The notes under the pieces: model-generated | What the model was told of the DNA's origin: nothing | Seen by the model: only the letters and a program-made list of their open reading frames with translations | Database searches by the model: none | Origin: Candidatus Omnitrophota bacterium | GTDB lineage: Bacteria > Omnitrophota > Gorgyraeia > Zapsychrales > JANLHA01 | Direction: 5' to 3' | Assembly (NCBI GenBank): GCA_020632535.1 | Contig: JACKFJ010000003.1 | Span: 38,166-102,165, forward strand | Length of the DNA stretch: 64,000 bases | Part shown: positions 1 to 64,000 of the stretch, piece after piece | How the letters are laid out: the number at the start of each line of letters is the position of its first letter | Position numbering within the stretch: the first letter of the stretch is position 1 | Made by a program: the position numbers and the translations under genes

Positions 1-187
1 AGTAAAAGGCTTTTTCATGACTTTTTTAGTAAGTATTTACGTTAAAGAGTAGTCATTATAACGCATACGTCGAGCATGTCAATAATCCTTAGATGTAAGT
101 TTTTAATAAATAATTTTGAATATGTGATGACTGGTTATGATTAAAAGGTATAATCTGTAGTATCGATAAACTATTTGTGGAGAAATC

Positions 188-1021
188 ATGCTCGTTATTT
201 TTGTCACATTAACCGCAACATTTTTAATGCAGCTTGGCTATTTTATGTGGAAACTCGCTGCGGATTCTTTACCAAGAATTGGTGAAGTTCCCTTTTTGGT
301 AGGGCTACGTGGTTTTCTAACACATTGGCAATGGATGCTGGGATTTATTGCCACGGTTTTGGGGTGGATATTTTTTATTAAAGCCAGCGACCTCGGTGAA
401 ATCAGCGTCGTCCAGCCGCTCATGTCCATTGGCGATATTTTCCTAATTTTTCTAGTTGTCGTATTTTTAAAAGAGCGCTTATCTAAGCGCGAATGGGTAG
501 GAATCATACTCACAGTTTTGGGTGCAATATCATTATCGTTCGAAGCCCGCGAAGTCGCACCTGTCGCAATCAATTGGTTCGGTGCCGGAATTTTTTGTGC
601 TTTGAGTCTCGTCGTTGGAGGCATTTCTTTACTTATCGGAAAAAAGACGCAACAGCCGGAAGTGCCTTTTGGAATTGCCGTTGGTATTGGCTTTGGTTTG
701 GGCGCAAGCTTAACGGAATTAATGACTGCATATCTTACATTGTCAGGACGACATCTGGAGTCGATGGCAATGGTATTAAATCCCATTCTGCCTTTTATGA
801 TGTTGGCCAATGTTATAGGCCTTGTCTTGTTGCAAGCAGCATTTCAACGTGGACGAGCAGCGGTAATTGTGCCAATCCAATTGTCAGTAGTCAACGGGCT
901 TGTTGTCGTATCTGGCGCATTTATTTTTTCTGAAGTCATAACGATTTTACGTATTTGTGGTATTGCAACAATCATTGCTGGAACAACACTCTTACAAAAT
1001 TCAAATAGTCATGGAAAGTAA
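188..1021 (+). CDS. Polytopic membrane protein, DMT/EamA-like transporter fold (tentative)
   Basis: 277-aa ORF made almost entirely of hydrophobic helices (about 9-10). The family call rests on general resemblance only. Confidence 0.5.
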   Translation: MLVIFVTLTATFLMQLGYFMWKLAADSLPRIGEVPFLVGLRGFLTHWQWMLGFIATVLGWIFFIKASDLGEISVVQPLMSIGDIFLIFLVVVFLKERLSKREWVGIILTVLGAISLSFEAREVAPVAINWFGAGIFCALSLVVGGISLLIGKKTQQPEVPFGIAVGIGFGLGASLTELMTAYLTLSGRHLESMAMVLNPILPFMMLANVIGLVLLQAAFQRGRAAVIVPIQLSVVNGLVVVSGAFIFSEVITILRICGIATIIAGTTLLQNSNSHGK

Positions 1022-1931
1022 AAATCACTATCGCGCTGTCATTTTGTCGCCTCACTTGGATGACGCGGTGTTTTCCTGCGGTGGCGAAATCGCAAAACTT
1101 CGCTATGAAGGTAAAGTGTTAGTTATTAATATTTTCACTAAGTATCTTGAGGATGCAAAAAAAGCTGCTGTTGTATTGGGCGCGGAAAGATACGCAGAGG
1201 AGAGTGGCGCGGCTAAAACGCTTGATTACGAATATAAAAACCTTGATGAACTCGACGCGTTCTTTCGTCTGCCAATTTATCGTTCGATCGGCAATATTTT
1301 TCGACCGATCGGTCCTGTCGATTTGGAATATTGCAAAACCTTGCAACAAATTCTTTTTAAAGAATTAGAAAATCTTTCTTTCGAGCGTGTTTACGTGCCG
1401 CTCGCTATTGGATGGCATGTCGATCATTATCTGACGTTTCTGGCGATGCAAGACTTTGCGGCCAAGAACAAAGTTTATTTTTATGAAGATGCACCGTATT
1501 GTTTTATCGACACTGCCACCAATTCACGTCTGCATCAAATCCAAGGAAAGAAAGAATCCATGTTGGCCTTTTTGAAAAGATGGATTCGCGCATCAATTTC
1601 ATTTTATAAAAGCGGTATGGTGCAGACGATGCAACCGGCATGGCAAAGATATTTTGCGTTTCCGGTGACAAGTGGATACCTTTTGGGAATGTTAAAAAGT
1701 CACTTTGCGACCAAGCGCGATATTCCCACAATTGATCCACAACCTGTTATTTCTGATGTGAGTCCTTATTTTGAAATTAAGATGCAAGCAGCCAATTTAT
1801 ATAAAAGCCAAGTAAAAGAATTTTTTTGTAATTTTGACGATATGAGAAAATCTTATACTAAACACTCGAAAACCTTAGTTCCAGACAAAGAGTTTGTCGA
1901 GCGTTATTGGAAATTTAAGGAGAGCAAATAA
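1011..1931 (+). CDS. PIG-L/LmbE family deacetylase
   Basis: The N-terminal SPHLDDAVFSCGG matches the PIG-L motif (PHxDD...GG), and a later HVDH is present. The ATG at 1011 overlaps the upstream stop at 1021. The ORF-track start at 957 lies inside the upstream gene. Confidence 0.75.
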   Translation: MESKNHYRAVILSPHLDDAVFSCGGEIAKLRYEGKVLVINIFTKYLEDAKKAAVVLGAERYAEESGAAKTLDYEYKNLDELDAFFRLPIYRSIGNIFRPIGPVDLEYCKTLQQILFKELENLSFERVYVPLAIGWHVDHYLTFLAMQDFAAKNKVYFYEDAPYCFIDTATNSRLHQIQGKKESMLAFLKRWIRASISFYKSGMVQTMQPAWQRYFAFPVTSGYLLGMLKSHFATKRDIPTIDPQPVISDVSPYFEIKMQAANLYKSQVKEFFCNFDDMRKSYTKHSKTLVPDKEFVERYWKFKESK

Positions 1932-2695
1932 TGCGATTATTAAGTTGGAATGTTAACGGTATTCGGGCGGGTGAAAAGAAGGGGTTTCTCAATTGGCTCG
2001 ACAAGGAATCACCCGACATTCTATGTTTACAAGAGACAAAATGTCATCCGTCGCAGCTGGGGGACAATTTACTTAAGCCTCAAGGTTATAAAACGTTTTG
2101 GTCAGCGGCTGAAAAAGCTGGATATAGTGGCGTAGCTGTTTATACCAAAAAAGAGCCGCGTATTGTCGAAAACGGTATCGGTGTCAAAGAGTTTGATTCT
2201 GAAGGCCGGACACTCATGTTGGAATACGATACATTTGTTCTCTTTAATATCTATTTTCCTAATGGCGGGGCTGGCAATAAGCGTGTGCCGTTTAAAATGT
2301 CATTTTATGATGCGTTTTTAAAGCGAGTAGAGAAACTTAAGAAAGCAGGAAAGAAAATTATTATTTGCGGCGATGTTAATACCGCGCATACCGAAATTGA
2401 TTTAGCGCGTCCCAAAGAAAATCAAAAAAATACGGGGTTTTTACCGGAAGAACGCGAGTGGATGACAAAATTTATTAATCACGGCTATGTTGATACATTC
2501 AGGCATTTTCAAAAAGACGGGGGACAATATAGCTGGTGGGATTATAAAACCGGCGCGCGAGCAAGAAATGTCGGTTGGCGCATTGATTATTTTTTTATTA
2601 GTGAAAATTTACTGCCGCAGTTAAAAAGTGGCTTTATATTGTCTGATGTTATGGGATCTGACCATTGTCCAGTGGGTATTGCCGTCAGCCTATAG
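1931..2695 (+). CDS. xth: Exodeoxyribonuclease III (AP endonuclease, EEP fold)
   Basis: MRLLSWNVNGIRA..., LCLQETK, GDVNTAHTEIDL and a SDHCPV C-terminus are collinear with the ExoIII/Xth family. Its start overlaps the upstream stop as TAATG. Confidence 0.9.
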   Translation: MRLLSWNVNGIRAGEKKGFLNWLDKESPDILCLQETKCHPSQLGDNLLKPQGYKTFWSAAEKAGYSGVAVYTKKEPRIVENGIGVKEFDSEGRTLMLEYDTFVLFNIYFPNGGAGNKRVPFKMSFYDAFLKRVEKLKKAGKKIIICGDVNTAHTEIDLARPKENQKNTGFLPEEREWMTKFINHGYVDTFRHFQKDGGQYSWWDYKTGARARNVGWRIDYFFISENLLPQLKSGFILSDVMGSDHCPVGIAVSL

Positions 2696-2697
2696 TG

Positions 2698-3160
2698 ACC
2701 ATTGCGAGCCGCGAAGAGCGCGAGTCCTTGTTAGAACTAGGAGCGAATAATAACACCCATTGCAAGGAGCAAAGCGACGCGGCAAAAATAGTGTCCATTG
2801 CGAGCCCCGCAGGGCGCGGCAATCTATTAGAATTAAAAGTGAAATGAAGAAACTTGATCACATCTGGCATTCTTTTAATGTATTTTGTCATTCCCGCAAT
2901 ATATTTTGTCATTTTCTCAATGTATTCTGTCATTCCCGTAATATATTTTGTCATTCCCGCGAAAGCGGGAATCCACTTTCAAAAAATGGATCCCCGATAA
3001 AAGCATTCGGGGATGACAATATTTTCGTCCATTGCGAGCCCAGAATTATAGCTCTCATTGCAAGGAGCGAAGCGACACGGCAATCATGGATAGATTGCTT
3101 CGTCACTACGTTCCTCGCAATGGGAATACGGATTGCCACGCCCTTCGGGCTCGCAATGGT
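2698..3160. repeat. Composite palindromic repeat block R1 (left bracket of cassette)
   Basis: Contains three cattgcgag-type modules, a conserved spacer, four 21-bp units, the hairpin attcccgc-gaaa-gcgggaat, the hairpin atccccga..tcggggat, and nested palindromes ccattgcgagccc (3029-3041) / gggctcgcaatgg (3147-3159). Positions 2698-3027 are near-identical to 12488-12770. Confidence 0.9.
2877..2960. repeat. Tandem array of four 21-bp units (aatRtattYtgtcattYYcgY)
   Basis: Units at 2877-2897, 2898-2918, 2919-2939 and 2940-2960 abut directly with no spacers. The last unit supplies the 5' arm of the hairpin that closes at 2965-2972. Confidence 0.9.
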
Positions 3161-3169
3161 TGAGATTTT

Positions 3170-5155
3170 TTACTGCGCAAGAATTTTAAGCAAAGCATCT
3201 TGGCTAGATTGGGCGCCTTTGTGATCTGGGTTGATTGTAAGAGCCATTTTGAAATCCTTAGCCGCTTCCTGATATCTTCCTGTTATCGCCAAAACATTTC
3301 CACGCCCATAATAAGCATCCGCGTACTTTGGATCAATGGAAAGTGCCTTATTATAATTTTTTAATGCCTCATTAAGCATTCTTTTCTGCTCAAAAACCAC
3401 CCCAAGATTTTTATAAATTTCACTATTTCGAGGATCAAGTGCTACCGACCGCTGAAAATCCGCCAATGCCAAGTCATATTGTTTTCTGATTCCATAAATC
3501 GATCCGCGCTTATTATAACCAATCGCCGACTGTGGATTAATCATGATAAGCTTTTGAAAATGCTCAAATGCACGATCAAATTCGCCCTTAGCCAAATAAA
3601 AATCACCGAGATTATAATGAGCTTCGGCATTCTGCGGATCGATTTCAAGCGCCTTGTTAAAACTCTCAGAAGCTTTTTCCAAATCATTATTCATCAAAAA
3701 AACAATTCCAAGATTATTATAAGCTTCATCAAAATTGGGTTTAAGTTCGATCGCTTTTAAAAAATCATTTAAAGCCGCATCCGTTTTTCCACTCATCCCA
3801 TACAATTGCCCGCGACTGTTATAACTTTCAGCGTATTTGGGATCAACAGCAATGGACTTATTAAAATCATTTAGTGCAAGTTGATATTGTCGTGCATCCT
3901 TATAAGCCTCGCCACGATTACCATAAGCCATCGCATTGTCGGGATAATATTTGATTTCGTGAGTCCAGAACGTGACGCTATTATTCCAGATTTTTGTTTG
4001 CGCAAACGTCTTTGAGCAGAGCATAAGAGCGATCAACACAAGAGACGCCGTTAGAGCTTTACGAAACACTTCTTTTTTGGAAATTTTCTTTAAAAGATAA
4101 TCGATGCAATATCCGACAAGAAAACAGATGCCAAGACACGGAAGATATAAAAACCGATCCGCTACGATACTTTTATCAACGACACTGTCATAACGAAAAA
4201 GAAAAAACATCGATAAAAAATAAAATCCCAAGGCAAACCAAAGCCAACGATTCCGGCGCCAAACAAAAGCCACAATTGCAATACCAATCAATAATGCAGC
4301 AGCACCAAGATAATGCGGATTCATTAACGAAATAGGTTGCGGCAAAGCATACATCGGGACTAACGGAGAAGGGAAAAAGAATTTAGAAATATAAAACATG
4401 GCGGTCCAAATCCAAATAATCGCGCCCGAGGAAATATTTTCACCGGGAACACGCGCGTTTAAAGAATACGTGATCCACGCAATCGAAACGATATAGAGAA
4501 AATGGGGAATTTTATCAATAATCATCCACTTATCAAACTGTCTCTTTTTAAGCCAGTCGCACACAAATAAAATCAAAGGCAAACTCAATGCCATCGGTTT
4601 CGCCAAAATACTCAAAAGCCCAAAGACAATAGTTAGGGCGTACGCAAGCATTTTTCGTGTCGACAAATATCGCCAATAAAAACAAAGCGCCAACATATAA
4701 AAAAACGCGTAGAGAACATCCTTGCGTTCCGTGACCCACGCCACCGACTCGACATGCATTGGATGAATTCCAAATAATAACGCAGCCACAAAAGCCGCTC
4801 GCAAAGGCAAATTGACTTGTAGGGCAAAATAAAAAACCAATGCGGTTACCGCAAGGTGCAGCAACAAATTATTCAAGTGATAAATAAAAGGATTATATTT
4901 AAAGAAATGATATTCAATGGCAAAGGAAAGGAATGTCAGGGGAACGTAAACCTTGCTAACAGTCGTTGTAAAGATTTCCTGAACATGTTGCGCGTCAAGA
5001 ACACGAATAGCCGCGTTCTCTAAAAGATGCGAATCATCGTCAAAATAAATAAAATTATTTCGCAATGTCGGCAAGTACGATAAAAAAGTGATGGCAAGGA
5101 TAATCAACAAAACCTTCACTGCATTTTTCGTCAAGAGATTATTACTTGTCATCAA
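3170..5155 (-). CDS. GT-C-type membrane glycosyltransferase with C-terminal TPR array (TMTC/DUF1736-like), paralog 1
   Basis: 661 aa. The first-loop motif is FIYFDDDSHLLEN. The DUF1736-like signature is HPMHVESVAWVTERKDVLY. It has about 10 TM helices followed by about 8 TPR units (AxxYxNRGxxY periodicity). Confidence 0.75.
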   Translation of the reverse strand: MMTSNNLLTKNAVKVLLIILAITFLSYLPTLRNNFIYFDDDSHLLENAAIRVLDAQHVQEIFTTTVSKVYVPLTFLSFAIEYHFFKYNPFIYHLNNLLLHLAVTALVFYFALQVNLPLRAAFVAALLFGIHPMHVESVAWVTERKDVLYAFFYMLALCFYWRYLSTRKMLAYALTIVFGLLSILAKPMALSLPLILFVCDWLKKRQFDKWMIIDKIPHFLYIVSIAWITYSLNARVPGENISSGAIIWIWTAMFYISKFFFPSPLVPMYALPQPISLMNPHYLGAAALLIGIAIVAFVWRRNRWLWFALGFYFLSMFFLFRYDSVVDKSIVADRFLYLPCLGICFLVGYCIDYLLKKISKKEVFRKALTASLVLIALMLCSKTFAQTKIWNNSVTFWTHEIKYYPDNAMAYGNRGEAYKDARQYQLALNDFNKSIAVDPKYAESYNSRGQLYGMSGKTDAALNDFLKAIELKPNFDEAYNNLGIVFLMNNDLEKASESFNKALEIDPQNAEAHYNLGDFYLAKGEFDRAFEHFQKLIMINPQSAIGYNKRGSIYGIRKQYDLALADFQRSVALDPRNSEIYKNLGVVFEQKRMLNEALKNYNKALSIDPKYADAYYGRGNVLAITGRYQEAAKDFKMALTINPDHKGAQSSQDALLKILAQ

Positions 5156-7037
5156 TACTCCGCTGTAAGTCTTGTACGAGTTTCATTTTTAAGTCATCAA
5201 TAAACTTTTCATCTATTTTATATCCAGCTTTTCGCGCGCGCTCCGCCGACATGAGCGACATATCATAAATTCCCAATTCATAAAAAACCTGCGAACAATT
5301 AAAATACGCATTTGCTGACACTTGCTGCCATTTAAAAACTTTTTGACAATCATTTCGTGCCTTGTCCGTTAATTTCATGTGTAAATAACATAGAGCACGA
5401 TAACTGTACGCGTCAGGATAATTGGGTGCCAACTTAATCGCTCGGGATAAGTCCGCCAAACCTTTATCAAATTCACCAAGACGAACATAAAGCATACCGC
5501 GATTCCCGTAACCTAGAACATAGTCGGGATCGGAAGCAATCGCGCGACTAAAATCTTCCAATGCCGCAGGTATTTTTCCCTCTTTTTCAAAAAGCAATCC
5601 ACGATTGTTATAAGCACCACTATAATTCGAATCCGATTCAATCGCTTTTGTATATTCTAAAATTGCTTCTTTTGTGTCCCCAGTTCGTTCATAAATCATG
5701 GCAAGATTCTTATGCACTTTGGAATAAGTCGGATTAATGCGCACAGATTCTTGATAGTCAGCTAAAGCAAGATCATATTGCTCACGACTAACATAAATTC
5801 GGCCACGATTATTGTATGCGACAAACGATTCTGGTGAATGCTTAACCGTATAATTCCAAAACGTAAAAGAATCCTTCCAAATCGAAATCTGTGAAAAAGT
5901 TTTGATCGACAAAGCCAAGGCCGCAACAATCAAGACCGTAATGATGACATTTTGTGCGACAACAGAAAGAAAGTTTTCCTTCCAGAGCCTTTCAATTACG
6001 TATCCGACAAAAAGACAAAACCCAACGCTGGGAAGATACATATAGCGGTCAGCAACAATTTGCATAAAACGTGGATAATCAAAGTTTAAAAGAAAGAAAA
6101 TCGACGAAATATACCATAACAGCGCGAAGCGAAACCAACGGTTTTCCCAAACAATTCCAACAAAAACACTGCCCGCGACTATAAGAACCGCAAACCAGTA
6201 TTGAAAATGAAGAATATTGGCTGGTAAAACCGGAACATAGACCGGAACGAGAAAAAAAGGCCAAAAGAATTTCTTAATATAAAATGCAGCGGCCCAAAAC
6301 CTTAACAATAGATTTGAATCAACCGTTTGTGAAAGGGAATTGGCACTCATTAAAAATGTTATAGCGGCTAAAGGAATAATAAATATGAAATATGGGATTT
6401 TATTAAAATAATCTTCATTTTTAAATTTCCCATTTAAGAACCAATCACACAATAACAATATCAATGGCAAACTTAAGGCCATGGGTTTTGCCAGCATACT
6501 GATAAATCCCATCGTAAGTGACAGCCCATAATATAACCATTTCCTTGTTTTTAAGAAACGCAAATACCACAAAACCGCGCCCAAATAAAACACACTATAA
6601 AGAACATCTTTGCGCTCAGTAGCCCAAGCCACGGACTCAACATGCATAGGATGAAGGCTAAAAATAAAGGCCGCGATGATTGATCCACTGTTTCCAAGTC
6701 CCAACGCTAAACTCAAGCGAAAGATTAAAAAAACCACAAGCAAATGCAAAAGAATATTATTTAGGTAGTAGAGCCATGGATTAAGGCCAACGAAATGATA
6801 TTCCACGGCAAATGATAAAATTGTTAAGGGAATATATGTTTTTTGAACTGTCGACGTCATAATGTTCCAGACGTTTTGTGGAGACACGGAACGGATTTGC
6901 GGATTATCAACAATATGAGTGTTATCGTCCCAATTGATAAATTCATGACGAAGTGTGGGAGAGTAGATCACAAAAGATACAAAAAGAAGCACGCCGATCA
7001 TAAGGAGATGTTGATGATCTTTGAGAAAAGTTTTCAT
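5142..7037 (-). CDS. GT-C/TPR (TMTC/DUF1736-like) glycosyltransferase, paralog 2 (most divergent)
   Basis: 631 aa with FINWDDNTHIVDN, HPMHVESVAWATERKDVLY and C-terminal TPRs. Its 3' end overlaps the paralog 1 start by 14 nt. Confidence 0.75.
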   Translation of the reverse strand: MKTFLKDHQHLLMIGVLLFVSFVIYSPTLRHEFINWDDNTHIVDNPQIRSVSPQNVWNIMTSTVQKTYIPLTILSFAVEYHFVGLNPWLYYLNNILLHLLVVFLIFRLSLALGLGNSGSIIAAFIFSLHPMHVESVAWATERKDVLYSVFYLGAVLWYLRFLKTRKWLYYGLSLTMGFISMLAKPMALSLPLILLLCDWFLNGKFKNEDYFNKIPYFIFIIPLAAITFLMSANSLSQTVDSNLLLRFWAAAFYIKKFFWPFFLVPVYVPVLPANILHFQYWFAVLIVAGSVFVGIVWENRWFRFALLWYISSIFFLLNFDYPRFMQIVADRYMYLPSVGFCLFVGYVIERLWKENFLSVVAQNVIITVLIVAALALSIKTFSQISIWKDSFTFWNYTVKHSPESFVAYNNRGRIYVSREQYDLALADYQESVRINPTYSKVHKNLAMIYERTGDTKEAILEYTKAIESDSNYSGAYNNRGLLFEKEGKIPAALEDFSRAIASDPDYVLGYGNRGMLYVRLGEFDKGLADLSRAIKLAPNYPDAYSYRALCYLHMKLTDKARNDCQKVFKWQQVSANAYFNCSQVFYELGIYDMSLMSAERARKAGYKIDEKFIDDLKMKLVQDLQRSIDDK

Positions 7038-7040
7038 TCG

Positions 7041-9038
7041 CTACTTCTTTTTTGCTTTTTCGCCATCGGTAAGAATTTTTATCAAAGCTCTTTGACTCAT
7101 TTTGGCTCCCTCATGATCTGGGTTAATTGCGAGAGCCGCGCTAAAATCTTTGGCCGCTTCTCCATACCGACCGGTAATGGCAAAGACATTGCCGCGACCA
7201 AAATACGCATCAACATATTTAGGATCAATAGCCAAAGCTTTGTTGTAATTTGCAATCGCTTCATTAAACATTTTTTTTTGCTCAAAAACAATACCACGGT
7301 TTTTATAAACCTCACTGTTTCGGGGATCCAACGCCAAGGAACGATTAAAATCTGCCAATGCTAAATCATATTGTTTTCGCATTCCCAAGATCATCCCGCG
7401 CTTGTTATATCCACCCGCGGAATTAGGATTAATCATTAAATGCCTCTGAAAAAATTGAAATGACTGATCATATTCACCGTTTAGAAAATGGAAATTCCCA
7501 AGATTATAAAGTGCCTCCGCATTTTGCGGATCCATTGCGAGGGCTTTTTGAAAATATGAAGCCGCTTGCGGCATATCGTTTTTCATGGCGTAAATAATGC
7601 CGATATTGTTATAAGTTTCATCAAAATTTGGTTTAAGTTCCAAAGTTTTTAGAAAATCCTGCAAAGCCTCATCGAGCTTGCCACTCATTCCCAGCATTTG
7701 CCCGCGGCTATTGTAACCTTCAGCGTAGTCCGGATCTACCTCTACAGCTTTATTAAAATCCGCGAAAGCCAATTGATATTTCCCGGCATCTTTGTAAGCT
7801 TCACCGCGATTGACAAGCGCCATGGCATTCGTCGGATAATATTTGAGTTCATGACTCCAAAATGGAATATTGGCACTCCAGATTTTTGTTTGCGCAAATG
7901 TCTTGCCACACAACATAAGGGCGATAAAGATAAGGAAGATAATAATCGCTGTTTCCCATTTCTTTTTGTTGGCAACTTTTTTAAATATAAGATCTATCCA
8001 ATACCCAAACAAAAAGCAAAACCCCACAGAAGGCAAATACATAAAGCGATTTGATGTCGGCGGTAAATACTTAATATCATCAAAACGAAAAAGAAAGAAA
8101 ATAGAGACTAAATAAAAAAGAAATGAAAATATTAATAATGTATTCCTACGAAAATGCCATAGGACAAATCCTAAAGAAATTGTGATCAGAAATGAAAAAG
8201 CAAATTCAGGATTAAAAATCGTAAACGGCTTTGGAAATTGCGTAAAAAGAACCAGATCAACAGGCCACACAAATTTTTGCAGATAAAACGCAAAGCACCA
8301 AACCCAGAACAATATGGCTTCGTATACATTTTGAATTGGATTGCGAGCATTCAGAAGATATGTCAACATCGCAATCGGAATAATATAAAGAAAATGTGGA
8401 ATCTTATCTAGGATCATCCATTTGTCAAACTGACGTTTTTTGTACCAATCGCAGACCAAAAAAATCAGTGGTAAACTCAGCGCCATGGATTTGGCTAAAA
8501 TGCTTAACACCCCAAATCCGATTGTTGCGATATATAAAATAATTTTTCGCGATGATAAATACTGCCAATAAAAGCAAACCGCCAACATATAAAAGAAGGA
8601 GTAGAGGACATCTTTGCGTTCGGTCACCCACGCCACCGATTCGACGTGCATTGGATGAATTCCAAACAATAATCCACCAATAAAGGCCGCGCGCAAGGGT
8701 AGGCCAATTTGCAAAGCAAAATAAAAGATCAAAGACGTGACAGCCAAATGCAAAAGAAGATTATTAAGGTGATACACAAAAGGATTGTATTTAAAGAAAT
8801 GATACTCGACAGCAAATGATAAAGTGGTTAAGGGAACATAAGTGGGGTTAAACGGCTTGGTAAAAATCTGCTTGATATGGTCAAAATCGAGGCCACGAAC
8901 AGCCACATTGTCATAGAGATGCAAATTGTCGTCATTGTTAAGAAAACCGCTCTTTAATGTCGGTAAATAAGACAAGAAAGTAGTCAACAAAATGATAGCA
9001 AGAAAACTCGCGACTTTTGTTTTATAGCCGTATGTCAT
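7041..9038 (-). CDS. GT-C/TPR (TMTC/DUF1736-like) glycosyltransferase, paralog 3
   Basis: 665 aa with FLNNDDNLHLYDN and HPMHVESVAWVTERKDVLY. The TPR region is nearly collinear with paralog 1. There is a GGA-rich SD upstream of the ATG at 9038. Confidence 0.75.
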   Translation of the reverse strand: MTYGYKTKVASFLAIILLTTFLSYLPTLKSGFLNNDDNLHLYDNVAVRGLDFDHIKQIFTKPFNPTYVPLTTLSFAVEYHFFKYNPFVYHLNNLLLHLAVTSLIFYFALQIGLPLRAAFIGGLLFGIHPMHVESVAWVTERKDVLYSFFYMLAVCFYWQYLSSRKIILYIATIGFGVLSILAKSMALSLPLIFLVCDWYKKRQFDKWMILDKIPHFLYIIPIAMLTYLLNARNPIQNVYEAILFWVWCFAFYLQKFVWPVDLVLFTQFPKPFTIFNPEFAFSFLITISLGFVLWHFRRNTLLIFSFLFYLVSIFFLFRFDDIKYLPPTSNRFMYLPSVGFCFLFGYWIDLIFKKVANKKKWETAIIIFLIFIALMLCGKTFAQTKIWSANIPFWSHELKYYPTNAMALVNRGEAYKDAGKYQLAFADFNKAVEVDPDYAEGYNSRGQMLGMSGKLDEALQDFLKTLELKPNFDETYNNIGIIYAMKNDMPQAASYFQKALAMDPQNAEALYNLGNFHFLNGEYDQSFQFFQRHLMINPNSAGGYNKRGMILGMRKQYDLALADFNRSLALDPRNSEVYKNRGIVFEQKKMFNEAIANYNKALAIDPKYVDAYFGRGNVFAITGRYGEAAKDFSAALAINPDHEGAKMSQRALIKILTDGEKAKKK

Positions 9039-9056
9039 AGGTAGTATCCTTGGTGA

Positions 9057-9084
9057 ATTGTAACGTAAAGTCCGCTACTTTCAA
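9057..9084 (-). promoter_or_regulatory. Candidate sigma70 promoter for the GT-C/TPR trio
   Basis: On the minus strand: TTGAAA (9084-9079), a 16-nt spacer, TACAAT (9062-9057), then an aagga SD and the ATG at 9038. Confidence 0.4.
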
Positions 9085-9107
9085 GCACTTTAAAAGACAA
9101 AAATGTG

Positions 9108-9136
9108 TTGCTAGAGTTGCAGTACGTGTTTATATT
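9108..9136 (+). promoter_or_regulatory. Candidate sigma70 promoter reading into repeat R2 and the propeller gene
   Basis: TTGCTA (9108-9113), a 17-nt spacer, TATATT (9131-9136). It lies back-to-back with the minus-strand promoter. Confidence 0.35.
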
Positions 9137-9196
9137 TATTGGTATCATGTATTTTGACCATTATGAAATTGGAACTGAAATAAAATGAAACAATCG

Positions 9197-9452
9197 AATA
9201 TAATCTGTCATTCCCGCTATATATTTTGTCATTTTCTCAATTTATTCTGTCATTCTCTCAATGTATTCTGTCATTCCCGCAATCTCTTAGCGGGAATCCA
9301 TAATTTGAAAAATAGATCCCCGATGACCAACGGAAATCCCCGGTTCGAGGGGATTAGAGTATTCGGGGATGACAATATTCTTGCCCATTGCGAGCCCCGC
9401 AGGGCGCGGCAATCTCGAATAGATTGCTTCGTCGCTACGTTCTTCGCAATGG
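9197..9452. repeat. Composite palindromic repeat block R2 (internal copy)
   Basis: Four 21-bp units (9197-9217, 9218-9238, 9239-9259, 9260-9280). Hairpin attcccgc(9273-9280)/gcgggaat(9290-9297). Nested hairpins atccccga..aatcccc-ggttcga-ggggatt..tcggggat. Then cattgcgagccccgcagggcgcggcaatc...agattgcttcgtcgctacgttcttcgcaatgg. The module order is the same as in R1 and R3. Confidence 0.9.
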
Positions 9453-12400
9453 GATTGATTTTTCTTTCCACCCCCGCGTTTGCCAATAATCTTGTCATAA
9501 GCAATGTCACCCTTGAAGACCGTAACGCGACGGCAAACACAATGGTCGTGCAGTTTAATATTTCATGGGATCACTCATGGCGAAAGAATGACGGTCGCCA
9601 TGACGCGGCGTGGGTGTTTGTAAAAATTAATAATTCCACTCCACCGTGGAAACATGGTTTACTTTATACCGCTGGAACCAATCCCACCAATACATCACCG
9701 GGCACCAATAGCGATCTTAAAATTGTCATTCCCTCAGATAAAGTCGGCGCGTTTATTTCACGAACAGCGACGGGTAATGGGACTTTTTCGTCACAAAAGG
9801 TTCGCCTTACTGTTGACTACGGCAGTAGTGGGATTGCAGACACGGATACCGTGCAAGTAAAAGTATTTGGTATCGAAATGGTCTACATTCCCGAAGGACC
9901 GTTTTATGTTGGAGAGAATAATACTAACGCCGATGAAACAGCTGCGAGTATTTATAAAGTATCTGATGCTGCTGTCATAGTTTTTAATTCTAGTGGAACT
10001 TTCCAATGGGCCAAGCGTTTAGGTGGAACAAATAATGATCTTGCAAGGGCTGTCGCTTCAGGTAGCAATTCCAATATTATCGTCACCGGTGATGCTTACG
10101 GAAATTTTGATTTAAATGGAGATGGTGATACCGCTGATACCAATGAATCGACAGGTGGAGTATATGCAGTAAATGATGCGTATTTATCAGTTTTTAATTC
10201 TAGCGGGACTTTTCAATGGTCCAAGCGTGTAGGTGGAGCTGCTGGTGACTATGGGCAAGCAGTGGCAGTTGACCACAATAACAATATTATTTTCAGTGGG
10301 TATTGTCAAAACAATGTTGATTTAAACGGCGACGGTGATACCGCTGATAGCAATGAAACCGGCGGCGGTGTATATGGAAACAGCCAAGACGGATTTATTT
10401 CGGTTTTTAATTCTAGTGGGACTTTTCAATGGTCAGAGCGGTTAGGAGGAACTACTGTTGATCAGGCAAAGTCTGTCGCAACAGATAGTAGTAATAATAT
10501 CATTGTTAGCGGATCCGTTACTAATAATGCTGACTTAAACGGCGATGGTGATACCAGTGATGCTAATGAATCTGGGGGAGGAGTTTATGAAGTTGCTGAT
10601 GCGTTTATATCCGTTTTGAATTCCAGTGGGACTTTTCAATGGTCTAAGCGTTTTGGGGGAACTGGTAGTGATTCTGGAGAATCTGTTGCAACGGATAGCA
10701 ATAAGAATGTTATCATTACCGGCGCTGTCAACGGTAATGCCGACTTAAACGGAGATGCTGATACCGCCGATTCGAACGAAACAGGGAGTACAGGTGTATA
10801 TGGAAACAGTGATGTGTTCATCTCTGTTTTTAATTCTAGTGGGACTTTTCAATGGTCTAAGCGTTTAGGTGGAACTTTTACAGATAGCGGAAATGCGCTC
10901 GCAGTGGATAGCAATAATAATATCATCGCAGGAGGGTATGTTGACCGTAATGCTGATTTAAACGGAGATGCAGATACCGCCGATGCTAATGAAACTGGTA
11001 CTACAGGGGTATATTCAGGTACCGATGGATTTATCTCTGTTTTTAATTCAGCGGGGACTTTCCAGTGGTCTAAACGTCTTGGGGGCTCAGGTACTGATTA
11101 TGTATATGCTGTTGCGGTCGACAGTAATAATAATATTCTGGTTAGCGGGTACGTGACTGGTAATGCCGACTTGAACGGAGATGCGGATACATCGGATACA
11201 AATGAAACCGGCGGTGGAGTATATGGAAGTATTGATGCCTTTATCTCTGTTTTTGATTCGAGCGGAACTTTCCAATGGGCGAAACGTTTGGGAGGTAATA
11301 GTAGTGATTATGGATATAGTGTTGCAGTAGACAGAAATAATAATATTCTCTTAGGTTGGAGGTTTACCGGCAACGCCGACTTCAATGGCGACGCGATTAT
11401 TTATCCGACATATCCGTTTTATACCACAGGCGCGGATGATGCCGCCGTCCAAATTACAACCAGCGGCCAAGCTTTGACCGTTGTGACCAATTCCAATGAT
11501 GATATTGATACTTCACCTATCACTGTCACAGGACTTGCCGGTGTAACAGGCAATACATCTTGGCCTAATGGTTATTCTGCTTTTTACATGATGAAATATG
11601 AAATGACACAAGGGCAGTATGTCGACTTTCTCAATACTTTATCGAGAGTTCAGCAAAGCACACGTGTTGAAGCCACGGTCACCGGCAACACCATTGCTAA
11701 TTATTATGTCATGTCAAATGGAACATCCGTTTCAGCTCGTAATGGCATACGTGCTCCCGCATCTGGTAATGGAACAAGTCCTACGCCCATTGTTTTTGGA
11801 AATGACTTAAGCGCAAATGGTGTATTTAATGAAAGTAATGATGGACAGAATATCGCGATGAATGTTTTGAGTTGGGGAGATTTATTGGCTTACGCGGATT
11901 GGGCAGGTTTGCGGCCTTTTACCGAACTTGAATTTGAAAAAACAGCTCGCGGCCCTAATAGCGCCGTAAGTAATGAATATGCTTGGGGGACATCTGTGGT
12001 TACCATTGCATCCACAATTCTTGATGATGGTCGAAATACTGAGAGAGTCAGTGAGTCTGGAGAAGGACTCACGACACTTGAGAATTATACAGCCGGTCCT
12101 TTAAGAGTTGGCTTTGCCGCGACCAATGCAACGAATCGTATCAGCGCAGGCGCGGGATATTATGGAAATATGGATCTTTCTGGTAATGCCGGAGAAATGG
12201 CTGTCACTTTAGGTAATAGCGTAGGCCGATCATTTACGGGAACACACGGGGACGGAACATTAACGAGCACTGCGAGTTTTGAAGGCAATGCGACCAATAC
12301 GGATTGGCCGGGTATCAATGGGACAACAAATAAAGGGGTAACGGGCGCCAGCGGTTCGGGATCCCGAGGGAGCACTTGGTTTGGTCAAATATATCCCTTG

Positions 12401-12487
12401 ACAAGTCGCCTTGAAGCTTCATTAACGGACAGTTCTCGCTCTAGTTTTGGGAATAACGGCGGTCGACTTGCCCGCACCGCGCCGTAA
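9449..12487 (+). CDS. Secreted/surface protein: N-terminal beta-sandwich, then a seven-blade SBBP-like beta-propeller with Ca-loop motifs, flanked on both sides by FGE-sulfatase (SUMF1-like) domain segments
   Basis: Seven ~70-aa repeats (VFNSSGTFQW[AS]KRLGG..D....VA.D..NNII..G......DLNGD[GA]DT[AS]D.NE[ST]GG.VY). MVYIPEGPFYVG lies before the repeats. YMMKYEMTQGQYVDFLN...LAYADWAGLRPFTELEFEKTARGP...GGRLAR lies after them. The frame is open from 9185, but 9185-9448 is repeat R2. The start is uncertain: the ATG at 9449 gives MGLIFLSTPAFA/NN. Confidence 0.7.
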   Translation: MGLIFLSTPAFANNLVISNVTLEDRNATANTMVVQFNISWDHSWRKNDGRHDAAWVFVKINNSTPPWKHGLLYTAGTNPTNTSPGTNSDLKIVIPSDKVGAFISRTATGNGTFSSQKVRLTVDYGSSGIADTDTVQVKVFGIEMVYIPEGPFYVGENNTNADETAASIYKVSDAAVIVFNSSGTFQWAKRLGGTNNDLARAVASGSNSNIIVTGDAYGNFDLNGDGDTADTNESTGGVYAVNDAYLSVFNSSGTFQWSKRVGGAAGDYGQAVAVDHNNNIIFSGYCQNNVDLNGDGDTADSNETGGGVYGNSQDGFISVFNSSGTFQWSERLGGTTVDQAKSVATDSSNNIIVSGSVTNNADLNGDGDTSDANESGGGVYEVADAFISVLNSSGTFQWSKRFGGTGSDSGESVATDSNKNVIITGAVNGNADLNGDADTADSNETGSTGVYGNSDVFISVFNSSGTFQWSKRLGGTFTDSGNALAVDSNNNIIAGGYVDRNADLNGDADTADANETGTTGVYSGTDGFISVFNSAGTFQWSKRLGGSGTDYVYAVAVDSNNNILVSGYVTGNADLNGDADTSDTNETGGGVYGSIDAFISVFDSSGTFQWAKRLGGNSSDYGYSVAVDRNNNILLGWRFTGNADFNGDAIIYPTYPFYTTGADDAAVQITTSGQALTVVTNSNDDIDTSPITVTGLAGVTGNTSWPNGYSAFYMMKYEMTQGQYVDFLNTLSRVQQSTRVEATVTGNTIANYYVMSNGTSVSARNGIRAPASGNGTSPTPIVFGNDLSANGVFNESNDGQNIAMNVLSWGDLLAYADWAGLRPFTELEFEKTARGPNSAVSNEYAWGTSVVTIASTILDDGRNTERVSESGEGLTTLENYTAGPLRVGFAATNATNRISAGAGYYGNMDLSGNAGEMAVTLGNSVGRSFTGTHGDGTLTSTASFEGNATNTDWPGINGTTNKGVTGASGSGSRGSTWFGQIYPLTSRLEASLTDSSRSSFGNNGGRLARTAP
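9980..11400 (+). repeat. Intragenic tandem repeat, seven units of 210-213 bp (propeller blades)
   Basis: The motif gtttt(t/g)(a/g)attc... recurs at 9980, 10190, 10403, 10613, 10826, 11039 and 11249. Nucleotide similarity between units is high. Confidence 0.9.
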
Positions 12488-12797
12488 ACCATTGCGAGCC
12501 GCGAAGAGCGCGAGTCCTTGTTAGGACGAGGAGCTAAGCGACGTGGCAAAAATAGTGTCCATTGCGAGCCCCGCAGGGCGCGGCAATCTATTAGGATTAA
12601 AAGTGAAATGAAAAAACTTGATCACATCTGGCATTCTTTTAATGTATTTTGTCATTCCCGCAATATATTTTGTCATTTTCTCAATGTATTCTGTCATTCC
12701 CGCGAAAGCGGGAATCCACTTTCAAAAAATGGATCCCCGATGAGAGCATTCGGGGATGACAATATTTTCGCTAACGTTCGCAATGGGAGTGATTTTT
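12488..12797. repeat. Composite palindromic repeat block R3 (right bracket of cassette)
   Basis: Positions 12488-12770 are near-identical to 2698-3027. It carries three 21-bp units (12641-12661, 12662-12682, 12683-12703). The tail acgttcgcaatgggagtgattttt resembles the R2 tail acgttcttcgcaatgggattgattttt. Confidence 0.9.
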
Positions 12798-12826
12798 AGT
12801 ATTAACAAAAAAGACAGGAGAAAGAC

Positions 12827-13372
12827 ATGAAAAAAACTGTAATTTTTTTATTGATAGGAATTTTCTTAGGATTGATTGCTCTGGCACAAAATAATGTCTT
12901 TGCTCAAGACAAAACCTTAAGTGCGATTGCTAATATGAGTAGCACGATGCCAGATTCCGCAATCACTGGAACTGTGAAATTAACCGAAACATCGGACGGT
13001 CTTAAAGTTACCGCAGATATTAAGGGCATACCTTATAAAGGGCCACTTGGATTTCATATTCACGAAGTTGGAAATTGCAGTGATATGGGTAAAGCTGCCG
13101 GTGGCCATTTTAATCCTGACAAGGTTATGCATGGAATGTTAATGAAAGACGGAGCCGAACACGCCCACATTGGCGACATGGGTAATATTGTCGTCGATGC
13201 GACTGGTCATGCCAAACTTGAGGTAACTCTGCCCGATGTTGGTTTAGAAAACTGGCGCTATAATGTCGGAGGTCTTTCCATTATTTTGCATGAAAAGGCT
13301 GATGATTTTGGCCAACCAACAGGCAATGCCGGCGGACGTATCGCCTGCGGCATTATTGAAGTACAAAAGTAA
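12827..13372 (+). CDS. sodC: Periplasmic Cu,Zn superoxide dismutase
   Basis: Signal peptide, then GFHIHEVGNC, GGHFNP, HIGDMGN and a LHEKADD...GNAGGRIACGII C-terminus. There is an aggag SD. Confidence 0.9.
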   Translation: MKKTVIFLLIGIFLGLIALAQNNVFAQDKTLSAIANMSSTMPDSAITGTVKLTETSDGLKVTADIKGIPYKGPLGFHIHEVGNCSDMGKAAGGHFNPDKVMHGMLMKDGAEHAHIGDMGNIVVDATGHAKLEVTLPDVGLENWRYNVGGLSIILHEKADDFGQPTGNAGGRIACGIIEVQK

Positions 13373-13407
13373 TACCGTCGCGAGCCCTTTTTATAGGAGT
13401 ATAAATT

Positions 13408-13947
13408 ATGTTTTCAATCACGAACAGTGCTCTCTTGGTTATAGACGTGCAGGGAAACCTTGCACAACGTATGCACAAAGCTGAGCATTTGCTTGAACGC
13501 ATCTGCCTTTGTATCAAAGCCGCAAAGATTATGGAATTACCGATCATTTATACTGAACAAATTCCCGCAAAATTGGGCAAAACCACATCGACAGTTGCCG
13601 AACTTTTACGTGATATAATTCCAATCGAAAAAACGACTTTCAGTTGCTGGGAAAATCCTGATTTTGTCCAAAAGATACAAAGTCTAAAGCGATCGCAAAT
13701 TTTTGTTGTTGGAATCGAAGCGCATGTTTGTATTTTTCAAACTGTTTCGGATTTATTGAAAGCCAATTTTAAAGTGCAAATTGTTACTGACGCGGTTTCG
13801 TCGCGAATAGAAGACAATAAAACAATTGCGCTAACACGTATGAAAGATTTGGGCGCTATTTTAACATCATCAGAGATGATGGCGACCGAGTTGATGCGTA
13901 CCGCGGAATATAAATATTTTAAGGAGATCCTTTCACTTATCAAATAA
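13408..13947 (+). CDS. Isochorismatase-family cysteine hydrolase
   Basis: ALLVIDVQ near the N-terminus and VVGIEAHVCI (catalytic Cys context). 179 aa. Confidence 0.7.
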   Translation: MFSITNSALLVIDVQGNLAQRMHKAEHLLERICLCIKAAKIMELPIIYTEQIPAKLGKTTSTVAELLRDIIPIEKTTFSCWENPDFVQKIQSLKRSQIFVVGIEAHVCIFQTVSDLLKANFKVQIVTDAVSSRIEDNKTIALTRMKDLGAILTSSEMMATELMRTAEYKYFKEILSLIK

Positions 13948-13958
13948 CCATTATTAGT

Positions 13959-14032
13959 GTCATTCCCGCAATCCTTTAGCGGGAATCCATAATTAAAAAT
14001 ATGGATCCCCGATAGGAACCTTCGGGGATGAC
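13959..14032. repeat. Palindromic repeat locus R4 (two hairpin modules)
   Basis: gtcattcccgc-aatccttta-gcgggaatcc (13959-13988) and ggatccccga-taggaacc-ttcggggatgac (14003-14032). Confidence 0.9.
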
Positions 14033-14049
14033 GTCAGGGGGGATATTTC

Positions 14050-16017
14050 GTGCCAAACTCCAAACAGAAAAATCATGCAAATGTTTCGACACTTTTAGAC
14101 GAATCCCGTATTTTTTCACCTTCCAAAAAATTTCTCTCAAACGTGCAAATCAAGGATGATTCATTAATTAAAAAAGCCGCGCAAGATCGTCTAGCTTTCT
14201 GGGCGCAGTGGGCCAGCAAATTGACATGGAGTAAGCCATGGGACAAAATTCTCGATTGGACGGACGCGCCTTTTGCCAAATGGTTTGTCGGTGGCAAACT
14301 CAATGCATGCGTTAATTGTGTTGATCGCCATATAAAAGCTGGTAAAGGTCAAAAAAAAGCATTTATTTGGGTTGGTGAAAATAGCGACCAGCGGACATTA
14401 ACGTACGCTGATGTTTTTGCTGAAGTCAACAAATTAGCAAATGTTATCAAAGATTTGGGTATTACAAAGGGTGACCGCGTAGCCATTTATCTGCCGATGG
14501 TTCCGGAAGCAATGATCAGCATGCTAGCGTGCGCTCGAATCGGCGCCGTCCATACCGTTGTTTTTGGCGGCTTTAGTGCCGATTCTTTGCAAAGTCGCAT
14601 CAATGATTGTGAAGCGAAATTATTAATTACCGCCGATGGTGGTTATCGTCGTGGAAACGTTTTGCTCCTAAAAGAAATCGCGGATAAAGCAATCACAGGT
14701 TGTCCATCAGTTAAAAATGTTCTTGTCGTGCAAAGAACAAAATCATCTGTCAAAATGATTTCGCAACGCGATCACTGGTATCATGAACTGTTAGCAAAAG
14801 CCAAACCCCAATGTCCACCTGAAGAAATGGATTCAGAAGATCTACTTTTTATTTTATACACATCTGGCACAACAGGAAAACCAAAAGGAATTATTCACAC
14901 CACCGGCGGATATATGACTGGAGTTGCGGCGACGACAAAATGGGTTTTTGATTTACAAGACGAGGATATCTTTTGGTGTACTGCCGACGTAGGATGGATT
15001 ACCGGCCACAGTTATATTGTTTACGGTCCCATGGCCAATGGGGCAACACAAGTCATATACGAAGGCTCGCCGGATTTTCCGCAACGCAATCGCTTTTGGA
15101 AAATCATTGAAGAGCACAAAGTAAGCATTTTTTACACTGCACCGACAGCGATTCGCGCTTTCATGAAGTGGGGTATCGAGTGGCCGAAAGGGTGCGATCT
15201 TTCCAGTCTTCGACTTTTAGGCAGTGTTGGCGAACCGATCAACCCAGAAGCATGGGTTTGGTATCACGAACACATCGGCCGCAGCAATTGTCCTATCGTC
15301 GACACATGGTGGCAGACAGAAACAGGATGTATTTTGATTTCACCACTGGCTGGCATTACCGATCTTAAGCCCGGCTCGGCAACAAAATCGCTTCCGGGTA
15401 TTGACGTAAAAATTATTAATGAAGACGCGAAAGAAATAAAAGAAGGCGGCGGCTTTTTGGTTTTGACGAGTCCGTGGCCTTCGATGCTGCGCGGAATTTA
15501 TGGCGATCCTAAGCGTTATAAAGAAACATACTGGAGCAAATGGTCAGAAAATATTTATTTTACCGGTGATGGTGCCAAGAAGGACACGGATGGATATTTT
15601 TGGCTTTTGGGACGAGTTGATGACATTATGTTGGTCGCGGGACATAATATTTCAACCATGGAAGTTGAAAGTGCGCTCGTTGATCATCCTGCGGTTGCCG
15701 AAGCCGCGGTTATTGGCGCGACTGATGAAATCAAAGGACAAGCCATTGTCGCTTTTGTCACATTAAAAGAAGGAAAACCTTCTCTTGATAGAATCGAAGA
15801 TATTCTAAAGGCGCATGTCGCAAATAAAATTGGCGCGATTGCCCGTCCACGACAGATCATTTTAACTGCGGACCTTCCCAAGACCCGCAGCGGAAAAATT
15901 ATGCGTCGCCTTTTACGTGACGTAGCCGAAGGTCGCGCTCTTGGTGACGTGACAACTTTGGCGGATGTAGAAGTTGTGGAAGCTTTGAAAAAAAAATACG
16001 AACATGTTGAGTCATAA
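14050..16017 (+). CDS. acs: Acetyl-CoA synthetase (AMP-forming)
   Basis: GTG start. YTSGTTGKPKG AMP-binding motif, WWQTETG, and C-terminal PKTRSGKIMRRLLR carrying the regulatory lysine (K616, codon 15895-15897). Confidence 0.92.
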   Translation: MPNSKQKNHANVSTLLDESRIFSPSKKFLSNVQIKDDSLIKKAAQDRLAFWAQWASKLTWSKPWDKILDWTDAPFAKWFVGGKLNACVNCVDRHIKAGKGQKKAFIWVGENSDQRTLTYADVFAEVNKLANVIKDLGITKGDRVAIYLPMVPEAMISMLACARIGAVHTVVFGGFSADSLQSRINDCEAKLLITADGGYRRGNVLLLKEIADKAITGCPSVKNVLVVQRTKSSVKMISQRDHWYHELLAKAKPQCPPEEMDSEDLLFILYTSGTTGKPKGIIHTTGGYMTGVAATTKWVFDLQDEDIFWCTADVGWITGHSYIVYGPMANGATQVIYEGSPDFPQRNRFWKIIEEHKVSIFYTAPTAIRAFMKWGIEWPKGCDLSSLRLLGSVGEPINPEAWVWYHEHIGRSNCPIVDTWWQTETGCILISPLAGITDLKPGSATKSLPGIDVKIINEDAKEIKEGGGFLVLTSPWPSMLRGIYGDPKRYKETYWSKWSENIYFTGDGAKKDTDGYFWLLGRVDDIMLVAGHNISTMEVESALVDHPAVAEAAVIGATDEIKGQAIVAFVTLKEGKPSLDRIEDILKAHVANKIGAIARPRQIILTADLPKTRSGKIMRRLLRDVAEGRALGDVTTLADVEVVEALKKKYEHVES

Positions 16018-16763
16018 TGGATTTTAACCAAATCGATGAACAGGCGCGCCAATGTGCCAAGCTGATTAAAAATGCCAAAACAATTGCAGCCTTGACGGGC
16101 GCGGGCATTTCAACAAATGCGGGAATTCCGGATTTCCGTGGTGAACGCGGCCTCTATGTCACCAAGCAATATGATGCTGAAAAAATTTTTGATATCAATT
16201 ATTTTTCCCGCGACGCCAAACCTTTTTATGATTTTGCCCGTGATTTTGTCAATCTTACTGAAAACATCAAACCGACCCGCAGCCATTATTTTTTAGCAGA
16301 ATTAGAAAAAACCCAAAAATTCCTTGGAGTCATTACCCAAAATATTGATTCACTTCATCAACAAGCAGGGTCAAGCAATGTTTATGAAATGCACGGGAGT
16401 TTTCAAAAAAGTTTTTGTCATGAATGCGGAAAAATGTTTATTCTTTCCATTTTAAGACAAAGAATGATGTCAGAAATTGTTCCTCTGTGTGATTGCGGCG
16501 GTGTCCTTAAACCTGACATTGTGTTTTTCGGCGAATTAGTCAAACATTATAAGGAAGCCATTGAGTTGACAGAAAAGGCCGATTTGTTTTTTATCATTGG
16601 GACATCATGCGTGGTTCATCCGGCGGCACAAATTCCATCACATGCGTCGGGAGATATCGTGATCGTCAATCAAGGAAAAGTTGAATTTGATTTATACAAT
16701 ATCAGTTTAAAAGTTAATGGAGATGCTGATGAATTTTTTGAAAAAGTTGCGTTCTTTATTTAA
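16017..16763 (+). CDS. cobB: NAD-dependent protein deacylase, Sir2 family
   Basis: GAGISTNAGIPDFRG, QNIDSLH and a Zn ribbon formed by CxxC...CxC (CHECG...CDCGG). Its start overlaps the acs stop. Confidence 0.85.
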   Translation: MDFNQIDEQARQCAKLIKNAKTIAALTGAGISTNAGIPDFRGERGLYVTKQYDAEKIFDINYFSRDAKPFYDFARDFVNLTENIKPTRSHYFLAELEKTQKFLGVITQNIDSLHQQAGSSNVYEMHGSFQKSFCHECGKMFILSILRQRMMSEIVPLCDCGGVLKPDIVFFGELVKHYKEAIELTEKADLFFIIGTSCVVHPAAQIPSHASGDIVIVNQGKVEFDLYNISLKVNGDADEFFEKVAFFI

Positions 16764-17862
16764 ATTACTTCCCATTTTATTTTTCGTACTGATTGTCGTC
16801 AATGAGGCTTCGGCCGAGTTTCCCATTGAGAAAATTAAAATGCCGAAAGGGTTTCAATTTGAAGTTTTTGCTTCCGGCCTTGAAAACCCCAGATCACTCA
16901 CTGTTTCGCCTAATGGAACTATTTTTGTTGGGACACGAACGGGTGGAGGAAAAGTCTACGCAATTCCGGTTATTAAAGACGGGTCTTCGCGAAAAGCAGG
17001 AAAGATTTATACCATTGCCAGCGGACTTCGAGCTCCCAATGGCGTAGCATTTAAGGATGGCCATCTCTATGTCGCCGAAATTGAACGCGTGCTTCGTTTT
17101 GATAATATTGAGGATCATCTCGAAAAGCCCATCAAACCACTCATTGTTAATCAAGATTTTCCCAAAGATACATGGCATGGATGGAAATTTATTCGCTTTG
17201 GACCTGATGGAAAATTGTATGTGCCAGTTGGAATGCCTTGCAATGTTTGTGAAAAAGATGATGTGCGTTATGGATCCATCTTGCGAATGGATGCCGACGG
17301 AAAAAATCTCAAAGTCTTTAGCCGCGGTGTTCGCAATACGGTCGGTTTTGACTGGGATCCGACAACGAAGGACATGTGGTTTACAGACAATGGCCGTGAT
17401 AATCTTGGCGACAATTATCCCCCCGATGAATTAAATCACGCGCCAAAAGCTGGGATGCATTTTGGCTTTCCATATTGCCATGGCAAAAATATTCCTGATC
17501 CTCACTTCGGTAATCCAGATTCCTGTACAACTCACACAGCACCGGCACAAGAATTGGGTCCGCATGTCGCGGCTTTGGGGATGCGTTTTTATACCGGGCA
17601 AATGTTCCCCAAAGAATATCATAATCAAATTTTAATTTGCGAACACGGATCATGGAATCGTAGTGAAAAAAATGGTTATCGAATCACACTTGTTCGTGTT
17701 AAGGATAATGCCGCGACATCATATGAAATTTTTGCTTCAGGCTGGTGGGATGGGAAAAGAATCTGGGGTCGTCCAGTCGACTTGGATATTCTCGATGATG
17801 GTTCCGTCATCGTATCGGATGATAATTCTGGAAATCTCTATCGCATCACATATCAAGAATAA
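16729..17862 (+). CDS. PQQ-dependent (soluble glucose/sorbosone) dehydrogenase-like beta-propeller
   Basis: Signal peptide MNFLKKLRSLFKLLPILFFVLIVVNEASA. Motifs typical of the GSDH family are present (RNTVGFDWDP, WFTDNGRD, ELN...G.HFGFPYCHG). The ORF track starts at 16717. Confidence 0.7.
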   Translation: MNFLKKLRSLFKLLPILFFVLIVVNEASAEFPIEKIKMPKGFQFEVFASGLENPRSLTVSPNGTIFVGTRTGGGKVYAIPVIKDGSSRKAGKIYTIASGLRAPNGVAFKDGHLYVAEIERVLRFDNIEDHLEKPIKPLIVNQDFPKDTWHGWKFIRFGPDGKLYVPVGMPCNVCEKDDVRYGSILRMDADGKNLKVFSRGVRNTVGFDWDPTTKDMWFTDNGRDNLGDNYPPDELNHAPKAGMHFGFPYCHGKNIPDPHFGNPDSCTTHTAPAQELGPHVAALGMRFYTGQMFPKEYHNQILICEHGSWNRSEKNGYRITLVRVKDNAATSYEIFASGWWDGKRIWGRPVDLDILDDGSVIVSDDNSGNLYRITYQE

Positions 17863-17918
17863 TAAAAAATTTAAAGTCTTGGAAGACTTTATGCAAACAT
17901 ATGATATAATTCCTAACT

Positions 17919-18602
17919 ATGGTTAAAGCACTGCAACATTATCAAACTTCAATCGGTCGTAAACAAATTGTCGCGACAACCGGATTACTTTTGATTTTAT
18001 TTATTACTGGACATTTGGCTGGCAATCTTTTAATTTTAGGTGGTCCAGATCTCTATAACAGTTACGCAAAATTTCTTACAGGTCTTCGTCCCGGGTTATA
18101 TTTCATTGAAGCTTTACTCGGTTTAGTTTTTTTAATCCATATCTGGGTCACATATTTATTAGTCATCACCAATATTCGTTCACGTCCCATCGGATACCGT
18201 CTCAATAGTCCAAAGGGGGATCGTTCCCTTGCCGCACAAATTATGCCTTTTACCGGCTCCATTATTTTTGCATTTTTGATTTTTCATTTATGGGATTTTA
18301 CGTTCACTCCTCATTCAGGAGCCGCGTCAATTTTGCGTGACGGCAAAGATTATGGATTGTACGGTTTGGTTTACAACGCATTTTCAGATCCTTTACACAG
18401 CACGTTTTATATCATTGCCATGGTTTGTATCGGTTTTCATTTGAGTCATGGTATCGAAAGTTTTTGCCAAACTCTCGGCTTTAAACATCCAAAGCATACG
18501 CAAGCCATCCGTCTTGTGAGTAATCTCTTTGGGGTAATGATCGGATGGGGATATAGTATGATCCCCGTGTATGTCCTTATTAAAAATATGGTTAACAATT
18601 AA
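17919..18602 (+). CDS. sdhC: Succinate dehydrogenase/fumarate reductase cytochrome b subunit (single-subunit, type-B anchor)
   Basis: 227 aa with 5 predicted TM helices and conserved His in helices (GHLAGN, FHLSHG). It lies immediately upstream of sdhA and sdhB. Confidence 0.8.
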   Translation: MVKALQHYQTSIGRKQIVATTGLLLILFITGHLAGNLLILGGPDLYNSYAKFLTGLRPGLYFIEALLGLVFLIHIWVTYLLVITNIRSRPIGYRLNSPKGDRSLAAQIMPFTGSIIFAFLIFHLWDFTFTPHSGAASILRDGKDYGLYGLVYNAFSDPLHSTFYIIAMVCIGFHLSHGIESFCQTLGFKHPKHTQAIRLVSNLFGVMIGWGYSMIPVYVLIKNMVNN

Positions 18603-18608
18603 AAAAAT

Positions 18609-20522
18609 ATGCTTGACGCAAAAATACCATCCGGTCCTTTAAAAGATAAGTGGTCGAGCCATAAGCTTCATCTGCAATTGGTCAATCCGGCGAATAAACG
18701 CAAGTATCAAGTGATTGTCGTTGGGACTGGCTTGGCAGGGAGTTCTGCGGCCGCGACACTCGCAGAATTGGGCTATCGGGTCAAAGTATTTTGCATTCAG
18801 GACAGCGCGCGGCGCGCGCATAGCATTTCGGCTCAAGGCGGCATCAACGCGGCAAAAAATTACGCAAATGATGGGGATAGCATTGAACGGCTTTTTTACG
18901 ACACAATCAAAGGTGGTGATTTTCGCGCCCGTGAAGCCAATGTGCATCGCTTAGCCGAAGTGAGTAACGCCATTATCGATCATTGCGTAGCTCAAGGCGT
19001 GCCTTTTGCGCGTGAATATAGCGGCTATTTGGATAATCGTTCTTTTGGTGGAGCGCAAGTGTCACGGACATTTTATGCCCGAGGGCAAACTGGTCAACAG
19101 CTTTTACTCGGTGCTTATAGCGCTTTGCGCAAAGAAGTTGAACGCGATAATGTTGAAATTCGTCATCGTACCGAAATGCTCGATTTAGTCACGATCGATG
19201 GTGTCGCCAAAGGCATTATTATTCGTGATCTTATTACCGGAAAAATTGAATCGCATTCCGCTGATGTTGTGATCATGGCCACAGGTGGCTATTCGTCGAT
19301 ATTTTATCTTTCGACGAATGCCAAAGCGTGCAATGCCACAGCGATTTGGCGTGCTCATAAACGCGGTGCGTTTATGGCCAATCCTTGCTACACACAAATT
19401 CATCCAACATGCATTCCTGTTCACGGTGAATATCAATCCAAGTTAACATTAATGAGCGAAGGATTGCGCAATGACGGACGCGTTTGGGTTCCAAAGCAAG
19501 CTGGGGACAAACGATTGCCAAGTGAAATTCCCGAAGAGGGCCGCGATTATTTTCTCGAACGAAAATATCCCACGTTTGGAAATCTAGTGCCACGGGATAT
19601 CGCCTCGCGCAGTGTCAAAGAACTCTGTGACGCTGGCCAAGGCGTTGGAGATACTGGCATGGCTGTTTATCTAGACTTGAGTGCCGCCATTGAGCGACTT
19701 GGCAAAGAAAAGATTGCGGAACGTTATAGCAATTTGTTTGAAATGTATGAAAAAATTTCTGGTCACAACCCATATGAATATCCAATGATGATTTATCCCG
19801 CGCCGCATTACACAATGGGTGGACTTTGGGTTGATTATAATTTAATGAGCACCATCCCGGGTCTCTTTGTTTTAGGAGAAGCTAACTTTTCTGATCATGG
19901 CGCCAATCGCTTAGGTGCCAGCGCGTTAATGCAGGGCTTGGCTGATGGATATTTCATTATCCCGTATACCGTCGGGGATTATCTCGCGCAAATCACCCCA
20001 ATCAACACCGATATTACAACATTTGCCGCGTTTAAAGAAGCCGAAGGGCAAGTCGTCCAAAAAGTCTCACGCCTCGTAAGTGCCAAAGGGAAACGTACGG
20101 CTGATGATTTTCATAAACAATTGGGTAAGTTATTATGGGACAAATGCGGTATGGCACGGACAGAAGCTGGTTTACACGAGGCCTTGGATAAAATTCCGGA
20201 AATCCGTTCCGAATTCTGGGATAATATCAACGTACCGGGGAGCGGAGAAGATCTCAATCAAAGTCTCGAAAAAGCCGGCCGCGTCGCAGATTATCTCGAG
20301 TTTGCCGAACTTTTTGTCAGGGACGCTTTGCATCGCAAAGAGTCATGCGGTGGACACTTCCGTACTGAATACCAAACTCCCGAGGGTGAGGCCAAACGCG
20401 ATGATGAAAAATTTTGTTATGTCGCGGCATGGGAGCATATTGAAGGACAAAATGAACAACAACTACATAAGGAAGCTTTGAAATTTGAAAGCGTTAATTT
20501 AACTCAACGCAGTTACAAATAA
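18609..20522 (+). CDS. sdhA: Succinate dehydrogenase/fumarate reductase flavoprotein subunit
   Basis: [15 protein letters not shown] fold, [13 protein letters not shown] (covalent FAD His context), [20 protein letters not shown]. Confidence 0.92.
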
Positions 20523-20548
20523 CACACAAATTAATCAAATAGATGTGT

Positions 20549-20577
20549 GTCATCCCCGAAAGCTTTTATCGGGGATC
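20549..20577. repeat. Palindromic repeat locus R5 (single module, inverted orientation)
   Basis: gtcatccccga-aagctttta-tcggggatc is the reverse orientation of the ggatccccga..tcggggatgac module. Confidence 0.85.
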
Positions 20578-20594
20578 TCAACAAAACTAATATT

Positions 20595-21356
20595 ATGGAT
20601 AAAAAATTAAATCTCAAATTAATGATTTGGCGACAAAAAGGCCCAAAAGACAAAGGTGCTTTTGAAATCTATAAAGTCAAGGACATCGACACGTCCATGT
20701 CTTTTCTCGAAATGCTTGACGTTCTAAACGAGGAACTCACTCACGAGGGTAAAGAGCCGATCGCTTTTGACCATGATTGCCGAGAAGGTATTTGCGGAGC
20801 ATGCGCCGCTGTGGTCAATGGCAAAGCGCATGGCAAGCTCAAAGGCACAACCCTTTGCCAACTTCATATGCGTCATTTTGAGAATAATGAAACCATTGTC
20901 ATCGAACCTTGGCGTGCTAAAGCGTTTCCCGTTATCAAAGATCTGATCGTGGATCGAAGCGCGTTTGATCGCATCATTTCCGCGGGTGGATATATTTCAG
21001 CTAAAACCGGATCAGCGCCAGATGCAAACGCAATTCCTATTCCAAAAGAAAATGTTGATCTTGCCATGGATGCGGCCGCCTGCATCGGCTGTGGTGCTTG
21101 TGTCGCCGCCTGTCCAAACGCGTCTGCCATGCTTTTTGTGGGCGCGAAAGTTAGTCATCTTATCCATTTGCCACAAGGAAAAGTCGAAGGAAAATCGCGC
21201 GCTTACGATATGGTTAGACAAATGGACAAAGAAGGCTTTGGTAATTGCTCAAACGAATATGAGTGTGAAGCCGCTTGCCCCAAGAATATCAGTGTATCCA
21301 CGATTGCTCGTTTGAATCGCGAATTTATGTTCTCCAAGCTCACCCGCAAAACCTAG
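20595..21356 (+). CDS. sdhB: Succinate dehydrogenase/fumarate reductase iron-sulfur subunit
   Basis: CREGICGAC (2Fe-2S), [12 protein letters not shown] (4Fe-4S), CEAACPK (3Fe-4S). I prefer the ATG at 20595 because the track start (GTG at 20547) lies inside repeat R5. Confidence 0.9.
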
Positions 21357-21420
21357 TACTGGCTTTCTTCCTTTTTCCTCCACTTTGTGTTAAAGTTAAG
21401 CTTCTTAAAAATGACCTGCT

Positions 21421-22791
21421 ATGAAAATCGATAAAAATACCATACTTAAATTTGATCGGCCGGGACCACGATATACGAGTTATCCGACGGCTCCAGAATG
21501 GTCAAAACAGATTAATGCCCAAACCTATCAAGAAAAGCTCAAGCAGTTCGGCAAAACCAATAAAACGCTTTCCCTGTATGTCCACATACCTTTTTGTGAA
21601 TCCCTATGTTATTTTTGCGGCTGTACGATGAATGTGCGTAAAAATGAAAACCGCTACGGCGACGAATATATTGATCATTTAGAAACTGAAATTGATCTGA
21701 TTGCCCATCATATCAAGCGCAAACCGATTGTTCGGCAATTGCATTGGGGAGGAGGGACACCATCATTCTTCAGTGAAGAACAAATGACACGATTATTTAA
21801 GAAAATTGCCAAAAATTTTACAATTGATACGACAGGGGAAATCGCTATTGAAGTTGATCCGCGACGTGTCACAAAACATAAAGTTGAAACATTACGAAAA
21901 CTTGGTTTTAATCGAATTTCAATAGGCTTACAAGATTTTGATGAAATTGTTCAAAAGCATGTCAATCGCATTCAACCCTTTTCCATGGTTCGCGAATTCA
22001 ATAACTGGTGCCGTGAAGTCAAATTTGCATCTATCAATTTTGATCTCATTTATGGAATGCCCTATCAAACACAAAAATCGTTTGCCGCAACCGTCAAAGA
22101 TGTCATATCATTGCATCCTGACCGCATCGCCCTTTACAGTTTTGCATATGTTCCGTGGCTTAAAAAACACCAAAACAAACTGCACGAAAATAAACTGCCA
22201 AGCACAGACGAAAAGTTAGAAATCTTTCTCGATAGCCGTGACGCATTCTTGCAAAATGGGTATGACGCGATTGCCATGGATCATTTTGCCCTTAAAGATG
22301 ACGAATTAAGCAAAGCCTTTCAACAGGGAACACTGCACCGAAACTTTATGGGGTACACCGTCAAGCCGGCTGATGAATATATTGGTTTGGGAAATTCCGC
22401 GATCGGCTATTTAGAAAAAGCATTTTTTCAAAATTATAAAACGATTCCTGAATATTATCGATTTCTCAAACAAAATGAATTTCCCGTTGAACGTGGCAAG
22501 GAACTCTCCAAGGACGATGATATGCGACAATGGGTGATTAAATCTTTGCTTTGCCAATTTGTTATTGATAAAAAGAATTTTACGAAACACTTTAGTGAAG
22601 ATTTTGATAAATACTTTCATCATGAGCAAAATCATATTCAAAAATGCAATACGGATGATCTGATCCAAGTTCATGATGACAAAATTATTGTCACGGATTT
22701 AGGAAAAATCTTTATTCGCAATATCTGCATGGGTTTTGACTGGTATCTGCGACAACAAAACAGCCATCAAAAATTTTCAAAAACAGTATAA
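21421..22791 (+). CDS. hemN: Oxygen-independent coproporphyrinogen III oxidase (radical SAM)
   Basis: YVHIPFCESLCYFCGC (CxxxCxxCxC), GGGTPS. 456 aa. Confidence 0.88.
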   Translation: MKIDKNTILKFDRPGPRYTSYPTAPEWSKQINAQTYQEKLKQFGKTNKTLSLYVHIPFCESLCYFCGCTMNVRKNENRYGDEYIDHLETEIDLIAHHIKRKPIVRQLHWGGGTPSFFSEEQMTRLFKKIAKNFTIDTTGEIAIEVDPRRVTKHKVETLRKLGFNRISIGLQDFDEIVQKHVNRIQPFSMVREFNNWCREVKFASINFDLIYGMPYQTQKSFAATVKDVISLHPDRIALYSFAYVPWLKKHQNKLHENKLPSTDEKLEIFLDSRDAFLQNGYDAIAMDHFALKDDELSKAFQQGTLHRNFMGYTVKPADEYIGLGNSAIGYLEKAFFQNYKTIPEYYRFLKQNEFPVERGKELSKDDDMRQWVIKSLLCQFVIDKKNFTKHFSEDFDKYFHHEQNHIQKCNTDDLIQVHDDKIIVTDLGKIFIRNICMGFDWYLRQQNSHQKFSKTV

Positions 22792-22798
22792 ATTTAAT

Positions 22799-23812
22799 AT
22801 GACTGAATCGCTTCTTCGACAATCCTTCTTAAAAACACAGACCAAAACACCCGTTTGGTTTATGCGACAGGCGGGACGTTTTCTTCCACAATATCGTGAA
22901 ATTCGCAAAAACTATTCACTCGATGACATGTTTCGTAATCCTGAGATTGTCGCGCAAGTGACTTGCTTACCTGTTGATATTCTCAAAGTTGACGCGGCTA
23001 TTCTTTTCGCGGATATTCTTACAATGCCAATGCACATAGGATTTAAAATCACATTTCATCCGGCGCACGGTCCAATTATTATTAATCCCTTTAGCTCGGA
23101 TAAAGACTTTAAACAGCTTCATAAATTGACCGACGTTGCGCATTTGCGCAAAGCAATTCCACTAATCACGAAGTCTCTTCCCAAAAACATTCCATTGATT
23201 GGTTTTGCCGGTGCGCCTTTTACGGTCTTATGCTATCTCGTTGAGGGTGGTTCATCGAGCAATTTTCGCAAAGTCATTAAGTTCATGAATGAAAACCCGG
23301 ATGGTTTTCATAAACTCATGCAATTTTTAACCCAAAACACGATTGCGTATCTCAAACTACAAAAAGATTCAGGTATTGAAATTTTTCAACTTTTTGATTC
23401 ATGGGGTGGAATTTTACGGACAGATGATTATGAAAATTTTGTTCTTCCTTATGTCCAAAAAATCTTTGCTGCGGTGCCATTGCCATCGATTTATTTCCTT
23501 AAGAATTGTGCCCACTTATTAACATCCATGAATAAATGCGGCAGCGACTTTTTATCCGTTTGTGAAACTGTCGATCTTAAAAATAATCTCATTTTACGCA
23601 AATCCGAAAAGGGAATACAAGGCAATTTATTTCATGGCCTTTTATATAGCGATGATAAAACCCTTAAAGCGGAAGTCCTTAGAGTATTAAAAGCCAGTCA
23701 AAACTTTAAGAAATATATTTTCAATTTAAGCCACGGCATACAACCGGATGTTCCTGTCGACAAGGTTCAATATGTCGTTAAACTTGTTCACGACTTTAAA
23801 CGATCCCTATGA
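22799..23812 (+). CDS. hemE: Uroporphyrinogen decarboxylase
   Basis: PVWFMRQAGRFLPQYRE N-terminal signature. The ATG at 22799 lies just after the hemN stop, whereas the track start at 22736 lies inside hemN. Confidence 0.88.
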   Translation: MTESLLRQSFLKTQTKTPVWFMRQAGRFLPQYREIRKNYSLDDMFRNPEIVAQVTCLPVDILKVDAAILFADILTMPMHIGFKITFHPAHGPIIINPFSSDKDFKQLHKLTDVAHLRKAIPLITKSLPKNIPLIGFAGAPFTVLCYLVEGGSSSNFRKVIKFMNENPDGFHKLMQFLTQNTIAYLKLQKDSGIEIFQLFDSWGGILRTDDYENFVLPYVQKIFAAVPLPSIYFLKNCAHLLTSMNKCGSDFLSVCETVDLKNNLILRKSEKGIQGNLFHGLLYSDDKTLKAEVLRVLKASQNFKKYIFNLSHGIQPDVPVDKVQYVVKLVHDFKRSL

Positions 23813-25146
23813 GCAAAACAATTATTATCGTCGGAGGTGGGATTAGCGGATTAACCGTTTTGCATCATCTCCGAAAAAAGCATGCCAACACACATGATGT
23901 TGCGATCAAATTGCTTGAAATGGAGGATTCAGTCGGTGGGACAGTTCGCACAATTCGACGCAATGGCACACAATTCGAGGCCGGCCCCAATGCTTTTCTC
24001 GATTCCAAACCAAGCACACTTGAACTTGCACAAGACTTAGGCCTCGAATCCGATTTGACTGTTGCTTCAACCGAAAATAAAATTCGTTATATTTGCCTCG
24101 AAAACAATTTGTATCAATTACCCAAAAGCCCTATATCTTTTTTTCGTTTTAAACCTCTGACATTTATCGAAAAATTGCGCGCAATCATGGAAGTTTGCGT
24201 ACCGCGAGGACAAAATCCAAACGAAACAGTTTATGAATTTGGGACACGCAGACTAGGGGAGGGCATCGCGAAATATTTTCTCGATCCTCTTGTTAGCGGC
24301 ATTTGCGCCGGGGACAGTCACGAATTGAATTTGCAATTTACTTTTCCGACAATATATAGCCTTGAACAAAAGCACAATTCCTTAATCCGTGGAATGTTCG
24401 CGAATAAAAAAGGCAAATCAGGTCAATTACGATCTTTCAAGCACGGGATGGGACAACTTATCGAAAAGCTTGCTCAACAACATGCTGATTCGATTGTCAC
24501 AGGAATTATGGTTGACCGTGTTTTACCCCAAAAGAATGGTTACGATATTCAAGCAGGTCAGACAAGTTTCTTTGCTGATGAATTGATTTTATCGACGCCC
24601 GCTTTTGCGACGGCTAACATTGTCAACGCGATGAATCCCGATTTAGCAAAGCACCTGCGTGAAATTCCTTATGCTTCCATAACGGTTGTTGGACTCGTTT
24701 ACACCGTAGAGCAATTTAAAACACTCATCCGCGGGTTTGGATATTTACGACCAACACATGAGGGCAAGGAAATCCTCGGAGTACTCTTTAGCAGCCAAAT
24801 CTTTCCAAGTCGCGTTTCACAAGGAAAGGTTTTATTACAAGTTTTGCTTGGTGGGGCCAAACATCCGCAAACTATTCGGAAAAGTGAAGAAGAAATCTTT
24901 GATATCGCACAAGAAGAGATTAAGAATGTCTTAGGCGTAACAGGTCACCCCCAAGATCAATTTATTTTCCGCTGGGGAAAAGCTATCCCGCAATACAATC
25001 GCGCCTATCCCAAAACCTATTCCACGATAAAGAACACACTACAGCAACACCCACATTTGCATTTACTTGCCAATTATCTCGACGGTATTGCACTCAATGA
25101 TTGCACCGCCAATGCCAAGGCCTTAGCGGACAAAATTAACCTATAA
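23809..25146 (+). CDS. hemY: Protoporphyrinogen/coproporphyrinogen oxidase, HemY-type FAD enzyme
   Basis: IIIVGGGISGLT dinucleotide fold and GGTVRT. 445 aa. Its start overlaps the hemE stop (ATGA). Confidence 0.8.
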   Translation: MSKTIIIVGGGISGLTVLHHLRKKHANTHDVAIKLLEMEDSVGGTVRTIRRNGTQFEAGPNAFLDSKPSTLELAQDLGLESDLTVASTENKIRYICLENNLYQLPKSPISFFRFKPLTFIEKLRAIMEVCVPRGQNPNETVYEFGTRRLGEGIAKYFLDPLVSGICAGDSHELNLQFTFPTIYSLEQKHNSLIRGMFANKKGKSGQLRSFKHGMGQLIEKLAQQHADSIVTGIMVDRVLPQKNGYDIQAGQTSFFADELILSTPAFATANIVNAMNPDLAKHLREIPYASITVVGLVYTVEQFKTLIRGFGYLRPTHEGKEILGVLFSSQIFPSRVSQGKVLLQVLLGGAKHPQTIRKSEEEIFDIAQEEIKNVLGVTGHPQDQFIFRWGKAIPQYNRAYPKTYSTIKNTLQQHPHLHLLANYLDGIALNDCTANAKALADKINL

Positions 25147-25153
25147 AGGTTGT

Positions 25154-26782
25154 TTAGTTACTTTTGGCAGCGAGGGTCTGCCATTTTTTACGTTCTCTAC
25201 TGGCAAGAATCTGAAACACACCGGCAAGAAGCAAATTGACAATAGCGCCTTGAAAAAGGACTTGCAGAGGAGTTAACGTAAACGTTGAAAAACTGTTACT
25301 CCTTGTTAAGACGCTAGTAAACAATTCAATACGTGAAAATGGTGACAACGAAGTTAGCACATAATACACGTTGATATCGATCACTTTGTTCTTCAAAATT
25401 TCTGCAAGAATAGGGATAACGATCCAGACAGAACCAACGATAGTGCCAAAAATGGCCGTCTTTTTATGATGGACACTCAAACGAAAATATTCTAAGGCTC
25501 CAGAAAAAACGGCGACATAAATCAAAATGTTTAAGCCAACGAGTATTTTTAAAGCAACGGGAGCGCTGAGAACATAGCTTAAAAGAAGCAAAGTCGATCC
25601 TAAAACAAGAGCGTATGCACATAACCATCCCACATGACTGGCACTGTCACTTGAAAGATCAAATTTATTCTTCCCGCTACGCTTAGCACGAAGGAGTCCT
25701 TTAAAAAATGACAATTGTTTTGGTGTTGCTAAAAGCGTGCCACCTAAACCAAAAAAGAAAGCAAAGCAAATAAATGAATAGATGATCCATCTTACACGCG
25801 AATCACCACCGTAATCATAATTGTACATATTCCCGTAAATTAAAAATGAATAGGCACTGCCGAGAAAAAGAAAAAGGACAAGAAAGCTTAATGTTGTCAT
25901 TTGTGCTTTAGAAAAAAGCGGAATATCAAAAGTCGAAATTTTTCGTTCAATACCCTTAAAAGCGAAAATCAATAAAGGAAGCTGGACAAGGGCTTGCAAA
26001 ATCAAAGAGGGCAGAGCAATCCCCCACCACGAATTCAAATACAATGTCTGGCTAAAATTACGATACGAGTTCTCTTGGTAGGCCATTGGGAAAAGTGATC
26101 GCCATACTTCATCATAAGCAGGAAAAAATGTCGCATGATACAAAACAGACAAATTTTGTGTCCGCATTGTGATCACTAACACATATATCCCGATAAACAT
26201 TAAAATACCAGGAAGCCTATTGAATGCCGCTTGTGACTTTGACGTCGAACTCAAAGCAAAAAGCACGAATATAGTATGATAAAAAAAGACCATGAAAATC
26301 AGACTCACATAAAACTTCATGAGAATAATAAAGGAGAATCCAACAATTAAGCTTAGTGGAATAACAAATATGAAAGTTAACGCAAACAAGCACCATTCCA
26401 ACGATGGTGCACCGAGAATGAGGCCCAAGGCTTGATTAAGTCGCGTCGTTGGGGAATTACGATGAAATTCGAGGGTTCCGCTACGACGTTCACGACTAGC
26501 CATGCGGGTTACGGACCAAGTTCCCAAAACAAGCATAAGGCCACCTTGGAGCATCAAGATTTGCCATAAACTTTTTTTCAACCAAAACATGGCATCCTGA
26601 ATCTGATATTGACTGTTATATCCACTGTAGCGATATGCATCTTGACCGTAAAACGCCGACACAAAAATCAAGAGAATAATAATCAGTGTAATCGCCACAC
26701 CAGAAATGACAGTCGGTTGCCGCATGCGCTCGCGCCAATTTTGTAAGAACAAAGCATTATCGCGTAAATCTAAGATTTTCAT
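25154..26782 (-). CDS. ABC transporter permease-like polytopic membrane protein (unknown substrate)
   Basis: 542 aa with more than 10 TM helices. Translationally coupled to the upstream ATPase by a 4-nt overlap. Confidence 0.55.
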   Translation of the reverse strand: MKILDLRDNALFLQNWRERMRQPTVISGVAITLIIILLIFVSAFYGQDAYRYSGYNSQYQIQDAMFWLKKSLWQILMLQGGLMLVLGTWSVTRMASRERRSGTLEFHRNSPTTRLNQALGLILGAPSLEWCLFALTFIFVIPLSLIVGFSFIILMKFYVSLIFMVFFYHTIFVLFALSSTSKSQAAFNRLPGILMFIGIYVLVITMRTQNLSVLYHATFFPAYDEVWRSLFPMAYQENSYRNFSQTLYLNSWWGIALPSLILQALVQLPLLIFAFKGIERKISTFDIPLFSKAQMTTLSFLVLFLFLGSAYSFLIYGNMYNYDYGGDSRVRWIIYSFICFAFFFGLGGTLLATPKQLSFFKGLLRAKRSGKNKFDLSSDSASHVGWLCAYALVLGSTLLLLSYVLSAPVALKILVGLNILIYVAVFSGALEYFRLSVHHKKTAIFGTIVGSVWIVIPILAEILKNKVIDINVYYVLTSLSPFSRIELFTSVLTRSNSFSTFTLTPLQVLFQGAIVNLLLAGVFQILASRERKKWQTLAAKSN

Positions 26783-27720
26783 GTTACGTCTTTGGCTCCA
26801 ATTTGGAAGAAAATATCTTCGACATCAGCTTCTTTAACCGAGAAATCTGAAATCGCGATTTGTTGTGAAACAATTTGCGCGAGAATATCACTCGCGTATT
26901 TGCGATCACCGGTCATAGTCGCCGTAAATTTAAAATCCGCATGTTCTTTGATATCATGAAGAAGAGACGCCTGCGACAAAACTGCTAATAATTTTTCTCG
27001 GCTGGTCGCATCAAGATTCACACCACGAATCAACAATTGACTGACCGAACCCATATGTTCGCGAATTTCTTTGAGCGTTCCCGCAACGACCATTTTACCT
27101 TTTTCCATAATCCCAATCGCATTACAAAAATCACTCAATTCCGTCAGAATGTGGCTGGAAATAATAATAGTACGGCCTTCACCAGCAACTTTTTTTAATA
27201 ATTCACTAAATTCCCGACGAACAATAGGATCAAGTCCCGCCGCAGGTTCATCCAAAAGTAAAACATCCGGATTTGAAATAAGCGTTTTGGCAAGAACCAA
27301 ACGTTGACGCATCCCACGCGATAAATCACGAACATAACTATCCCATTTGTTTAATAAATTGACTTGCTCAATCCAGTGCTTCACACGATTTAAACGTTCT
27401 TTTCGTGGAATCAAATACGCCGCTGCAAAAACATCACAATATTCCCAAACTTTTAAGTTTTCATAAACGGGCGGAAAATCCGGCATATACCCGATCAATT
27501 GTCGAGTCTTTTCTGGTTCAAGTTCTAGGTCATGACCATTAATCATGATTTGCCCGTATGTCGGATCAAGAACTCCAGCCAAAGCCTTAATCGTCGAAGT
27601 TTTGCCAGCACCATTGGGTCCAACAAAACCAAAAATTTGGCCCTTAGGAATTTCCAAATTCAAGTCGGCAACAGCCTGAACATCTTCATAATCAATACGC
27701 AAAGATTTAATCGAAATCAT
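26779..27720 (-). CDS. ABC transporter ATP-binding protein
   Basis: Walker A GPNGAGKTS, signature LSRGMRQR, Walker B LLLDEP. Confidence 0.9.
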   Translation of the reverse strand: MISIKSLRIDYEDVQAVADLNLEIPKGQIFGFVGPNGAGKTSTIKALAGVLDPTYGQIMINGHDLELEPEKTRQLIGYMPDFPPVYENLKVWEYCDVFAAAYLIPRKERLNRVKHWIEQVNLLNKWDSYVRDLSRGMRQRLVLAKTLISNPDVLLLDEPAAGLDPIVRREFSELLKKVAGEGRTIIISSHILTELSDFCNAIGIMEKGKMVVAGTLKEIREHMGSVSQLLIRGVNLDATSREKLLAVLSQASLLHDIKEHADFKFTATMTGDRKYASDILAQIVSQQIAISDFSVKEADVEDIFFQIGAKDVT

Positions 27721-27816
27721 GACCGTATTATACTCAAGTCTTCTGGCGCATAATCAAATATTTTGACCTTTTTTTAAGTTGCTTAATAATACAGCCTTTG
27801 TTATATTCATAACTCA

Positions 27817-28488
27817 ATGAAAATCGTATTACTAAAAATCTTTTTATTCCTTACAATCACGGGACTGCTTACGTCTTGCGAAAAGCAGAACGCCCCCCGC
27901 ACATTTAATGAATATACTTCGGAGTCATTCGAACAATCTTTGCCAACGATGCAAATCTCGCGCGATCAGGATGATCCACATGCGGGTTTTAATAAAGCGC
28001 AGTTGGCTAAGATGCTCTTAGAAAATAACCCTGAAAGTGCTTCACAGAACCTCATGACATGGTCAGTCCCAAAGAATTGGGAAGAAAGACCAGCGCAAGG
28101 CATGCGTATTGCAACTTTTGTTGATAAAAGTAGTCCTGAAAGCATTGATTGCTCAATTGTAACTTTAGGCGCAGGAGCGGGAGGACTATCCGCGAATATT
28201 ATCCGCTGGCTAGAACAAATCAAAGTGCCGATTCCTCCGGAAAGTGAATTGAATGCATTTATCACGAATGCCGAAAAAATCCAGATCAATGATAATTTAT
28301 CCGCGTCGATTTTTAATTTTTCAACACTGCAAAAAAAAGATTCCATAACATCTCCAAGCATGATCGCGGCAATCATTGAAATCCCTGATCAGAGAATTTT
28401 TATTAAAATGACCGGCAACAAGCAAGACATTAGTAACCAATACAAAAACTTTAAAGCTCTCATTCAATCCCTAAAATTAAAAAAATAA
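27817..28488 (+). CDS. Lipoprotein of unknown function, coupled to ccsB
   Basis: Signal peptide with lipobox LLTSC and no CxxC. Its stop overlaps the ccsB start as TAATG at 28488. Confidence 0.6.
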   Translation: MKIVLLKIFLFLTITGLLTSCEKQNAPRTFNEYTSESFEQSLPTMQISRDQDDPHAGFNKAQLAKMLLENNPESASQNLMTWSVPKNWEERPAQGMRIATFVDKSSPESIDCSIVTLGAGAGGLSANIIRWLEQIKVPIPPESELNAFITNAEKIQINDNLSASIFNFSTLQKKDSITSPSMIAAIIEIPDQRIFIKMTGNKQDISNQYKNFKALIQSLKLKK

Positions 28489-29621
28489 TGCAGAATCAGA
28501 AGAAAAAATTACGTACCAACAAAATCCTACTTTTTTTATCTTCAGTCAAAATTGCGGTCATTGGTCTTTTTTTACTTTTTATTTTGACGTTTTGGGGCAC
28601 CATCGCACAGGTTGAAAATGGACTTTATGCCGCGCAGGAAAGATATTTCAGTTCTTTCTATTTTCTCGCGATGGGATTCATTCCTTTTCCCGGCGCGCAA
28701 GCAGTCTTGTGGATGCTTTTTATCAATCTTCTTAGCGCCTTTTTTACCCGCATTATTTATGCTAAAGAAAAAATCGGTTTAATCATTATTCATGTGGGAC
28801 TTTTACTTTTTCTCATCACGGCTTTTGTGACATTGCATTCTGTTAAAGAATCGCATCTGACATTGCGCGAAGGTCAATCCGCAAACGTTTCTTCCTCATA
28901 TAAAGACTGGGAAATTGCCTATTGGTCAGGCGCGGGACCAAACAAATCCATTACCGCGATCGATATAGAAAATTTGAAGGAGGGTGATAACTTAAATTTT
29001 GGTGAACTGGGCTTGAATTTTACTGTCAAAGCATTTCACAAAAATTGTCAAGCTTTTGCCGCACCTTTTGCCGGAATTACGGAAAAATATTTTAACGCGG
29101 TGGGTCTTAATATCCTTGAACCAGCACAAATCAATAAAGAACCCGAAAAAAATCTTCCCGGCATTATCCTCCAATTTGTTGATGATCCGGATAACCCGCG
29201 CTTACTATTATTCGGCGGTGAACGCGAACCCACACAACTATCAATCAACGGTAAAGTCATATCGATTATTCTCCGACATAAGCGCTTTCCAATGCCACTT
29301 ACCGTCAAACTTTTGGATTTTATAATGGATAAGCATCCCGGAACAGAAGTGGCCCGCACGTATAAAAGTAAAGTTGAAATCGATCATGATGGGATTAGGC
29401 GTGAAGTTACAATTTCAATGAACGAACCTTTACGTTTTAAGAATTTTACATTCTACCAAGCTTCATATCAAATTGACGCTCTCGGACGTGAAAGTTCGAC
29501 TTTGGCGGTTGTCGAGAACGCGGGAAGACTATTGCCATATATTGCGACTTTTGTCACAGTTTTTGGTCTCGCTTTACACTTTTTATTAGCAGCTTTTCAT
29601 TTTCAACGGAAACGCAAATGA
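28488..29621 (+). CDS. ccsB: Cytochrome c biogenesis protein, System II, ResB/Ccs1-like
   Basis: N-terminal TM helices, a large soluble loop and a C-terminal TM helix. Positioned directly upstream of ccsA and overlapping it. Confidence 0.7.
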   Translation: MQNQKKKLRTNKILLFLSSVKIAVIGLFLLFILTFWGTIAQVENGLYAAQERYFSSFYFLAMGFIPFPGAQAVLWMLFINLLSAFFTRIIYAKEKIGLIIIHVGLLLFLITAFVTLHSVKESHLTLREGQSANVSSSYKDWEIAYWSGAGPNKSITAIDIENLKEGDNLNFGELGLNFTVKAFHKNCQAFAAPFAGITEKYFNAVGLNILEPAQINKEPEKNLPGIILQFVDDPDNPRLLLFGGEREPTQLSINGKVISIILRHKRFPMPLTVKLLDFIMDKHPGTEVARTYKSKVEIDHDGIRREVTISMNEPLRFKNFTFYQASYQIDALGRESSTLAVVENAGRLLPYIATFVTVFGLALHFLLAAFHFQRKRK

Positions 29622-31549
29622 AATACAAAAACCAATTTCTTCTTAGCATTTTATTTATTGTCTTCGGCCTATTGGTTATTTTTGTTCCTAACAAAAAAAT
29701 TGCCAAACCAGAAGCAGAGCACCAGACACAACCACGGTCGAGCATCGATCATTTACAAATGTTTGGACGTGTCGCTGTGCTCGATGAAGGCAGAATCAAG
29801 CCACTAGATACTTACGCCCGCAATGTTTTACTCCAGTTTTCCGGCAAACGGACTTTTGAAACAAAACCGGCAATCAATTGGTTAGCCAAAGTTTTATTTA
29901 CGCCATGGAACACATACGAGGACAAAATCTTTTTGATCAACAGTCCGGAAATTCCTATGGCGCTTAACATTAAAACTGATCCACACCGACGCTATAGCTT
30001 TTCACAAATCGAGCAAGGGCTGGCCAAACTGCGACAGTTAGCTGTTGCGGCCGAAGCAATTGAACAAAAGGAACGCAATATCGTAGAAAATGAAATATTG
30101 CGTGTTTATCATAATCTAAATTTGTATTTGCAATTGCGTAGTACTTTTTCTTTTACAATTCCACATCCCGACTTTACGGTTCAAGAAACCGCGGCAAAAA
30201 CATCTCTAGATTTTTCTGAATCCAAGAGTGATTTCAGTTTTTTGGATATCGCTCTCAAAGCAGATTTGCTAAATGAAGAAACACAGGATCTAGAAAAGAA
30301 AAAATCAGATATTTGGAGCGCGTCAGAAAAGGAATTTATGCGACTCCTGCGCAATTTATACCAATGGTCGCTTAATTCCAGCCGAGGTGGGCTGGCTCTA
30401 ATTCCACCGGTGTATCCCGCGGATGAAGCATGGAATACGCCGTGGGAAGTTGCTCGACAAAGCTTTTCGAACCAAGACATACGCCATGAACTGGGTTTAA
30501 TTCAAAATATGGCAAATGCGTATCTATACGAGCAACAGCTGGAATTTAATATTGCCGCGAAAGCCTTTAATCTCGCGACTCAAACCCGCTTGTCAAAATC
30601 ACAAAAGAAAGCTACAACAAAAATTCCTTTCGAACTTTTTTATAATCAAAGCCAATTATTTTTTTACGCTTGGATTTTCTATTTACTCGCGTTTTTCTTG
30701 TTTTTATTATCCTTGATATGGCCGCGGCCATTGATGCATACCATTGGGTTTTGTGTCCTTGTGATTGCTTTTATTCCACATCTTATGGCTTTGATTCTGC
30801 GCGCAATTATAATGACGCGGCCACCCGTAACAAATTTGTATGAAACATTTATTTTTGTGGGATTTATCACCGTACTCTTAGGCATTGTCACAGAACTATT
30901 TCATCGAAAGTGGCTTGGCATTGTTGTGGGAAGCATTTGCGGTTTAATTTTCTTATCGATTGCGGATAAATTTAGCGCCGAAGGGGACACATTGCGCATG
31001 TTAGTCGCGGTGCTTAATTCAAACTTTTGGCTAGGCACGCATGTCGTTTCAATCACAATCGGTTACTCGGGGTGTTGCGTCGCGGGAATTATGGGACATG
31101 TTTATATTCTCCAAGCACTCTCCAAACCCAAGGACACGGAATTGCTCAATTCAACACACCGATATATTCTTGGAATTCTCGGGTTTGGCTTAACCATGTC
31201 TTTTTTAGGCACAATGCTAGGAGGAATTTGGGCAGATCAATCATGGGGACGGTTTTGGGGTTGGGATCCGAAAGAAAATGGTGCTTTATTAATTGTGTTA
31301 TGGACGGCCATTGTTTTTCATGCCAAAGTCGCACGAATGATTCGGCCTCTGGGTGTTGCTGTTGGCGCTTCACTTGGTCTTGTCGTCGTTATGTGGGCAT
31401 GGTTCGGTGTTAATCTCCTAAGCATTGGACTACACTCATATGGATTTACGTCAGGCTTAGCCGTAAATCTTTTCATCTATGCCGTCCTGGAAGTTCTTTT
31501 TCTTAGCGTCAGTGTTATTCTTTTGCGAAGAAAAAATATTTTTCTTTAA
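29618..31549 (+). CDS. ccsA: Cytochrome c biogenesis protein CcsA (System II heme handling)
   Basis: W-rich motif WGRFWGWDPKENGALL with flanking conserved His residues. It has a long N-terminal extension. Confidence 0.85.
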   Translation: MKYKNQFLLSILFIVFGLLVIFVPNKKIAKPEAEHQTQPRSSIDHLQMFGRVAVLDEGRIKPLDTYARNVLLQFSGKRTFETKPAINWLAKVLFTPWNTYEDKIFLINSPEIPMALNIKTDPHRRYSFSQIEQGLAKLRQLAVAAEAIEQKERNIVENEILRVYHNLNLYLQLRSTFSFTIPHPDFTVQETAAKTSLDFSESKSDFSFLDIALKADLLNEETQDLEKKKSDIWSASEKEFMRLLRNLYQWSLNSSRGGLALIPPVYPADEAWNTPWEVARQSFSNQDIRHELGLIQNMANAYLYEQQLEFNIAAKAFNLATQTRLSKSQKKATTKIPFELFYNQSQLFFYAWIFYLLAFFLFLLSLIWPRPLMHTIGFCVLVIAFIPHLMALILRAIIMTRPPVTNLYETFIFVGFITVLLGIVTELFHRKWLGIVVGSICGLIFLSIADKFSAEGDTLRMLVAVLNSNFWLGTHVVSITIGYSGCCVAGIMGHVYILQALSKPKDTELLNSTHRYILGILGFGLTMSFLGTMLGGIWADQSWGRFWGWDPKENGALLIVLWTAIVFHAKVARMIRPLGVAVGASLGLVVVMWAWFGVNLLSIGLHSYGFTSGLAVNLFIYAVLEVLFLSVSVILLRRKNIFL

Positions 31550-31557
31550 AGGTGAAT

Positions 31558-31725
31558 ATGTTTAATATTGGGATCAGCGAACTTATTATTGTCTTTTTGG
31601 CCATCTTCTTATTATTTGGACCAGAAGCATTGCCGCAGATTGCCAAAGAAATAGGCTCTTTTCTCGCTAAATTAAAGAAAAGTATTGAAGAAATAAAGAA
31701 TGATACGGATCATCAACCAAAATAA
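31558..31725 (+). CDS. tatA: Twin-arginine translocase TatA/E-family protein (55 aa, below the ORF-track cutoff)
   Basis: My translation is MFNIGISELIIVFLAIFLLFGPEALPQIAKEIGSFLAKLKKSIEEIKNDTDHQPK: a TM helix, an FG hinge and an amphipathic helix. There is an aaagg SD 6 nt upstream. Confidence 0.8.
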   Translation: MFNIGISELIIVFLAIFLLFGPEALPQIAKEIGSFLAKLKKSIEEIKNDTDHQPK

Positions 31726-31728
31726 AAA

Positions 31729-31758
31729 GGGCAGGATCATAAAATAATGATCCCGCCC
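31729..31758. terminator. Intergenic hairpin between convergent tatA and the OMP gene
   Basis: gggcaggatcat-aaaata-atgatcccgccc, a 12-bp stem with one mismatch. A T-tract follows on the minus strand (cctttttatttt), so it looks more like the OMP-gene terminator. Confidence 0.55.
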
Positions 31759-31781
31759 AATCTAAATGAACAACCCACAAA

Positions 31782-32579
31782 TTAGAATTTATATTTCAAA
31801 CCGGCTGTAAATTGTGTGTCGGTTTTCTTTTTTCCTGCCGCAGGTTCAGAGTTATAATCCAAAACATATTTTAATTCCAAATCCATGCTTTCAGTTAGTG
31901 AATTGACAAAAGCTGATTCTGAACGAAGCAATACACCAGAATCACTTTTTAATCCCGGATAAACCGTGAGGTCTTCTGAAATAAATGCCCTTTCAAGAAC
32001 TTGCTTTTTAGCAAAAGTGTGCATAATCGCGGTTAAGGCTTCATCATCCGCCGCTTCATTAACACGATGACGTGTGATTCGATAACCAAGACCAGCATCG
32101 ACATCCCACATCCATTCCTCACTTTTAGCAATATGATAACCCAATCCAGAACTGGGCGTAATGCGATAATCAATATCAGAAAAGTAATCATGGTCAACAT
32201 ACACTTGCGTAAAACTAAACCAGTTTTCATCTTGGCCAAAATCATGGGAAAACTTGGCTAGCGCGTCCCATTTCTGTCCATCCATTCGTTTATCAGATTC
32301 TGAATAAAACAGATTTCCCTTCAATAAAAATTGCGAACTGTCGAATTTCTTTAAAGCGCTCACGCCAAAACTTCCAGACGCTTTCTTCGTATTGCCTCCT
32401 GTCATGGTGTATCCAGCAGAAACATCACCTGACCAACCCGAGAGTAAACCTTCTGTCGCGACCATGTCTTCCGCAAACGCGGTAGAAATTAAAGTTGCCA
32501 TAACTAAAACAAAACTCAAACTTGTTACTTTAAATATTCGTGTGAAATTCATTACGCCTCCTTTAAGGATTTTTAACAT
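31782..32579 (-). CDS. Outer-membrane beta-barrel protein (DUF481/YdiY-like, tentative)
   Basis: Signal peptide ...ATLISTAFA, alternating beta-strand pattern and a C-terminal ...GLKYKF. A more likely start is the internal ATG at 32552 (MNFTRIF...). Confidence 0.6.
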   Translation of the reverse strand: MLKILKGGVMNFTRIFKVTSLSFVLVMATLISTAFAEDMVATEGLLSGWSGDVSAGYTMTGGNTKKASGSFGVSALKKFDSSQFLLKGNLFYSESDKRMDGQKWDALAKFSHDFGQDENWFSFTQVYVDHDYFSDIDYRITPSSGLGYHIAKSEEWMWDVDAGLGYRITRHRVNEAADDEALTAIMHTFAKKQVLERAFISEDLTVYPGLKSDSGVLLRSESAFVNSLTESMDLELKYVLDYNSEPAAGKKKTDTQFTAGLKYKF

Positions 32580-32604
32580 TTATAAAAGTTTCGTTAATCC
32601 TATC

Positions 32605-32943
32605 CTACTTCTTAACCGTCTCAGCTTGATTCTTGGTCAAGTGATTCATCCCTTTAATAACACTAAACATACAAATCGCTACAACAATAAAATTGATCAG
32701 TTTATTGATAAATAAGCCGTACTTAATAGACACTGCGGGAGCGGTGTCAACAGCTTCCTTAATCACAATCTGTAAATTCGCAAAATCGACTCCTCCAATC
32801 ACATACCCAAGCGGCGGCATGACAATATCATTAACCAGAGAATTGACAACACCACCAAAAGCCGCGCCAATAACAATACCGACCGCCATTTCAACCGCGT
32901 TCCCTTTTACAGCAAACTCCTTAAACTCTTTAGCAATTGACAT
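32605..32943 (-). CDS. mscL: Large-conductance mechanosensitive channel
   Basis: MSIAKEFKEFAVKGNAVEMAVGIVIGAAFGGVVNSLVNDIVMPPLG. There is a GGAGG SD before the ATG at 32943. The track start at 32985 adds 14 unlikely residues. Confidence 0.9.
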   Translation of the reverse strand: MSIAKEFKEFAVKGNAVEMAVGIVIGAAFGGVVNSLVNDIVMPPLGYVIGGVDFANLQIVIKEAVDTAPAVSIKYGLFINKLINFIVVAICMFSVIKGMNHLTKNQAETVKK

Positions 32944-33036
32944 TTTTTTGTCCTCCCTAAAATTTAAAAAAAACGATTTTAACACTTTTTAACAAATTGA
33001 CAAATTGTTTTTCTACGAAAGAGATTATTTTGTTTG

Positions 33037-33065
33037 ATGACAATTTGAATTTATCAGGTTATAAT
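33037..33065 (+). promoter_or_regulatory. Candidate promoter placing the moeA ATG at or next to the transcription start
   Basis: ATGACA (33037-33042), a 17-nt spacer, TATAAT (33060-33065). The ATG is at 33073 and there is no SD. Confidence 0.3.
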
Positions 33066-33072
33066 TCAAAAC

Positions 33073-34260
33073 ATGAAATTACTTACTGCTCCCATGGCCG
33101 AAAGAATTGTCCTCGAAGCCGCAAAGCCTGCTCGTGCTGTTTTAATTGAACTTTCCGAATGTTATGGTCAAGTGCTCGCTGAAAATATTTATGCTGACCG
33201 CGATCAACCTTCAACTGATCGCTCAGCAATGGACGGAATTGCGATTTCTTTTAGCAGCTGGCAAAAGGGAACACATAATTTCCGTATTGAAGGAATTCAA
33301 AAAGCCGGTATCGCGCAAAAAAAACTATCGAAAAAGGATGGCTGTTTTGAAATCATGACCGGTGCTGTTATTCCACAAGGATGTGATTGTGTCATTCCTG
33401 TAGAAATGGTAAATATCATCAAGGGTCGAGCTATTATCAAAACTGATACCAAAATTAATCGTTTTCAATTTATCCGTAAGCAGGGGAGTGAGTATAAAAA
33501 AGGAACATTGCTTCTCGAAGAAGGAACAGAAATCGGTCCGACACACATTGCTGTGGCGGCAGCCGTTGGCAAAGATAAAGTCGCGGTTTATTCGCCCAAA
33601 ATTGCAGTAATCGATACCGGCGATGAACTTGTGGATGTGAATAAACCAATCAAATTGCATCAAACTCGACGGTCCAATGCTTATGCGCTTGAGGCTTTAT
33701 TCCACTGCCATGGTTTTCGTGCTGTTACAAAATTCCATCTCAGTGATAATATTTTGAAATTAGAAGCCAATATCACATGGATCCTTGCCAATTACGATGT
33801 GATTGTTTTGAGTGGCGGCGTTTCGATTGGGAAATTTGATTTTGTACCCCAAGTTTTAACCAAACTCAATATTAAAAATCTCTTTCACAAAGTCGCACAG
33901 CGGCCCGGTCGACCATTATGGTTTGGGGTGAGCCAAAGCGGGCAAACGGTTTTTGGTTTACCGGGCAATCCCGTTTCAACAATTGTTTGTGCTTCACGCT
34001 ATGTTTTGCCACATCTTAAAAAATCCTGTGGTTTTAAGAATTTCACCCCATTGGTCAAATTAGCCAAGTCTATAAAACGAAATCCCCGTTTAACATTACT
34101 TTTACCCGTTTCAATCAACACATCCCGTGAAGTTCGTCTTGTTGGTTACGCTGGATCTGGTGATTATAGCGCGTTAACCGAATCCGATGGCTTTGTTCAA
34201 ATCGCGCGCGGCAAGGGCGTTTTGAAAAAAGGGACAAAGGTTAGATTCTTCAAATGGTAA
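33073..34260 (+). CDS. moeA: Molybdopterin molybdotransferase
   Basis: 395 aa with SAMDGIA, TGDEL, GGVSIGKFDF and LPGNPVS motifs. Confidence 0.85.
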   Translation: MKLLTAPMAERIVLEAAKPARAVLIELSECYGQVLAENIYADRDQPSTDRSAMDGIAISFSSWQKGTHNFRIEGIQKAGIAQKKLSKKDGCFEIMTGAVIPQGCDCVIPVEMVNIIKGRAIIKTDTKINRFQFIRKQGSEYKKGTLLLEEGTEIGPTHIAVAAAVGKDKVAVYSPKIAVIDTGDELVDVNKPIKLHQTRRSNAYALEALFHCHGFRAVTKFHLSDNILKLEANITWILANYDVIVLSGGVSIGKFDFVPQVLTKLNIKNLFHKVAQRPGRPLWFGVSQSGQTVFGLPGNPVSTIVCASRYVLPHLKKSCGFKNFTPLVKLAKSIKRNPRLTLLLPVSINTSREVRLVGYAGSGDYSALTESDGFVQIARGKGVLKKGTKVRFFKW

Positions 34261-34862
34261 ATCGACATTATCCGATTTATGGCTTAGTGCTAACGGGTGG
34301 TCAAAGCCGGCGCATGAAGAAAGATAAAGCACGCCTCAAATTTCATCAGCATGAACAAGCCCGTCACGCTTACGAACTTTTATTAAAAATCTGCGAAAAA
34401 GTTTTTATTTCAAATCGCAAAGAACAGAAGAATATTATTGGACAAAAGGGATTGCCGCAAATCCACGATTTGAGGAAGTTTCAAAATATGGGTCCCTTAT
34501 CAGGAATCCTTTCGGCAATGTCAAAATTTCCCAATACAAGCTGGTTGGTTTTAGCCTGCGACTTACCGTTTGTTGATGAAAAAACTTTAAAGCATTTGCT
34601 AAGGTATCGTGACGCAACCAAAATTGCAACATCATATCGCAGTCGTTTTAACGATTTACCAGAACCTTTATGCACAATTTATGAACCAAAAGCACAAAAA
34701 CGTATACTCTCATTTTTAAAGCGAGATGTCATTTGCCCTCGTAAAATTTTAATCAATTGCAAAACACGATTATTAAAACTTAAAAACAAAAAAGCTTTGG
34801 ATAATATCAATACGCCAAAAGAGTATCGACAAGCACGTGCCGCATTGAGACTAAAAATCTAA
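34254..34862 (+). CDS. mobA: Molybdenum cofactor guanylyltransferase
   Basis: GLVLTGGQSRRM N-terminal motif and LVLACDLPF. Overlaps moeA by 7 nt. Confidence 0.8.
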   Translation: MVNRHYPIYGLVLTGGQSRRMKKDKARLKFHQHEQARHAYELLLKICEKVFISNRKEQKNIIGQKGLPQIHDLRKFQNMGPLSGILSAMSKFPNTSWLVLACDLPFVDEKTLKHLLRYRDATKIATSYRSRFNDLPEPLCTIYEPKAQKRILSFLKRDVICPRKILINCKTRLLKLKNKKALDNINTPKEYRQARAALRLKI

Positions 34863-34870
34863 CGTGTGTG

Positions 34871-34952
34871 ACCCTGTACGAGGAATAAAGTGAGGAAGCA
34901 TTCTCGAGGGTGACAAAATAGATTGCTTCGTCGGTGACGCTCCTCGCAATGG
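34871..34952. repeat. Palindromic repeat locus R6 (degenerate cattgcgag-type module)
   Basis: agattgcttcgtcggtgacgctcctcgcaatgg (34920-34952), preceded by a decayed partner arm ccctgtacgaggaataaagtgaggaagc. Confidence 0.7.
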
Positions 34953-34962
34953 TACAAATTTT

Positions 34963-35208
34963 ATGACTAAAACCATTCAAATTCAATACTTTGCCATTCT
35001 GCGGGAACAAAGAGGTGTAAGCGCGGAAAGTTTCGTGACAACGGCCACGACAGCGCGGGAACTTTATAGCCAGATACAATCGCAACATCGTTTGAGTCTA
35101 CCTCCAGATCTAGTCCGCGTTTCAATTAACAATGAATTTAAAAATTGGGATACTGTCCTAACCTCTGGTGACCACATCGTTTTCATTCCACCCGTAGCGG
35201 GTGGCTAA
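34963..35208 (+). CDS. moaD: Molybdopterin synthase sulfur-carrier subunit (ubiquitin-like, C-terminal GG)
   Basis: 81 aa ending ...FIPPVAGG. Confidence 0.8.
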   Translation: MTKTIQIQYFAILREQRGVSAESFVTTATTARELYSQIQSQHRLSLPPDLVRVSINNEFKNWDTVLTSGDHIVFIPPVAGG

Positions 35209-35225
35209 CAAGTTAAATATTCCGG

Positions 35226-35254
35226 TTGCGGGCACAAAAGGTTTTTGCTATACT
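35226..35254 (+). promoter_or_regulatory. Candidate sigma70 promoter of the hemA-atp-bc array
   Basis: TTGCGG (35226-35231), a 17-nt spacer, TATACT (35249-35254), 41 nt upstream of the hemA ATG. Confidence 0.45.
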
Positions 35255-35295
35255 CTTGCTTTCGCAGTTGTCGAACACCGTAAAATTCAATTTCG

Positions 35296-36381
35296 ATGTC
35301 AATGTTGTTGGAGAACCTTGTGCAAACCAAAATTGCCGTCATCGGTATCAATCACAAAAAAGCCCCAATCGAGATCCGAGAACGTTTTTCCCTGTCTGAT
35401 ACCGAACAGAAACTTCTTTTGAGCGAACTCAAAAACCGCCCTGATGTTATTGAAGCATTTGTTCTTTCAACGTGCAATCGTGTCGAAGTTTATGCCAATC
35501 TTCTGAATCAATCACAAGACCCATTTTTCCTTTTGGAAGTCATTTGCCAAATTAAGAAAATCAATTTTACCCCAAATTTACGAGAATATTTTTATACCCA
35601 CACCAATAAAAACGCCACACGTCACTTATTAAGAGTAACGTCCGGTCTTGACTCCCTCATCCTTGGTGAAAAGCAAATTTTAGGTCAAGTTAAAATCGCA
35701 GTCGCGCAAGCACAAGAACTCTCATTATTTCATCATCAATTTAATATTCTGTCTAATCTCGCAATTCGCACTGGTAAAAAAGCACAGTCTGAAACCGAAA
35801 TCAGCTGGGGAGGATCTTCCGTCGGATGGGCGGCAGTTGTTCACGCCGAAAAAATTCTCGAAACCTTACAAAATAAAACTGTATTAGTTATTGGTGCTGG
35901 TAAAATGAGCGCTCTTACTCTGCAACATATGAGCGGCAAGAATTTGAAAAAGCTTTATTTAATGAATCGCACGCATGAAAAAGCAGCCCCAATCGCTCAA
36001 AATTATGCTGCCGAGCTTGTTTCTCTCTATGATCTAAAAGAAATCTTAACCAAAGTCGATGTTTGTATTTGTGCCGTTGCAGCACCGCACTACATCATTG
36101 AAAAAGAACTTCTGTCAACAGTGATGACAGCACGTGATCAACGTCCGCTTCTAATGATTGACATTGCTGTCCCACGTAACGTTGATCCAACGGCCGGACA
36201 AATTCCCGGAGTTGAAGTTTGCACAGTTGATGACTTAGAAGTCGTCATCACTCAAACCATGGCAAAGCGTCAAGCGGCGATCAAGGCCGTGGAACATATT
36301 GTTGAGAATAAGCTTGCCGAATTTTACGAAAAAATCCAAAAGATTAAGAATCTTGGTGATTCTATCGAGGTTACAAAATGA
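35296..36381 (+). CDS. hemA: Glutamyl-tRNA reductase
   Basis: GINHKKAPIEIRERF, STCNRVEVY (catalytic Cys), GLDSLILGE.QILGQVK and the GAGKM NADPH fold. Confidence 0.9.
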   Translation: MSMLLENLVQTKIAVIGINHKKAPIEIRERFSLSDTEQKLLLSELKNRPDVIEAFVLSTCNRVEVYANLLNQSQDPFFLLEVICQIKKINFTPNLREYFYTHTNKNATRHLLRVTSGLDSLILGEKQILGQVKIAVAQAQELSLFHHQFNILSNLAIRTGKKAQSETEISWGGSSVGWAAVVHAEKILETLQNKTVLVIGAGKMSALTLQHMSGKNLKKLYLMNRTHEKAAPIAQNYAAELVSLYDLKEILTKVDVCICAVAAPHYIIEKELLSTVMTARDQRPLLMIDIAVPRNVDPTAGQIPGVEVCTVDDLEVVITQTMAKRQAAIKAVEHIVENKLAEFYEKIQKIKNLGDSIEVTK

Positions 36382-36692
36382 TTCTTGAACAAATTATCAT
36401 TTTAGGATTCAGTTTATTTTTATTCATCGGCGCATATTTTGGCGTAAAAGCAAAAAGCAAGATTTCCTTAATTATGGGGGTTGCGGCGGGAACACTCATC
36501 CTTATCGGCGATTTAATTCTGCGGTTTAATCAAAAAGCAGGGTTACTTTTTTTAATGGTCATTGCCGGGCTTTTAATCGTAAGTTTTGTTCAGCGCGTTC
36601 TTAAAACCAAGAAAATGATGCCAGCAGGAATGCTTTTGATTACCAGTGTTTTGTTTTTTACGTTTATTCTTTTTAAATTTCTCAAATTTTAA
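36378..36692 (+). CDS. Small 4-TM membrane protein (TMEM14-like, tentative)
   Basis: 104 aa with four hydrophobic helices and a GAYFGVKAKSKISLIMG pattern. Overlaps the hemA stop (ATGA). Confidence 0.45.
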   Translation: MILEQIIILGFSLFLFIGAYFGVKAKSKISLIMGVAAGTLILIGDLILRFNQKAGLLFLMVIAGLLIVSFVQRVLKTKKMMPAGMLLITSVLFFTFILFKFLKF

Positions 36693-36699
36693 TACGATC

Positions 36700-37476
36700 A
36701 TGAGCAGTCCAAGCAAAGAATTTAATCTCGAAGAGTATATTTTGCATCACATGCAGAACGGATACCAATGGAATTTGCCTTTTTTACCACCCATTGAACT
36801 TCCTAGTATGATTAGCCTGCATGCGCTAATGATTCTCTTTGGAACTGGTGGATTACTCCTCTTGTTCGGTGCGGGATACCGATATGAACAAAAAGTTCCA
36901 TCCGGCATCACCAATGCGCTGGAAGCAATTGTTCTTTTTATTCGAGATAAAATCGCGATCCCAAACTTGGGTCAAGACGACGGACGAAAATTTACACCAT
37001 TTTTATGCACACTGTTCTTTTTTATTTTAATTTTGAATCTTTTAAGTATGATTCCATTATTTTCAACAGCCACAGGAAATATTAATGTCACGACATCATT
37101 GGCACTAATCATTTTTAGCTTTATGACCTTTGGCGCAATTCAACGCAAGGGGATACTGGCATTTTTTAAATCGTTTCTCATCCCGGGCATCGCGTGGCCC
37201 ATGCAATTGATTATTGTCCTTTTAGAAATTTTAGGACTCTTTACCCGAACATTTGCATTGACCATTCGTCTTTTTGCTAATATGCTTGCCGGACACATGG
37301 TTGTTCTTGCCTTTTTAGGTTTAGTAGCATTATTTGGTTGGGCGATATTACCGGTTTCGATTGGTTTAGCTGTTTTTATTTTACTTTTGGAAGTTCTCGT
37401 TGTCTTTCTTCAAGCATATATTTTTACACTCTTGGCAGCAATTTTTATCGGGCAGGCATATAGCACACATCACTAG
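36700..37476 (+). CDS. atpB: F0F1 ATP synthase subunit a
   Basis: ALTIRLFANMLAGH with the essential Arg. ATG at 36700, which is after the upstream stop at 36692. Confidence 0.9.
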   Translation: MSSPSKEFNLEEYILHHMQNGYQWNLPFLPPIELPSMISLHALMILFGTGGLLLLFGAGYRYEQKVPSGITNALEAIVLFIRDKIAIPNLGQDDGRKFTPFLCTLFFFILILNLLSMIPLFSTATGNINVTTSLALIIFSFMTFGAIQRKGILAFFKSFLIPGIAWPMQLIIVLLEILGLFTRTFALTIRLFANMLAGHMVVLAFLGLVALFGWAILPVSIGLAVFILLLEVLVVFLQAYIFTLLAAIFIGQAYSTHH

Positions 37477-37494
37477 TTAAAAAAAGGAGTCAAA

Positions 37495-37716
37495 ATGGAA
37501 ACAGAAACAGTTTTAATTAAAGGTTCAATTACACTTATCGGCGCGGGTTTAGCTGCGATCGGCGGCGGAATTGGCATTGGTTGGATTGGCGCGGCTGCCG
37601 TTTCCGGAATTGCCCGTCAACCGGAAGCCGAAGGAACAATTTTAAAAAGCATGATTATTGCCGCGGCCCTTGTTGAAGCTCCTGTATTCGCGGCCATTGT
37701 CTTTTGTATTCTTTAA
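37495..37716 (+). CDS. atpE: F0F1 ATP synthase subunit c
   Basis: 73-aa hairpin with the loop GIARQPE and a second helix carrying the carboxylate (ALVEA). There is an aaggag SD. Confidence 0.9.
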   Translation: METETVLIKGSITLIGAGLAAIGGGIGIGWIGAAAVSGIARQPEAEGTILKSMIIAAALVEAPVFAAIVFCIL

Positions 37717-37730
37717 CGAGTATCATTACT

Positions 37731-38276
37731 ATGCCATCGGAAAACTTAGTTCAGAGCAGTCAACACAGTCAAACTAAAGCGAGCTCGGATGCGGGTGCGT
37801 TACTTTCTCCTGATATCCAGTTAATGCTTTTAACATGGCTTTCATTCTTTATTTTGCTCGTAATTCTCAAGCGTTTTGCTTGGAAGCCTATTCTGCAAGC
37901 TCTTGATGCCCGTGAAAATACCATTCGGCAATCGATTGAAGATGCTGAAAAAACACGCGCGGAATATTTGCGCATCGAAGAAAAACGTACGCAAGTTTTG
38001 ACCGAGGCAGATAATCAAGCCAAAGAAATCATGAACCAATCACGTGAAGCAGCTTTAAAAAACGCGAAGGTGATTGAAGCACGGACAAAGCAAGAAGCAC
38101 AAATCATCATGGAAAATGCACATCGAGAAATCAGCGCGGAACAAGACAAAGTAGCCGCTTATTTAAAAGAAAAAAGCGCAAACACAGCTGTCGAATTAGC
38201 AAGTCGGATTTTACGCGAAAATCTGGATGCCGAAAAACAAAAAAAACTTATCAACACTTTGATTGAAGAAATTTAA
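37731..38276 (+). CDS. atpF: F0F1 ATP synthase subunit b
   Basis: A single N-terminal TM helix followed by a long charged helix. The track start at 37704 overlaps atpE, so I prefer the ATG at 37731. Confidence 0.8.
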   Translation: MPSENLVQSSQHSQTKASSDAGALLSPDIQLMLLTWLSFFILLVILKRFAWKPILQALDARENTIRQSIEDAEKTRAEYLRIEEKRTQVLTEADNQAKEIMNQSREAALKNAKVIEARTKQEAQIIMENAHREISAEQDKVAAYLKEKSANTAVELASRILRENLDAEKQKKLINTLIEEI

Positions 38277-38281
38277 CTTTT

Positions 38282-38842
38282 ATGAAATTCGGCCAGCAAA
38301 ATACCGTCTCAAAAAGAATCAGCCGCCGTTATGGCCAAGCCATTTTTGGACAAGCAGTGAAGAAAAACAATATTGAAGATATCCATAAGGATTTTCTTTT
38401 AATCAATAGTTTTTTAGAAAAATCACCGGAATTACGCGATTTTATCGCTGATCCCCATCATCCTGTGGAATTATATAAATCCGTTATCAATGAACTTTTC
38501 GCGCACAAAGTCGAATCGCTGACATCGGATTTCTTGCTTTTTATAATTCAAAAAGGTCGTCTCAATTTATTAAGTGAAATTATCGCGGCATTTTTAAAGC
38601 TTTATCATAATCATCATAAAATCGCCAAAATCCGGATCATTAGCGCGGTAGAACTTTTACCCGCGCAAATTGATGCCATTTGTAAAAAATTAAAAGTTCG
38701 ATGGAAACAAGAATTCTTAGCCGAAAATATTATCGATCCATCACTGATTGGTGGATTTAAAATCAAATCCGGAGACAAAGTTCTCGATTTTAGTATGAAA
38801 AGCCAACTCGAAACTTTCCGTCGACAAGTGATTAATGCCTAA
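38282..38842 (+). CDS. atpH: F0F1 ATP synthase subunit delta
   Basis: Called from operon position, size (186 aa) and the C-terminal ...IGGFKIK.GD.V.D.S pattern. Confidence 0.8.
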
Positions 38843-38859
38843 ATAAGAAGGATATCCGC

Positions 38860-40380
38860 ATGACAAAAACATTACGTCCAGAAGAAATTTCCGCGATCTT
38901 ACAAAAACAGCTCGCGGAATTTAAAACCACGGTGTCGACATATGAAACCGGCAAAGTTTTAAGCGTCGGCGATGGGGTTGCCCGTGTGTTCGGTTTACGC
39001 AGCGTCATGGCTGGTGAGCTTGTTGAATTTTCAAGCGGTGTCATGGGCATGGCATTAAACCTTGAAGAGGATAATGTCGGTATTGCAATTTTTGGTGAAG
39101 ATAAAAAAATCAAGGAAGGGGAGGAAGTCCGCCGGACTCAACGTATTGTTTCCGTACCGGTTGGGCCGAATCTTGTTGGTCGAATTGTTGATGCGCTTGG
39201 AAACGCTATTGACGGCAACGCGCCGATTCAAAGTTCTGAATTTCGCCCCATTGAAGTCAAAGCTCCCGGCATCATTGAAAGACAAAACGTTCACGAGCCA
39301 CTCGAAACCGGAATCAAAGTTATTGACGCTTTAACACCCATCGGCCGCGGGCAACGTGAATTGATTATCGGTGACCGTAAAACAGGAAAAACCACATTAG
39401 CGATTGACACCATTATCAATCAACGTGGAAAAGGTGTTCACTGTTTTTATGTCGCGATCGGTCAAAAACGTTCCACCGTTGCACAAATTCATGAAACTCT
39501 GCGTAAATATGGTGCCATGGAATACACCACTATTGTCGCCGCGACCGCTTCCGATCCGGCTCCAATGCAGTTTATCGCGCCATATTCCGGAACCGCCATG
39601 GCCGAATACTATCGTGACAGCGGCAAGCATGCTTTGATTATTTATGATGATTTAACAAAGCAGGCCCAATCGTATCGTCAGCTTTCGCTACTATTGCGCC
39701 GTCCACCCGGTCGCGAAGCTTTTCCGGGGGACATTTTTTATTTACACAGCCGTCTGTTGGAACGCGCCGCCAAAATGAATGAAGCTCTCGGTAGCGGCAG
39801 CTTAACCGCTTTGCCAATCATTGAAACACAAGCCGGCGACGTTACCGCTTATATTCCGACCAATGTTATTTCGATTACCGACGGACAAATCTTTTTGGAA
39901 ACCGATTTATTCTATTCTGGCCAACGCCCAGCGATTAATCCGGGAATCTCAGTTTCCCGCGTTGGTGGCGACGCTCAGATCAAAGCAATGAAGCAAACGG
40001 CAGGTTCTTTGCGATTGGATTTGGCTCAATATCGCGAAATGTCGGCTTTTTCACAATTTGCTTCCGACTTAGACGCAGCTTCACGCAAACAATTAGATCG
40101 CGGCGCTCGCTTGATGGAAATTATCAAACAAGGTGCTCATGAAACTTTGCCGATGCTAAAACAAGTCATGATTATTTATGCTGGTGTCAATGGCATTCTT
40201 GACGACGTTCCAACAAACAAAATTAAGGGTTTTGAAACAGCGCTTTTTGAAGCATTGGATACCACTTACAGTGACTTTATGGAAACATTTAAAAAAGCAC
40301 CGGGCATCAACGATGAAATCAAGGCACAAATTAAAGATATTCTTACAAAAGTTAAAAGTAGCTTTTTACAAAAGTTTTAA
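38860..40380 (+). CDS. atpA: F0F1 ATP synthase subunit alpha
   Basis: Walker A GDRKTGKT, plus [11 protein letters not shown]. Confidence 0.95.
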
Positions 40381-40425
40381 TCATTCTTGATAATTTAATT
40401 AATCCCGATGTACGGGACTCAAAAT

Positions 40426-41298
40426 ATGCCTTCAAACAAAGAATATAACGTTAAGCTCAACCGGCTTAAAAATACGCGAAAAATGACGCGGACCATGAAA
40501 CTGGTCTCGATGAGCAAACTCATCAAGGCGCAGGAATCCCAGCGACGAGCTAGACTTTACGAAGATCGACTCAAAGACTTGATCAGTCGTTTGGCAGCGA
40601 CTCTTAATGTTACAACTCATCCTCTGTTTCGTGCCAATACTACTAAGCGACAAGCATTGGTTTTACTCGTGACATCTGACCGCGGCTTAGCAGGTGGCTT
40701 TAATAATAATTTGATTCGTTTTGTCAATACGTGGATCAGTGAAAATAAAGCCAACTATGAGGACATACAATTTAGTTTTGCCGGCAGACGAGGATTCATG
40801 TTTTTTCGTAATCGCTATCGCGTTAAAAATAATTACCTCAGCGTGACCGCCAAACCCGACTTTACTTTTGCGACTAAAATCGGAAATGATTTGAGTGAAG
40901 TGTTTTTAAACGGTGAATATTCGGATATTTATATCGCCTATAATAAATTCAACAGCGCATTATCACAAACGCCCGTTATCGAAAAAATTTTACCCATTGA
41001 GTCCAAACCATTATTATATCCAAATGCGAAAATACCATCCGATTACACTTTTGAACCCAAAGCCGAGGAAGTACTTTCATTTTTAGTACCAAAATATTTG
41101 TTTTTTACGATTTATTACACGCTTTTGGAAAATTCTGCAGGTGAACACGGCGCACGTATGACCGCGATGGAAAGTGCGACTAAAAATGCAGAGGAATTGA
41201 TCGATCATTTGACATTGATGCGTAATCGAGCCCGTCAGGCGGCAATCACAGGAGAATTAATGGAAATCATTGCCGGTGCAGAAGCACTTAATCAATAA
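40426..41298 (+). CDS. atpG: F0F1 ATP synthase subunit gamma
   Basis: N-terminal ...LKNTRKMTRTMKLVSMSKL and C-terminal RQAAITGELMEIIAGAEAL. An alternative ATG lies at 40408. Confidence 0.88.
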   Translation: MPSNKEYNVKLNRLKNTRKMTRTMKLVSMSKLIKAQESQRRARLYEDRLKDLISRLAATLNVTTHPLFRANTTKRQALVLLVTSDRGLAGGFNNNLIRFVNTWISENKANYEDIQFSFAGRRGFMFFRNRYRVKNNYLSVTAKPDFTFATKIGNDLSEVFLNGEYSDIYIAYNKFNSALSQTPVIEKILPIESKPLLYPNAKIPSDYTFEPKAEEVLSFLVPKYLFFTIYYTLLENSAGEHGARMTAMESATKNAEELIDHLTLMRNRARQAAITGELMEIIAGAEALNQ

Positions 41299-41306
41299 CG
41301 ACGTAA

Positions 41307-43047
<1,741 letters not shown>

Positions 43048-43048
<1 letters not shown>

Positions 43049-43917
43049 TGACAAGTTCATCGAATATTCAAACGGAAACAAACGAGCCAGAAGAAAAATC
43101 GTTTTTTGGAATTATTATTCATTCGTTTTTTGTCATTCCTTTTATCATCGCGATGGCAGCTTTACTTCTTTTCGCGTCAATGCACTGGTTAACCCGTGAA
43201 CAATTAACAGCTTATGATTATCTCGAACAGGTCAAAATCGGCGGAATTACAAAACGTTGGCAAGCGGCTTTCGAATTGTCAAAAATTCTTGCGAATCCCA
43301 AATTGATTCCTCAAGAAGAACGTTTTGCCAATGAATTAACAGCCGCTTTTCAAAACTCAAAAACAGATGATAAACGCGTGCAGCAATACTTGGCGCTTGC
43401 CATGGCTAAAACGGGAAATCCGGTTTTTTTAAACACACTTGTTTCTGGATTAAATGGTGCTAGTGACGAAAATTTACGAACGATCATTTACGCCTTGGGA
43501 CTGCTTAAGGACAAGCGCGCCGTCCCGACACTTTTACAATATTTAGATAATCCCGACGAACGCGTGCGGTCTATAACGGTTGTCTCTCTAGGAAATATCG
43601 GGGATGATAACATCCGTCCAGCATTACGACGAATGCTGGAAGATCCTCAACCGAACGTGCAATGGGGCGCGGCAATTTCACTTGCCAACTTTAAAGATCC
43701 GGCTGGAAAAAATATTTTAAAAAATTTGCTAAATCGAAATTATCTTTCACAATACAAGGAAGTTGATCCACAAGAACAAACACAAATTGTTCTTGAAGCA
43801 ATTACCGCCAGCAGTTATCTTAATGATGCTCAATTGAATAAACAATTACAAGAACTTAGTAAACATGATGAAAGCATGAGAGTCCGCTCACTTTCGATGG
43901 CGGCTCTCCAAAAATAA
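43048..43917 (+). CDS. Membrane-anchored HEAT-repeat protein
   Basis: One TM helix followed by repeated AV..L...L.D....VR..A...LG units. Its start shares a nucleotide with the atpC stop (TAATG). Confidence 0.6.
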
Positions 43918-43921
43918 TTTT

Positions 43922-44467
43922 ATGACCGAAACAAAACCATCGACGCCAAGTTCAAATCCAACACCAGTGCCACAGCCGCCCACCATGGATCGACGTACAT
44001 TCATCAAATGGAGTGCTGTTGGCTGGGCCGCGTTTGCGGCCGTTATCGGTGGCTATGGAACAATGATTGTTCGTTATCTTTTTCCCAATGTTCTTTTTGA
44101 ACCCAAGCAAGAATTCCGTGCCGGATTACCAGAAGAATATCAAGTTGGTGAAGTTTCAGAACGCTGGAAAGACGCTTACGGAACATGGATCGTACGCGAT
44201 TCAGAAAAAATTTATGCATTAGCCACGATTTGTACACATTTAGGATGCACACCAAATTGGATGCAAAATGAAGCCAAATTCAAATGTCCGTGCCACGGTA
44301 GCGGATTTTACATGACAGGAATTCATTTTGAAGGACCGGCACCACGGCCACTGGAACGATACCGTATTTTTCTTTCTGATGATGGCGAAATCGTCGTTGA
44401 TAAAACAAGAAAATTTCAGCAGGAAAAAGGGGAGTGGTCCGATCCCGAATCATTTGTAACAGTTTGA
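43922..44467 (+). CDS. Rieske 2Fe-2S subunit of a cytochrome b complex (Tat substrate)
   Basis: Twin-arginine signal MDRRTFIKW plus the cluster boxes CTHLGC and CPCHGS. Confidence 0.9.
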   Translation: MTETKPSTPSSNPTPVPQPPTMDRRTFIKWSAVGWAAFAAVIGGYGTMIVRYLFPNVLFEPKQEFRAGLPEEYQVGEVSERWKDAYGTWIVRDSEKIYALATICTHLGCTPNWMQNEAKFKCPCHGSGFYMTGIHFEGPAPRPLERYRIFLSDDGEIVVDKTRKFQQEKGEWSDPESFVTV

Positions 44468-44476
44468 GAGGATATC

Positions 44477-45274
44477 ATGTCAGATCAGCCCAATGCGCTA
44501 GCAAAATTTTTAGATTGGTTATCCAAAACACAAGTCGCTAAAGCGATTTTCCGCACCGGTATTCCAAAGAACCGTCGTCAACGCATGACGGTCATGCTCA
44601 ACAATGTGTTTTTACATTTGCATCCTGTCCGCCTTCCAAAACATGCGGTCAAAATCAAATACACATGGTGTATGGGTGGTTTATCATTCTTTGTTTTTCT
44701 CGTCCTAACAGTTACGGGAATTTTGCTCATGTTTTATTATCGTCCAACGGTTGAATACGCGTACGGTGATATCGTAGATTTGCGCGAACAAGTACCCCTT
44801 GGAATTATGCGTGAAATTCACCGCTGGGGCGCGCATTTGATGGTTATTACGGTCTGGCTACATATGTTCCGTGTTTTTATGACCGGTTCATATAAACCAC
44901 CGCGTGAATTCAATTGGATTATCGGTGTTGTTCTTCTTGTTCTGACAATGTTGATGAGTTTTACGGGATATCTCTTGCCGTGGGATCAATTAGCCATCTG
45001 GGCAATTACGGTGGGATCAAATATGGCTGGGGCAACACCAATTTTAGGTGCCGCAGGTCCGGGTTCAAATCTTTTGGCATTGGGTGATGTGAACTTTGTC
45101 ACGAGTGCTAGTGATGCCCGCTTTGCAATGTTAGGCGGACGCTTCGTCGGTGAAGGAGCATTATTAAGATTTTATGTTTTGCATTGCATCGGCTTGCCAT
45201 TTATTATCATGATTTTTATGATTATACATTTCTGGAGAGTTCGAAAAGACGGTGGAATTTCCGGACCGGTTTAA
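44477..45274 (+). CDS. Cytochrome b, N-terminal (b6-like) subunit
   Basis: Four helices with the heme His pairs (HRWGAHLMV.....H and [11 protein letters not shown] context). Confidence 0.9.
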
Positions 45275-45277
45275 TTT

Positions 45278-46396
45278 ATGATCGAAGAATTTAAAAATAT
45301 CATTAATATTTTGGCTCGGCCGTACATTATGTTCCCGGCCATGATCGTTGCGTTTATTTTTATTTTTCCCGCGACCGATGGGTTAATGAAAATCAATCGC
45401 CGTTTGGGTCTCTATAAACTTTGGACCAATAACGGCGGCATCGCCATCTTTGCTTTTTTATTTCTTGGATTTGGATTCGGTTTAACTGACCCGAATTTTC
45501 GGGCCATTGTAACCAAACCTGATAATGTTCCAATCGTGGGTCTTATTTTCCTCGTTGTCTTTTTTCTCTGGTTTGCTTTAAAACAAGCTTGGGAAAATGA
45601 CGAACGAGAAGCCAAAGGTTTACGACCCAATGAAGCGGAGGATGCCAAAGAAAATATTTTAGTGTGGCCCGATCTCGTTTATATCGAATTTATCGCCATG
45701 CTTTTGATTTCGGCACTACTGATTGTCTGGGCAATTGTTTTAAAGGCACCGCTGGAACAACCCGCGAATCCAACCGTTTCACCGAATCCATCCAAAGCCC
45801 CATGGTACTTTCTGGGCTTACAAGAAATGCTCGTCTATTTTGATCCATGGATTGCCGGCGTGCTTTTCCCAACGGTGATCATGCTTGGATTTATGTGCAT
45901 TCCGTTTATCGACAATAACCGTAAAGGTTTAGGTTATTACTCCTTTAATTCACGAAAAATGGCGATTTCGATCTTTCTTTTCTTTTGGTTGATTCTCTGG
46001 ATCTTTCTTATTATCACCGGAACATTTTTGCGTGGGCCAAATTGGAATTTCTTTGGACCATTTGAATATTGGGATGTTCATAAACTTGAGGCTCTGACCA
46101 ATATTAATCTTTCCGAGGTTGTTTACATGATTCTTTTGAATCAACGTTTGCCGGACAATATTCTCTTGAGGGAAATATGGGGAATTCTTGCTTTGCTCGG
46201 ATACTTTACGCTTACACCTCTCATTTTAGCTAAAACATTTCTCAAAAATGTTTATAACCGTTTAGGACCATTACGCTACAGTATTTTTATTATTTTCATG
46301 CTGTTAGCCGCAAGTTTACCGATCAAAATGTTTTTGCGATGGATATTTAATATCAAATACATCGTGGCAATTCCGGAGTTTTTCCTCAACATTTAA
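45278..46396 (+). CDS. Cytochrome b C-terminal (subunit IV-like) protein with extra helices
   Basis: SKAPWYFLGLQEML is the Qo-site PEWY-box region, and it reads APWY here (codons 45797-45808). At 372 aa it is longer than PetD. Confidence 0.8.
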   Translation: MIEEFKNIINILARPYIMFPAMIVAFIFIFPATDGLMKINRRLGLYKLWTNNGGIAIFAFLFLGFGFGLTDPNFRAIVTKPDNVPIVGLIFLVVFFLWFALKQAWENDEREAKGLRPNEAEDAKENILVWPDLVYIEFIAMLLISALLIVWAIVLKAPLEQPANPTVSPNPSKAPWYFLGLQEMLVYFDPWIAGVLFPTVIMLGFMCIPFIDNNRKGLGYYSFNSRKMAISIFLFFWLILWIFLIITGTFLRGPNWNFFGPFEYWDVHKLEALTNINLSEVVYMILLNQRLPDNILLREIWGILALLGYFTLTPLILAKTFLKNVYNRLGPLRYSIFIIFMLLAASLPIKMFLRWIFNIKYIVAIPEFFLNI

Positions 46397-46411
46397 TAAT
46401 TAGAGCATAGT

Positions 46412-49378
46412 ATGGGTGTCGACGAAAGACATTACAATATAGAGAAGTTAAATAAAATTTTTGCCATCGCGAGTCTCACTTTACTCACGGGGGTTGGACT
46501 GCTTTTCTATAACGATTATTCCCGTAAATGGAAAGATTATCAGGGGGAATACCAAAATCTCGAAATCGAAAAAACTCGCGTTAAACTCGACGATGAAAAT
46601 GCTAAGTTAAAAGACGACGCCGAATTTATCAAACTTCAGGAAGACCTTCAGAAAGCCAAAGCGAACTTTGCGGACCAATGTTCACCCGCTAAACTCCAAG
46701 ACATTGCCAAAGCCAATGAGGGAATCAATTCCCACTCTGAAATTTTAAAGCAGCAGTATCGAGTTATCAAGGCACAACTCGACACCGCCAAATTCCATTA
46801 TGAGGAAATTGCCGCCAAAGGACATGGCGATGTCAAAGTTGCCGAAATCCGTTACAAAAGCCTTGAACAAAGGACAAAACAGCTTAATCAACGCATACAA
46901 AATGATGACAATAAATTTGCAAACAATAAAAAAACAATAGATGATTGCTCACAAACAGTCAGGGATTTAGAACGTAACGAGCGGGCGCTTACTCAGAAAT
47001 CTACAATACTTGATCGCAAACTTAAAAAAATCGATCCTAATGAGATGAGTCTCACCAATCGAATCGCGAATTTGGTCAGAAATTTACCTGTGATTGACCT
47101 TGCCAACCCCACTGTAAAGGTACAACAAATTGTTTTAAAGGATATTCATGATGATTTAAATTTTATGACAATGCCTAAAGTTGACCGTTGCACGACGTGC
47201 CATTTGGGTATTGCAAATCCTGATTACAAGGATGCCGCACAACCTTTACGAACACATCCGAATCTCGAGCTTTATTTATCTAAGGATTCCGCTCACCCCA
47301 TTGAATCTTTTGGCTGTACCACATGCCATGAAGGAAGCGGTCGCGCGACGGATTTTGTGACCGCGGCCCACACGCCTTCATCCGAAAAACAGGAGCATGA
47401 ATGGAAGAAAAAATATAACTGGGCAGAACAGCATCACTGGGACAAGCCCATGTATGCCACACCATATGTAGAAGCGGGCTGTTTTAAGTGCCACTCCGGT
47501 CAGACAACCATCAAAGGCGCTGAAAAATTAAATCTCGGGCTTCAGTTAATTGAACGCGCAGGCTGCTATGCGTGCCACTCGATTGATAAATATAAGGACT
47601 GGCCTAAGCCCGGACCAAACTTAGAACATTTAGCTTCAAAGTCTACAGCGGAATGGACATATCGCTGGATCGCGGATCCAAAATCATTCCGACACAATAC
47701 TTGGATGCCTTCATACTTTAATCAAAGCAATAACAGTGATCCCGAATCGAAAGCGCGCTCACAACAGGAAATTCACGCGATCGTTCATTATCTTTTTGCT
47801 GAAAGCAGCGAATTCAAAATGAAAAGCATGCCACAACCGGGTGATGCAACAAAGGGCGAAGAATTAGTCGCTTCCATCGGATGTTTTGGCTGTCATAACA
47901 TTGATCATAGCCAGAAGAAAATGACCCGTGACAGAACGATGCTCACCAAAGAACAAGGACCAAACCTTATCGGCTTCGGCACAAAAACTTCAAAAATCTG
48001 GCTTTATGAATGGCTTAAAAATCCTCAACGCTATCATCCCGAAACACGTATGCCCGATTTACGATTAACGGATAATGAAGCCGCGGATATTGCCGCGTTT
48101 TTATCCAAAGATACGAATGAATCCTTTAATAATCAGCCTATTGCACCAATCAACGATAAAATTGTCGATGATCTTGTCCGTGGATTTTTACAAAAGTCAT
48201 TATCCGAAGTCGAAACAGAAGCCAAATTACCCAAAATGAGTCGCGATCAAAAATTGCAATTTGCTGGTCAAAAATTAATTGCCCAATATGGCTGCTATTC
48301 ATGCCATGACATTAAAGGCTTTAAAGGTTACAAGCCAATTGGCGTTGATTTAACCGAAGAAGGAAGCAAGTCAACAGATAAATTTGATTTTGGTTTTGTC
48401 AAGATTGAACACAGCAAGCAAGCGTGGTTTACCCAAAAACTTCGCGATCCGCGCATTTTTGATGAGAAGAAAATCAAAACGCCGGATGAAAAATTACGCA
48501 TGCCAAATTATAATTTCTCTGAAAAAGAAGCCGAAGCGATTACCACGGCTTTGCTCGGATTTGTTAAAGATAAACCCGGAAAGAGTAAGCCGCGCACGCC
48601 AGAAAATCTCGCCATTGAGCGCGGAGAACAAATTGTACGAGAATTTAATTGCCAAGGCTGCCATATCATTGAACACGAAGGAGGTGCCATTAAAGACAGT
48701 ATTAGCGACTGGCTCGTCAAATATCAGGGTAAAGATAAAAGTGAAGTCGACACGATTATAAAAACATTTAGTCCACCTAACCTTAACGGCATCGGAAAAA
48801 AAGTGCAATCGCAGTGGCTTTTTGAATTCATCCATAAGCCCGAAATTGTTCGTCCGTGGCTCAAAGTCCGGATGCCAACGTATTCCTTTAATGCTGCGCA
48901 CCTAAACTCACTTTTAAAATATTTTAACGCTTTAGACAAAGAAGAATTTCCTTTTACTGAGCATGCAAATACCACATTAACGCCAACGGAACTGATCGCG
49001 GCGCAAAAGATGTTTTCTCCAGATTACTTTGATTGCACCAAATGTCATATTGTCGGCAATCAAATGCCATCGGGCTCACAAGAAACATGGGCACCCAATT
49101 TAGCGCTTGCGGGCAAACGTTTAAAACCGGAATGGGTCATTGACTGGATAAAGAATCCAACCGCCATCGATCCCGCAACAAAAATGCCAACATTTTTTGA
49201 CCCGCAAAACTTCAGTGAATCAGGCCCGCCCGATATCTTTGATGGCGATGAAAATGAACAAATCCGTGTCTTGCGCAATTATATTATGTCTATCTCAACA
49301 TTACCGCCACAACCTATATCGATGCCAACAGCGACACTGACAACAAATCCAGCCGCAACAGCGGAACAAAGCAAATAA
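46412..49378 (+). CDS. Membrane-anchored octaheme c-type cytochrome with N-terminal coiled-coil stalk
   Basis: An N-terminal TM helix is followed by about 200 aa of charged heptad-rich sequence. Eight CxxCH motifs follow: CTTCH, CTTCH, CFKCH, CYACH, CFGCH, CYSCH, CQGCH, CTKCH. Five of them are followed by a distal MP motif (WMPSY, RMPDL, RMPNY, RMPTY, KMPTF). Confidence 0.85.
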   Translation: MGVDERHYNIEKLNKIFAIASLTLLTGVGLLFYNDYSRKWKDYQGEYQNLEIEKTRVKLDDENAKLKDDAEFIKLQEDLQKAKANFADQCSPAKLQDIAKANEGINSHSEILKQQYRVIKAQLDTAKFHYEEIAAKGHGDVKVAEIRYKSLEQRTKQLNQRIQNDDNKFANNKKTIDDCSQTVRDLERNERALTQKSTILDRKLKKIDPNEMSLTNRIANLVRNLPVIDLANPTVKVQQIVLKDIHDDLNFMTMPKVDRCTTCHLGIANPDYKDAAQPLRTHPNLELYLSKDSAHPIESFGCTTCHEGSGRATDFVTAAHTPSSEKQEHEWKKKYNWAEQHHWDKPMYATPYVEAGCFKCHSGQTTIKGAEKLNLGLQLIERAGCYACHSIDKYKDWPKPGPNLEHLASKSTAEWTYRWIADPKSFRHNTWMPSYFNQSNNSDPESKARSQQEIHAIVHYLFAESSEFKMKSMPQPGDATKGEELVASIGCFGCHNIDHSQKKMTRDRTMLTKEQGPNLIGFGTKTSKIWLYEWLKNPQRYHPETRMPDLRLTDNEAADIAAFLSKDTNESFNNQPIAPINDKIVDDLVRGFLQKSLSEVETEAKLPKMSRDQKLQFAGQKLIAQYGCYSCHDIKGFKGYKPIGVDLTEEGSKSTDKFDFGFVKIEHSKQAWFTQKLRDPRIFDEKKIKTPDEKLRMPNYNFSEKEAEAITTALLGFVKDKPGKSKPRTPENLAIERGEQIVREFNCQGCHIIEHEGGAIKDSISDWLVKYQGKDKSEVDTIIKTFSPPNLNGIGKKVQSQWLFEFIHKPEIVRPWLKVRMPTYSFNAAHLNSLLKYFNALDKEEFPFTEHANTTLTPTELIAAQKMFSPDYFDCTKCHIVGNQMPSGSQETWAPNLALAGKRLKPEWVIDWIKNPTAIDPATKMPTFFDPQNFSESGPPDIFDGDENEQIRVLRNYIMSISTLPPQPISMPTATLTTNPAATAEQSK

Positions 49379-50154
49379 TGTTGTTTAAAATTTCGCTTTT
49401 AACATCACTGCTTTTTAGTACACTTTATCCACTTTGTTTTCTTATCAGTTTTAACGACCAATTAAAAAATAATTTTCATCGCTTTCACCTCGGGATATCC
49501 TGCTGTGTAGCCGGCCTTAGTACAATTATATTTTGGTTTTATCCCTTTGCTCTTAAGGAACAGCAAGTCGCCTTAATCATCTGGAGCATTTTTCTCCTTA
49601 TTGTCGCAGGATATTATTGGACAAAACCTTCAGTCAATCCGGTCATCATCACGCTGCCTTGCATCGCTGGATTAATCATAACTTTACAAATTTTAAACAC
49701 ATGGATTCCTCTAAACTTTTGGATTGCTTTGCTGACAATACTTGCTGGAATTATCTTTTGCGCCTCACTCTTTGCCATGAATTTAGGTCACTGGTATTTG
49801 AACGTACATGGCCTGCCTTTGCATCACTTACAACGCAGTGTCTACGTTTTTTGGGCTGCAGTCGCATTGCGAGCGATTGCTGATGTTTACTTGCTGTCTT
49901 CACAAAAAATCATCGTGCACGGCGAACTTTTTCCGATTTATAAATTTATTCTTTCCATCGAAGGTTTTTTGCTCATCATAGCGATTCTTTTTGGAACAAT
50001 TTTCCCACTTATTTGTTTATATTTTGTGAAAGGAACACTCGATGTCAAATCAACACAAAGCGCCACCGGAATCCTTTACGCGATTCTTTGCGGCGTCGTG
50101 ATCGGTGACATCGCGTATAAATATTATTTGCTAAAATACGGCATTATCCTCTAA
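49378..50154 (+). CDS. Polytopic membrane protein of unknown function
   Basis: 258 aa with about 8 TM helices. Its start shares a nucleotide with the cytochrome stop (TAATG). Contains NLGHWYLNVHGLPLHH. Confidence 0.5.
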   Translation: MLFKISLLTSLLFSTLYPLCFLISFNDQLKNNFHRFHLGISCCVAGLSTIIFWFYPFALKEQQVALIIWSIFLLIVAGYYWTKPSVNPVIITLPCIAGLIITLQILNTWIPLNFWIALLTILAGIIFCASLFAMNLGHWYLNVHGLPLHHLQRSVYVFWAAVALRAIADVYLLSSQKIIVHGELFPIYKFILSIEGFLLIIAILFGTIFPLICLYFVKGTLDVKSTQSATGILYAILCGVVIGDIAYKYYLLKYGIIL

Positions 50155-50155
50155 T

Positions 50156-50566
50156 ATGAAAACCATTTCATGGGATTGTCCATCCTGTAAAAAGTTAAGC
50201 GTTGCCCCAGCCAAAACCGGCGCCCTCATCTGCCCGCATTGTAATGAAAATTGCGGCAGAGTCGACAGTGATGAGCTTTTTCCCGAATCATGCCCTCGAT
50301 GCTCATGCACACAATTTTATCTCGTAAAAGATTTTAATCAGGCCATGGGCTGCGTCATTATGCTTATCGGCATTGTTCTTGTACCACGTACATACGGTTT
50401 AAGCCTACCAGCCATGGCGCTTTTAGATTGGTTTCTTTTTCGCCGCATCGCGTCCGTTGCCATTTGTTATCGTTGTGGTGCCGAATTCCGCGGTTTTAAA
50501 ATTCCTGAACACATCAAACCCTTTATTCATCATATCGGGGCCAAATACGACCGAAAAAAACGTTAG
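50156..50566 (+). CDS. Zinc-ribbon membrane protein of unknown function
   Basis: CPSC...CPHC, CPRCSC and a C-terminal CYRC flank one or two TM helices. It starts 2 nt after the upstream stop. Confidence 0.5.
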   Translation: MKTISWDCPSCKKLSVAPAKTGALICPHCNENCGRVDSDELFPESCPRCSCTQFYLVKDFNQAMGCVIMLIGIVLVPRTYGLSLPAMALLDWFLFRRIASVAICYRCGAEFRGFKIPEHIKPFIHHIGAKYDRKKR

Positions 50567-50666
50567 CGAGAACTGCATAAATAGCTCATGCTCAAACAAT
50601 GTCTCGCGCTCTTCGCGACGCTACGCAGCTCGCCAAACTCGCCTGAGCTATTTATGCAGTCCTCGC
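50566..50666. repeat. Long imperfect hairpin R9, related to the repeat family
   Basis: The arms 50566-50591 and 50641-50666 pair over 26 bp with 2 mismatches, including a perfect 16-mer ctgcataaatagctca / tgagctatttatgcag. The 49-nt loop contains ctcgcgctcttcgcg (50603-50617), which is the reverse complement of cgcgaagagcgcgag in R1 (2710-2724) and R3. Confidence 0.85.
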
Positions 50667-50679
50667 CTTTAATTATTTT

Positions 50680-50704
50680 GTAACTTTTCCGGTCCTCACA
50701 CGTT
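50680..50704 (+). promoter_or_regulatory. Candidate ECF-type (autoregulated) promoter
   Basis: GTAAC, a 16-nt spacer, then CGTT, which resembles the GAAC-N16-CGT class of ECF promoters. It lies 64 nt upstream of the sigma-factor ATG. A 16-bp perfect palindrome taacccggccgggtta (50732-50747) lies in the leader. Confidence 0.35.
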
Positions 50705-50767
50705 AAACCATGTAGAGACGGAGAAGAGGTATAACCCGGCCGGGTTAAAATTAGGAACAACTACTTA

Positions 50768-51346
50768 ATGGAACAAACCGACGAAGAATTGATGTCCCAG
50801 TTCGCAGGAGGCGACATGCCCGCTTTAGAGGGAATTTTTACCCGCTATAAAAAACCTGTTTTTAATTTTGCCTTGCGCTTTTTAGCCAATCGCGCCGAAG
50901 CCGAAGATGTCGCCAGCGATGTTTTTTTCGCTGTCATGAGTGGCAAATACCACTACACCCCCAAAGCTAAATTTTCCACATGGCTTTTTACCGTGACTCG
51001 CAACGCGTGCATTTCCCGAATCCGTAATAGCAAAAAATTCTTTTCCCTCTGGTTTAAGTCAGAAGAAGGGGACGATCAGCAAATGCAATTGCCTGATCAC
51101 AACACATTGCCGGCGCCCGATGAGCTCATAAAGAAAGAACAGAGCGTTTTCATTGAAAGGGCCCTCGCCCATCTGCCTTTAGGCCAGAGGGAAGCGATTA
51201 TTTTAAAAGAGTTTCAAGACATGAGTTATGAAGAAATAGCAAAGGTACTTAACTGTTCGCTTTCGAATGTAAAGATTTTGATTTTTCGCGGCCGCGAGAA
51301 TTTACGACGAGAAATAAAAACGTCCGGCTTGGAGGAACTCCGATGA
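50768..51346 (+). CDS. ECF-family RNA polymerase sigma factor
   Basis: 192 aa. Region 2 (FNFALRFL.NRAEAEDVASDVF, WLFTVTRN) and region 4 (REAIILKEFQDMSYEEIAKVLNCSLSNVKILIFRGR). Confidence 0.88.
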   Translation: MEQTDEELMSQFAGGDMPALEGIFTRYKKPVFNFALRFLANRAEAEDVASDVFFAVMSGKYHYTPKAKFSTWLFTVTRNACISRIRNSKKFFSLWFKSEEGDDQQMQLPDHNTLPAPDELIKKEQSVFIERALAHLPLGQREAIILKEFQDMSYEEIAKVLNCSLSNVKILIFRGRENLRREIKTSGLEELR

Positions 51347-53733
51347 CAGACCATCAAATATGGAAACAATTACTTTCTGCTTATTTCGACGATGAATTGT
51401 CGCCGGAAGAAAAGGATACTGTCAACAATCATTTGATTGACTGTCCCGCTTGCCAAAAATATTTAAAAGAACTGCAATCTCTCTCTCTCAACGTCAAAGC
51501 TTTAAAGAACGAACCTCTTTCTCCCGATCTGGAACAGCGTTTAAACAACTTAAACCGCACCAGAACAGAGGGATCAACTATGCAAAAAACAAATTTTATG
51601 AACTTTTTAAAAACCGCGACACCAGTTGTTGTCGTATTATTTCTCGCGATCTTTAGTATTCAAATGTACTCCAAACGAGCGATGCAAGCACGAGTTCGTG
51701 ATGCCAGTCAATACACCCCGACACAAACTCTCGCTTTAGGAACAACAAAACAATATCAACCTTATTATGAATCGTCAAACTACAGCGGACGTTTGCGCAG
51801 CGCGGCGGATGATATTGGTACTCAGTACAATGCTGGCCATACGAATATTAAAAAGGAAATGAGAGCTAAGGAGGCGGCAGTTGATAGCATGGGCGTATAT
51901 GCTTTTCAACTTAAGCAACTCGCTGAAAAAGAAACACGCGCACATTCTAACATGCCATCTTCCGTTGTTGTCAACGGATCCGCAGCAATGTTTGCCTCAA
52001 GGACCAAGAGCGATGAAAACAAAGTCAACTGGAAAGATACCGCTACAATAAATTACCAACGAGAAAATTATGCCTTAAAATTACAGCGAGGAATGATCAA
52101 TCCGGCTGAAAAAGACTATGACAGTAAAACGCGTAGTGCTGATGAAGGTTATTTACAAAGCCAAGGCTATGGAATAGACAAATACCCCTATGCCCCAATT
52201 CAAATCCATGAATCCAACACAGAGCAATATGATCTAATCAATGAAAATGAATTTTTGCAAGTAACCGAAAATCCACTTTCAACATTTTCTATCGACGTTG
52301 ATACGGCATCATATGCCAATGTTCGTCGTTTTCTGAACAATACTCAAATGCCGCCGCGCGATGCCGTGCGTATTGAAGAAATGATCAACTACTTCAAATA
52401 CAATTACGCGACACCAAGCTGGAATCAACCATTCTCAATCAATTTGGAACATGGCATTTGCCCATGGAATCCCGCGCATCAACTCGTGCTCGTCGGTTTG
52501 CAAGGCAAAGAGCTTTCCGCACGCCAAACACCAATTAGCAATTTGGTTTTTCTCATTGACGTATCAGGTTCAATGAATTCAGCGGATAAACTGCCTTTGC
52601 TCAAAGAATCCATGAAATTGATGGTTCAACAATTGCGGCCTGAAGAACGTGTTTCGCTCGTCGTATACGCGGGCAATGCCGGACTTGTCCTCGATTCCAC
52701 GCCAGCTCACAACAAAGGCCTTATTATGGCCGCGATTGACAATTTGCAAGCCGGTGGTTCGACAGCCGGCGGACAAGGGATTGAACTTGCGTACGCCATC
52801 GCAAAAAAGAACTTTATTCATAATGGAAACAATCGTGTCATACTCGCTACCGATGGCGATTTTAATGTCGGGGTGTCCAGCGATTCTGCTCTTGTACAAA
52901 TGATTGAAGAAAAGCGTAAAGACAATATTTTCCTAACTGTTCTTGGTTTTGGAACCGGCAATTATCAAGATGGCAAAATGGAAAAACTTGCGAATAAAGG
53001 GAACGGCAACTATTTTTATATTGATTCTATCAATGAAGGCAAAAAAGTTCTTGTTGATGAATTAGGTTCAACACTCATTGCGATCGCCAAAGATGTGAAA
53101 ATCCAAATCGAATTTAATCCCAATGCCGTAAAAGCCTATCGCTTGATTGGTTATGAAAACCGTAAATTGGCCAAAGAAGATTTTAACGACGACACCAAAG
53201 ATGCGGGGGAATTAGGCGCAGGTCATACCGTAACCGCGCTTTATGAAATCGTTCCCGCCGGTTCATGGGAATCAACAGGCGGCAATGTTGACCCACTTAA
53301 GTATCAAAAACAAACTTCAATAAAGTCATCTTTCACAATCAATAAAGAAATGATGACAGTCAAACTGCGCTACAAAGAACCAAAATCAAACACAAGCAAG
53401 TTAATTACAAAAATATTGACTCAACCGACGAATACCACAAATCAACGCTGGTTTGGCGCAAGTGATAACTTACAATTTGCTTCAGCTGTCGCTGAGTTTG
53501 GCATGTTATTGCGTGATTCCAAATTCAAAGCAAACTCCTCATATACTGCCATAATTCAACGTGCGCAAATGAGTGCCTATACTGATCCACAAAATCACAA
53601 AGCCGAATTTATCAGCTTAGTGCAAAAAGCCGCATCGCTTGATCAACGCCAGCCGCAAAGTCAAGTTTTTCAAGATCCACACCAAAACTATCCCGTCCCT
53701 ACACAAGGAGAGGGGGGATATAACCAAAAGTAA
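51343..53733 (+). CDS. Anti-sigma factor (zf-HC2) fused to a YfbK-like vWA domain protein
   Basis: The N-terminus has HLIDCPACQKYL, followed by one TM helix. Next come NPLSTFSIDVDTASYANVRRFL and the vWA MIDAS motif LVFLIDVSGSMNS, then a long C-terminal domain. Overlaps the sigma gene stop (ATGA). Confidence 0.8.
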   Translation: MTDHQIWKQLLSAYFDDELSPEEKDTVNNHLIDCPACQKYLKELQSLSLNVKALKNEPLSPDLEQRLNNLNRTRTEGSTMQKTNFMNFLKTATPVVVVLFLAIFSIQMYSKRAMQARVRDASQYTPTQTLALGTTKQYQPYYESSNYSGRLRSAADDIGTQYNAGHTNIKKEMRAKEAAVDSMGVYAFQLKQLAEKETRAHSNMPSSVVVNGSAAMFASRTKSDENKVNWKDTATINYQRENYALKLQRGMINPAEKDYDSKTRSADEGYLQSQGYGIDKYPYAPIQIHESNTEQYDLINENEFLQVTENPLSTFSIDVDTASYANVRRFLNNTQMPPRDAVRIEEMINYFKYNYATPSWNQPFSINLEHGICPWNPAHQLVLVGLQGKELSARQTPISNLVFLIDVSGSMNSADKLPLLKESMKLMVQQLRPEERVSLVVYAGNAGLVLDSTPAHNKGLIMAAIDNLQAGGSTAGGQGIELAYAIAKKNFIHNGNNRVILATDGDFNVGVSSDSALVQMIEEKRKDNIFLTVLGFGTGNYQDGKMEKLANKGNGNYFYIDSINEGKKVLVDELGSTLIAIAKDVKIQIEFNPNAVKAYRLIGYENRKLAKEDFNDDTKDAGELGAGHTVTALYEIVPAGSWESTGGNVDPLKYQKQTSIKSSFTINKEMMTVKLRYKEPKSNTSKLITKILTQPTNTTNQRWFGASDNLQFASAVAEFGMLLRDSKFKANSSYTAIIQRAQMSAYTDPQNHKAEFISLVQKAASLDQRQPQSQVFQDPHQNYPVPTQGEGGYNQK

Positions 53734-53740
53734 TACCACC

Positions 53741-53829
53741 TCATTGCGAGGAGTTCCGCAGGGACGACGCGGTAATCTTGTATAGATTGCTTCGTCGCCA
53801 TGTACAAATTTGGGGCTCCTCGTAATGGT
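53741..53829. repeat. Palindromic repeat locus R7 (cattgcgag-type module)
   Basis: tcattgcgaggagttccgcagggacgacgcggtaatc...agattgcttcgtcgcc...ggctcctcgtaatgg. Confidence 0.85.
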
Positions 53830-53905
53830 ATCGCGCATCTAAACCTGTGAAATTTTTTCCAACTCAATCACTGCTAAATTTATTTCATAATTTCCTCGTA
53901 CATTC

Positions 53906-53934
53906 TTGACAAAGCAAATTCCCTGTAGTATTTT
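53906..53934 (+). promoter_or_regulatory. Candidate sigma70 promoter of the oxidase cluster
   Basis: TTGACA (53906-53911), a 17-nt spacer, TATTTT (53929-53934). There is an aaggag SD before the ATG at 53982. Confidence 0.45.
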
Positions 53935-53981
53935 AATGATATTCTTTTTACAAATTTCCCCCTTAATTTAAGGAGTTCAAC

Positions 53982-54716
53982 ATGAATACAAAAAAACTGT
54001 TAGTCAGCATTATTGCTGTCCTATTATTTGCAGGAAGCAACTTTGCTTCAGCGGCAACAATAAGCGGGACAATCAAATATGAAGGTGCAATTCCAAAATT
54101 CAAAGAAATCAAAATGGACGCAGACCCCGTTTGCGTTACCCATCACAGCGAACCCGTTTATCCCCAAACGCTTCTTTTAGGAGAAGATAAAACTTTAGGC
54201 AATGTTTTTGTCTATGTCAAAAATGGTCTAGCCAAGACAACTTATCCCACACCCGAAGAACCCGTTGTACTCGACCAAAAAGGTTGTGAATATACACCCC
54301 ATGTCGCGGGCATCATGATTGGACAAACGATGAAAATTTTAAACCCGGACGGAACACTTCACAATGTTCATTCCATGAGCAAAATCAACCCCGAATTTAA
54401 TCTCGCAATGCCAAAATTCAAAACTGAAACATCAAAAGTTTTTAATAAAGCTGAATTTATGTTTGGCATGAAATGTGATGTCCATCCATGGATGGGCGCG
54501 TGGATTTCCGTCATGGACAATCCATTTTTTGCAACAACCCAAAAAGACGGCACATTTACCATTGCCAATCTGCCAGCAGGAAATTATGAAATTGAAGCGT
54601 GGCATGAAAAACTTGGGACGAAAACCACAAAAATTACGATTGGCGCAGATGAAACTAAAACTGCGGATTTTACTTTTGTCAAACCGGGCGCTTCTGCGGC
54701 AGAAAGCACAAAATAA
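53982..54716 (+). CDS. Secreted cupredoxin-like protein with C-terminal carboxypeptidase-regulatory-like beta-sandwich
   Basis: Signal peptide ...SNFASA. The loop KCDVHPWM has C-x2-H-x2-M spacing as in amicyanin CTPHPFM, with an upstream LHNVHS. The C-terminus reads DGTFTIANLPAGNYEIEAWHE. Confidence 0.55.
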   Translation: MNTKKLLVSIIAVLLFAGSNFASAATISGTIKYEGAIPKFKEIKMDADPVCVTHHSEPVYPQTLLLGEDKTLGNVFVYVKNGLAKTTYPTPEEPVVLDQKGCEYTPHVAGIMIGQTMKILNPDGTLHNVHSMSKINPEFNLAMPKFKTETSKVFNKAEFMFGMKCDVHPWMGAWISVMDNPFFATTQKDGTFTIANLPAGNYEIEAWHEKLGTKTTKITIGADETKTADFTFVKPGASAAESTK

Positions 54717-54719
54717 TTT

Positions 54720-56450
54720 ATGTCACACGAAGCACATCATGAAATGCCATTCTGGCAAAAGTATATTTTTTCTCAGGATCATAAAGTTATTGGCATTCAA
54801 TACGGCCTAACTTCCTTATTATTTTTATTCTTCGGATTCTTCCTTATACTTTTAATGCGTTGGCAATTAGCATACCCCGGAGAAGCACTTCCTTTAATCG
54901 GGAAGTGGCTTGGCGAAGCTAATATGCCCGATGGAAAAATGCTTCCTGAATTTTACAATCAATTGGGCGCAATGCATGGCACTATCATGGTTTTTTTAGG
55001 CGTTGTACCTTTAGCCGTTGGAGCTTTTGGAAATTATCTTGTCCCTTTGCAAATCGGCGCACCAGACATGGCTTTCCCAAAACTCAATATGGCCAGTTAT
55101 TGGGCCTATTTTTGTGGTGGCGTTGTGATGTTAGCAAGTTTCTTTGTGCCGGGAGGAGCCGCCAGCTCCGGATGGACGTCATACCCGCCGCTAGCAAATA
55201 TCGCTACAACAGGGCAAACATTCTGGCTTTTGGGTATGGTTTTACTTATTACATCATCACTTCTCGGTTCAGTTAATACCATTACAACAATTTTTCAATT
55301 ACGGGCGGAAGGATTAACTTTCTTCAGATTGCCGTTTTTCGTATGGGCGCAGCTTGTAACTGCGTTCTTGCTTTTACTTGCTTTTCCACCTCTGGAAGCA
55401 GCTGGCGTAATGCAGCTTATGGATCGACTTTTTCAAACAAGCTTCTTTATGCCTAGCGGATTGATGGTCGGTGGGGAGCCATTAGCGATCAGTGGCGGAG
55501 GAAGCGCACTATTGTGGCAGCATCTTTTTTGGTTTTTAGCACATCCGGAAGTCTATGTTTTGATTTTACCAGCCATGGGAATTATAACGGAAATCATCGC
55601 CAACAATACGCGCAAGCCCATCAACGGATATAACATCATGGTTTATTCCATTATTTTTCTTGGATTCATGTCCTTTGTCGTGTGGGCACATCACATGTTT
55701 TTGACTGGAATGGGAACCGCCATCAGTGCATTTTTCCAAGCAACGACCATGATTATCTCAATTCCTTCTGTTATCGTTCTATCATTTTTATTCTTAACAC
55801 TCTGGGGAGGATCCATTCGCTACAACACACCCATGCTTTTTGCTTTAGCCTTCTTACCGATGTTCGGAATCGGCGGGTTAACGGGACTTCCTCTAGGATT
55901 GGCAGCCAGCGATATTCCACTCCATGATACATACTACGTTATTGGACATTTTCACTATATTGTTGCGCCGGGGACAATTTTCGCGCTTTTTGCCGGCATT
56001 TATTACTGGTTCCCAAAAGCGACCGGACGTAAAATGAGCGAATTTTTAGGACAACTTCATTTTTGGCCATCCTTGATTTTTATGAATATCATTTTTATGC
56101 CCATGTTTATTCAAGGATTAGCCGGTGTGTCACGTCGATTATATGACGGTGGAGCAACTTACGATTTTGCACATGGGGTTTTACACCTTAATAAACTCAG
56201 TACCCATGGCGCATGGGGATTGGTGATTGCACAAATTCCTTTTATTATCAATTTCTTTTGGAGCATGTACAAAGGAAAGAAGGTTACATCAAAAAATCCG
56301 TGGGAAGCAACGACTTTAGAATGGGATGCGCCAAATATTCCGCCGCACGGCAATTTTGAACAGCCACTCAAAGTTTATCGTGGTCCCTATGAATACAGTG
56401 TCCCGGGGGCAAAAAAAGATTATAGTCCGCAATCAAGCGAACACATTTGA
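54720..56450 (+). CDS. ctaD: Cytochrome c oxidase subunit I (A-type heme-copper oxidase)
   Basis: GAMHGTIMVF, WFLAHPEVYVLILPA, VWAHHMF and HDTYYVIGHFHY are collinear with family-A subunit I. Confidence 0.95.
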   Translation: MSHEAHHEMPFWQKYIFSQDHKVIGIQYGLTSLLFLFFGFFLILLMRWQLAYPGEALPLIGKWLGEANMPDGKMLPEFYNQLGAMHGTIMVFLGVVPLAVGAFGNYLVPLQIGAPDMAFPKLNMASYWAYFCGGVVMLASFFVPGGAASSGWTSYPPLANIATTGQTFWLLGMVLLITSSLLGSVNTITTIFQLRAEGLTFFRLPFFVWAQLVTAFLLLLAFPPLEAAGVMQLMDRLFQTSFFMPSGLMVGGEPLAISGGGSALLWQHLFWFLAHPEVYVLILPAMGIITEIIANNTRKPINGYNIMVYSIIFLGFMSFVVWAHHMFLTGMGTAISAFFQATTMIISIPSVIVLSFLFLTLWGGSIRYNTPMLFALAFLPMFGIGGLTGLPLGLAASDIPLHDTYYVIGHFHYIVAPGTIFALFAGIYYWFPKATGRKMSEFLGQLHFWPSLIFMNIIFMPMFIQGLAGVSRRLYDGGATYDFAHGVLHLNKLSTHGAWGLVIAQIPFIINFFWSMYKGKKVTSKNPWEATTLEWDAPNIPPHGNFEQPLKVYRGPYEYSVPGAKKDYSPQSSEHI

Positions 56451-56467
56451 AAGAAAAAAGGAATATT

Positions 56468-57067
56468 ATGTCCACCGCTGAAATTCCATTCACAGTTGAA
56501 TCCCGAAAGGATACCGGTTTATATAATGCCAAGCTCGGTATTTGGCTTTTTTTAGCGTCAGAAATGATGTTATTTGGCGCTTTATTTTCATCTTACATTT
56601 TATTACGTGTTGGAGCGACAAATTGGCCGCGCGGTTCAAGTATTTTGTCGGTGCCTCTCGGCGCATTAAATACAACTCTTCTCATTACCTCCAGCTTGAC
56701 GATTATTCTTTCTTGGGCAGCTTTGCGCATGAAAGACTTTAAAAAATACAAGCTCTATATGGGTGTCACAATTATTCTCGCTTTAGTATTTTTAGGAATC
56801 AAAGCTTATGAATATGGCATGAAATTTGAGCATCACTTATATCCAAGTACAAGTACATTTATGGCCATTTACTTTACTTTAACTGGTTTACACGCTTTGC
56901 ACATTATTGGCGGAATTGTTGTTAACGCTTACTTCTGGGGACCGGGAAGCCGAATGTGGCAAACAGACCCCGAACGATTTACCAATCGAATTGAAATCGC
57001 CGGACTCTACTGGCATTTTGTGGATTTGGTTTGGCTTTTTCTTTTTCCAGTTCTTTATTTGCTTTAA
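56468..57067 (+). CDS. ctaE: Cytochrome c oxidase subunit III
   Basis: Five helices and a C-terminal YWHFVDLVWLFLFP. I prefer the ATG at 56468. Confidence 0.85.
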   Translation: MSTAEIPFTVESRKDTGLYNAKLGIWLFLASEMMLFGALFSSYILLRVGATNWPRGSSILSVPLGALNTTLLITSSLTIILSWAALRMKDFKKYKLYMGVTIILALVFLGIKAYEYGMKFEHHLYPSTSTFMAIYFTLTGLHALHIIGGIVVNAYFWGPGSRMWQTDPERFTNRIEIAGLYWHFVDLVWLFLFPVLYLL

Positions 57068-57070
57068 ATA

Positions 57071-57124
57071 TCTTTCCCGCAATCTTTTGATGGATCCCCA
57101 ACAAGAACATTCGGGAATGACAAT
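57071..57124. repeat. Palindromic repeat locus R8 (fused, degenerate modules)
   Basis: tctttcccgcaatcttttgatggatccccaacaagaacattcgggaatgacaat combines halves of the two small hairpin modules. Confidence 0.7.
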
Positions 57125-57135
57125 AAGAGGGTAAT

Positions 57136-57501
57136 ATGTCAGCAACAAATATCGACACCATAAAGAATGAAATTCGCGGTTATATAACAATTTTTTCCGC
57201 GCTTTTAATATTGAGCTTTGTAACTGTTGGAATATTTTATTTGCAACTACCTTTAGGTTTTGCGATATTCTTTGCGCTTTTAATTTCCGCAATTCAGGCT
57301 TTTCTCGCCGCAGGATATTTTATGCATTTGATTTCAGAAAAAATGCTTTTACTATACGCGATTCTTGCCTTAACCGTAGTCTTTATAATTTTTGCAATAG
57401 CGCTACCCAGCATTGAGCATCACAACCCTATCACAGGAACAATTTACCAAAACGAACATCATCAACCCAATATTTCAGCGGAACATCATAATGTCCCTTA
57501 A
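57136..57501 (+). CDS. Cytochrome c oxidase subunit IV (prokaryotic CoxIV family)
   Basis: 121 aa with three TM helices. Called from position after subunit III. Confidence 0.65.
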   Translation: MSATNIDTIKNEIRGYITIFSALLILSFVTVGIFYLQLPLGFAIFFALLISAIQAFLAAGYFMHLISEKMLLLYAILALTVVFIIFAIALPSIEHHNPITGTIYQNEHHQPNISAEHHNVP

Positions 57502-57691
57502 AGATTTCCATATTGTTTTTATCATTGCCGCAATTATTTTATCGCTCGGTTTTGGCATCTGGGCTTTAAATAATTATGGCCAACCCGCGACCACAGGATT
57601 GCAAATAACTGCAACAGGATCCTTTCTCGTCAGTTTAGCTTTATCAGTTTATTGCATTCTTTTTATTCGCAAAATGAAAGCAAAAGTTTAA
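57491..57691 (+). CDS. Small 2-TM membrane protein, unknown
   Basis: 66 aa beginning MSLKDFHIVFIIAAIILSLGFGIW... The ATG overlaps the subunit IV stop. The track ORF start at 57413 lies inside subunit IV. Confidence 0.5.
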   Translation: MSLKDFHIVFIIAAIILSLGFGIWALNNYGQPATTGLQITATGSFLVSLALSVYCILFIRKMKAKV

Positions 57692-57922
57692 ATGCGCATT
57701 CTTAAAGTATTTGTGCCATTATTCTTTTTAATGCTCGTCGCTTCGCCGATTTGGGCCTGCAGCATGTGTTTTAAAGACCCCAATGCTTCAATGACCAGCG
57801 GTCTTAAGCAAGCCATGTTTATTCTTCTAATCGCGTTGTTCACTGTGTTTGCGGCATTCTTAAAATTTATCTGGAGCTTTCGCAAGCGCAGTCATATGTT
57901 TAACGGATCGAAAGAACTTTAA
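57692..57922 (+). CDS. Small exported/membrane protein with CxxC after the signal sequence
   Basis: 76 aa: MRILKVFVPLFFLMLVASPIWACSMCFKDPNA..., followed by a C-terminal TM helix. It starts on the nucleotide after the upstream stop. Confidence 0.5.
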   Translation: MRILKVFVPLFFLMLVASPIWACSMCFKDPNASMTSGLKQAMFILLIALFTVFAAFLKFIWSFRKRSHMFNGSKEL

Positions 57923-57933
57923 GGAATTTTATT

Positions 57934-58710
57934 ATGGATTTCGTAAAACTTTTCCCTTTACCGCCACTCGCGTCCGCTCACGGACAAGAAATAGATCTAG
58001 TAATCTACTTAATACACGCGTTAATGCTCGTGCTCTTTGTCGGTTGGGGAATTTATTTTATACTCGTCCTATTCAAATTTCGCAAAGGCAAAAATCCAAA
58101 AGCTGATTACATTGGTATCAAAAGTCATACCTCTAGTTATATTGAAGTCGCTGTTGCTCTTTTTGAAGCCTTTCTATTAATTGGTTTTTCAATTCCATTT
58201 TGGGCCAAGCAAATCAATACTTTCCCGACACGCACCGATACAATGGAAATCAGAGTTGTTGCGGAACAGTTTGCATGGAACATCCATTATCCCGGGCCCG
58301 ATGGAAAATTTTCCAAATCTGATCCTAAACTTTTTGACAAGCAATCCAATCCTTTGGCACTCGATCGTTCGGATCCCAACGGAAAAGATGATGTTGTCAC
58401 GATCAACCAAATGCATATTCCGATTGGCCGTCCTGTTGTGATCCATTTGACAAGCCGTGACGTTATTCATTGTTTTGCTGTTCCAGCGATGCGTGTCAAA
58501 CAAGATATCATCCCAGGCATAAGCATCCCCATGTGGTTTACTCCTACCAAAAGTGGTGTGTACGAAATTTCGTGTGCGCAATTATGTGGGATCGGACATT
58601 ACCGCATGCGTGGGTTTGTAACCGTACACAGCCAAGCGGATTTTGATCAATGGCTCGCAGAGCAAGTTGCAGCCAACAGCCAAAGCGGCGGCGACGATTT
58701 CTGGAACTAA
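57934..58710 (+). CDS. ctaC: Cytochrome c oxidase subunit II (CuA, no fused cytochrome c domain)
   Basis: Two TM helices and a cupredoxin domain with DVIHCF and CAQLCGIGHYRM (CuA ligands). The protein ends 35 aa after the CuA loop. Confidence 0.9.
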   Translation: MDFVKLFPLPPLASAHGQEIDLVIYLIHALMLVLFVGWGIYFILVLFKFRKGKNPKADYIGIKSHTSSYIEVAVALFEAFLLIGFSIPFWAKQINTFPTRTDTMEIRVVAEQFAWNIHYPGPDGKFSKSDPKLFDKQSNPLALDRSDPNGKDDVVTINQMHIPIGRPVVIHLTSRDVIHCFAVPAMRVKQDIIPGISIPMWFTPTKSGVYEISCAQLCGIGHYRMRGFVTVHSQADFDQWLAEQVAANSQSGGDDFWN

Positions 58711-58730
58711 GCACATTATCCAAATACTTC

Positions 58731-59732
58731 ATGACTGCTGAAATCAAAAAACTTATTTTACGGCGTCTATCAAAATTCACGTGTGGAGCAACCGTTTTTT
58801 TGATTTTTGCCGGTGGCCTTGTAACTAGTACAGGGTCAGGTTTAGCGGTTCCGGATTGGCCATTGTCATATGGAATGATTTTCCCCCCGATGGTTGGTGG
58901 TGTATTTTATGAACACGGTCATCGTATGGTGGCAACAGTCGTTGGATTTCTGACGTTATTGCTTGCCATTTTAACGGTCTGTTTTGAAACACGACGCTGG
59001 GTCAAGAATCTTAGTTATATTGCTTTAGCTGCGGTAATTATCCAAGGAATTTTAGGTGGGATTACCGTCAAATTTTTTCTACCTTTATGGGTATCCGTAA
59101 GCCATGGCATACTCGCTCAGACTTTTTTATGTATTCTTGTTGTTCTCGCTTACAGTTTTTCACTAGAACACCAAACGCGCTTTAATGAAAATTTTCAACC
59201 CGATCGTAATTCATTGCGGGCTAGTCTAGTTCTTATTTATTTTATTTACATGCAATTGCTCTTTGGTGCTATTATGCGCCATACTCATTCGGGTTTAGCC
59301 ATACCTGATTTTCCAACAATGGGAGGGGAGTGGTGGCCAAAATTTGATCAAGCTATGCTCAATACAATTAATGCAGATCGCTTTGATATGAATCTCGCAC
59401 CCGTAGATTTAGGTAACGTGCTCATTCATTTTGTTCATCGTTTTATGGCCGTAATTCTTATCTGTGTATTAGTGGTTCTCAATGTCGTATTTAAGAAAGT
59501 AACCATTCAAAATATTCAAGTCCGTAAGACCTTAAATATCTTGAATATGCTTTTTGTTCTTCAAATTGGTTTAGGTATCACAACTGTATTAACACATAAA
59601 GAATATCGTTTGACAAGTTTGCACGTCGTAACGGGCGCAATAATTCTAGCGTGGACTGTCCTTTTATTTTTACGTGCCGCTCCTGTTCGAATTCGTCCTT
59701 TAAGAAATATTCTTTTGAATCGAAAACCATAA
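58731..59732 (+). CDS. ctaA: Heme A synthase (COX15/CtaA)
   Basis: Eight TM helices with EHGHRM and HF.HRF His motifs. ATG at 58731, whereas the track start at 58650 lies inside ctaC. Confidence 0.85.
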   Translation: MTAEIKKLILRRLSKFTCGATVFLIFAGGLVTSTGSGLAVPDWPLSYGMIFPPMVGGVFYEHGHRMVATVVGFLTLLLAILTVCFETRRWVKNLSYIALAAVIIQGILGGITVKFFLPLWVSVSHGILAQTFLCILVVLAYSFSLEHQTRFNENFQPDRNSLRASLVLIYFIYMQLLFGAIMRHTHSGLAIPDFPTMGGEWWPKFDQAMLNTINADRFDMNLAPVDLGNVLIHFVHRFMAVILICVLVVLNVVFKKVTIQNIQVRKTLNILNMLFVLQIGLGITTVLTHKEYRLTSLHVVTGAIILAWTVLLFLRAAPVRIRPLRNILLNRKP

Positions 59733-60604
59733 TGACACCACAAACACAAAAAATCCTTTTCGCTTATTTCGAATTAACCAAACCGCGTATTCTGTTTATG
59801 GTACTTTTAACAACCGCCATGGGCTATTTCTTAGGCGCGGCTAAAGCTTGGTCATGGGCAACAGCCCTTTATCTTCTTGTTGGAACAGCGGGAGTTTGTG
59901 CCGGAGCGGCCGCATTAAATCATTACCTAGAGCGTGATGTCGATCAAAAAATGCAAAGAACACGCAACCGTCCATTACCCGCGGGAATTATTCCACCAAA
60001 CAATGCGATGCTCTGGGGCATTACACTAATTTTAAGCGGCGTTTTTCTTTTGTATTGGAAAGTCAATTTATTAACATCATTCTTAAGTCTCTTAACCGCA
60101 TTTCTTTATGTTTTAGTTTATACACCTCTTAAGCGATTGACGTGGCTTAATACTACCATAGGTGCGATTCCGGGCGCTTTGCCTCCATTAGGCGGATGGG
60201 CTGCCGCAACCGGAGACCTTTCAGCGGGTGGATGGGTCCTATTTTTAATTTTGTTTATCTGGCAACACCCTCATTTTTATTCAATCGCTTGGATGTTTCG
60301 AGAAGATTACGAACGTGGTGGATTTAAAATGCTTCCCGTCGTTGATCCTGATGGAAAAAGTACTTTTCGACAAATCAATGTCTTTGCAATCTTAATGCTT
60401 CTCACAGCGATATTCCCATTCATTATCGGGATGTCCGGGGAAATTTATCTTGCCAGCGCAATCATTTTGAGTATTTTATTCTTTATATCAGGCTTGAAAC
60501 TTTCTGCGACAAAAGCACACTCTGACGCACATCAACTCCTACAAAATTCTGTTATTTATTTACCGGCATTACTCATTTTGATTCTACTTGATGCCAAATT
60601 TTGA
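59732..60604 (+). CDS. ctaB: Protoheme IX farnesyltransferase (heme O synthase)
   Basis: YFELTKPRI, NHYLERDVDQKM.RT..RPL, and a UbiA fold. Its start overlaps the ctaA stop as TAATG. Confidence 0.9.
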   Translation: MTPQTQKILFAYFELTKPRILFMVLLTTAMGYFLGAAKAWSWATALYLLVGTAGVCAGAAALNHYLERDVDQKMQRTRNRPLPAGIIPPNNAMLWGITLILSGVFLLYWKVNLLTSFLSLLTAFLYVLVYTPLKRLTWLNTTIGAIPGALPPLGGWAAATGDLSAGGWVLFLILFIWQHPHFYSIAWMFREDYERGGFKMLPVVDPDGKSTFRQINVFAILMLLTAIFPFIIGMSGEIYLASAIILSILFFISGLKLSATKAHSDAHQLLQNSVIYLPALLILILLDAKF

Positions 60605-60608
60605 GACG

Positions 60609-61199
60609 ATGAACAAATCACTTTCTAAAATTGCTGTTATTATTCTTGCAGGTTTTGTGGGTCTTGCGTTATTGCTAAATTTTCTCAATAAAAAGCAAAC
60701 ACCACCTTTACCAGTCATATCGAAACTCAGCAGCTTCGAACTTACCGATTCTAGCAATCAACCTTTTGGAACCAAACAACTCCAAGGCAAAATTTGGGTC
60801 GCGCATTTCCTCTTTACGACATGCAGCGGCATGTGCCCAATAACCACCGGTAAATTAGCATCGCTCTATCGTTCCTATAAACTTGATAAACGCGTTGAAT
60901 TTGTTTCAATCAGTGTCAATCCTGACAATGACACCAGCGAAGTCTTGTCAGAATTTGCAAAGAAATATCAAGCTGATACAACCCAATGGCATTTTCTAAC
61001 CGGCCCTATCGAAAAAATTCAAGAAGTTTCAGAGAAAATTCTTAAAGTCGGTACCGTAGACGAACCCGTATTTCACAGCGGCTACTTTGTTTTAATAGAT
61101 CGCCACGGACAAATACGTGGATATTATGACGGCATGGATCAAAAGGGAACACCCCAATTATTCAAAGACATTGCAGTTTTGTTAAAAGAGAAGTCGTAA
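60609..61199 (+). CDS. SCO1/SenC copper chaperone (thioredoxin fold)
   Basis: A TM anchor, FTTCSGMCP (CxxxC) and a later H in FHSGYFVLIDR. Alternative starts are at 60588 (TTG) and 60591 (ATG). Confidence 0.85.
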   Translation: MNKSLSKIAVIILAGFVGLALLLNFLNKKQTPPLPVISKLSSFELTDSSNQPFGTKQLQGKIWVAHFLFTTCSGMCPITTGKLASLYRSYKLDKRVEFVSISVNPDNDTSEVLSEFAKKYQADTTQWHFLTGPIEKIQEVSEKILKVGTVDEPVFHSGYFVLIDRHGQIRGYYDGMDQKGTPQLFKDIAVLLKEKS

Positions 61200-61621
61200 T
61201 GACCGTACCGATATTCCCGACAATCAACGCGTCTTTGAATTTACTTGCCGGAATTTTACTTTTTTGTGGTTGGATTGCAATTAAGCGTGGCAATAAAACT
61301 GTGCACCAAAGATTTATGGTTGCGGCACTGCTGTCCTCAACACTTTTCCTCATTTGTTATGTCACATATCACTCAATGCTGCATGGAGTTGTCACAAAAT
61401 ATCCGGGTTTGGGAATAAAGCGATTTTTTTATTTCACGGTTCTTTTGACACATACACCTTTAGCCATGCTCATTATTCCGTTTATTATCATGGCTGTACG
61501 ATATGCGTTGCGAGGAGAATTTGTTAAACACACACGTATCACACGTTGGCTTTTACCTGTATGGATGTATGTTTCTGTGACGGGGGTAATCATTTACGTA
61601 ATGCTTTATATTGTGCGGTAA
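61199..61621 (+). CDS. DUF420 membrane protein (oxidase-cluster associated)
   Basis: 140 aa with 4 TM helices, INASLN...H.RFM...YH pattern. Its start overlaps the sco stop (TAATG). Confidence 0.65.
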   Translation: MTVPIFPTINASLNLLAGILLFCGWIAIKRGNKTVHQRFMVAALLSSTLFLICYVTYHSMLHGVVTKYPGLGIKRFFYFTVLLTHTPLAMLIIPFIIMAVRYALRGEFVKHTRITRWLLPVWMYVSVTGVIIYVMLYIVR

Positions 61622-61623
61622 TC

Positions 61624-61965
61624 TTACGATCGCACATTTAAAGCGCGCAAAAGAAACTGCTTTAAAAATCTTCCTAAACGTTTTTCCTTTTCCCAGAAGA
61701 AATCAAATTGCCCGAGAAGTGTTCCCCAAACTAAAAGAAAAACTTGATAAATCGGTGGAATAAGAGGGATGTAGACCAACGCCTTAATCCAAAAATTTGT
61801 TTCATCACTAATCCCTAAAAGATGAAAAATAGGCGGGCGACAAACCGAGATCATCATCCCGGCAAGCGAGAAAGCCAACATAATCATTACAAAATCCCAA
61901 TTACTCGCAATGCCCCATTTGACCTTCAATTTTTCAATCCATTTAGCGGCCATAAAAATTCTCAC
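61624..61965 (-). CDS. Small membrane protein, unknown (DUF6787-like, tentative)
   Basis: 113 aa from a GTG that overlaps the upstream stop (GTGA). An alternative ATG at 61953 gives MAAKWIEKLKVKWGI... Confidence 0.5.
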   Translation of the reverse strand: MRIFMAAKWIEKLKVKWGIASNWDFVMIMLAFSLAGMMISVCRPPIFHLLGISDETNFWIKALVYIPLIPPIYQVFLLVWGTLLGQFDFFWEKEKRLGRFLKQFLLRALNVRS

Positions 61966-62141
61966 AAATTACTGTTAATACTGCGGTAATAAAACAAAAG
62001 AAAATATGCCCCACACATCAAAACAACGATCGAGGAAATAGCAAGAACATAAATCATTTTTAGAAAACCATCCGCGCCAGTATCAAATTTTAAGATCATA
62101 CGGATTTTTTGAGAATTTAAGTTTTGTGTTTCACGAGTCAT
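61962..62141 (-). CDS. Small membrane protein (59 aa), unknown
   Basis: MTRETQNLNSQKIRMILKF... with one TM helix. The ATG at 62141 overlaps the stop of the 53-aa ORF (ATGA). The track lists a longer 76-aa version starting at 62192. Confidence 0.4.
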   Translation of the reverse strand: MTRETQNLNSQKIRMILKFDTGADGFLKMIYVLAISSIVVLMCGAYFLLFYYRSINSNL

Positions 62142-62299
62142 TTCTTTAATCCATAATTTTGCAAAACCCAACCACACAAAAAAAGAATGCATCCCAAAAG
62201 AAGAATATTCCGATCCATAACATTTGGAAACGTAAGTAAAAATGCGGTCAATATCGTTCCCAATCCTGCTGCTTGCAAAAATTTAGCCGCATAATACAT
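62138..62299 (-). CDS. Small 2-TM protein (53 aa, below the ORF-track cutoff), unknown
   Basis: My translation is MYYAAKFLQAAGLGTILTAFLLTFPNVMDRNILLLGCILFLCGWVLQNYGLKK. Its ATG shares a nucleotide with the upstream stop (TAATG at 62301-62297). Confidence 0.4.
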   Translation of the reverse strand: MYYAAKFLQAAGLGTILTAFLLTFPNVMDRNILLLGCILFLCGWVLQNYGLKK

Positions 62300-62781
62300 T
62301 ACGTCGACCTTGTCACACCTGACATCGCGAGAATATTCTCAGTATTGTCACGAAAAGCTTGATGCTGAATGAGCTTCGTATAAATAAAATGCCACAAACA
62401 AAAAACAAAATAATATTGATACACCATCCATGGAATCTTCCCGGCATACACCGCACCCGGAAGAACAAAAAGGATTATCATCAAAAGCAAATTAAGCATC
62501 GTCGGGGGATAAATCTTATGCTTGATTGCGAGTGAACGCTTACGATAATCTTGAGGTAAATTCTTTTCTTGCGTATAATCGCGAATACTCACACCTGTTC
62601 CTACAAAAAAGAAAATCACCAAGGTTTCCGTAAAAAAATAAACGATACTCGTAAGTATTAAGAAAGTTAATTGTGGGATCTTCAAAAATGGAATCGTCAT
62701 ATAACTTTGCAACATAAGTGTACCAAGCATAAGCAAAGTCAAAAGACTTAAAACGTAAGAAGCAATCATAAAAAACCACAT
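62299..62781 (-). CDS. 4-TM membrane protein, unknown
   Basis: 160-aa hydrophobic protein. It is the first gene of a four-ORF overlapping array. Confidence 0.5.
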   Translation of the reverse strand: MWFFMIASYVLSLLTLLMLGTLMLQSYMTIPFLKIPQLTFLILTSIVYFFTETLVIFFFVGTGVSIRDYTQEKNLPQDYRKRSLAIKHKIYPPTMLNLLLMIILFVLPGAVYAGKIPWMVYQYYFVFCLWHFIYTKLIQHQAFRDNTENILAMSGVTRST

Positions 62782-62807
62782 ATTATCGCCTTTAATTGTA
62801 TCAAAAT

Positions 62808-62839
62808 AAAAAAAACCCCGTACCCATGATGGTACGGGG
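62808..62839 (-). terminator. Rho-independent terminator of the ferredoxin gene
   Basis: On the minus strand: ccccgtacc-atcatg-ggtacgggg followed by T8 (plus-strand A-run at 62808-62815). Confidence 0.8.
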
Positions 62840-62861
62840 TATGCTGCAATTTATGCGAAGA

Positions 62862-63143
62862 CTATTTCGGTGGTGCCAAAGGTGTCTTTTTTTCAGTAAG
62901 AACAGGTAATTCTTTGGATTTATCGGCGTTAAGCTGTGTAAAGCTTTTCCACTTTTCCGGAACATCATCACCCGCATAAATAGCTTGAACGGGACATTCG
63001 GGAATGCAGGCTCCACAATCAATACAGACTTCAGGATCAATGACAAGCATCTCTGCGTCTTCATGAAAACAATCAACAGGACAAACCGTAACACAATCAG
63101 TGTAGCGGCATTTTATACAAGGTTCCGTTACGACATGGGACAT
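62862..63143 (-). CDS. fdxA: 7Fe-type ferredoxin ([3Fe-4S][4Fe-4S], FdxA-like)
   Basis: CIKCRYTDCVTVCPVDCF and CIDCGACIPECP. 93 aa. Confidence 0.85.
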   Translation of the reverse strand: MSHVVTEPCIKCRYTDCVTVCPVDCFHEDAEMLVIDPEVCIDCGACIPECPVQAIYAGDDVPEKWKSFTQLNADKSKELPVLTEKKTPLAPPK

Positions 63144-63214
63144 TTTAAAACCTCCTAGAGGACAAAGTTGAATTTATGAACAAAATATAACAAATCTGAT
63201 CAGGGGTGTCAATT

Positions 63215-64000
63215 TTAATTTAGATTGTTTGCCGGTGTAAATTTCATCTTCAATTTGGCCCAAAAGTATTCGACAAAAGCGCCAAAGCCATGCAATTTTC
63301 TCAACAGATCTCCCACCGAACGAATTGAAATAAGCATTTGCCACATTTGTTTCGGACGAAGATAAAATTCTTTTAAACCTTTATCAATATAAAAATCAAT
63401 ATCTTTATTAGAGAGCTGTGGATAGTTCAAAAGAGTACGTTGCTCTTTTTGTGACGTGAGCCAATCACGCCAATCATTTGCCAAAAGATAATTGTTTTGC
63501 TTCGCCCACTTATAAAGAGCGGTTCCGGGATATGCCGCAACACCCGTAATCTGAATCGTATCGAGAGGGAGAGACTTTGCAAAATCCAAAGTCTTTTGTG
63601 CCGTCGTACGAGTTTCGCCAGGCGCGCCAATCATAAAACACCCGTGAATCGTAAATCCTAATTGATTTGCGCGGATCGCATATTCACGAGCCATCTCAAC
63701 ATTAACGCCGCCTTTGCGCACCGCCGCTAAACCATCATCATATCCAAACTCAAATCCAGTCATTAACATACGGCAACCAGACTCTCGCATCAAAGGGAGC
63801 ATGTCCAAATCCGTATTCACGCGCATATTACACGACCAAGAAATTTTTTTATTAATCCCGCGGCGAATAATTTCTTCGCAAACCGTTTTCACATGCTCAT
63901 TGTCAGCGGCAAACGTATCCGTTTCAAACATGATTTCACGAATTTGCGGATGTACTTTTAAACCATATTCCATTTCATCAACAACTTGCATCGCACTACG
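63215..64000 (-). CDS. B12-binding/radical SAM family protein, C-terminal part (5' end outside window)
   Basis: The frame stays open to the window edge. The visible part has the radical-SAM barrel C-terminal half (MLMTGFEFG, FTIHGCFMIGAPGET). The CxxxCxxC box is not in the window. Confidence 0.6.
   Translation of the reverse strand, partial: RSAMQVVDEMEYGLKVHPQIREIMFETDTFAADNEHVKTVCEEIIRRGINKKISWSCNMRVNTDLDMLPLMRESGCRMLMTGFEFGYDDGLAAVRKGGVNVEMAREYAIRANQLGFTIHGCFMIGAPGETRTTAQKTLDFAKSLPLDTIQITGVAAYPGTALYKWAKQNNYLLANDWRDWLTSQKEQRTLLNYPQLSNKDIDFYIDKGLKEFYLRPKQMWQMLISIRSVGDLLRKLHGFGAFVEYFWAKLKMKFTPANNLN

Follow-up and report, generated by a model that had tools for sequence, protein, structure and literature searches.

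Tandem first-half modules of a probable Ssn-related hairpin repeat in copied intergenic blocks of an Omnitrophota genome

Three arrays of 21-nt tandem units lie within 10 kb of chromosome in a 64-kb stretch of a Candidatus Omnitrophota genome (hereafter the window, meaning the whole stretch of DNA that we analysed). Each array is part of a block of short repeats, and a fourth, related block carries no array. All blocks are intergenic, and their gene contexts are convergent, divergent and co-directional. Block 1 lies between an Exo_endo_phos (Exo III-like) nuclease gene (1931–2695) and a convergent TPR gene (3170–5155, minus strand), while block 2 occupies a divergent promoter region that runs from 9038 to 9449. 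Taken together, the neighbours of the blocks comprise this nuclease, three TPR paralogues, SBBP/FGE-sulfatase, SodC, isochorismatase and acetyl-CoA synthetase (Acs). Pfam searches and ORF inspection across the window found no rep or par gene near any block, and the whole window gave no Rfam match at the gathering threshold. A promoter and terminator scan of positions 2600–14100 returned counts near those of shuffled sequence and did not flag the arrays.

The arrays had been noticed in an earlier reading of the letters alone (hereafter the sequence-only reading), and Tandem Repeats Finder recovers them with the same 4, 4 and 3 units, all on the plus strand. Array 1 (2877–2960; 4.0 copies, score 119) consists of units 2877–2897, 2898–2918, 2919–2939 and 2940–2960. 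Array 2 (9197–9280) consists of units 9197–9217, 9218–9238, 9239–9259 and 9260–9280, and the program extends it to 9283 (4.1 copies, score 104). Array 3 (12641–12703; 3.0 copies, score 91) consists of units 12641–12661, 12662–12682 and 12683–12703, and equals array 1 less one unit. Each unit in array 1 is an A/T-rich spacer of ~10 nt followed by the 5' arm of a hairpin, GTCATTCCCGC. A half-site pattern, TGTCATTYYCKY, has 13 matches in the window between 2886 and 13969, all of them on the plus strand, against 0.23 in shuffled sequence. The 3' arm GCGGGAATCC has four matches, one after each array and a fourth at 13979, where it is part of an array-less hairpin copy. The single 3' arm that the sequence-only reading placed after the last unit is thereby borne out, and each array terminates in its sole complete hairpin, GTCATTCCCGC-loop-GCGGGAATCC.

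Arms are repeated in the arrays as that reading described, but not in every unit. Unit 2 of all three arrays is GTCATTTTCTC and has not kept the arm, and unit 3 is altered in blocks 1 and 2. More specifically, units 1 and 4 of array 1 are intact, while unit 2 ends in TTCTC and unit 3 in CCCGT; array 2 likewise has intact units 1 and 4 around a degenerate unit 2 (TTCTC) and unit 3 (ending in TCTCTC). Because of these alterations, only two or three units per array can make an 8-bp stem with the lone 3' arm, so the set of mutually exclusive hairpins once proposed holds for the intact units. Folding of the DNA, which had been suggested as a check on the alternative hairpins, yields a centroid structure in which the 3' arm pairs with the last arm. 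Look-ups by SodC and TPR, made to compare unit number with other assemblies, gave nothing on record. In Logan assemblies of the same organism, contigs break exactly at the repeats and two contigs end inside them, and the 4/4/3 unit counts therefore rest on a single MAG assembly.

Beyond the arrays, the blocks share a core made of two hairpins in opposite orientation. Hairpin A1 (2949–2976, plus strand; TGTCATTCCCGC-GAAA-GCGGGAATCCAC), whose 5' arm is the last unit of array 1, is followed by an inverted second hairpin, B1 (2988–3017, minus strand; GTCATCCCCGAAT-loop-ATCGGGGATCC on that strand), and the two form a REPIN-like doublet whose predicted fold is a three-way junction closed by GTCAT/ATGAC. 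Hairpin A2 (9269–9301, plus strand) has a 9-nt loop (AATCTCTTA) and shares 89% identity with the array-less copy at 13958; its inverted partner B2 (9315–9373, minus strand) has a small hairpin, ATCCCCGGTTCGAGGGGAT (9336–9354), nested in its loop. Hairpin A3 (12692–12719, plus strand) is identical to A1 and is partnered by the inverted B3 (12731–12760, minus strand). Block 4 (13958–14032, plus strand) is a doublet without an array, comprising A4 (13958–13990) and an inverted B4 (14003–14032), and serves as a reference for the unexpanded state.

This A/B doublet is common to all four blocks, with hairpin B (GGATCCCCGA-loop-TCGGGGATGAC) inverted and starting 13–15 nt past each complete hairpin A, and with the arrays on the outer left (5') side. 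Hairpins A are predicted to fold stably, with an 8-bp stem, a loop of 4 or 9 nt and Z scores of −3.1 to −4.3 relative to shuffles. At other loci of the family, an inverted partner lies within 120 nt of 41% of arrays and of 41% of solo hairpins.

The doublets and arrays are embedded in mosaics of further repeats. Mosaic block 1 (2698–3165, plus strand) combines CATTGCGAG-type palindromes with array 1 and its doublet, and mosaic block 3 (12488–12790, plus strand) is bounded by the inverted arms CCATTGCGAGC and GTTCGCAATGGG. The palindromes occur in blocks 1–3 and number 17 in the window, compared to 2.5 expected. Positions 2698–3027 of block 1 (~330 nt) recur at 12488–12770 with 87–98% identity. 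Over 174 nt of this stretch the two blocks reach 98% identity, the difference between them being exactly one 21-nt unit, which agrees with the slippage-driven change in copy number that the sequence-only reading envisaged.

We compared the window with the closest relative that we found, another Omnitrophota genome. Gene order is identical around SodC, which is itself 82% identical between the two genomes, and the relative has only 14 nt at the position of block 3. Its neighbouring intergenic gaps hold different palindromes. The lack of block 3 at the syntenic locus of the relative indicates that the blocks are insertions of mobile repeats.

By its sequence, the window hairpin is the known NTS/SRM repeat, which contains the dRS3 element of Neisseria. 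The NTS (Neisseria Transformation Sequence) consensus, CGTCATTCCCGCGMAVGCGGGAATCYRG, contains the classical dRS3 repeat (PMC11893778), and the pattern for the wider SRM (Ssn-related motif) class from the same paper is HGTCWYN(0-2)YYVSBRHN(0-5)WNVSBRGN(0-2)RNCYNB. This pattern has exactly four matches in the window, at 2949–2976, 9269–9301, 12692–12719 and 13958–13990, compared to 0.16 in shuffled sequence. A1 and A3 depart from the NTS consensus by two substitutions, at the first and last base, and fit the dRS3 core (ATTCCC-N8-GGGAAT), whereas A2 and A4, with their 9-nt loops, fit the SRM pattern only. The sequence-only reading had missed this identity.

NTS/SRM hairpins are substrates of a characterised nuclease. 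SsnA, a small GIY-YIG nuclease, binds the repeat as a single-stranded DNA hairpin and cuts 5' of it, ~5 nt 5' of the GTC as worked out from the numbering of the oligonucleotides (20-nt product, G26, C49) (PMC11893778). The GTC is required for cutting and the C after the stem for binding, while the loop is dispensable and arbitrary insertions at its position are tolerated (PMC11893778). Ssn also accepts the two halves of its substrate on separate oligonucleotides, and in a minimal substrate the 5' part comprises the 5 nt up to the cut and no fewer than 2 further nt (PMC11893778). Binding and cutting are known for only four homologues, from N. meningitidis, N. elongata, N. wadsworthii and Wolbachia pipientis (PMC11893778).

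Half-site arrays of the kind found in the window are widespread. Scanning genomes for pairs of arms at a distance of 21 nt returned at least 120 loci, complete chromosomes included, and the loci listed span Omnitrophota, Nitrospirales, Patescibacteria, Rickettsiales, Legionellales, Planctomycetota, Dehalococcoidia, Clostridia and others. In metagenomes, a scan that left the gap free between 1 and 30 nt, and hence was unbiased for period, likewise returned at least 120 loci. The typical layout is arm-(spacer-arm)n followed by the loop and the 3' arm, with a right boundary that is sharp at the junction of arm and loop. Among the loci listed, the 5' half is iterated 2–12 times with spacers of 6–13 nt (mode 9–10 nt), and 141 of 192 arrays terminate in a complete hairpin, while none of 328 internal units has a 3' arm after it. 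Because such scans select for arrays, we also took 170 hairpins from IMG/VR that were chosen solely for being complete. Upstream of eleven of them (~6.5%) lies a copy of the arm with no more than one mismatch, compared to ~0.02 expected from base-frequency arithmetic, not from shuffling. The same sample holds six apparent downstream copies of the right arm, all from one Neisseria-type repeat family.

The spacing of the units varies across the family. Among the matches listed from the free-gap scan, periods of 17, 18, 19, 20, 21, 22, 23 and 24 nt occur 7, 12, 12, 32, 43, 13, 10 and 10 times, respectively, and periods of 30 nt or more are tandem complete hairpins. This spread makes 21 only the mode (20–21) and leaves no fixed helical phase, so the helical phasing that the sequence-only reading saw in the 21-bp period is not a conserved property. 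No period of 13–16 nt was found among the matches listed from that scan, which means that the spacer is at least 6 nt long. A spacer of this length suffices to contain a cut site 5 nt upstream.

Expansion is strongly polar with respect to the hairpin. Among the loci listed, 298 adjacent pairs are of the GTC-ATTCCCGC left-arm type, compared to one pair of the right-arm type, and a further 17 left-arm pairs have an outer unit with a mutated head. Mirror-image arrays are found at both outer sides of the same element or ssn unit, and with arrays on both sides the direction of replication cannot cause the polarity.

Arms and spacers differ in how well they are kept. Unit-to-unit identity is 96% for the arm and 62% for the spacer (n = 86, p = 2e-13), although recent copying from master elements, instead of function, could account for the conservation of the arms. 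Spacer sequence varies from locus to locus; in arrays from the loci listed, spacers are C/T-rich with 2–9% G and have T at position −1 in 89% of cases, compared to the A/T-rich spacers of the window arrays. The arms themselves degrade with distance, from a mean of 0.42 mismatches beside the hairpin to 1.2–2.0 farther out. We considered whether the outermost unit loses its GTC head in particular and rejected this, as general distal decay alone was seen.

A gene resembling that of the nuclease which acts on NTS/SRM hairpins recurs beside these repeats elsewhere. Small single-domain GIY-YIG genes of ~95–100 aa (PF01541, E ~1e-16) lie between hairpin copies in inverted orientation, and half-site arrays adjoin these flanking hairpins on their outer sides. 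Among ORFs flanked by hairpins on both sides, drawn from at least 240 loci, GIY-YIG is the sole recurrent family (7 of 22). GIY-YIG genes lie beside equivalent arrays at no fewer than 7–10 of the loci listed, another Omnitrophota genome included, and in Candidatus Omnitrophus magneticus an array ends 14 nt ahead of the GIY-YIG start codon. The small GIY-YIG family is very large and well conserved, and PDB and NCBIfam searches with the protein gave a generic UPF0213/GIY-YIG match only. Assignment of these proteins to the Ssn clade, which we regard as provisional, rests on their size, their domain and their repeat context. The 64-kb window itself has no GIY-YIG or ssn gene according to a motif scan and Pfam searches of its small ORFs.

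Once two arms are present, gain and loss of units appears straightforward. Adjacent spacers within arrays of three or more units are 81% identical, which, together with block 3 being block 1 minus one unit, fits slippage between 11-nt direct repeats. The founding event is another matter. Upstream of the first arm, the flanking sequence mostly bears no relation to the spacers, so simple duplication does not account for this event. Duplication of a flank plus an arm was rejected as the origin of most arrays: in young arrays, defined as those with identical inner spacers, the flank usually matches over 0–2 nt. A search within 150 nt for the source of the spacers showed no excess of direct or reverse-complement matches, except for a weak upstream signal. 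Derivation from the loop was likewise rejected, as only the first base of the spacer is enriched in G (39%) and the remainder is pyrimidine-rich, unlike loops. Around 54 doublets there was no clear target-site duplication (direct flank identity 0.28 versus 0.23 in controls), and inverted flank identity was 0.36 versus 0.32.

Combining these observations, we propose that the arrays are tandem first-half modules of an Ssn-related NTS/SRM hairpin repeat, located outside a REPIN-like doublet, on its 5' side, within copied intergenic mosaic blocks, and we consider this reading probable. The observations on which it builds are direct: the window hairpins have the sequence that defines NTS/SRM, the blocks are inserted, the one-sided layout recurs in hundreds of loci from many phyla, and unit number changes by whole units. 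The module would be a G-poor spacer of ~10 nt plus the 5' arm (T)GTCATTCCCGC, and given two arms, replication slippage between the 11-nt direct repeats would gain and lose units. The polarity would then track the sole asymmetric feature of the hairpin, its GTC-marked 5' side, where Ssn cuts single-stranded DNA ~5 nt upstream. Spacers of 6 nt at the least, and most often of 9–10 nt, would be roughly as long as the 5' part of a minimal substrate. In single-stranded DNA, any intact 5' arm would be a possible partner for the lone 3' arm, and since Ssn tolerates loop insertions and split halves, each intact unit could direct an alternative cut, yielding a 21-nt ladder. Several observations count against this proposal: the window has no GIY-YIG gene, one or two units per window array have degenerate arms that are unable to pair, the spacers there are A/T-rich and not C/T-rich, the mapped SsnA cut, 5 nt upstream of the GTC, falls off the unit boundary, simple duplication does not account for the founding event, and other authors have placed the Neisseria sequence in a RAYT-REPIN system.

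A stronger version of this proposal, which we advance as speculative and rather doubtful, makes the arrays a selected working part of the Ssn/NTS element. They would be natural first-half concatemers whose conserved arms pair one after another with the single 3' arm. One hairpin would in this way set a series of Ssn cuts at ~20-nt intervals along the outer edge of the element, and an orphan arm, one nuclease footprint upstream of a hairpin, would be the scar left when these pan-bacterial hairpins copy themselves. In this window, however, the copies have in part degenerated, and the arrays sit within ordinary mosaics of intergenic repeats.

The closest precedent is the published work on NTS/SRM and Ssn. 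The hairpin sequence, the intergenic location and the orientation, which is set by the GTC head and by the C that follows the stem, are all shared, as are the inverted copies flanking small GIY-YIG genes in related loci and the distribution over many phyla. The window differs in that the 5' half alone is iterated and no ssn gene is present, whereas the paper (Nat Commun 2025) describes single complete hairpins and clusters of them, and the word "tandem" is absent from it (PMC11893778). A run of first-half NTS modules does appear in that study as the HemiF concatemer, which Ssn cuts into unit lengths only when the second half is supplied (PMC11893778, Fig. 6c). HemiF is an in vitro product of rolling-circle amplification, while natural arrays have one second half in cis; on the view that the arrays are first-half modules of the Ssn-related repeat, they may be the natural counterpart of this concatemer. 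Our literature searches by sequence, by dRS3 with "tandem" and for follow-up work on Ssn, which are incomplete in coverage, found no description of half-site arrays. The architecture appears to be undescribed, widespread and mechanistically suggestive.

Other repeat systems share parts of this organization. Like the dRS3/NIME repeats of Neisseria, the window blocks are intergenic mosaics of ATTCCC-N8-GGGAAT hairpins interspersed with further families of short repeats, beside variable genes, and they differ between relatives. NIMEs consist of complete dRS3 hairpins separated by RS elements of 19–214 bp and were reported to be Neisseria-specific (PMC1797815). The window instead has half-sites abutting at 21 nt, in Omnitrophota, and not the order dRS3-RS-dRS3. 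REP, REPIN and BIME elements with their RAYT proteins also form inverted doublets in intergenic mosaics, are selfish or domesticated and are possibly handled as single-stranded DNA hairpins, but they involve another enzyme family and another head sequence. One-sided half-site arrays are not known to us as a feature of REPINs. Plasmid iterons and parS centromeres resemble the arrays as tandem direct repeats of ~17–22 bp. They differ in having rep or par neighbours, a sequence and period fixed for each replicon, and recognition as duplex DNA, and none of these features is seen in the window.

These findings bear on questions raised by the Ssn study, namely how NTS/SRM hairpins spread and what role Ssn plays outside Neisseria (PMC11893778). 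Few short repeats are shared as widely among bacteria as NTS/SRM hairpins, and a strictly one-sided expansion on the side that Ssn cuts presents concrete, testable features, including conserved arms, G-poor spacers and a minimum spacer length.

Several alternatives compete with the reading as Ssn-related first-half modules. The most serious holds that the arrays are neutral, being functionless minisatellites that arise from slippage or repair errors next to a stable hairpin and are carried along with a selfish repeat, playing no role in cleavage or mobility. We regard this as possible, if on balance doubtful. Distal units decay, with arm mismatches rising from 0.42 to 1.2–2.0, units 2 and 3 of the window arrays are degenerate, periods vary between 17 and 24 nt, a whole unit has been lost between blocks 1 and 3, and just ~6.5% of complete hairpins in the unbiased sample carry an extra arm, all of which favours neutrality. 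Slippage driven by the structure of a near-perfect palindrome, however, should strike both arms alike, and the observed polarity is 298:1, with mirror-image arrays at both ends of one ssn unit excluding replication direction. Moreover, the arms are conserved at 96% against 62% for spacers that avoid G and are never shorter than 6 nt. An unlikely alternative assigns mobilisation of the doublets to a RAYT, a REP-associated tyrosine (Y1 HUH) transposase, rather than to Ssn, making the arrays by-products of a REPIN-RAYT system. Bertels and Rainey (bioRxiv 10.1101/2021.07.10.451892) class the ATTCCCGCGCAGGCGGGAATC doublets of Neisseria as REPINs of Group 2 RAYTs, and the window elements are inverted doublets like REPINs, two hairpins lying inverted within ~130 bp in four of four blocks. 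Yet no RAYT-like ORF lies beside the blocks or anywhere in the window, the hairpin-flanked ORFs from at least 240 loci yielded GIY-YIG as their sole recurrent family and no transposase-like cluster, and it is for Ssn that specific binding and cutting of this hairpin have been established experimentally (PMC11893778).

Two further alternatives take up suggestions of the sequence-only reading. That reading likened the geometry to iterons or centromeres, and phased sites on duplex DNA, bound on one helix face by a protein as at iterons, centromeres or operators, would suit the directly abutting units of exactly 21 bp and the position of block 2 in the divergent promoter region 9038–9449. We nevertheless consider such a function very improbable. 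The blocks are chromosomal intergenic mosaics with no rep, par or regulator gene adjacent to them, and the arrays look alike in convergent, divergent and co-directional gaps. The family period is not fixed (17–24 nt), spacers differ by locus, block 3 is dispensable in the relative, and promoter-like sites are not clearly enriched (39 observed versus 32 ± 4.8 in shuffles). For this window, the suggestion of a replication origin or centromere is thus removed. Even less credible, to the point of being negligible, is that the arrays encode a heptad-repeat peptide. The heptad frame N[IV]FCH[SF][RL] was read correctly and does stay open across all three blocks, in frame with the mechanical ORFs 2760–3224, 9185–12487 and 12518–12799 in which it sits. 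But a stop-free 21-nt unit is automatically open in that frame, and periods of 19, 20, 22 and 23 nt are common in the family, those that are not multiples of three being about as frequent as 21. The ORFs have no Pfam match, block 3 is absent in the relative, and in the large gene an in-frame ATG follows the repeats, at 9449.

Recognizing such arrays would also help annotation, as they break short-read assemblies and create open frames in one reading frame, in this window the N-V/I-F-C-H-S/F-R/L ORFs. In the large gene, the ATG at 9449 is followed by a short hydrophobic stretch, a putative signal peptide as judged by eye.

A second palindromic family, CCATTGCGAGC...GCTCGCAATGG, is over-represented in the window, with 17 copies against 2.5 expected. 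Its copies lie at the intergenic repeat blocks (2698-2830, 3028-3165, 9384-9455, 12488-12600 and 12772-12790) and elsewhere near positions 34943, 49865, 53742, 54402 and 61904. Inverted arms of this family form the borders of block 3 as a whole, so the NTS half-site array and the doublet of complete hairpin A and inverted hairpin B are nested inside that palindrome family. A smaller nesting occurs in block 2, where the loop of hairpin B (9315-9373) holds a small extra hairpin, ATCCCCGGTTCGAGGGGAT (9336-9354), an insertion of 30 nt that blocks 1, 3 and 4 lack. This suggests that the loops of hairpins serve as landing sites for further hairpins. At one comparison locus (L199), a related family, GTCATTGCGAGG, adjoins a GIY-YIG gene and likewise has 5' half-sites in tandem, with a period of 30 nt.

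Array and hairpin elements fragment assemblies. Logan contigs of this organism, assembled independently from the short reads of SRR12358676, terminate exactly at the repeats: one contig (L243) ends in CCATTGCGAGCCGCGAAGAGCGCGAGTCC, and another (L244) begins within the 3' arm (GAATCCACTTTC). Counts of half-site units in MAGs call for corresponding caution.

In some comparison loci, the terminal hairpin that follows GTCATTCCCGC half-sites belongs to another stem family, for example GTCATTCCGA...TCGGAATC (L024, L036, L102, L109 and L014); there, full pairing between the upstream GTCATTCCCGC arms and the available 3' arm would not be possible. The only half-site-like feature seen downstream of a hairpin is the right-arm-like GCGGCAGGAATC. 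It is conserved in a single repeat family from Neisseria-like IMG/VR contigs (L260, L264, L332 and L333), where it lies 23-24 nt 3' of the complete hairpin.

Read on the reverse strand, the C/T-rich spacers of the arrays become purine-rich tracts at many loci (e.g., L068 and L028), and these lie 7-8 nt ahead of the ATG in GGGAATGAC. Tract and ATG together resemble a ribosome-binding site and start codon, and a reverse-strand frame from this ATG would remain open at the 21-nt period. MAG annotations include repetitive hypothetical proteins, which may derive from such array frames.

Further hairpin elements lie outside the blocks: a decayed copy of the doublet (57070-57122) between two genes of the cytochrome-oxidase region, and a solitary hairpin, GTCATCCCCGA-loop-TCGGGGATC (20549-20577), directly upstream of a gene starting near 20596. 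Three tandem TPR-protein paralogues on the minus strand (3170-9038) are 72-74% identical at the DNA level across stretches of 300 nt, and an SBBP/FGE-sulfatase gene contains seven internal repeats of ~210 nt each (9946-11421).

Follow-up and report, generated by a model that had tools for sequence, protein, structure and literature searches.

Dispersed hairpin repeats in a Candidatus Omnitrophota genome as probable members of the Ssn-related dRS3/NTS family

The closest described counterpart of the repeats reported here is the NTS of Neisseria, a 28-nt sequence (CGTCATTCCCGCGMAVGCGGGAATCYRG) that encompasses dRS3, ATTCCC-N8-GGGAAT (Chenal et al., Nat Commun 2025; PMC11893778). SsnA, a small GIY-YIG (cd10448) nuclease, binds this hairpin and cuts it as single-stranded DNA only, not as double-stranded DNA or RNA. 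This behavior has been shown only for pairs from Neisseria (with N. elongata and N. wadsworthii) and from Wolbachia, in which the hairpin forms once the DNA is single-stranded and the cut falls just 5′ of the palindrome (PMC11893778). The GTC that precedes the palindrome is critical for cleavage and the C that follows it for binding, and the genes for these nucleases (ssn) are typically bracketed by the motif, for which a degenerate Ssn-related form (SRM), HGTCWYN(0-2)YYVSBRHN(0-5)WNVSBRGN(0-2)RNCYNB, has been given (PMC11893778). The same Neisseria core, ATTCCCGCGCAGGCGGGAATC, has also been interpreted as a REPIN associated with a Group 2 RAYT (Bertels & Rainey, bioRxiv 10.1101/2021.07.10.451892). 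Further systems for comparison are the neisserial intergenic mosaic elements (NIMEs; Bentley et al. 2007, PMC1797815), the REP, BIME, and REPIN elements with their RAYTs (Nunvar 2010; Ton-Hoang 2012; Bertels & Rainey) and QMITE2, a GTAG-REP element of Coxiella burnetii (Wachter et al. 2018, PMC5896051).

We analyzed a 64-kb stretch of a Candidatus Omnitrophota genome (the window) and conclude, with a probability of about 0.65, that the palindromes dispersed through it are Ssn-related hairpin repeats of the dRS3/NIME, NTS, and SRM family. The family itself is already known as dRS3/NTS/SRM-Ssn, published in 2025; what is new here is a subtype with 9-nt loops, a variant that we call c and its link to ssn, polar arrays of half-sites, nesting, and the replacement of one module by another at a single site.

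Our inventory, made by regular expression, comprises 10 complete hairpins of types a and b, 11 c units, and 8 half-sites of 21 nt in tandem. The whole set is extragenic, and none lies within a real gene when compared with the list of open reading frames (ORFs). With up to one mismatch, GTCATTCCCGC occurs 11 times in the window versus 0.75 times in dinucleotide shuffles, TCGGGGATGAC 7 times versus 0.51, and CATTGCGAG 43 times versus 16.7; with up to two mismatches, AGATTGCTTCGTC occurs 6 times versus 1.4. A preliminary description of this DNA had listed nine loci, and the content described is present at 9/9, with motifs far above shuffle expectation. It had also stated that the elements fill most intergenic gaps. 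Many gaps are indeed filled, but "most" is too strong: by our own count from the ORF list there are about 18 gaps of 50 nt or longer, and elements are present in 9 of them, covering roughly 40% of the intergenic bases.

The motifs that had been taken for three modules, a, b, and c, are real, but a and b turn out to be the same hairpin, present as two variants that face in opposite directions. Because b reads GTCATCCCCGA...TCGGGGATCC on the minus strand, both types resolve into the same oriented structure, GTCAT-stem-loop-stem-ATCC, with stems that are two double (compensatory) changes apart. Every a+b pair is a copy in plus orientation followed by one in minus orientation, as in the a(+)/b(−) doublets at 2950/2989, 9270/9315, 12693/12732, and 13959/14004. 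The GTC-AT...AT-C flanks, with GTC 5′ of the palindrome and C 3′ of it, are present in 10/10 of the a/b hairpins of the window, whose foot is GTCAT. In two a copies, those at 2950 and 12693, the loop is GAAA and the hairpin contains ATTCCC-N8-GGGAAT, that is, dRS3 (ATTCCCGCGAAAGCGGGAAT); the other a copies have N13 in place of N8. When folded as single-stranded DNA, single units reach z-scores of −3.9 to −5.0 and doublets −4 to −6, the weaker exceptions being 34921–34954 and 57071–57121.

The doublet in focus (13958–14033; a plus on the left, b minus on the right) lies between an isochorismatase gene (13408–13947) and acs (14050–16017). It reads tGTCATTCCCGC-AATCCTTTA-GCGGGAATCCat, a 14-nt A/T spacer, and atGGATCCCCGA-TAGGAACCT-TCGGGGATGACg. 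The a hairpin (13959–13987, plus strand), GTCATTCCCGC-AATCCTTTA-GCGGGAATC(C), coincides with a match to the SRM expression at 13958–13990 and folds at −8.1 kcal/mol (z −5.0). The b hairpin (14004–14032, minus strand), the right-hand member, reads GTCATCCCCGA-AGGTTCCTA-TCGGGGATC on its own strand. Folded together, the two members (13955–14036) reach −17.9 kcal/mol (z −4.84).

Four a copies in the window match the SRM expression (starting at 2949, 9269, 12692, and 13958), versus 0.14 matches in 100 shuffles. This expression does not match the b copies, with their 9-nt loops, or any c copy, and the strict 28-nt NTS has 0 matches in the window, the a copies at 2950 and 12693 differing from it at the flanks only. 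The likeness to the NTS/SRM-Ssn system (PMC11893778) extends beyond the oriented GTCAT-palindrome-ATCC frame, the core of which is identical in the GAAA-loop copies: in both cases the motifs are extragenic, clustered at particular genes, and found across phyla, and the plus/minus pair of the window corresponds to the pair that brackets ssn. The differences lie in the host, as Omnitrophota are absent from the text of Chenal 2025; in the 9-nt loops of most window copies; in module c, which the published SRM pattern does not include; and in the polar arrays of 5′ half-sites and the nesting of copies, neither of which appears in that paper. The long loops of the window agree with the report that SsnA tolerates removal or extension of the hairpin loop (PMC11893778), as does a 39-nt loop insert in one b copy.

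Three mosaic arrays, R1, R2, and R3, combine these units, and in each of them a complete a hairpin is preceded by two or three 21-nt copies of a lone 5′ arm. R1 (2698–3161), between an Exo_endo_phos gene and the first of three TPR genes, opens with a c0 unit (from 2698, with a CGCGAAGAGCGCG core at 2710–2722) and a degenerate c2 unit near 2757, followed by a c1 unit (2793–2824, plus), three half-sites (2886–2946), a GAAA-loop a hairpin (2950–2973, plus), a b hairpin (2989–3017, minus), a c1 left arm at 3027, a c2 pair (3053–3085, plus; 3093–3125, minus), and a c1 unit (3131–3161, minus). Its right-hand part (3027–3161) is thus a c2 doublet nested within a c1 doublet; this part (3026–3163) folds at −33.9 kcal/mol (z −5.6), and the a+b part (2946–3021) has a z-score of −4.98. 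R2 (9206–9454), which separates the third TPR gene from the SBBP/FGE-sulfatase gene, consists of three half-sites (9206–9266), an a hairpin (9270–9298, plus), a b hairpin (9315–9373, minus) whose loop carries the 39-nt insert with a hairpin of its own, a c1 unit (9383–9414, plus), and a c2 unit (9422–9454, minus), the last two folding at −21.8 kcal/mol (9382–9455; z −4.1). The c2 unit overlaps the 5′ end of the SBBP gene; one such motif has probably reshaped the start of a real gene. R3 (12488–12790), between the SBBP gene and sodC, has a c0 unit (core 12500–12512), a c1 unit (12557–12588, plus), two half-sites (12650–12689), an a hairpin (12693–12716, plus), a b hairpin (12732–12760, minus), and a truncated c2 unit near 12770–12790 (minus), and is 98% identical to R1 over 174 nt.

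The remaining copies are single units or doublets. Two of them lie inside operons, as the preliminary description had said: a b-type hairpin (20549–20577, plus; GTCATCCCCGA-AAGCTTTTA-TCGGGGATC; z −3.85) between sdhA (18609–20522) and sdhB, and a decayed doublet (57071–57121; z −2.2), in which a remnant 5′ arm of type a, TTTCCCGCAATCTTTTGA, is accompanied by a degenerate b(−) hairpin at 57093–57121, between coxIII (56447–57067) and coxIV (57136–57501). A c2 doublet (53739–53830; c2(+) at 53739–53777 and c2(−), with an insert, at 53785–53830) stands downstream of a VWA/anti-sigma gene (51343–53733) and folds at −21.7 kcal/mol (z −5.7). The locus at 34871–34952, between a mobA-like gene (34254–34862) and a ThiS/MoaD gene (34963–35208), had been described as a decayed c element. 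Its left part, the partner arm at 34871–34912, is decayed, but the right-hand c2 unit (34921–34954, minus strand TACCATTGCGAGGAGCGTCACCGACGAAGCAATC) is intact, with a weak fold (z −1.4).

Module c differs from a and b in its architecture. In the unit, CATTGCGAG...GCAATC, the basal stem has 5 bp (ATTGC/GCAAT), the internal loop is rich in G and A, and the apical hairpin varies; it too occurs in pairs of plus then minus, as in the doublets at 3053/3093, 9383/9422, and 53739/53785. The canonical form in other phyla, GTCATTGCGAG...GAAGCAATCC, has the same GTCAT...ATCC frame as a and b and keeps the 5′ GTC; the c units of the window keep the 3′ C, with GTCC, ACC, CCC, or CTC on the 5′ side instead of GTC, an additional base thus preceding the palindrome in the GTCC, ACC, and CTC forms. 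In a Thiobacillus-like clade (loci L196 and L207–L215), c takes the form GTCATTGCGAGGCG(A/C)AGCCGAAGCAATCC, with a plus copy upstream of ssn and a minus copy downstream. At L196, two identical copies bracket ssn in these orientations at the usual distances, and the arrangement is repeated at five further loci of the clade (L207–L215), which makes c an Ssn-flanking motif as well. As the clade is a single vertically inherited lineage, this link amounts effectively to one independent observation. A search of the accessible literature for c-type strings returned matches to unrelated primers only, and c is apparently a hairpin variant undescribed by sequence. We regard c as a probable third variant of the Ssn-related hairpin.

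How far does the hairpin extend beyond this genome? A search with the pattern GTCATYCCCGM-N4-14-KCGGGRATCC, restricted to one genome per species, returned at least 120 stretches. The matches listed come from nearly every bacterial phylum, including Bacteroidota, all proteobacterial classes, Chloroflexota, Nitrospirota, Planctomycetota, CPR groups, and Omnitrophota, with Neisseria lactamica (L081) among them; many are inverted doublets, and the pattern is also common in IMG/VR contigs. All 178 copies listed have the GTCAT foot, and the loop is 4 nt long in 157 of these 178, mostly GAAA, GAAG, or GCAG. Two stem positions are left free by the pattern, and among the 178 matches listed the first is T-A in 145, C-G in 30, and mismatched in 3, and the second is C-G in 165, A-T in 13, and mismatched in 0. 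Compensatory stem substitutions are therefore present, with pairing kept in 175/178 and 178/178 of these copies. Because loop length is mostly uniform and the free stem positions covary, the matches across phyla are not due to chance.

The association with ssn emerged from the same loci. By requiring hairpins on both sides of an ORF, we found two intact 94-aa GIY-YIG genes bracketed by hairpins among the 120 hairpin loci listed, and these served as seeds for the collection of 80 metagenomic ssn loci. Genes were assigned to ssn by the Pfam GIY-YIG domain, a size of 94–101 aa, and flanking hairpins, with membership in cd10448 putative; NCBIfam had no name for the protein. A plus hairpin lies within 120 nt upstream of ssn at 48 of 74 loci, mostly 10–30 nt from the start codon, and a minus hairpin lies downstream at 54 of 75, in most cases no more than 20 nt from the stop codon; both are found at 33 of 69 loci. 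These rates are near the published bracketing figures of 71% and 42% (PMC11893778). Given this plus/minus bracketing, the doublets of the window correspond to the cassette arrangement minus the gene. The 9-nt-loop subtype is linked to ssn at one locus (L194), where the gene is flanked on both sides by doublets that have the loops of the window (AATCCTTTA and ATGTCTCTA) and the same inner-pair variants, the hairpins being GTCATCCCCGC-AATCCTTTA-GCGGGGATCC and GTCATTCCCGA-ATGTCTCTA-TCGGGAATC. There is no ssn gene in the 64-kb window nor in the 8 kb to its left, and homologue searches with the ssn seeds returned only close relatives (Methylophilaceae, Thiobacillus), with no Omnitrophota ssn among them. 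Another GIY-YIG gene, at L023, is a pseudogene with distant hairpins and was left out. A PDB sequence search with the ssn-like protein gave only WD40 matches, which are spurious.

Comparison with three syntenic Omnitrophota contigs, L122, L123, and L124, with Acs identities of 90% for L122 and of 78% and 77% for the others, reveals gain and loss of the repeats. The sdhA–sdhB gap, 73 nt with the hairpin in the window (taking the ATG start of sdhB), is 4, 9, and 9 nt in L122, L123, and L124, respectively; as the hairpin is absent in 3/3 relatives, the operon has no need of this copy. The gap upstream of acs, which contains a+b in the window, contains a c doublet in L122 and is 6 nt without an element in L124. 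R3 is absent in L122, and none of these elements occurs in 20 kb of L123 or in 20 kb of L124. That sites are empty, or occupied by a different module, in syntenic contigs implies that turnover is recent. The dispersed palindromes, inverted doublets, and mosaic arrays, together with this gain and loss between close relatives, bear out the earlier comparison of the elements to REPs and MITEs.

NIMEs are reportedly mosaic arrays that flank gene cassettes variable between relatives. The arrays of the window resemble them in this respect, as in the dRS3 sequences of R1 and R3: R1, R2, and R3 coincide exactly with the ends of cassettes that differ between these genomes and together bracket the three TPR genes and SBBP, a region from which the TPR block is absent in L123 and both the TPR block and SBBP are absent in L124. 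Unlike NIMEs, they occur in another phylum, are composed of c units and half-sites rather than RS blocks, and lack a DUS, Correia, or Nf-phage context.

Hairpins of this kind could instead act primarily at the RNA level. E. coli REP elements stabilize upstream mRNA, and the preliminary description had proposed roles in RNA processing, stability, or differential expression. The copies inside operons (sdhA/sdhB and coxIII/coxIV) and at operon ends would be transcribed, and the hairpins are stable by their DNA folds, which could suit mRNA stabilizers, RNase processing sites, or attenuators. However, we found no support for such a role and consider it quite unlikely. Rfam yielded nothing at the gathering threshold across the whole window, and at E ≤ 1 gave only two chance matches, far below threshold, on R1 and the focal locus. 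On the coding strand, none of the a, b, or c hairpins is followed by a T-run that would complete a terminator; between 12400 and 14200, terminator-like sites number 2, both on the minus strand, versus 2.1 in shuffles. The elements occur in both orientations; different modules occupy the same gap in relatives with Acs 90% identical; and the three relatives that lack the sdhA–sdhB copy have genes that abut. Stem mismatches among the 178 matches listed show no preference for G-U over C-A (2 versus 1), and SsnA does not bind RNA (PMC11893778). An origin as classical MITEs of a DDE-type insertion sequence, or as target hairpins of an IS110/IS1111-type element, would account for small inverted-repeat elements with presence/absence polymorphism, and REP-like hairpins are known IS110-family targets, as with QMITE2 and IS1111 (PMC5896051). 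We nonetheless regard this origin as very improbable. The sdhA–sdhB insertion has no target-site duplication relative to the empty site in L122, a comparison of one site in diverged intergenic sequence; neither the window nor the 120 hairpin loci listed contain a transposase; and the unit is a 25–30-nt hairpin conserved across phyla rather than a lineage-specific pair of terminal inverted repeats. QMITE2 has a REP-like hairpin core, lies in 3′ UTRs and intergenic regions, has full and truncated forms, and occurs beyond its genus, as would fit the window elements, but by its description it is set apart by a length of 150–190 bp, terminal inverted repeats, direct repeats of 7–11 nt, a GTAG-type REP, and its role as an IS1111 target (PMC5896051). 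CRISPR repeats, integron attC sites, and Rickettsia RPE were also considered and dropped, as no feature matched.

RAYT-type REP hairpins are said to carry a GTAG-type tetranucleotide at their foot. The 5′ guide of the window hairpins, GTCAT, is of another kind, which tells against the possibility that they are REP/REPIN elements kept and duplicated by a RAYT (an HUH-Y1 enzyme) encoded elsewhere in the genome. The definition of a REPIN, short extragenic palindromes in inverted doublets, does fit; the arrays are BIME-like mosaics of a few motifs; and in both systems a single-copy, host-resident enzyme gene is bracketed by its own repeats. Yet the enzyme whose gene the hairpins actually bracket is a GIY-YIG nuclease rather than an HUH-Y1 transposase. 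When ORFs of 90 aa or more from the 120 hairpin loci listed were clustered all against all, no transposase recurred and only housekeeping families emerged, with HU/IHF as the small-protein cluster. A RAYT/IS200-like partner, which had been suggested as something to look for, gained no support from tblastn with E. coli rayT, which found nothing at E ≤ 1 in 1.18 Mb (the window plus the hairpin loci), a weak result in that it rests on a single, distant query. Taken together, these points make a RAYT-dependent origin unlikely. Several observations count against the Ssn-related reading: neither the window nor the 8 kb to its left contains an ssn gene, the b and c copies do not match the SRM expression, the links of c and of the 9-nt-loop subtype to ssn come from one lineage and one locus, respectively, the c units of the window have GTCC, ACC, or CTC in place of the GTC that is most important for cleavage in Neisseria, and the identical Neisseria core has been treated elsewhere as a Group 2 RAYT REPIN (Bertels & Rainey).

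If the window hairpins are Ssn-related, how might they have multiplied? In carrier genomes, the ssn gene typically stands between a plus and a minus copy, and the a+b and c+c′ doublets of the window would be miniature, nonautonomous derivatives of that arrangement. One or more cognate Ssn nucleases would then be encoded in this genome outside the window. The hairpin would form in single-stranded DNA, and Ssn could bind and nick extruded or incoming single strands at these sites. Nicking, followed by repair or template switching, may allow copies to spread, nest, and replace one another, and may also delimit gene cassettes that can be exchanged. Effects on mRNA, if any, would be a by-product. 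A bolder proposal, which we put forward tentatively and consider doubtful as yet, is that the hairpin-ssn-hairpin cassette is a mobile element of a new mechanistic class, in which a GIY-YIG single-stranded DNA nuclease, not an HUH transposase, copies the doublets. Its footprints would be the polar 5′ half-site arrays (period 18–27 nt), nested copies, and module replacement; c would be a second, undescribed recognition class with an Ssn specificity of its own; and the system would have reached almost every bacterial phylum, with Omnitrophota, CPR groups, and viral contigs among its carriers.

Placing the repeats that fragment this Omnitrophota assembly in a recently characterized system provides a concrete enzyme to seek and would extend the NTS/SRM-Ssn system to a candidate phylum. 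The c variant, linked here to ssn genes, is missed by the published SRM search pattern. Turnover at cassette borders and the polar half-site arrays may help to explain how such repeats multiply. For annotation, the motifs should be masked before gene calling, since they generate spurious ORFs, as the preliminary description had recognized: those at 2760–3224 and 12518–12799 translate to ...FCHSRNIFCHSRESGNP...HCEPRRARQS...DCFVTTFLAMG.

The element at 50566–50666 had been listed as a variant of the family. It does share the CGCGAAGAGCGCG core with the c0 units of R1 and R3, but is otherwise a different inverted-repeat element, related but distinct, in which a core of about 50 nt is enclosed by inverted arms of 26 nt (z −5.85). 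In the same organism, this core recurs between other arms about 4.5 kb before the start of the window (L336, 3500–3596). Short-read contigs of the same organism end exactly at R1 and R3.

Arrays of half-sites, in which only the 5′ arm of the a/b hairpin (GTCAT, stem, loop, stem, ATCC) is repeated in tandem, occur at 2886–2946, 9206–9266 and 12650–12689. The repeat unit consists of GTCAT, the 5′ stem and a spacer of 7–11 nt, recurring with a period of 18–27 nt, and a complete hairpin lies directly downstream of each array. Such 5′-arm arrays precede 24 of 552 hairpins, at 21 loci from many phyla, compared with 5, 4 and 0 for the three control arrangements; beyond the window they are present in the comparison loci L040, L069, L127 and L195 and in 16 others. 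There is no mention of these arrays in the paper describing Ssn, a small GIY-YIG ssDNA nuclease (Chenal et al. 2025, PMC11893778).

The mosaic hairpin arrays R1 (2698–3161), R2 (9206–9454) and R3 (12488–12790), all within 2696–12826, are located at the borders of cassettes that differ among relatives, as seen by comparison with the syntenic Omnitrophota loci L123 (3339–7765) and L124 (8143–9455). In L123, which lacks the TPR genes, Exo_endo_phos directly adjoins the SBBP gene, and in L124 it directly adjoins sodC. R1 and R3 are direct repeats, 98% identical and 9.7 kb apart, a pair that constitutes a substrate for deletion. Both open with the same 13-mer, CGCGAAGAGCGCG, which is also part of a core of ~50 nt found at 50566–50666 and, reversed, at 3500–3596 of L336, a stretch of the same organism to the left of the window; the outer inverted repeats surrounding this core are entirely different at the two sites. 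Copies can also be nested: at 9315–9373 and 3027–3161, one copy sits in another's loop or spacer. In L130 (411–459), the loop of an a hairpin holds a b-type hairpin that matches the copy between sdhA and sdhB of the window across the 5′ arm, the loop and some of the 3′ arm.

For the SBBP/FGE-sulfatase ORF (9185–12487), ortholog alignment begins only at residue 79, and the start of the signal peptide (...DCFVATFFAMG...) is encoded by a c2(−) unit at 9422–9454. The start codon is likely the ATG within CGCAATGG (9446) or that at 9323, and the c2(−) element seems to have taken the place of the gene's original 5′ end (region 9323–9480).

The sdhA-sdhB gap, which contains a b hairpin in the window, is also where a Thiobacillus-like clade (L196, 187–2535; L207–L215) has stably retained a cassette of c hairpin, ssn and c hairpin, with growing arrays of c doublets downstream. 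This shared location could be coincidence. Matches to the a/b pattern also occur in viral contigs (IMG/VR; at least 120 stretches, L216–L335) and in a contig binned as Nanoarchaeota (L105), which may be misbinned.

Other repeats in the window, namely three tandem paralogous TPR genes (3170–9038; 72–74% DNA identity) and the 210–213-nt tandem repeats within the SBBP β-propeller gene (9965–11323), are coding and have no relation to the hairpins. A 99-nt tRNA-Cys predicted by ARAGORN (794–892) is probably a false positive; it lies inside ORF 188–1021, an EamA-type gene according to L336. Between hemN and hemE, L123 carries a near-perfect 140-nt palindrome (18710–18849; GCGGCCGGGATCGGGGCTAGGTTCCCCGC...) that is unrelated to the hairpins.

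Follow-up and report, generated by a model that had tools for sequence, protein, structure and literature searches.

An octaheme-bearing Rieske/cytochrome b complex as a probable menaquinol-oxidising respiratory complex III in Omnitrophota and Planctomycetota

What enzyme is encoded where a Rieske gene, a split cytochrome b and an eight-heme cytochrome stand in a row, and where would its electrons go? We examined this question for positions 43922-49378 of a 64,000 nt window (the whole stretch of DNA that was analysed) from a Candidatus Omnitrophota genome, in which this complex is the only Rieske/cytochrome b enzyme. Our reading, to which we assign a probability of roughly 0.7, is that the locus encodes a respiratory complex III of a PVC type (Planctomycetota/Omnitrophota), namely a Rieske/cytochrome b complex of the 'APWY clade' that oxidises menaquinol, with electrons most likely flowing from menaquinol to an adjoining O2-reducing oxidase. 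The direction, partners and stoichiometry of the complex are predicted here from sequence and gene context. Four genes make up the core:

43922-44467, + strand: Rieske iron-sulfur subunit, 181 aa, with Tat motif and TM anchor (Pfam Rieske, E 1.7e-10)
44477-45274, + strand: cytochrome b6-like four-helix subunit (N-piece), 265 aa (Pfam Cytochrome_B, E 1.3e-43)
45278-46396, + strand: enlarged subunit IV (C-piece), 372 aa, about 8 TM helices, Qo box APWY at residues 174-177
46412-49378, + strand: membrane-anchored octaheme cytochrome c, 988 aa, exactly eight CXXCH

The Rieske protein has a twin-arginine RRTF at residue 24, one TM helix and the cluster boxes CTHLGC (104) and CPCHGS (122). The latter belongs to a CPCH-G-S-G-F stretch, the 'S-F' signature of Mid+ to high-potential Rieske proteins, which we read as a predicted potential of about +260 mV. 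The soluble domain (residues 65-180) matches PDB 9rk3, Kustd1480 of Kuenenia stuttgartiensis, with 149.6 bits (E 1e-42), and the potential measured for that protein is +335 mV (PMC12954380). Cytochrome b is divided between two genes 3 nt apart. The N-piece carries the His pairs H115/H129 and H236/H251 at b6f spacing and CMGG (CxGG) at residue 65; judged from these motifs, it has two b-heme sites and a cysteine, candidate C65, for a third, covalently bound heme cn. For subunit IV, a hydropathy scan indicated about 8 TM helices, comprising 3 extra N-terminal, 3 core and 2 extra C-terminal helices, in agreement with an AF2 model (pLDDT 87). The match to b6f subunit IV is confined to residues 129-250, and no structural match was found for the extra helices. 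In a profile alignment the APWY of K-A-P-W-Y-F-L (residues 173-179) fell on the PEWY of Chlamydomonas subunit IV, and APWY is present in 273 of the 287 family members examined. By its sequence, subunit IV forms a Qo site that lacks the customary acidic residue, and it carries five extra helices. The initial annotation had described a Tat-signal Rieske protein, a b6f-style split of cytochrome b, a 372-aa subunit IV with additional helices at both ends, the absence of the Glu of PEWY and an eight-heme cytochrome encoded by the next gene, and all of these descriptions were borne out.

The same annotation took these features to be peculiar, but they are instead the norm for a described clade, with counterparts in the Kuenenia complexes and across Omnitrophota and cultured Planctomycetota. 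As defined by Kao & Hunte 2014 (PMC4122944), the APWY clade combines APWY, a split cytochrome b, CxGG and a Mid+/high-potential Rieske protein, with Planctomycetes among its members; it corresponds roughly to subfamily G of Dibrova et al. 2017 (PMC5600118). At the locus, APWY at the PEWY position, the split, CxGG in the N-piece and the S-F Rieske protein are all present. The clade was defined from cytochrome b alone, however, and the text consulted makes no mention of an octaheme cytochrome, a subunit IV of 8 helices or a linkage to the oxidase. For each of the two membrane subunits, the top sequence matches in the PDB came from cytochrome b6f and the Firmicute/heliobacterial b6c complexes (N-piece against PDB b6, E 5.5e-44), which share the split b6/subunit IV arrangement, the b6-type His spacing and the heme cn cysteine. 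They differ from the complex here, which has the octaheme cytochrome instead of cytochrome f and APWY in place of PEWY/PDWY. Subunit IV of b6f has three helices, about 160 aa and PEWY, whereas the subunit here is more than twice as long, and the b6f substrate is plastoquinol, whereas here it would be menaquinol.

The nearest studied relative is the Kustd1480-1485 complex of the anammox bacterium K. stuttgartiensis, for which a Rieske crystal structure (9rk3) and an AlphaFold3 model of the complex are available, and enlarged subunits IV and hexa/octaheme partners have been described for the Kuenenia complexes (PMC12954380). The two complexes are alike in having closely related Rieske proteins, a cytochrome b of four helices that resembles b6, a subunit IV of more than three helices, menaquinone and, as far as the published architecture shows, a large TM-anchored, long-helix multiheme cytochrome replacing cytochrome f. 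In contrast to Kuenenia, where NAD(P) oxidoreductase subunits are present and subunit IV has 5 helices, the cluster here encodes no such subunits, has a subunit IV of about 8 helices, and shows linkage to the genes of an aa3 oxidase and of a blue-copper-like protein. Three further genes accompany the core:

43048-43917, + strand: HEAT-repeat (PBS-lyase-like) protein, 289 aa, predicted to be membrane-anchored (Pfam HEAT_2, E 3.5e-25)
49378-50154, + strand: polytopic membrane protein, 258 aa, no family match; its start overlaps the octaheme stop
50156-50566, + strand: 136-aa protein with four CxxC pairs (zinc-ribbon-like) and one TM helix, ending the tightly packed array

From atpC through the last gene (end 50566), intergenic gaps range from -1 to 15 nt, the genes directly upstream of the Rieske gene being those of the ATP synthase and the HEAT-repeat protein. 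The start of the HEAT-repeat gene overlaps the atpC stop and its end lies 4 nt before the Rieske gene; it is found immediately 5' of the Rieske gene in all five Omnitrophota loci examined (28-52% identity). In same-order relatives, the gene for the 258-aa protein is likewise found 3' of the octaheme gene (35-49% identity) and the 136-aa CxxC protein is kept (50-55% identity). Neither the HEAT-repeat gene nor that of the 258-aa protein was found in the Planctomycete loci examined.

A Rieske potential of about +300 mV is energetically lopsided when paired with menaquinol (-70 mV), which speaks against a simple forward reading, and for Kuenenia such a mismatch was read as the sign of a different, bifurcating function (PMC12954380). 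Applied to this locus, the high-potential Rieske protein would force a very low-potential b-heme branch, which would reduce a cytoplasmic acceptor via an n-side partner, perhaps the HEAT-repeat or the 136-aa CxxC protein, instead of entering a normal Q cycle. The closeness of the Rieske protein to Kustd1480, for whose complex the idea was raised, and the conserved accessory genes flanking the core fit this proposal. We nevertheless regard it as very unlikely, given that no flavin-, NAD(P)- or Fe-S-binding oxidoreductase domain was found in the accessory genes or elsewhere in the cluster from 43048 to 50566, that both the CxGG heme cn site and the b6-type ligands are preserved, as is usual for Q-cycle enzymes, and that Planctomycete clusters keep the core but dispense with the accessory genes.

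The octaheme cytochrome has a TM helix at residues 10-36 and a helical stalk at 39-207; three of its CXXCH are accompanied by conserved candidates for a distal His, and five His/Met domains resemble class I. Across 58 homologues, all eight CXXCH are invariant or nearly so, and the alignment revealed five Met-Pro pairs that vary little or not at all and three His that are fully conserved; from this pattern the first three hemes are probably bis-His. No cytochrome f-like match was found for the gene, the QcrC model reached 23 bits and the Foldseek rows were of low probability. In the 84%-complete genome, class-I cytochrome c matches (PF00034/PF13442) are confined to the octaheme gene, which also encodes the sole protein there with more than two CXXCH. 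Attachment of the eight hemes requires System II maturation, for which genes are present in the window:

28488-31549, + strand: System II cytochrome c maturation genes, ResB-like and CcsA-like (CcsBA)

Eight hemes exceed what a simple wire needs, a second point against the forward reading, and the octaheme could instead feed a non-oxygen acceptor (metals, selenite/tellurite or nitrogen oxides), as is thought for multiheme partners of related Geobacter cytochrome b complexes. Geobacter ExtOPQ supplied the best-scoring curated models for both membrane subunits: NCBIfam ExtP gave 268.7 bits with the N-piece, above b6 (183 bits), QcrB and SoxC and just below its cut-off of 290, and ExtQ, of 134 residues, gave 58.4 bits against a cut-off of 150. 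The operon context of ExtOPQ is selenite/tellurite reduction with a porin-cytochrome conduit, and multiheme chains are typical of such pathways. At this locus, by contrast, five of the eight hemes lie in His/Met class-I domains of high-potential type, the genome yielded no further multiheme cytochrome, whether of the outer membrane or elsewhere, the one molybdoenzyme examined is of the cytoplasmic Nas/Fdh-like type, and linkage to COX1 is tight; we consider a non-oxygen acceptor improbable to a similar degree as bifurcation. The initial annotation had proposed a non-canonical 'quinol:cytochrome c (or other acceptor) oxidoreductase', of which the quinol:cytochrome c-type assignment stands; with an aa3 oxidase encoded close by, the gene context disfavours the other acceptor. 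The oxidase genes lie 5 kb downstream on the same strand, preceded by the gene of a blue-copper-like protein:

53982-54716, + strand: secreted 244-aa protein with a type-1 (blue) copper ligand pattern, ending 3 nt before COX1
54720-58710, + strand: aa3-type heme-copper oxidase genes (COX1 54720-56450, COX3 56447-57067, COX4 57136-57501, COX2 57934-58710)

COX2 contains the CuA motif and is without a heme-c domain. In the copper protein, H127, C165, H168 and M171 (C-x2-H-x2-M) are invariant in 18 homologues, and the family occurs in 63 of 64 octaheme-bearing and 74 of 82 COX1-bearing genomes. Its gene lies between octaheme and COX1 in Omnitrophota and directly 3' of the octaheme gene in Planctomycetes, and in two genomes (G022 and G110) the protein is fused N-terminally to COX2. 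Given these associations, the copper protein is a probable electron entry point to the oxidase, although it may instead be a copper chaperone. The four-gene set including the octaheme was found in 64 of 301 sampled Omnitrophota genomes, as well as in the cultured Planctomycetota Singulisphaera, Schlesneria and Lacipirellula. Within the Omnitrophota sample, COX1 was detected in 61 of the 64 octaheme-bearing genomes versus 21 of the 237 without octaheme, counts that overstate the support since related genomes are not independent; the three octaheme-bearing genomes showing no COX1 (G209, G003 and G194) are all incomplete. Octaheme and COX1 lie on one contig within about 12 kb in at least 23 genomes, and G091, G243, G022 and G110 have their bc and oxidase genes in a single cluster read in one direction. 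The bc cluster of G035 continues into CtaA and CtaB, with COX1 on another contig, and in Lacipirellula and Schlesneria COX1 follows the octaheme cluster.

This wiring of complex III to complex IV resembles that of the actinobacterial bcc-aa3 supercomplex (QcrCAB + CtaCDEF), in which menaquinol is oxidised and electrons reach the CuA of aa3 solely through a multi-heme c subunit; here, complexes III and IV are linked at the level of their genes. As in bcc-aa3 wiring, the 84%-complete genome yielded no soluble cytochrome c. The c subunits are not homologous, however (QcrC model, 23 bits), and the actinobacterial complex has an unsplit cytochrome b with PDWY and is without heme cn and a copper protein. 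A cytochrome bd quinol oxidase, which bypasses the complex III route, is also encoded in the genome.

The quinone, judged from its biosynthesis genes, is menaquinone, as had been guessed in the initial annotation: MenD (451 bits, cut-off 244) and MenB (475 bits, cut-off 343) were detected with MenA adjacent, and no futalosine genes (MqnA, MqnC) were found in the genome. That annotation also placed a single-anchor type-B succinate dehydrogenase upstream; the type was confirmed, and the genes are upstream but 24 kb away and not adjacent:

17919-21356, + strand: type-B succinate dehydrogenase/fumarate reductase, sdhC (b558 family, 17919-18602; 168.8 bits, cut-off 96) followed by sdhA and sdhB

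Together, the menaquinone genes, the lack of any other class-I cytochrome c match and the nearby aa3 oxidase point to forward operation. Kao & Hunte 2014 (PMC4122944) proposed the opposite for APWY complexes, a guess against which the context here argues: a high-potential periplasmic donor would pass electrons through the octaheme to the menaquinone pool, uphill and paid for by the proton gradient. The high potential of the Rieske cluster and the lack of an acidic residue at the Qo site would suit such a role. The proposal was drawn from one Geobacter gene cluster. In the genome here, the regions examined showed no lithotrophic donor system, the sole Rieske/cytochrome b enzyme is linked to an oxidase and an ATP synthase, and the same complex is the standard complex III candidate in aerobic heterotrophic Planctomycetes. 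Reverse running consequently appears extremely unlikely.

In the forward reading, the Qo site would oxidise menaquinol and deliver the first electron to the Rieske cluster (near +335 mV in the closest studied homologue), from which it would travel along the octaheme heme chain, through the three probable bis-His hemes and then the five His/Met class-I domains, to the blue-copper-like protein, the CuA of the neighbouring aa3 oxidase and O2 reduction. The second electron would cross the membrane via the b hemes and heme cn to re-reduce quinone, and this Q cycle would build a proton gradient for use by the ATP synthase encoded directly upstream. Two more speculative extensions, each of which we consider unlikely, concern the assembly of the complex. 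One is an obligate III-IV supercomplex, with the octaheme and the copper protein as a fixed heme-copper wire; the oxidase would then dock onto a surface made up of the five additional subunit IV helices and the octaheme's helical stalk. The other is that the HEAT-repeat protein attaches heme cn. This protein resembles, by its sequence matches (including weak ones to NblB/CpcE), the bilin lyases that make Cys-tetrapyrrole thioether bonds, and by analogy it could be the long-sought heme cn attachment factor in organisms without a CCB system.

Since the genes are conserved, chance resemblance is no concern, and the locus is a typical copy of a complex III variant widespread in Omnitrophota and Planctomycetota. 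The initial annotation allowed that the same gene set might already be characterised in a well-described clade; the clade and the gene set are indeed known and common, so that the locus is a further member and not a singular case, but we found no purified or biochemically characterised complex of this octaheme kind in the literature searched. The copy described here adds nothing beyond a clean, complete example in which ATP synthase, complex III and complex IV genes stand side by side. DNA of this locus is present in activated-sludge metagenomes, a habitat in keeping with the forward reading.

Complex III of this type tends to be overlooked by automated annotation. All named subunit IV homologues encountered are labelled 'hypothetical protein' or by domain name only, one of the closest being mislabelled 'cytochrome C', and a recent genomic survey reported the bc1 complex as absent from Phycisphaerales. 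Both phyla, Planctomycetota and Omnitrophota, abound in soil, water and wastewater, and their complex III has never been isolated. The combination of a low-potential quinol, a high-potential Rieske protein and a Qo site without the acidic residue bears on the debate over the thermodynamic tuning of the Q cycle, and the existence of cultured hosts (Schlesneria, Lacipirellula and Singulisphaera) makes the question experimentally accessible.

Four genes on the + strand of the window, for a Rieske protein, a b6-like cytochrome b, an enlarged subunit IV and an octaheme cytochrome, are tightly packed in the following order.

43922-44467, + strand: Rieske protein, with twin-arginine RRTF at residue 24, one transmembrane helix and the boxes CTHLGC and CPCHGS
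44477-45274, + strand: N-terminal piece of cytochrome b, b6-type with four helices (Pfam E = 1.3e-43; cyanobacterial b6 E = 5.5e-44)
45278-46396, + strand: subunit IV, 372 residues, of which residues 129-250 alone resemble b6f subunit IV
46412-49378, + strand: octaheme cytochrome, with exactly eight CXXCH motifs

These features bear out the initial annotation of a Tat-type Rieske protein, a cytochrome b split into separate genes and an eight-heme product of the next gene. In the N-terminal piece of cytochrome b, two His pairs (H115/H129 and H236/H251) have the b6f spacing, and CMGG at residue 65 matches the CxGG signature, predictive of a covalently bound heme cn. The extra terminal helices ascribed to subunit IV were also recovered, with hydropathy and an AlphaFold2 model (pLDDT 87, pTM 0.83) agreeing on about eight helices, three of them additional at the N-terminus and two at the C-terminus. 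Foldseek searches with this model returned the b6f subunit IV core alone and no structural match for the extensions. The claimed replacement of PEWY also held, as A-P-W-Y (174-177) falls on P-E-W-Y of Chlamydomonas subunit IV in a profile alignment. Chance or a gene-calling artefact was ruled out by hundreds of conserved full-length homologues.

In a 2014 survey, APWY is one of six major Qo patterns and defines an "APWY clade" with split cytochrome b and CxGG, Rieske partners with Mid+ to high-potential signatures, and no member characterized as of that year (Kao & Hunte 2014, PMC4122944). The window Rieske protein reads C-P-C-H-G-S-G-F, corresponding to the "S-F" class of these authors. Such sequences also fall in a subfamily of mixed taxonomy that has CxGG and short cytochromes b (Dibrova et al. 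2017, PMC5600118). The enzyme is non-canonical, as had been proposed, yet it is a member of a described and very common clade. Our literature search returned no paper on the "APWY" Qo motif after Kao & Hunte 2014, no biochemical study of the planctomycete enzyme and nothing specific on a planctomycete octaheme complex III or supercomplex.

The solved structure nearest to the Rieske domain is 9rk3 (149.6 bits, E = 1e-42), which is Kustd1480 of Kuenenia stuttgartiensis, with a potential of +335 mV (PMC12954380). The Kuenenia complexes are b6f-like, with a five-helix subunit IV, a hexa- or octaheme cytochrome partner carrying a transmembrane helix and long helices, and an NAD(P) oxidoreductase (PMC12954380). 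This Rieske kinship, together with lopsided potentials, suggested an anammox-like bifurcation; in contrast to Kuenenia, however, no NAD(P) oxidoreductase of that kind is encoded in the window's cluster, which argues against it.

The gene set is widely distributed. Homologues of subunit IV number >8000 at 90% clustering, and at 50% clustering there are 2276 representatives with E up to 0.001, 255 of which reach E 1e-30; APWY is found in 273 of the 287 family members examined. Full-length octaheme orthologues (38-59% identity) are present in 64 of 301 sampled Omnitrophota genomes, spread patchily over families and classes. A scan of species genomes returned >550 relatives, including those in the cultured Singulisphaera sp. 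GP187, Aquisphaera insulae, Lacipirellula limnantheis and Schlesneria sp. T3-172, along with a MAG labelled Schlesneria paludicola. Longer forms of subunit IV (384-650 aa) occur in Isosphaeraceae, Phycisphaerales, Thermogutta and other Planctomycetota, and about 46 of 201 sampled Planctomycetota genomes carry this long type. Ten Planctomycete loci share one order, Rieske, b6, enlarged subunit IV and a cytochrome of 1018-1647 aa, with 65-68% (b6) and 50-56% (subunit IV) identity. Nine of the ten cytochromes have eight CXXCH; at the Singulisphaera locus there are seven in a 1018-aa ORF, and the C-terminal part lies in an overlapping ORF. Given this broad occurrence in Omnitrophota and Planctomycetota, the gene set with the octaheme cytochrome is the norm in much of the PVC group.

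Among four MAG records with an Isosphaeraceae-type subunit IV (L049, L050, L067 and L068), two are labelled Candidatus Kuenenia stuttgartiensis, one Alcaligenaceae and one Alphaproteobacteria; in L049 the whole cluster is present. Compared with the query, this subunit is 65-66% identical along its entire length in the records labelled Kuenenia, 95% identical in the record labelled Alphaproteobacteria and 61% identical across the C-terminal 375 residues in the one labelled Alcaligenaceae. These bins probably carry wrong taxonomic labels.

All eight heme sites of the octaheme cytochrome are kept in an alignment of 58 sequences, which also has three invariant His residues (H282, H295 and H320) near hemes 1-3 and five Met-Pro pairs, invariant or nearly so, following hemes 4-8. 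The pattern suggests that three bis-His hemes precede five class-I domains with His/Met ligation. A transmembrane helix (10-36) and a helical stalk (39-207) are predicted by the structural model (pLDDT 81). In Foldseek searches, likeness stayed at the level of single domains, to mitochondrial-type cytochrome c, to SoxX and to the caa3 subunit II heme-c domain; these resemblances to single-domain class-I cytochromes c, and others to coiled coils, included none with E <0.001. Within the 84%-complete genome, the octaheme cytochrome is the sole protein with >2 CXXCH, and all class-I cytochrome c matches sit within its gene. A non-oxygen acceptor for the octaheme cytochrome was suggested by one pointer, the Geobacter cytochrome b model ExtP (NCBIfam) as best-scoring model, but the search recovered no further multiheme cytochrome from the genome and none of the outer-membrane type.

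At four Planctomycete loci (L060, L063, L080 and L087), a 366-522-aa protein with two CXXCH is encoded between copper-protein paralogues and the oxidase, and two class-I cytochrome c domains were detected in both of the proteins tested (L080 and L087). The window has no counterpart.

The four core genes lie midway along a longer array without gaps. They are preceded by hemA, a Tmemb_14 gene, atpB, atpF-H-A-G-D-C and then a gene that overlaps the atpC stop with its start and encodes a membrane-anchored HEAT-repeat protein. The Tmemb_14-family small membrane protein (window 36378-36692, between hemA and atpB) has a homologue adjoining the same respiratory cluster in two other Omnitrophota genomes, G091 and G243. 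The long Planctomycete Rieske ORFs examined had no HEAT domain, either as a fusion or in an upstream gene. Two further features separate the octaheme gene from the oxidase cluster.

49378-50566, downstream of the octaheme gene: unannotated 258-aa polytopic membrane protein and 136-aa protein
50768-53733, between the bc and oxidase clusters: ECF sigma factor and zf-HC2/vWA/YfbK-type anti-sigma factor

The 136-aa protein has four CxxC pairs and one transmembrane helix. Both unannotated genes also lie 3´ of the octaheme gene in relatives within the same order, and neither was found in Planctomycetes or at the remaining Omnitrophota loci examined. Since the sigma/anti-sigma pair is absent at the corresponding position in four Omnitrophota genomes (G091, G243, G022 and G110), it appears to have been inserted into a III-IV cluster that would otherwise be contiguous. 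After the pair come a secreted 244-aa protein, COX1, COX3, COX4, COX2, CtaA, CtaB, SCO1 and DUF420, and the window also holds genes for CcsBA cytochrome c maturation and heme biosynthesis. With ATP synthase, complex III, oxidase, maturation and heme genes together, the window is a respiratory island, and the names of homologues assign the organism to Candidatus Omnitrophota. A promoter and terminator scan gave a result no better than shuffled sequence. The source genome is 1.94 Mb, and the window DNA occurs in activated-sludge metagenomes.

The proposed type-B SDH upstream was corroborated by an sdhC match to the b558 family (168.8 bits; cut-off, 96), at a distance of 24 kb. On the question of menaquinone versus ubiquinone, the classical menaquinone pathway is present, as MenD and MenB scored above cut-offs and the MenA gene adjoins MenB; for the futalosine pathway, MqnA was not found in the genome and MqnC fell under its cut-off. 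Elsewhere in the genome (G000:C3:279263-283131), a cytoplasmic three-gene molybdoenzyme module encodes a NarI/QmoC-like membrane protein, a Nas/Fdh-like catalytic subunit that falls short of both curated cut-offs and a four-cluster Fe-S protein, and probably is another quinone-linked dehydrogenase or reductase.

Several lines of evidence point to the neighbouring aa3 oxidase as the most likely electron acceptor. COX2 has the CuA motif C-x3-C-x3-H-x2-M and no heme-c domain, and the oxidase therefore needs a periplasmic one-electron donor. COX1 is present in 61 of 64 octaheme-bearing genomes versus 21 of the 237 others in the 301-genome Omnitrophota sample, and octaheme and COX1 genes lie within about 12 kb on a single contig in at least 23 genomes, kinship inflating both sets of counts. 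Five further Omnitrophota loci from several families have HEAT, Rieske, b6, subunit IV and octaheme genes and then the 244-aa protein (one with two accessory genes before the latter), followed by oxidase subunit genes in four and CtaA/CtaB in the fifth. ATP synthase is again directly upstream of the cluster in G091, and in Lacipirellula and Schlesneria COX1 is downstream on the same strand. Reverse operation of the complex, as proposed by Kao & Hunte, fits poorly: the proposal rested on one Geobacter cluster, and here the complex is the only one of the Rieske/cytochrome b type that the genome has, with linkage to an oxidase and ATP synthase. The COX2 gene (window 57934-58710) is placed after those for subunits I, III and IV, and the CuA loop of its product has Gln in place of the usual Glu (C-A-Q-L-C).

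The secreted 244-aa protein (window 53982-54716) has invariant H127, C165, H168 and M171, as well as C102, N128, N140 and W170. The ligand spacing, H-x37-C-x2-H-x2-M, matches that of type-1 copper sites as in amicyanin. Pfam assigns a carboxypeptidase-regulatory-like domain alone, and look-alike clusters in the protein atlas are unnamed and come from Verrucomicrobiota, Acidobacteriota, Nitrospirota and Planctomycetota. Within the Omnitrophota sample, the family occurs in 63 of the 64 genomes with the octaheme and in 74 of the 82 with COX1, and one to three paralogues lie 3´ of the cytochrome gene in the Planctomycete loci. In G022 and G110, two Omnitrophota genomes of other families, the N-terminus of COX2 carries the complete protein, with its signal peptide, as an in-frame fusion.

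L111:5731-7221, - strand: copper protein-COX2 fusion, 496 aa
L112:12924-14519, + strand: copper protein-COX2 fusion, 531 aa

A separate copper-protein paralogue is encoded just upstream of each of these two fusions. About twenty more open frames of 460-600 aa, retrieved in the copper-family search of sampled genomes, suggest that the fusion is common. In caa3 oxidases, a cytochrome c donor domain is fused to subunit II. Based on the ligand pattern, the co-occurrence and the caa3-like fusion to COX2, we give a somewhat better than even chance that the 244-aa protein would be the electron entry point to CuA, with a copper chaperone as the alternative. The family of Rieske/cytochrome b complexes with an octaheme partner is still a worthwhile target for biochemistry.
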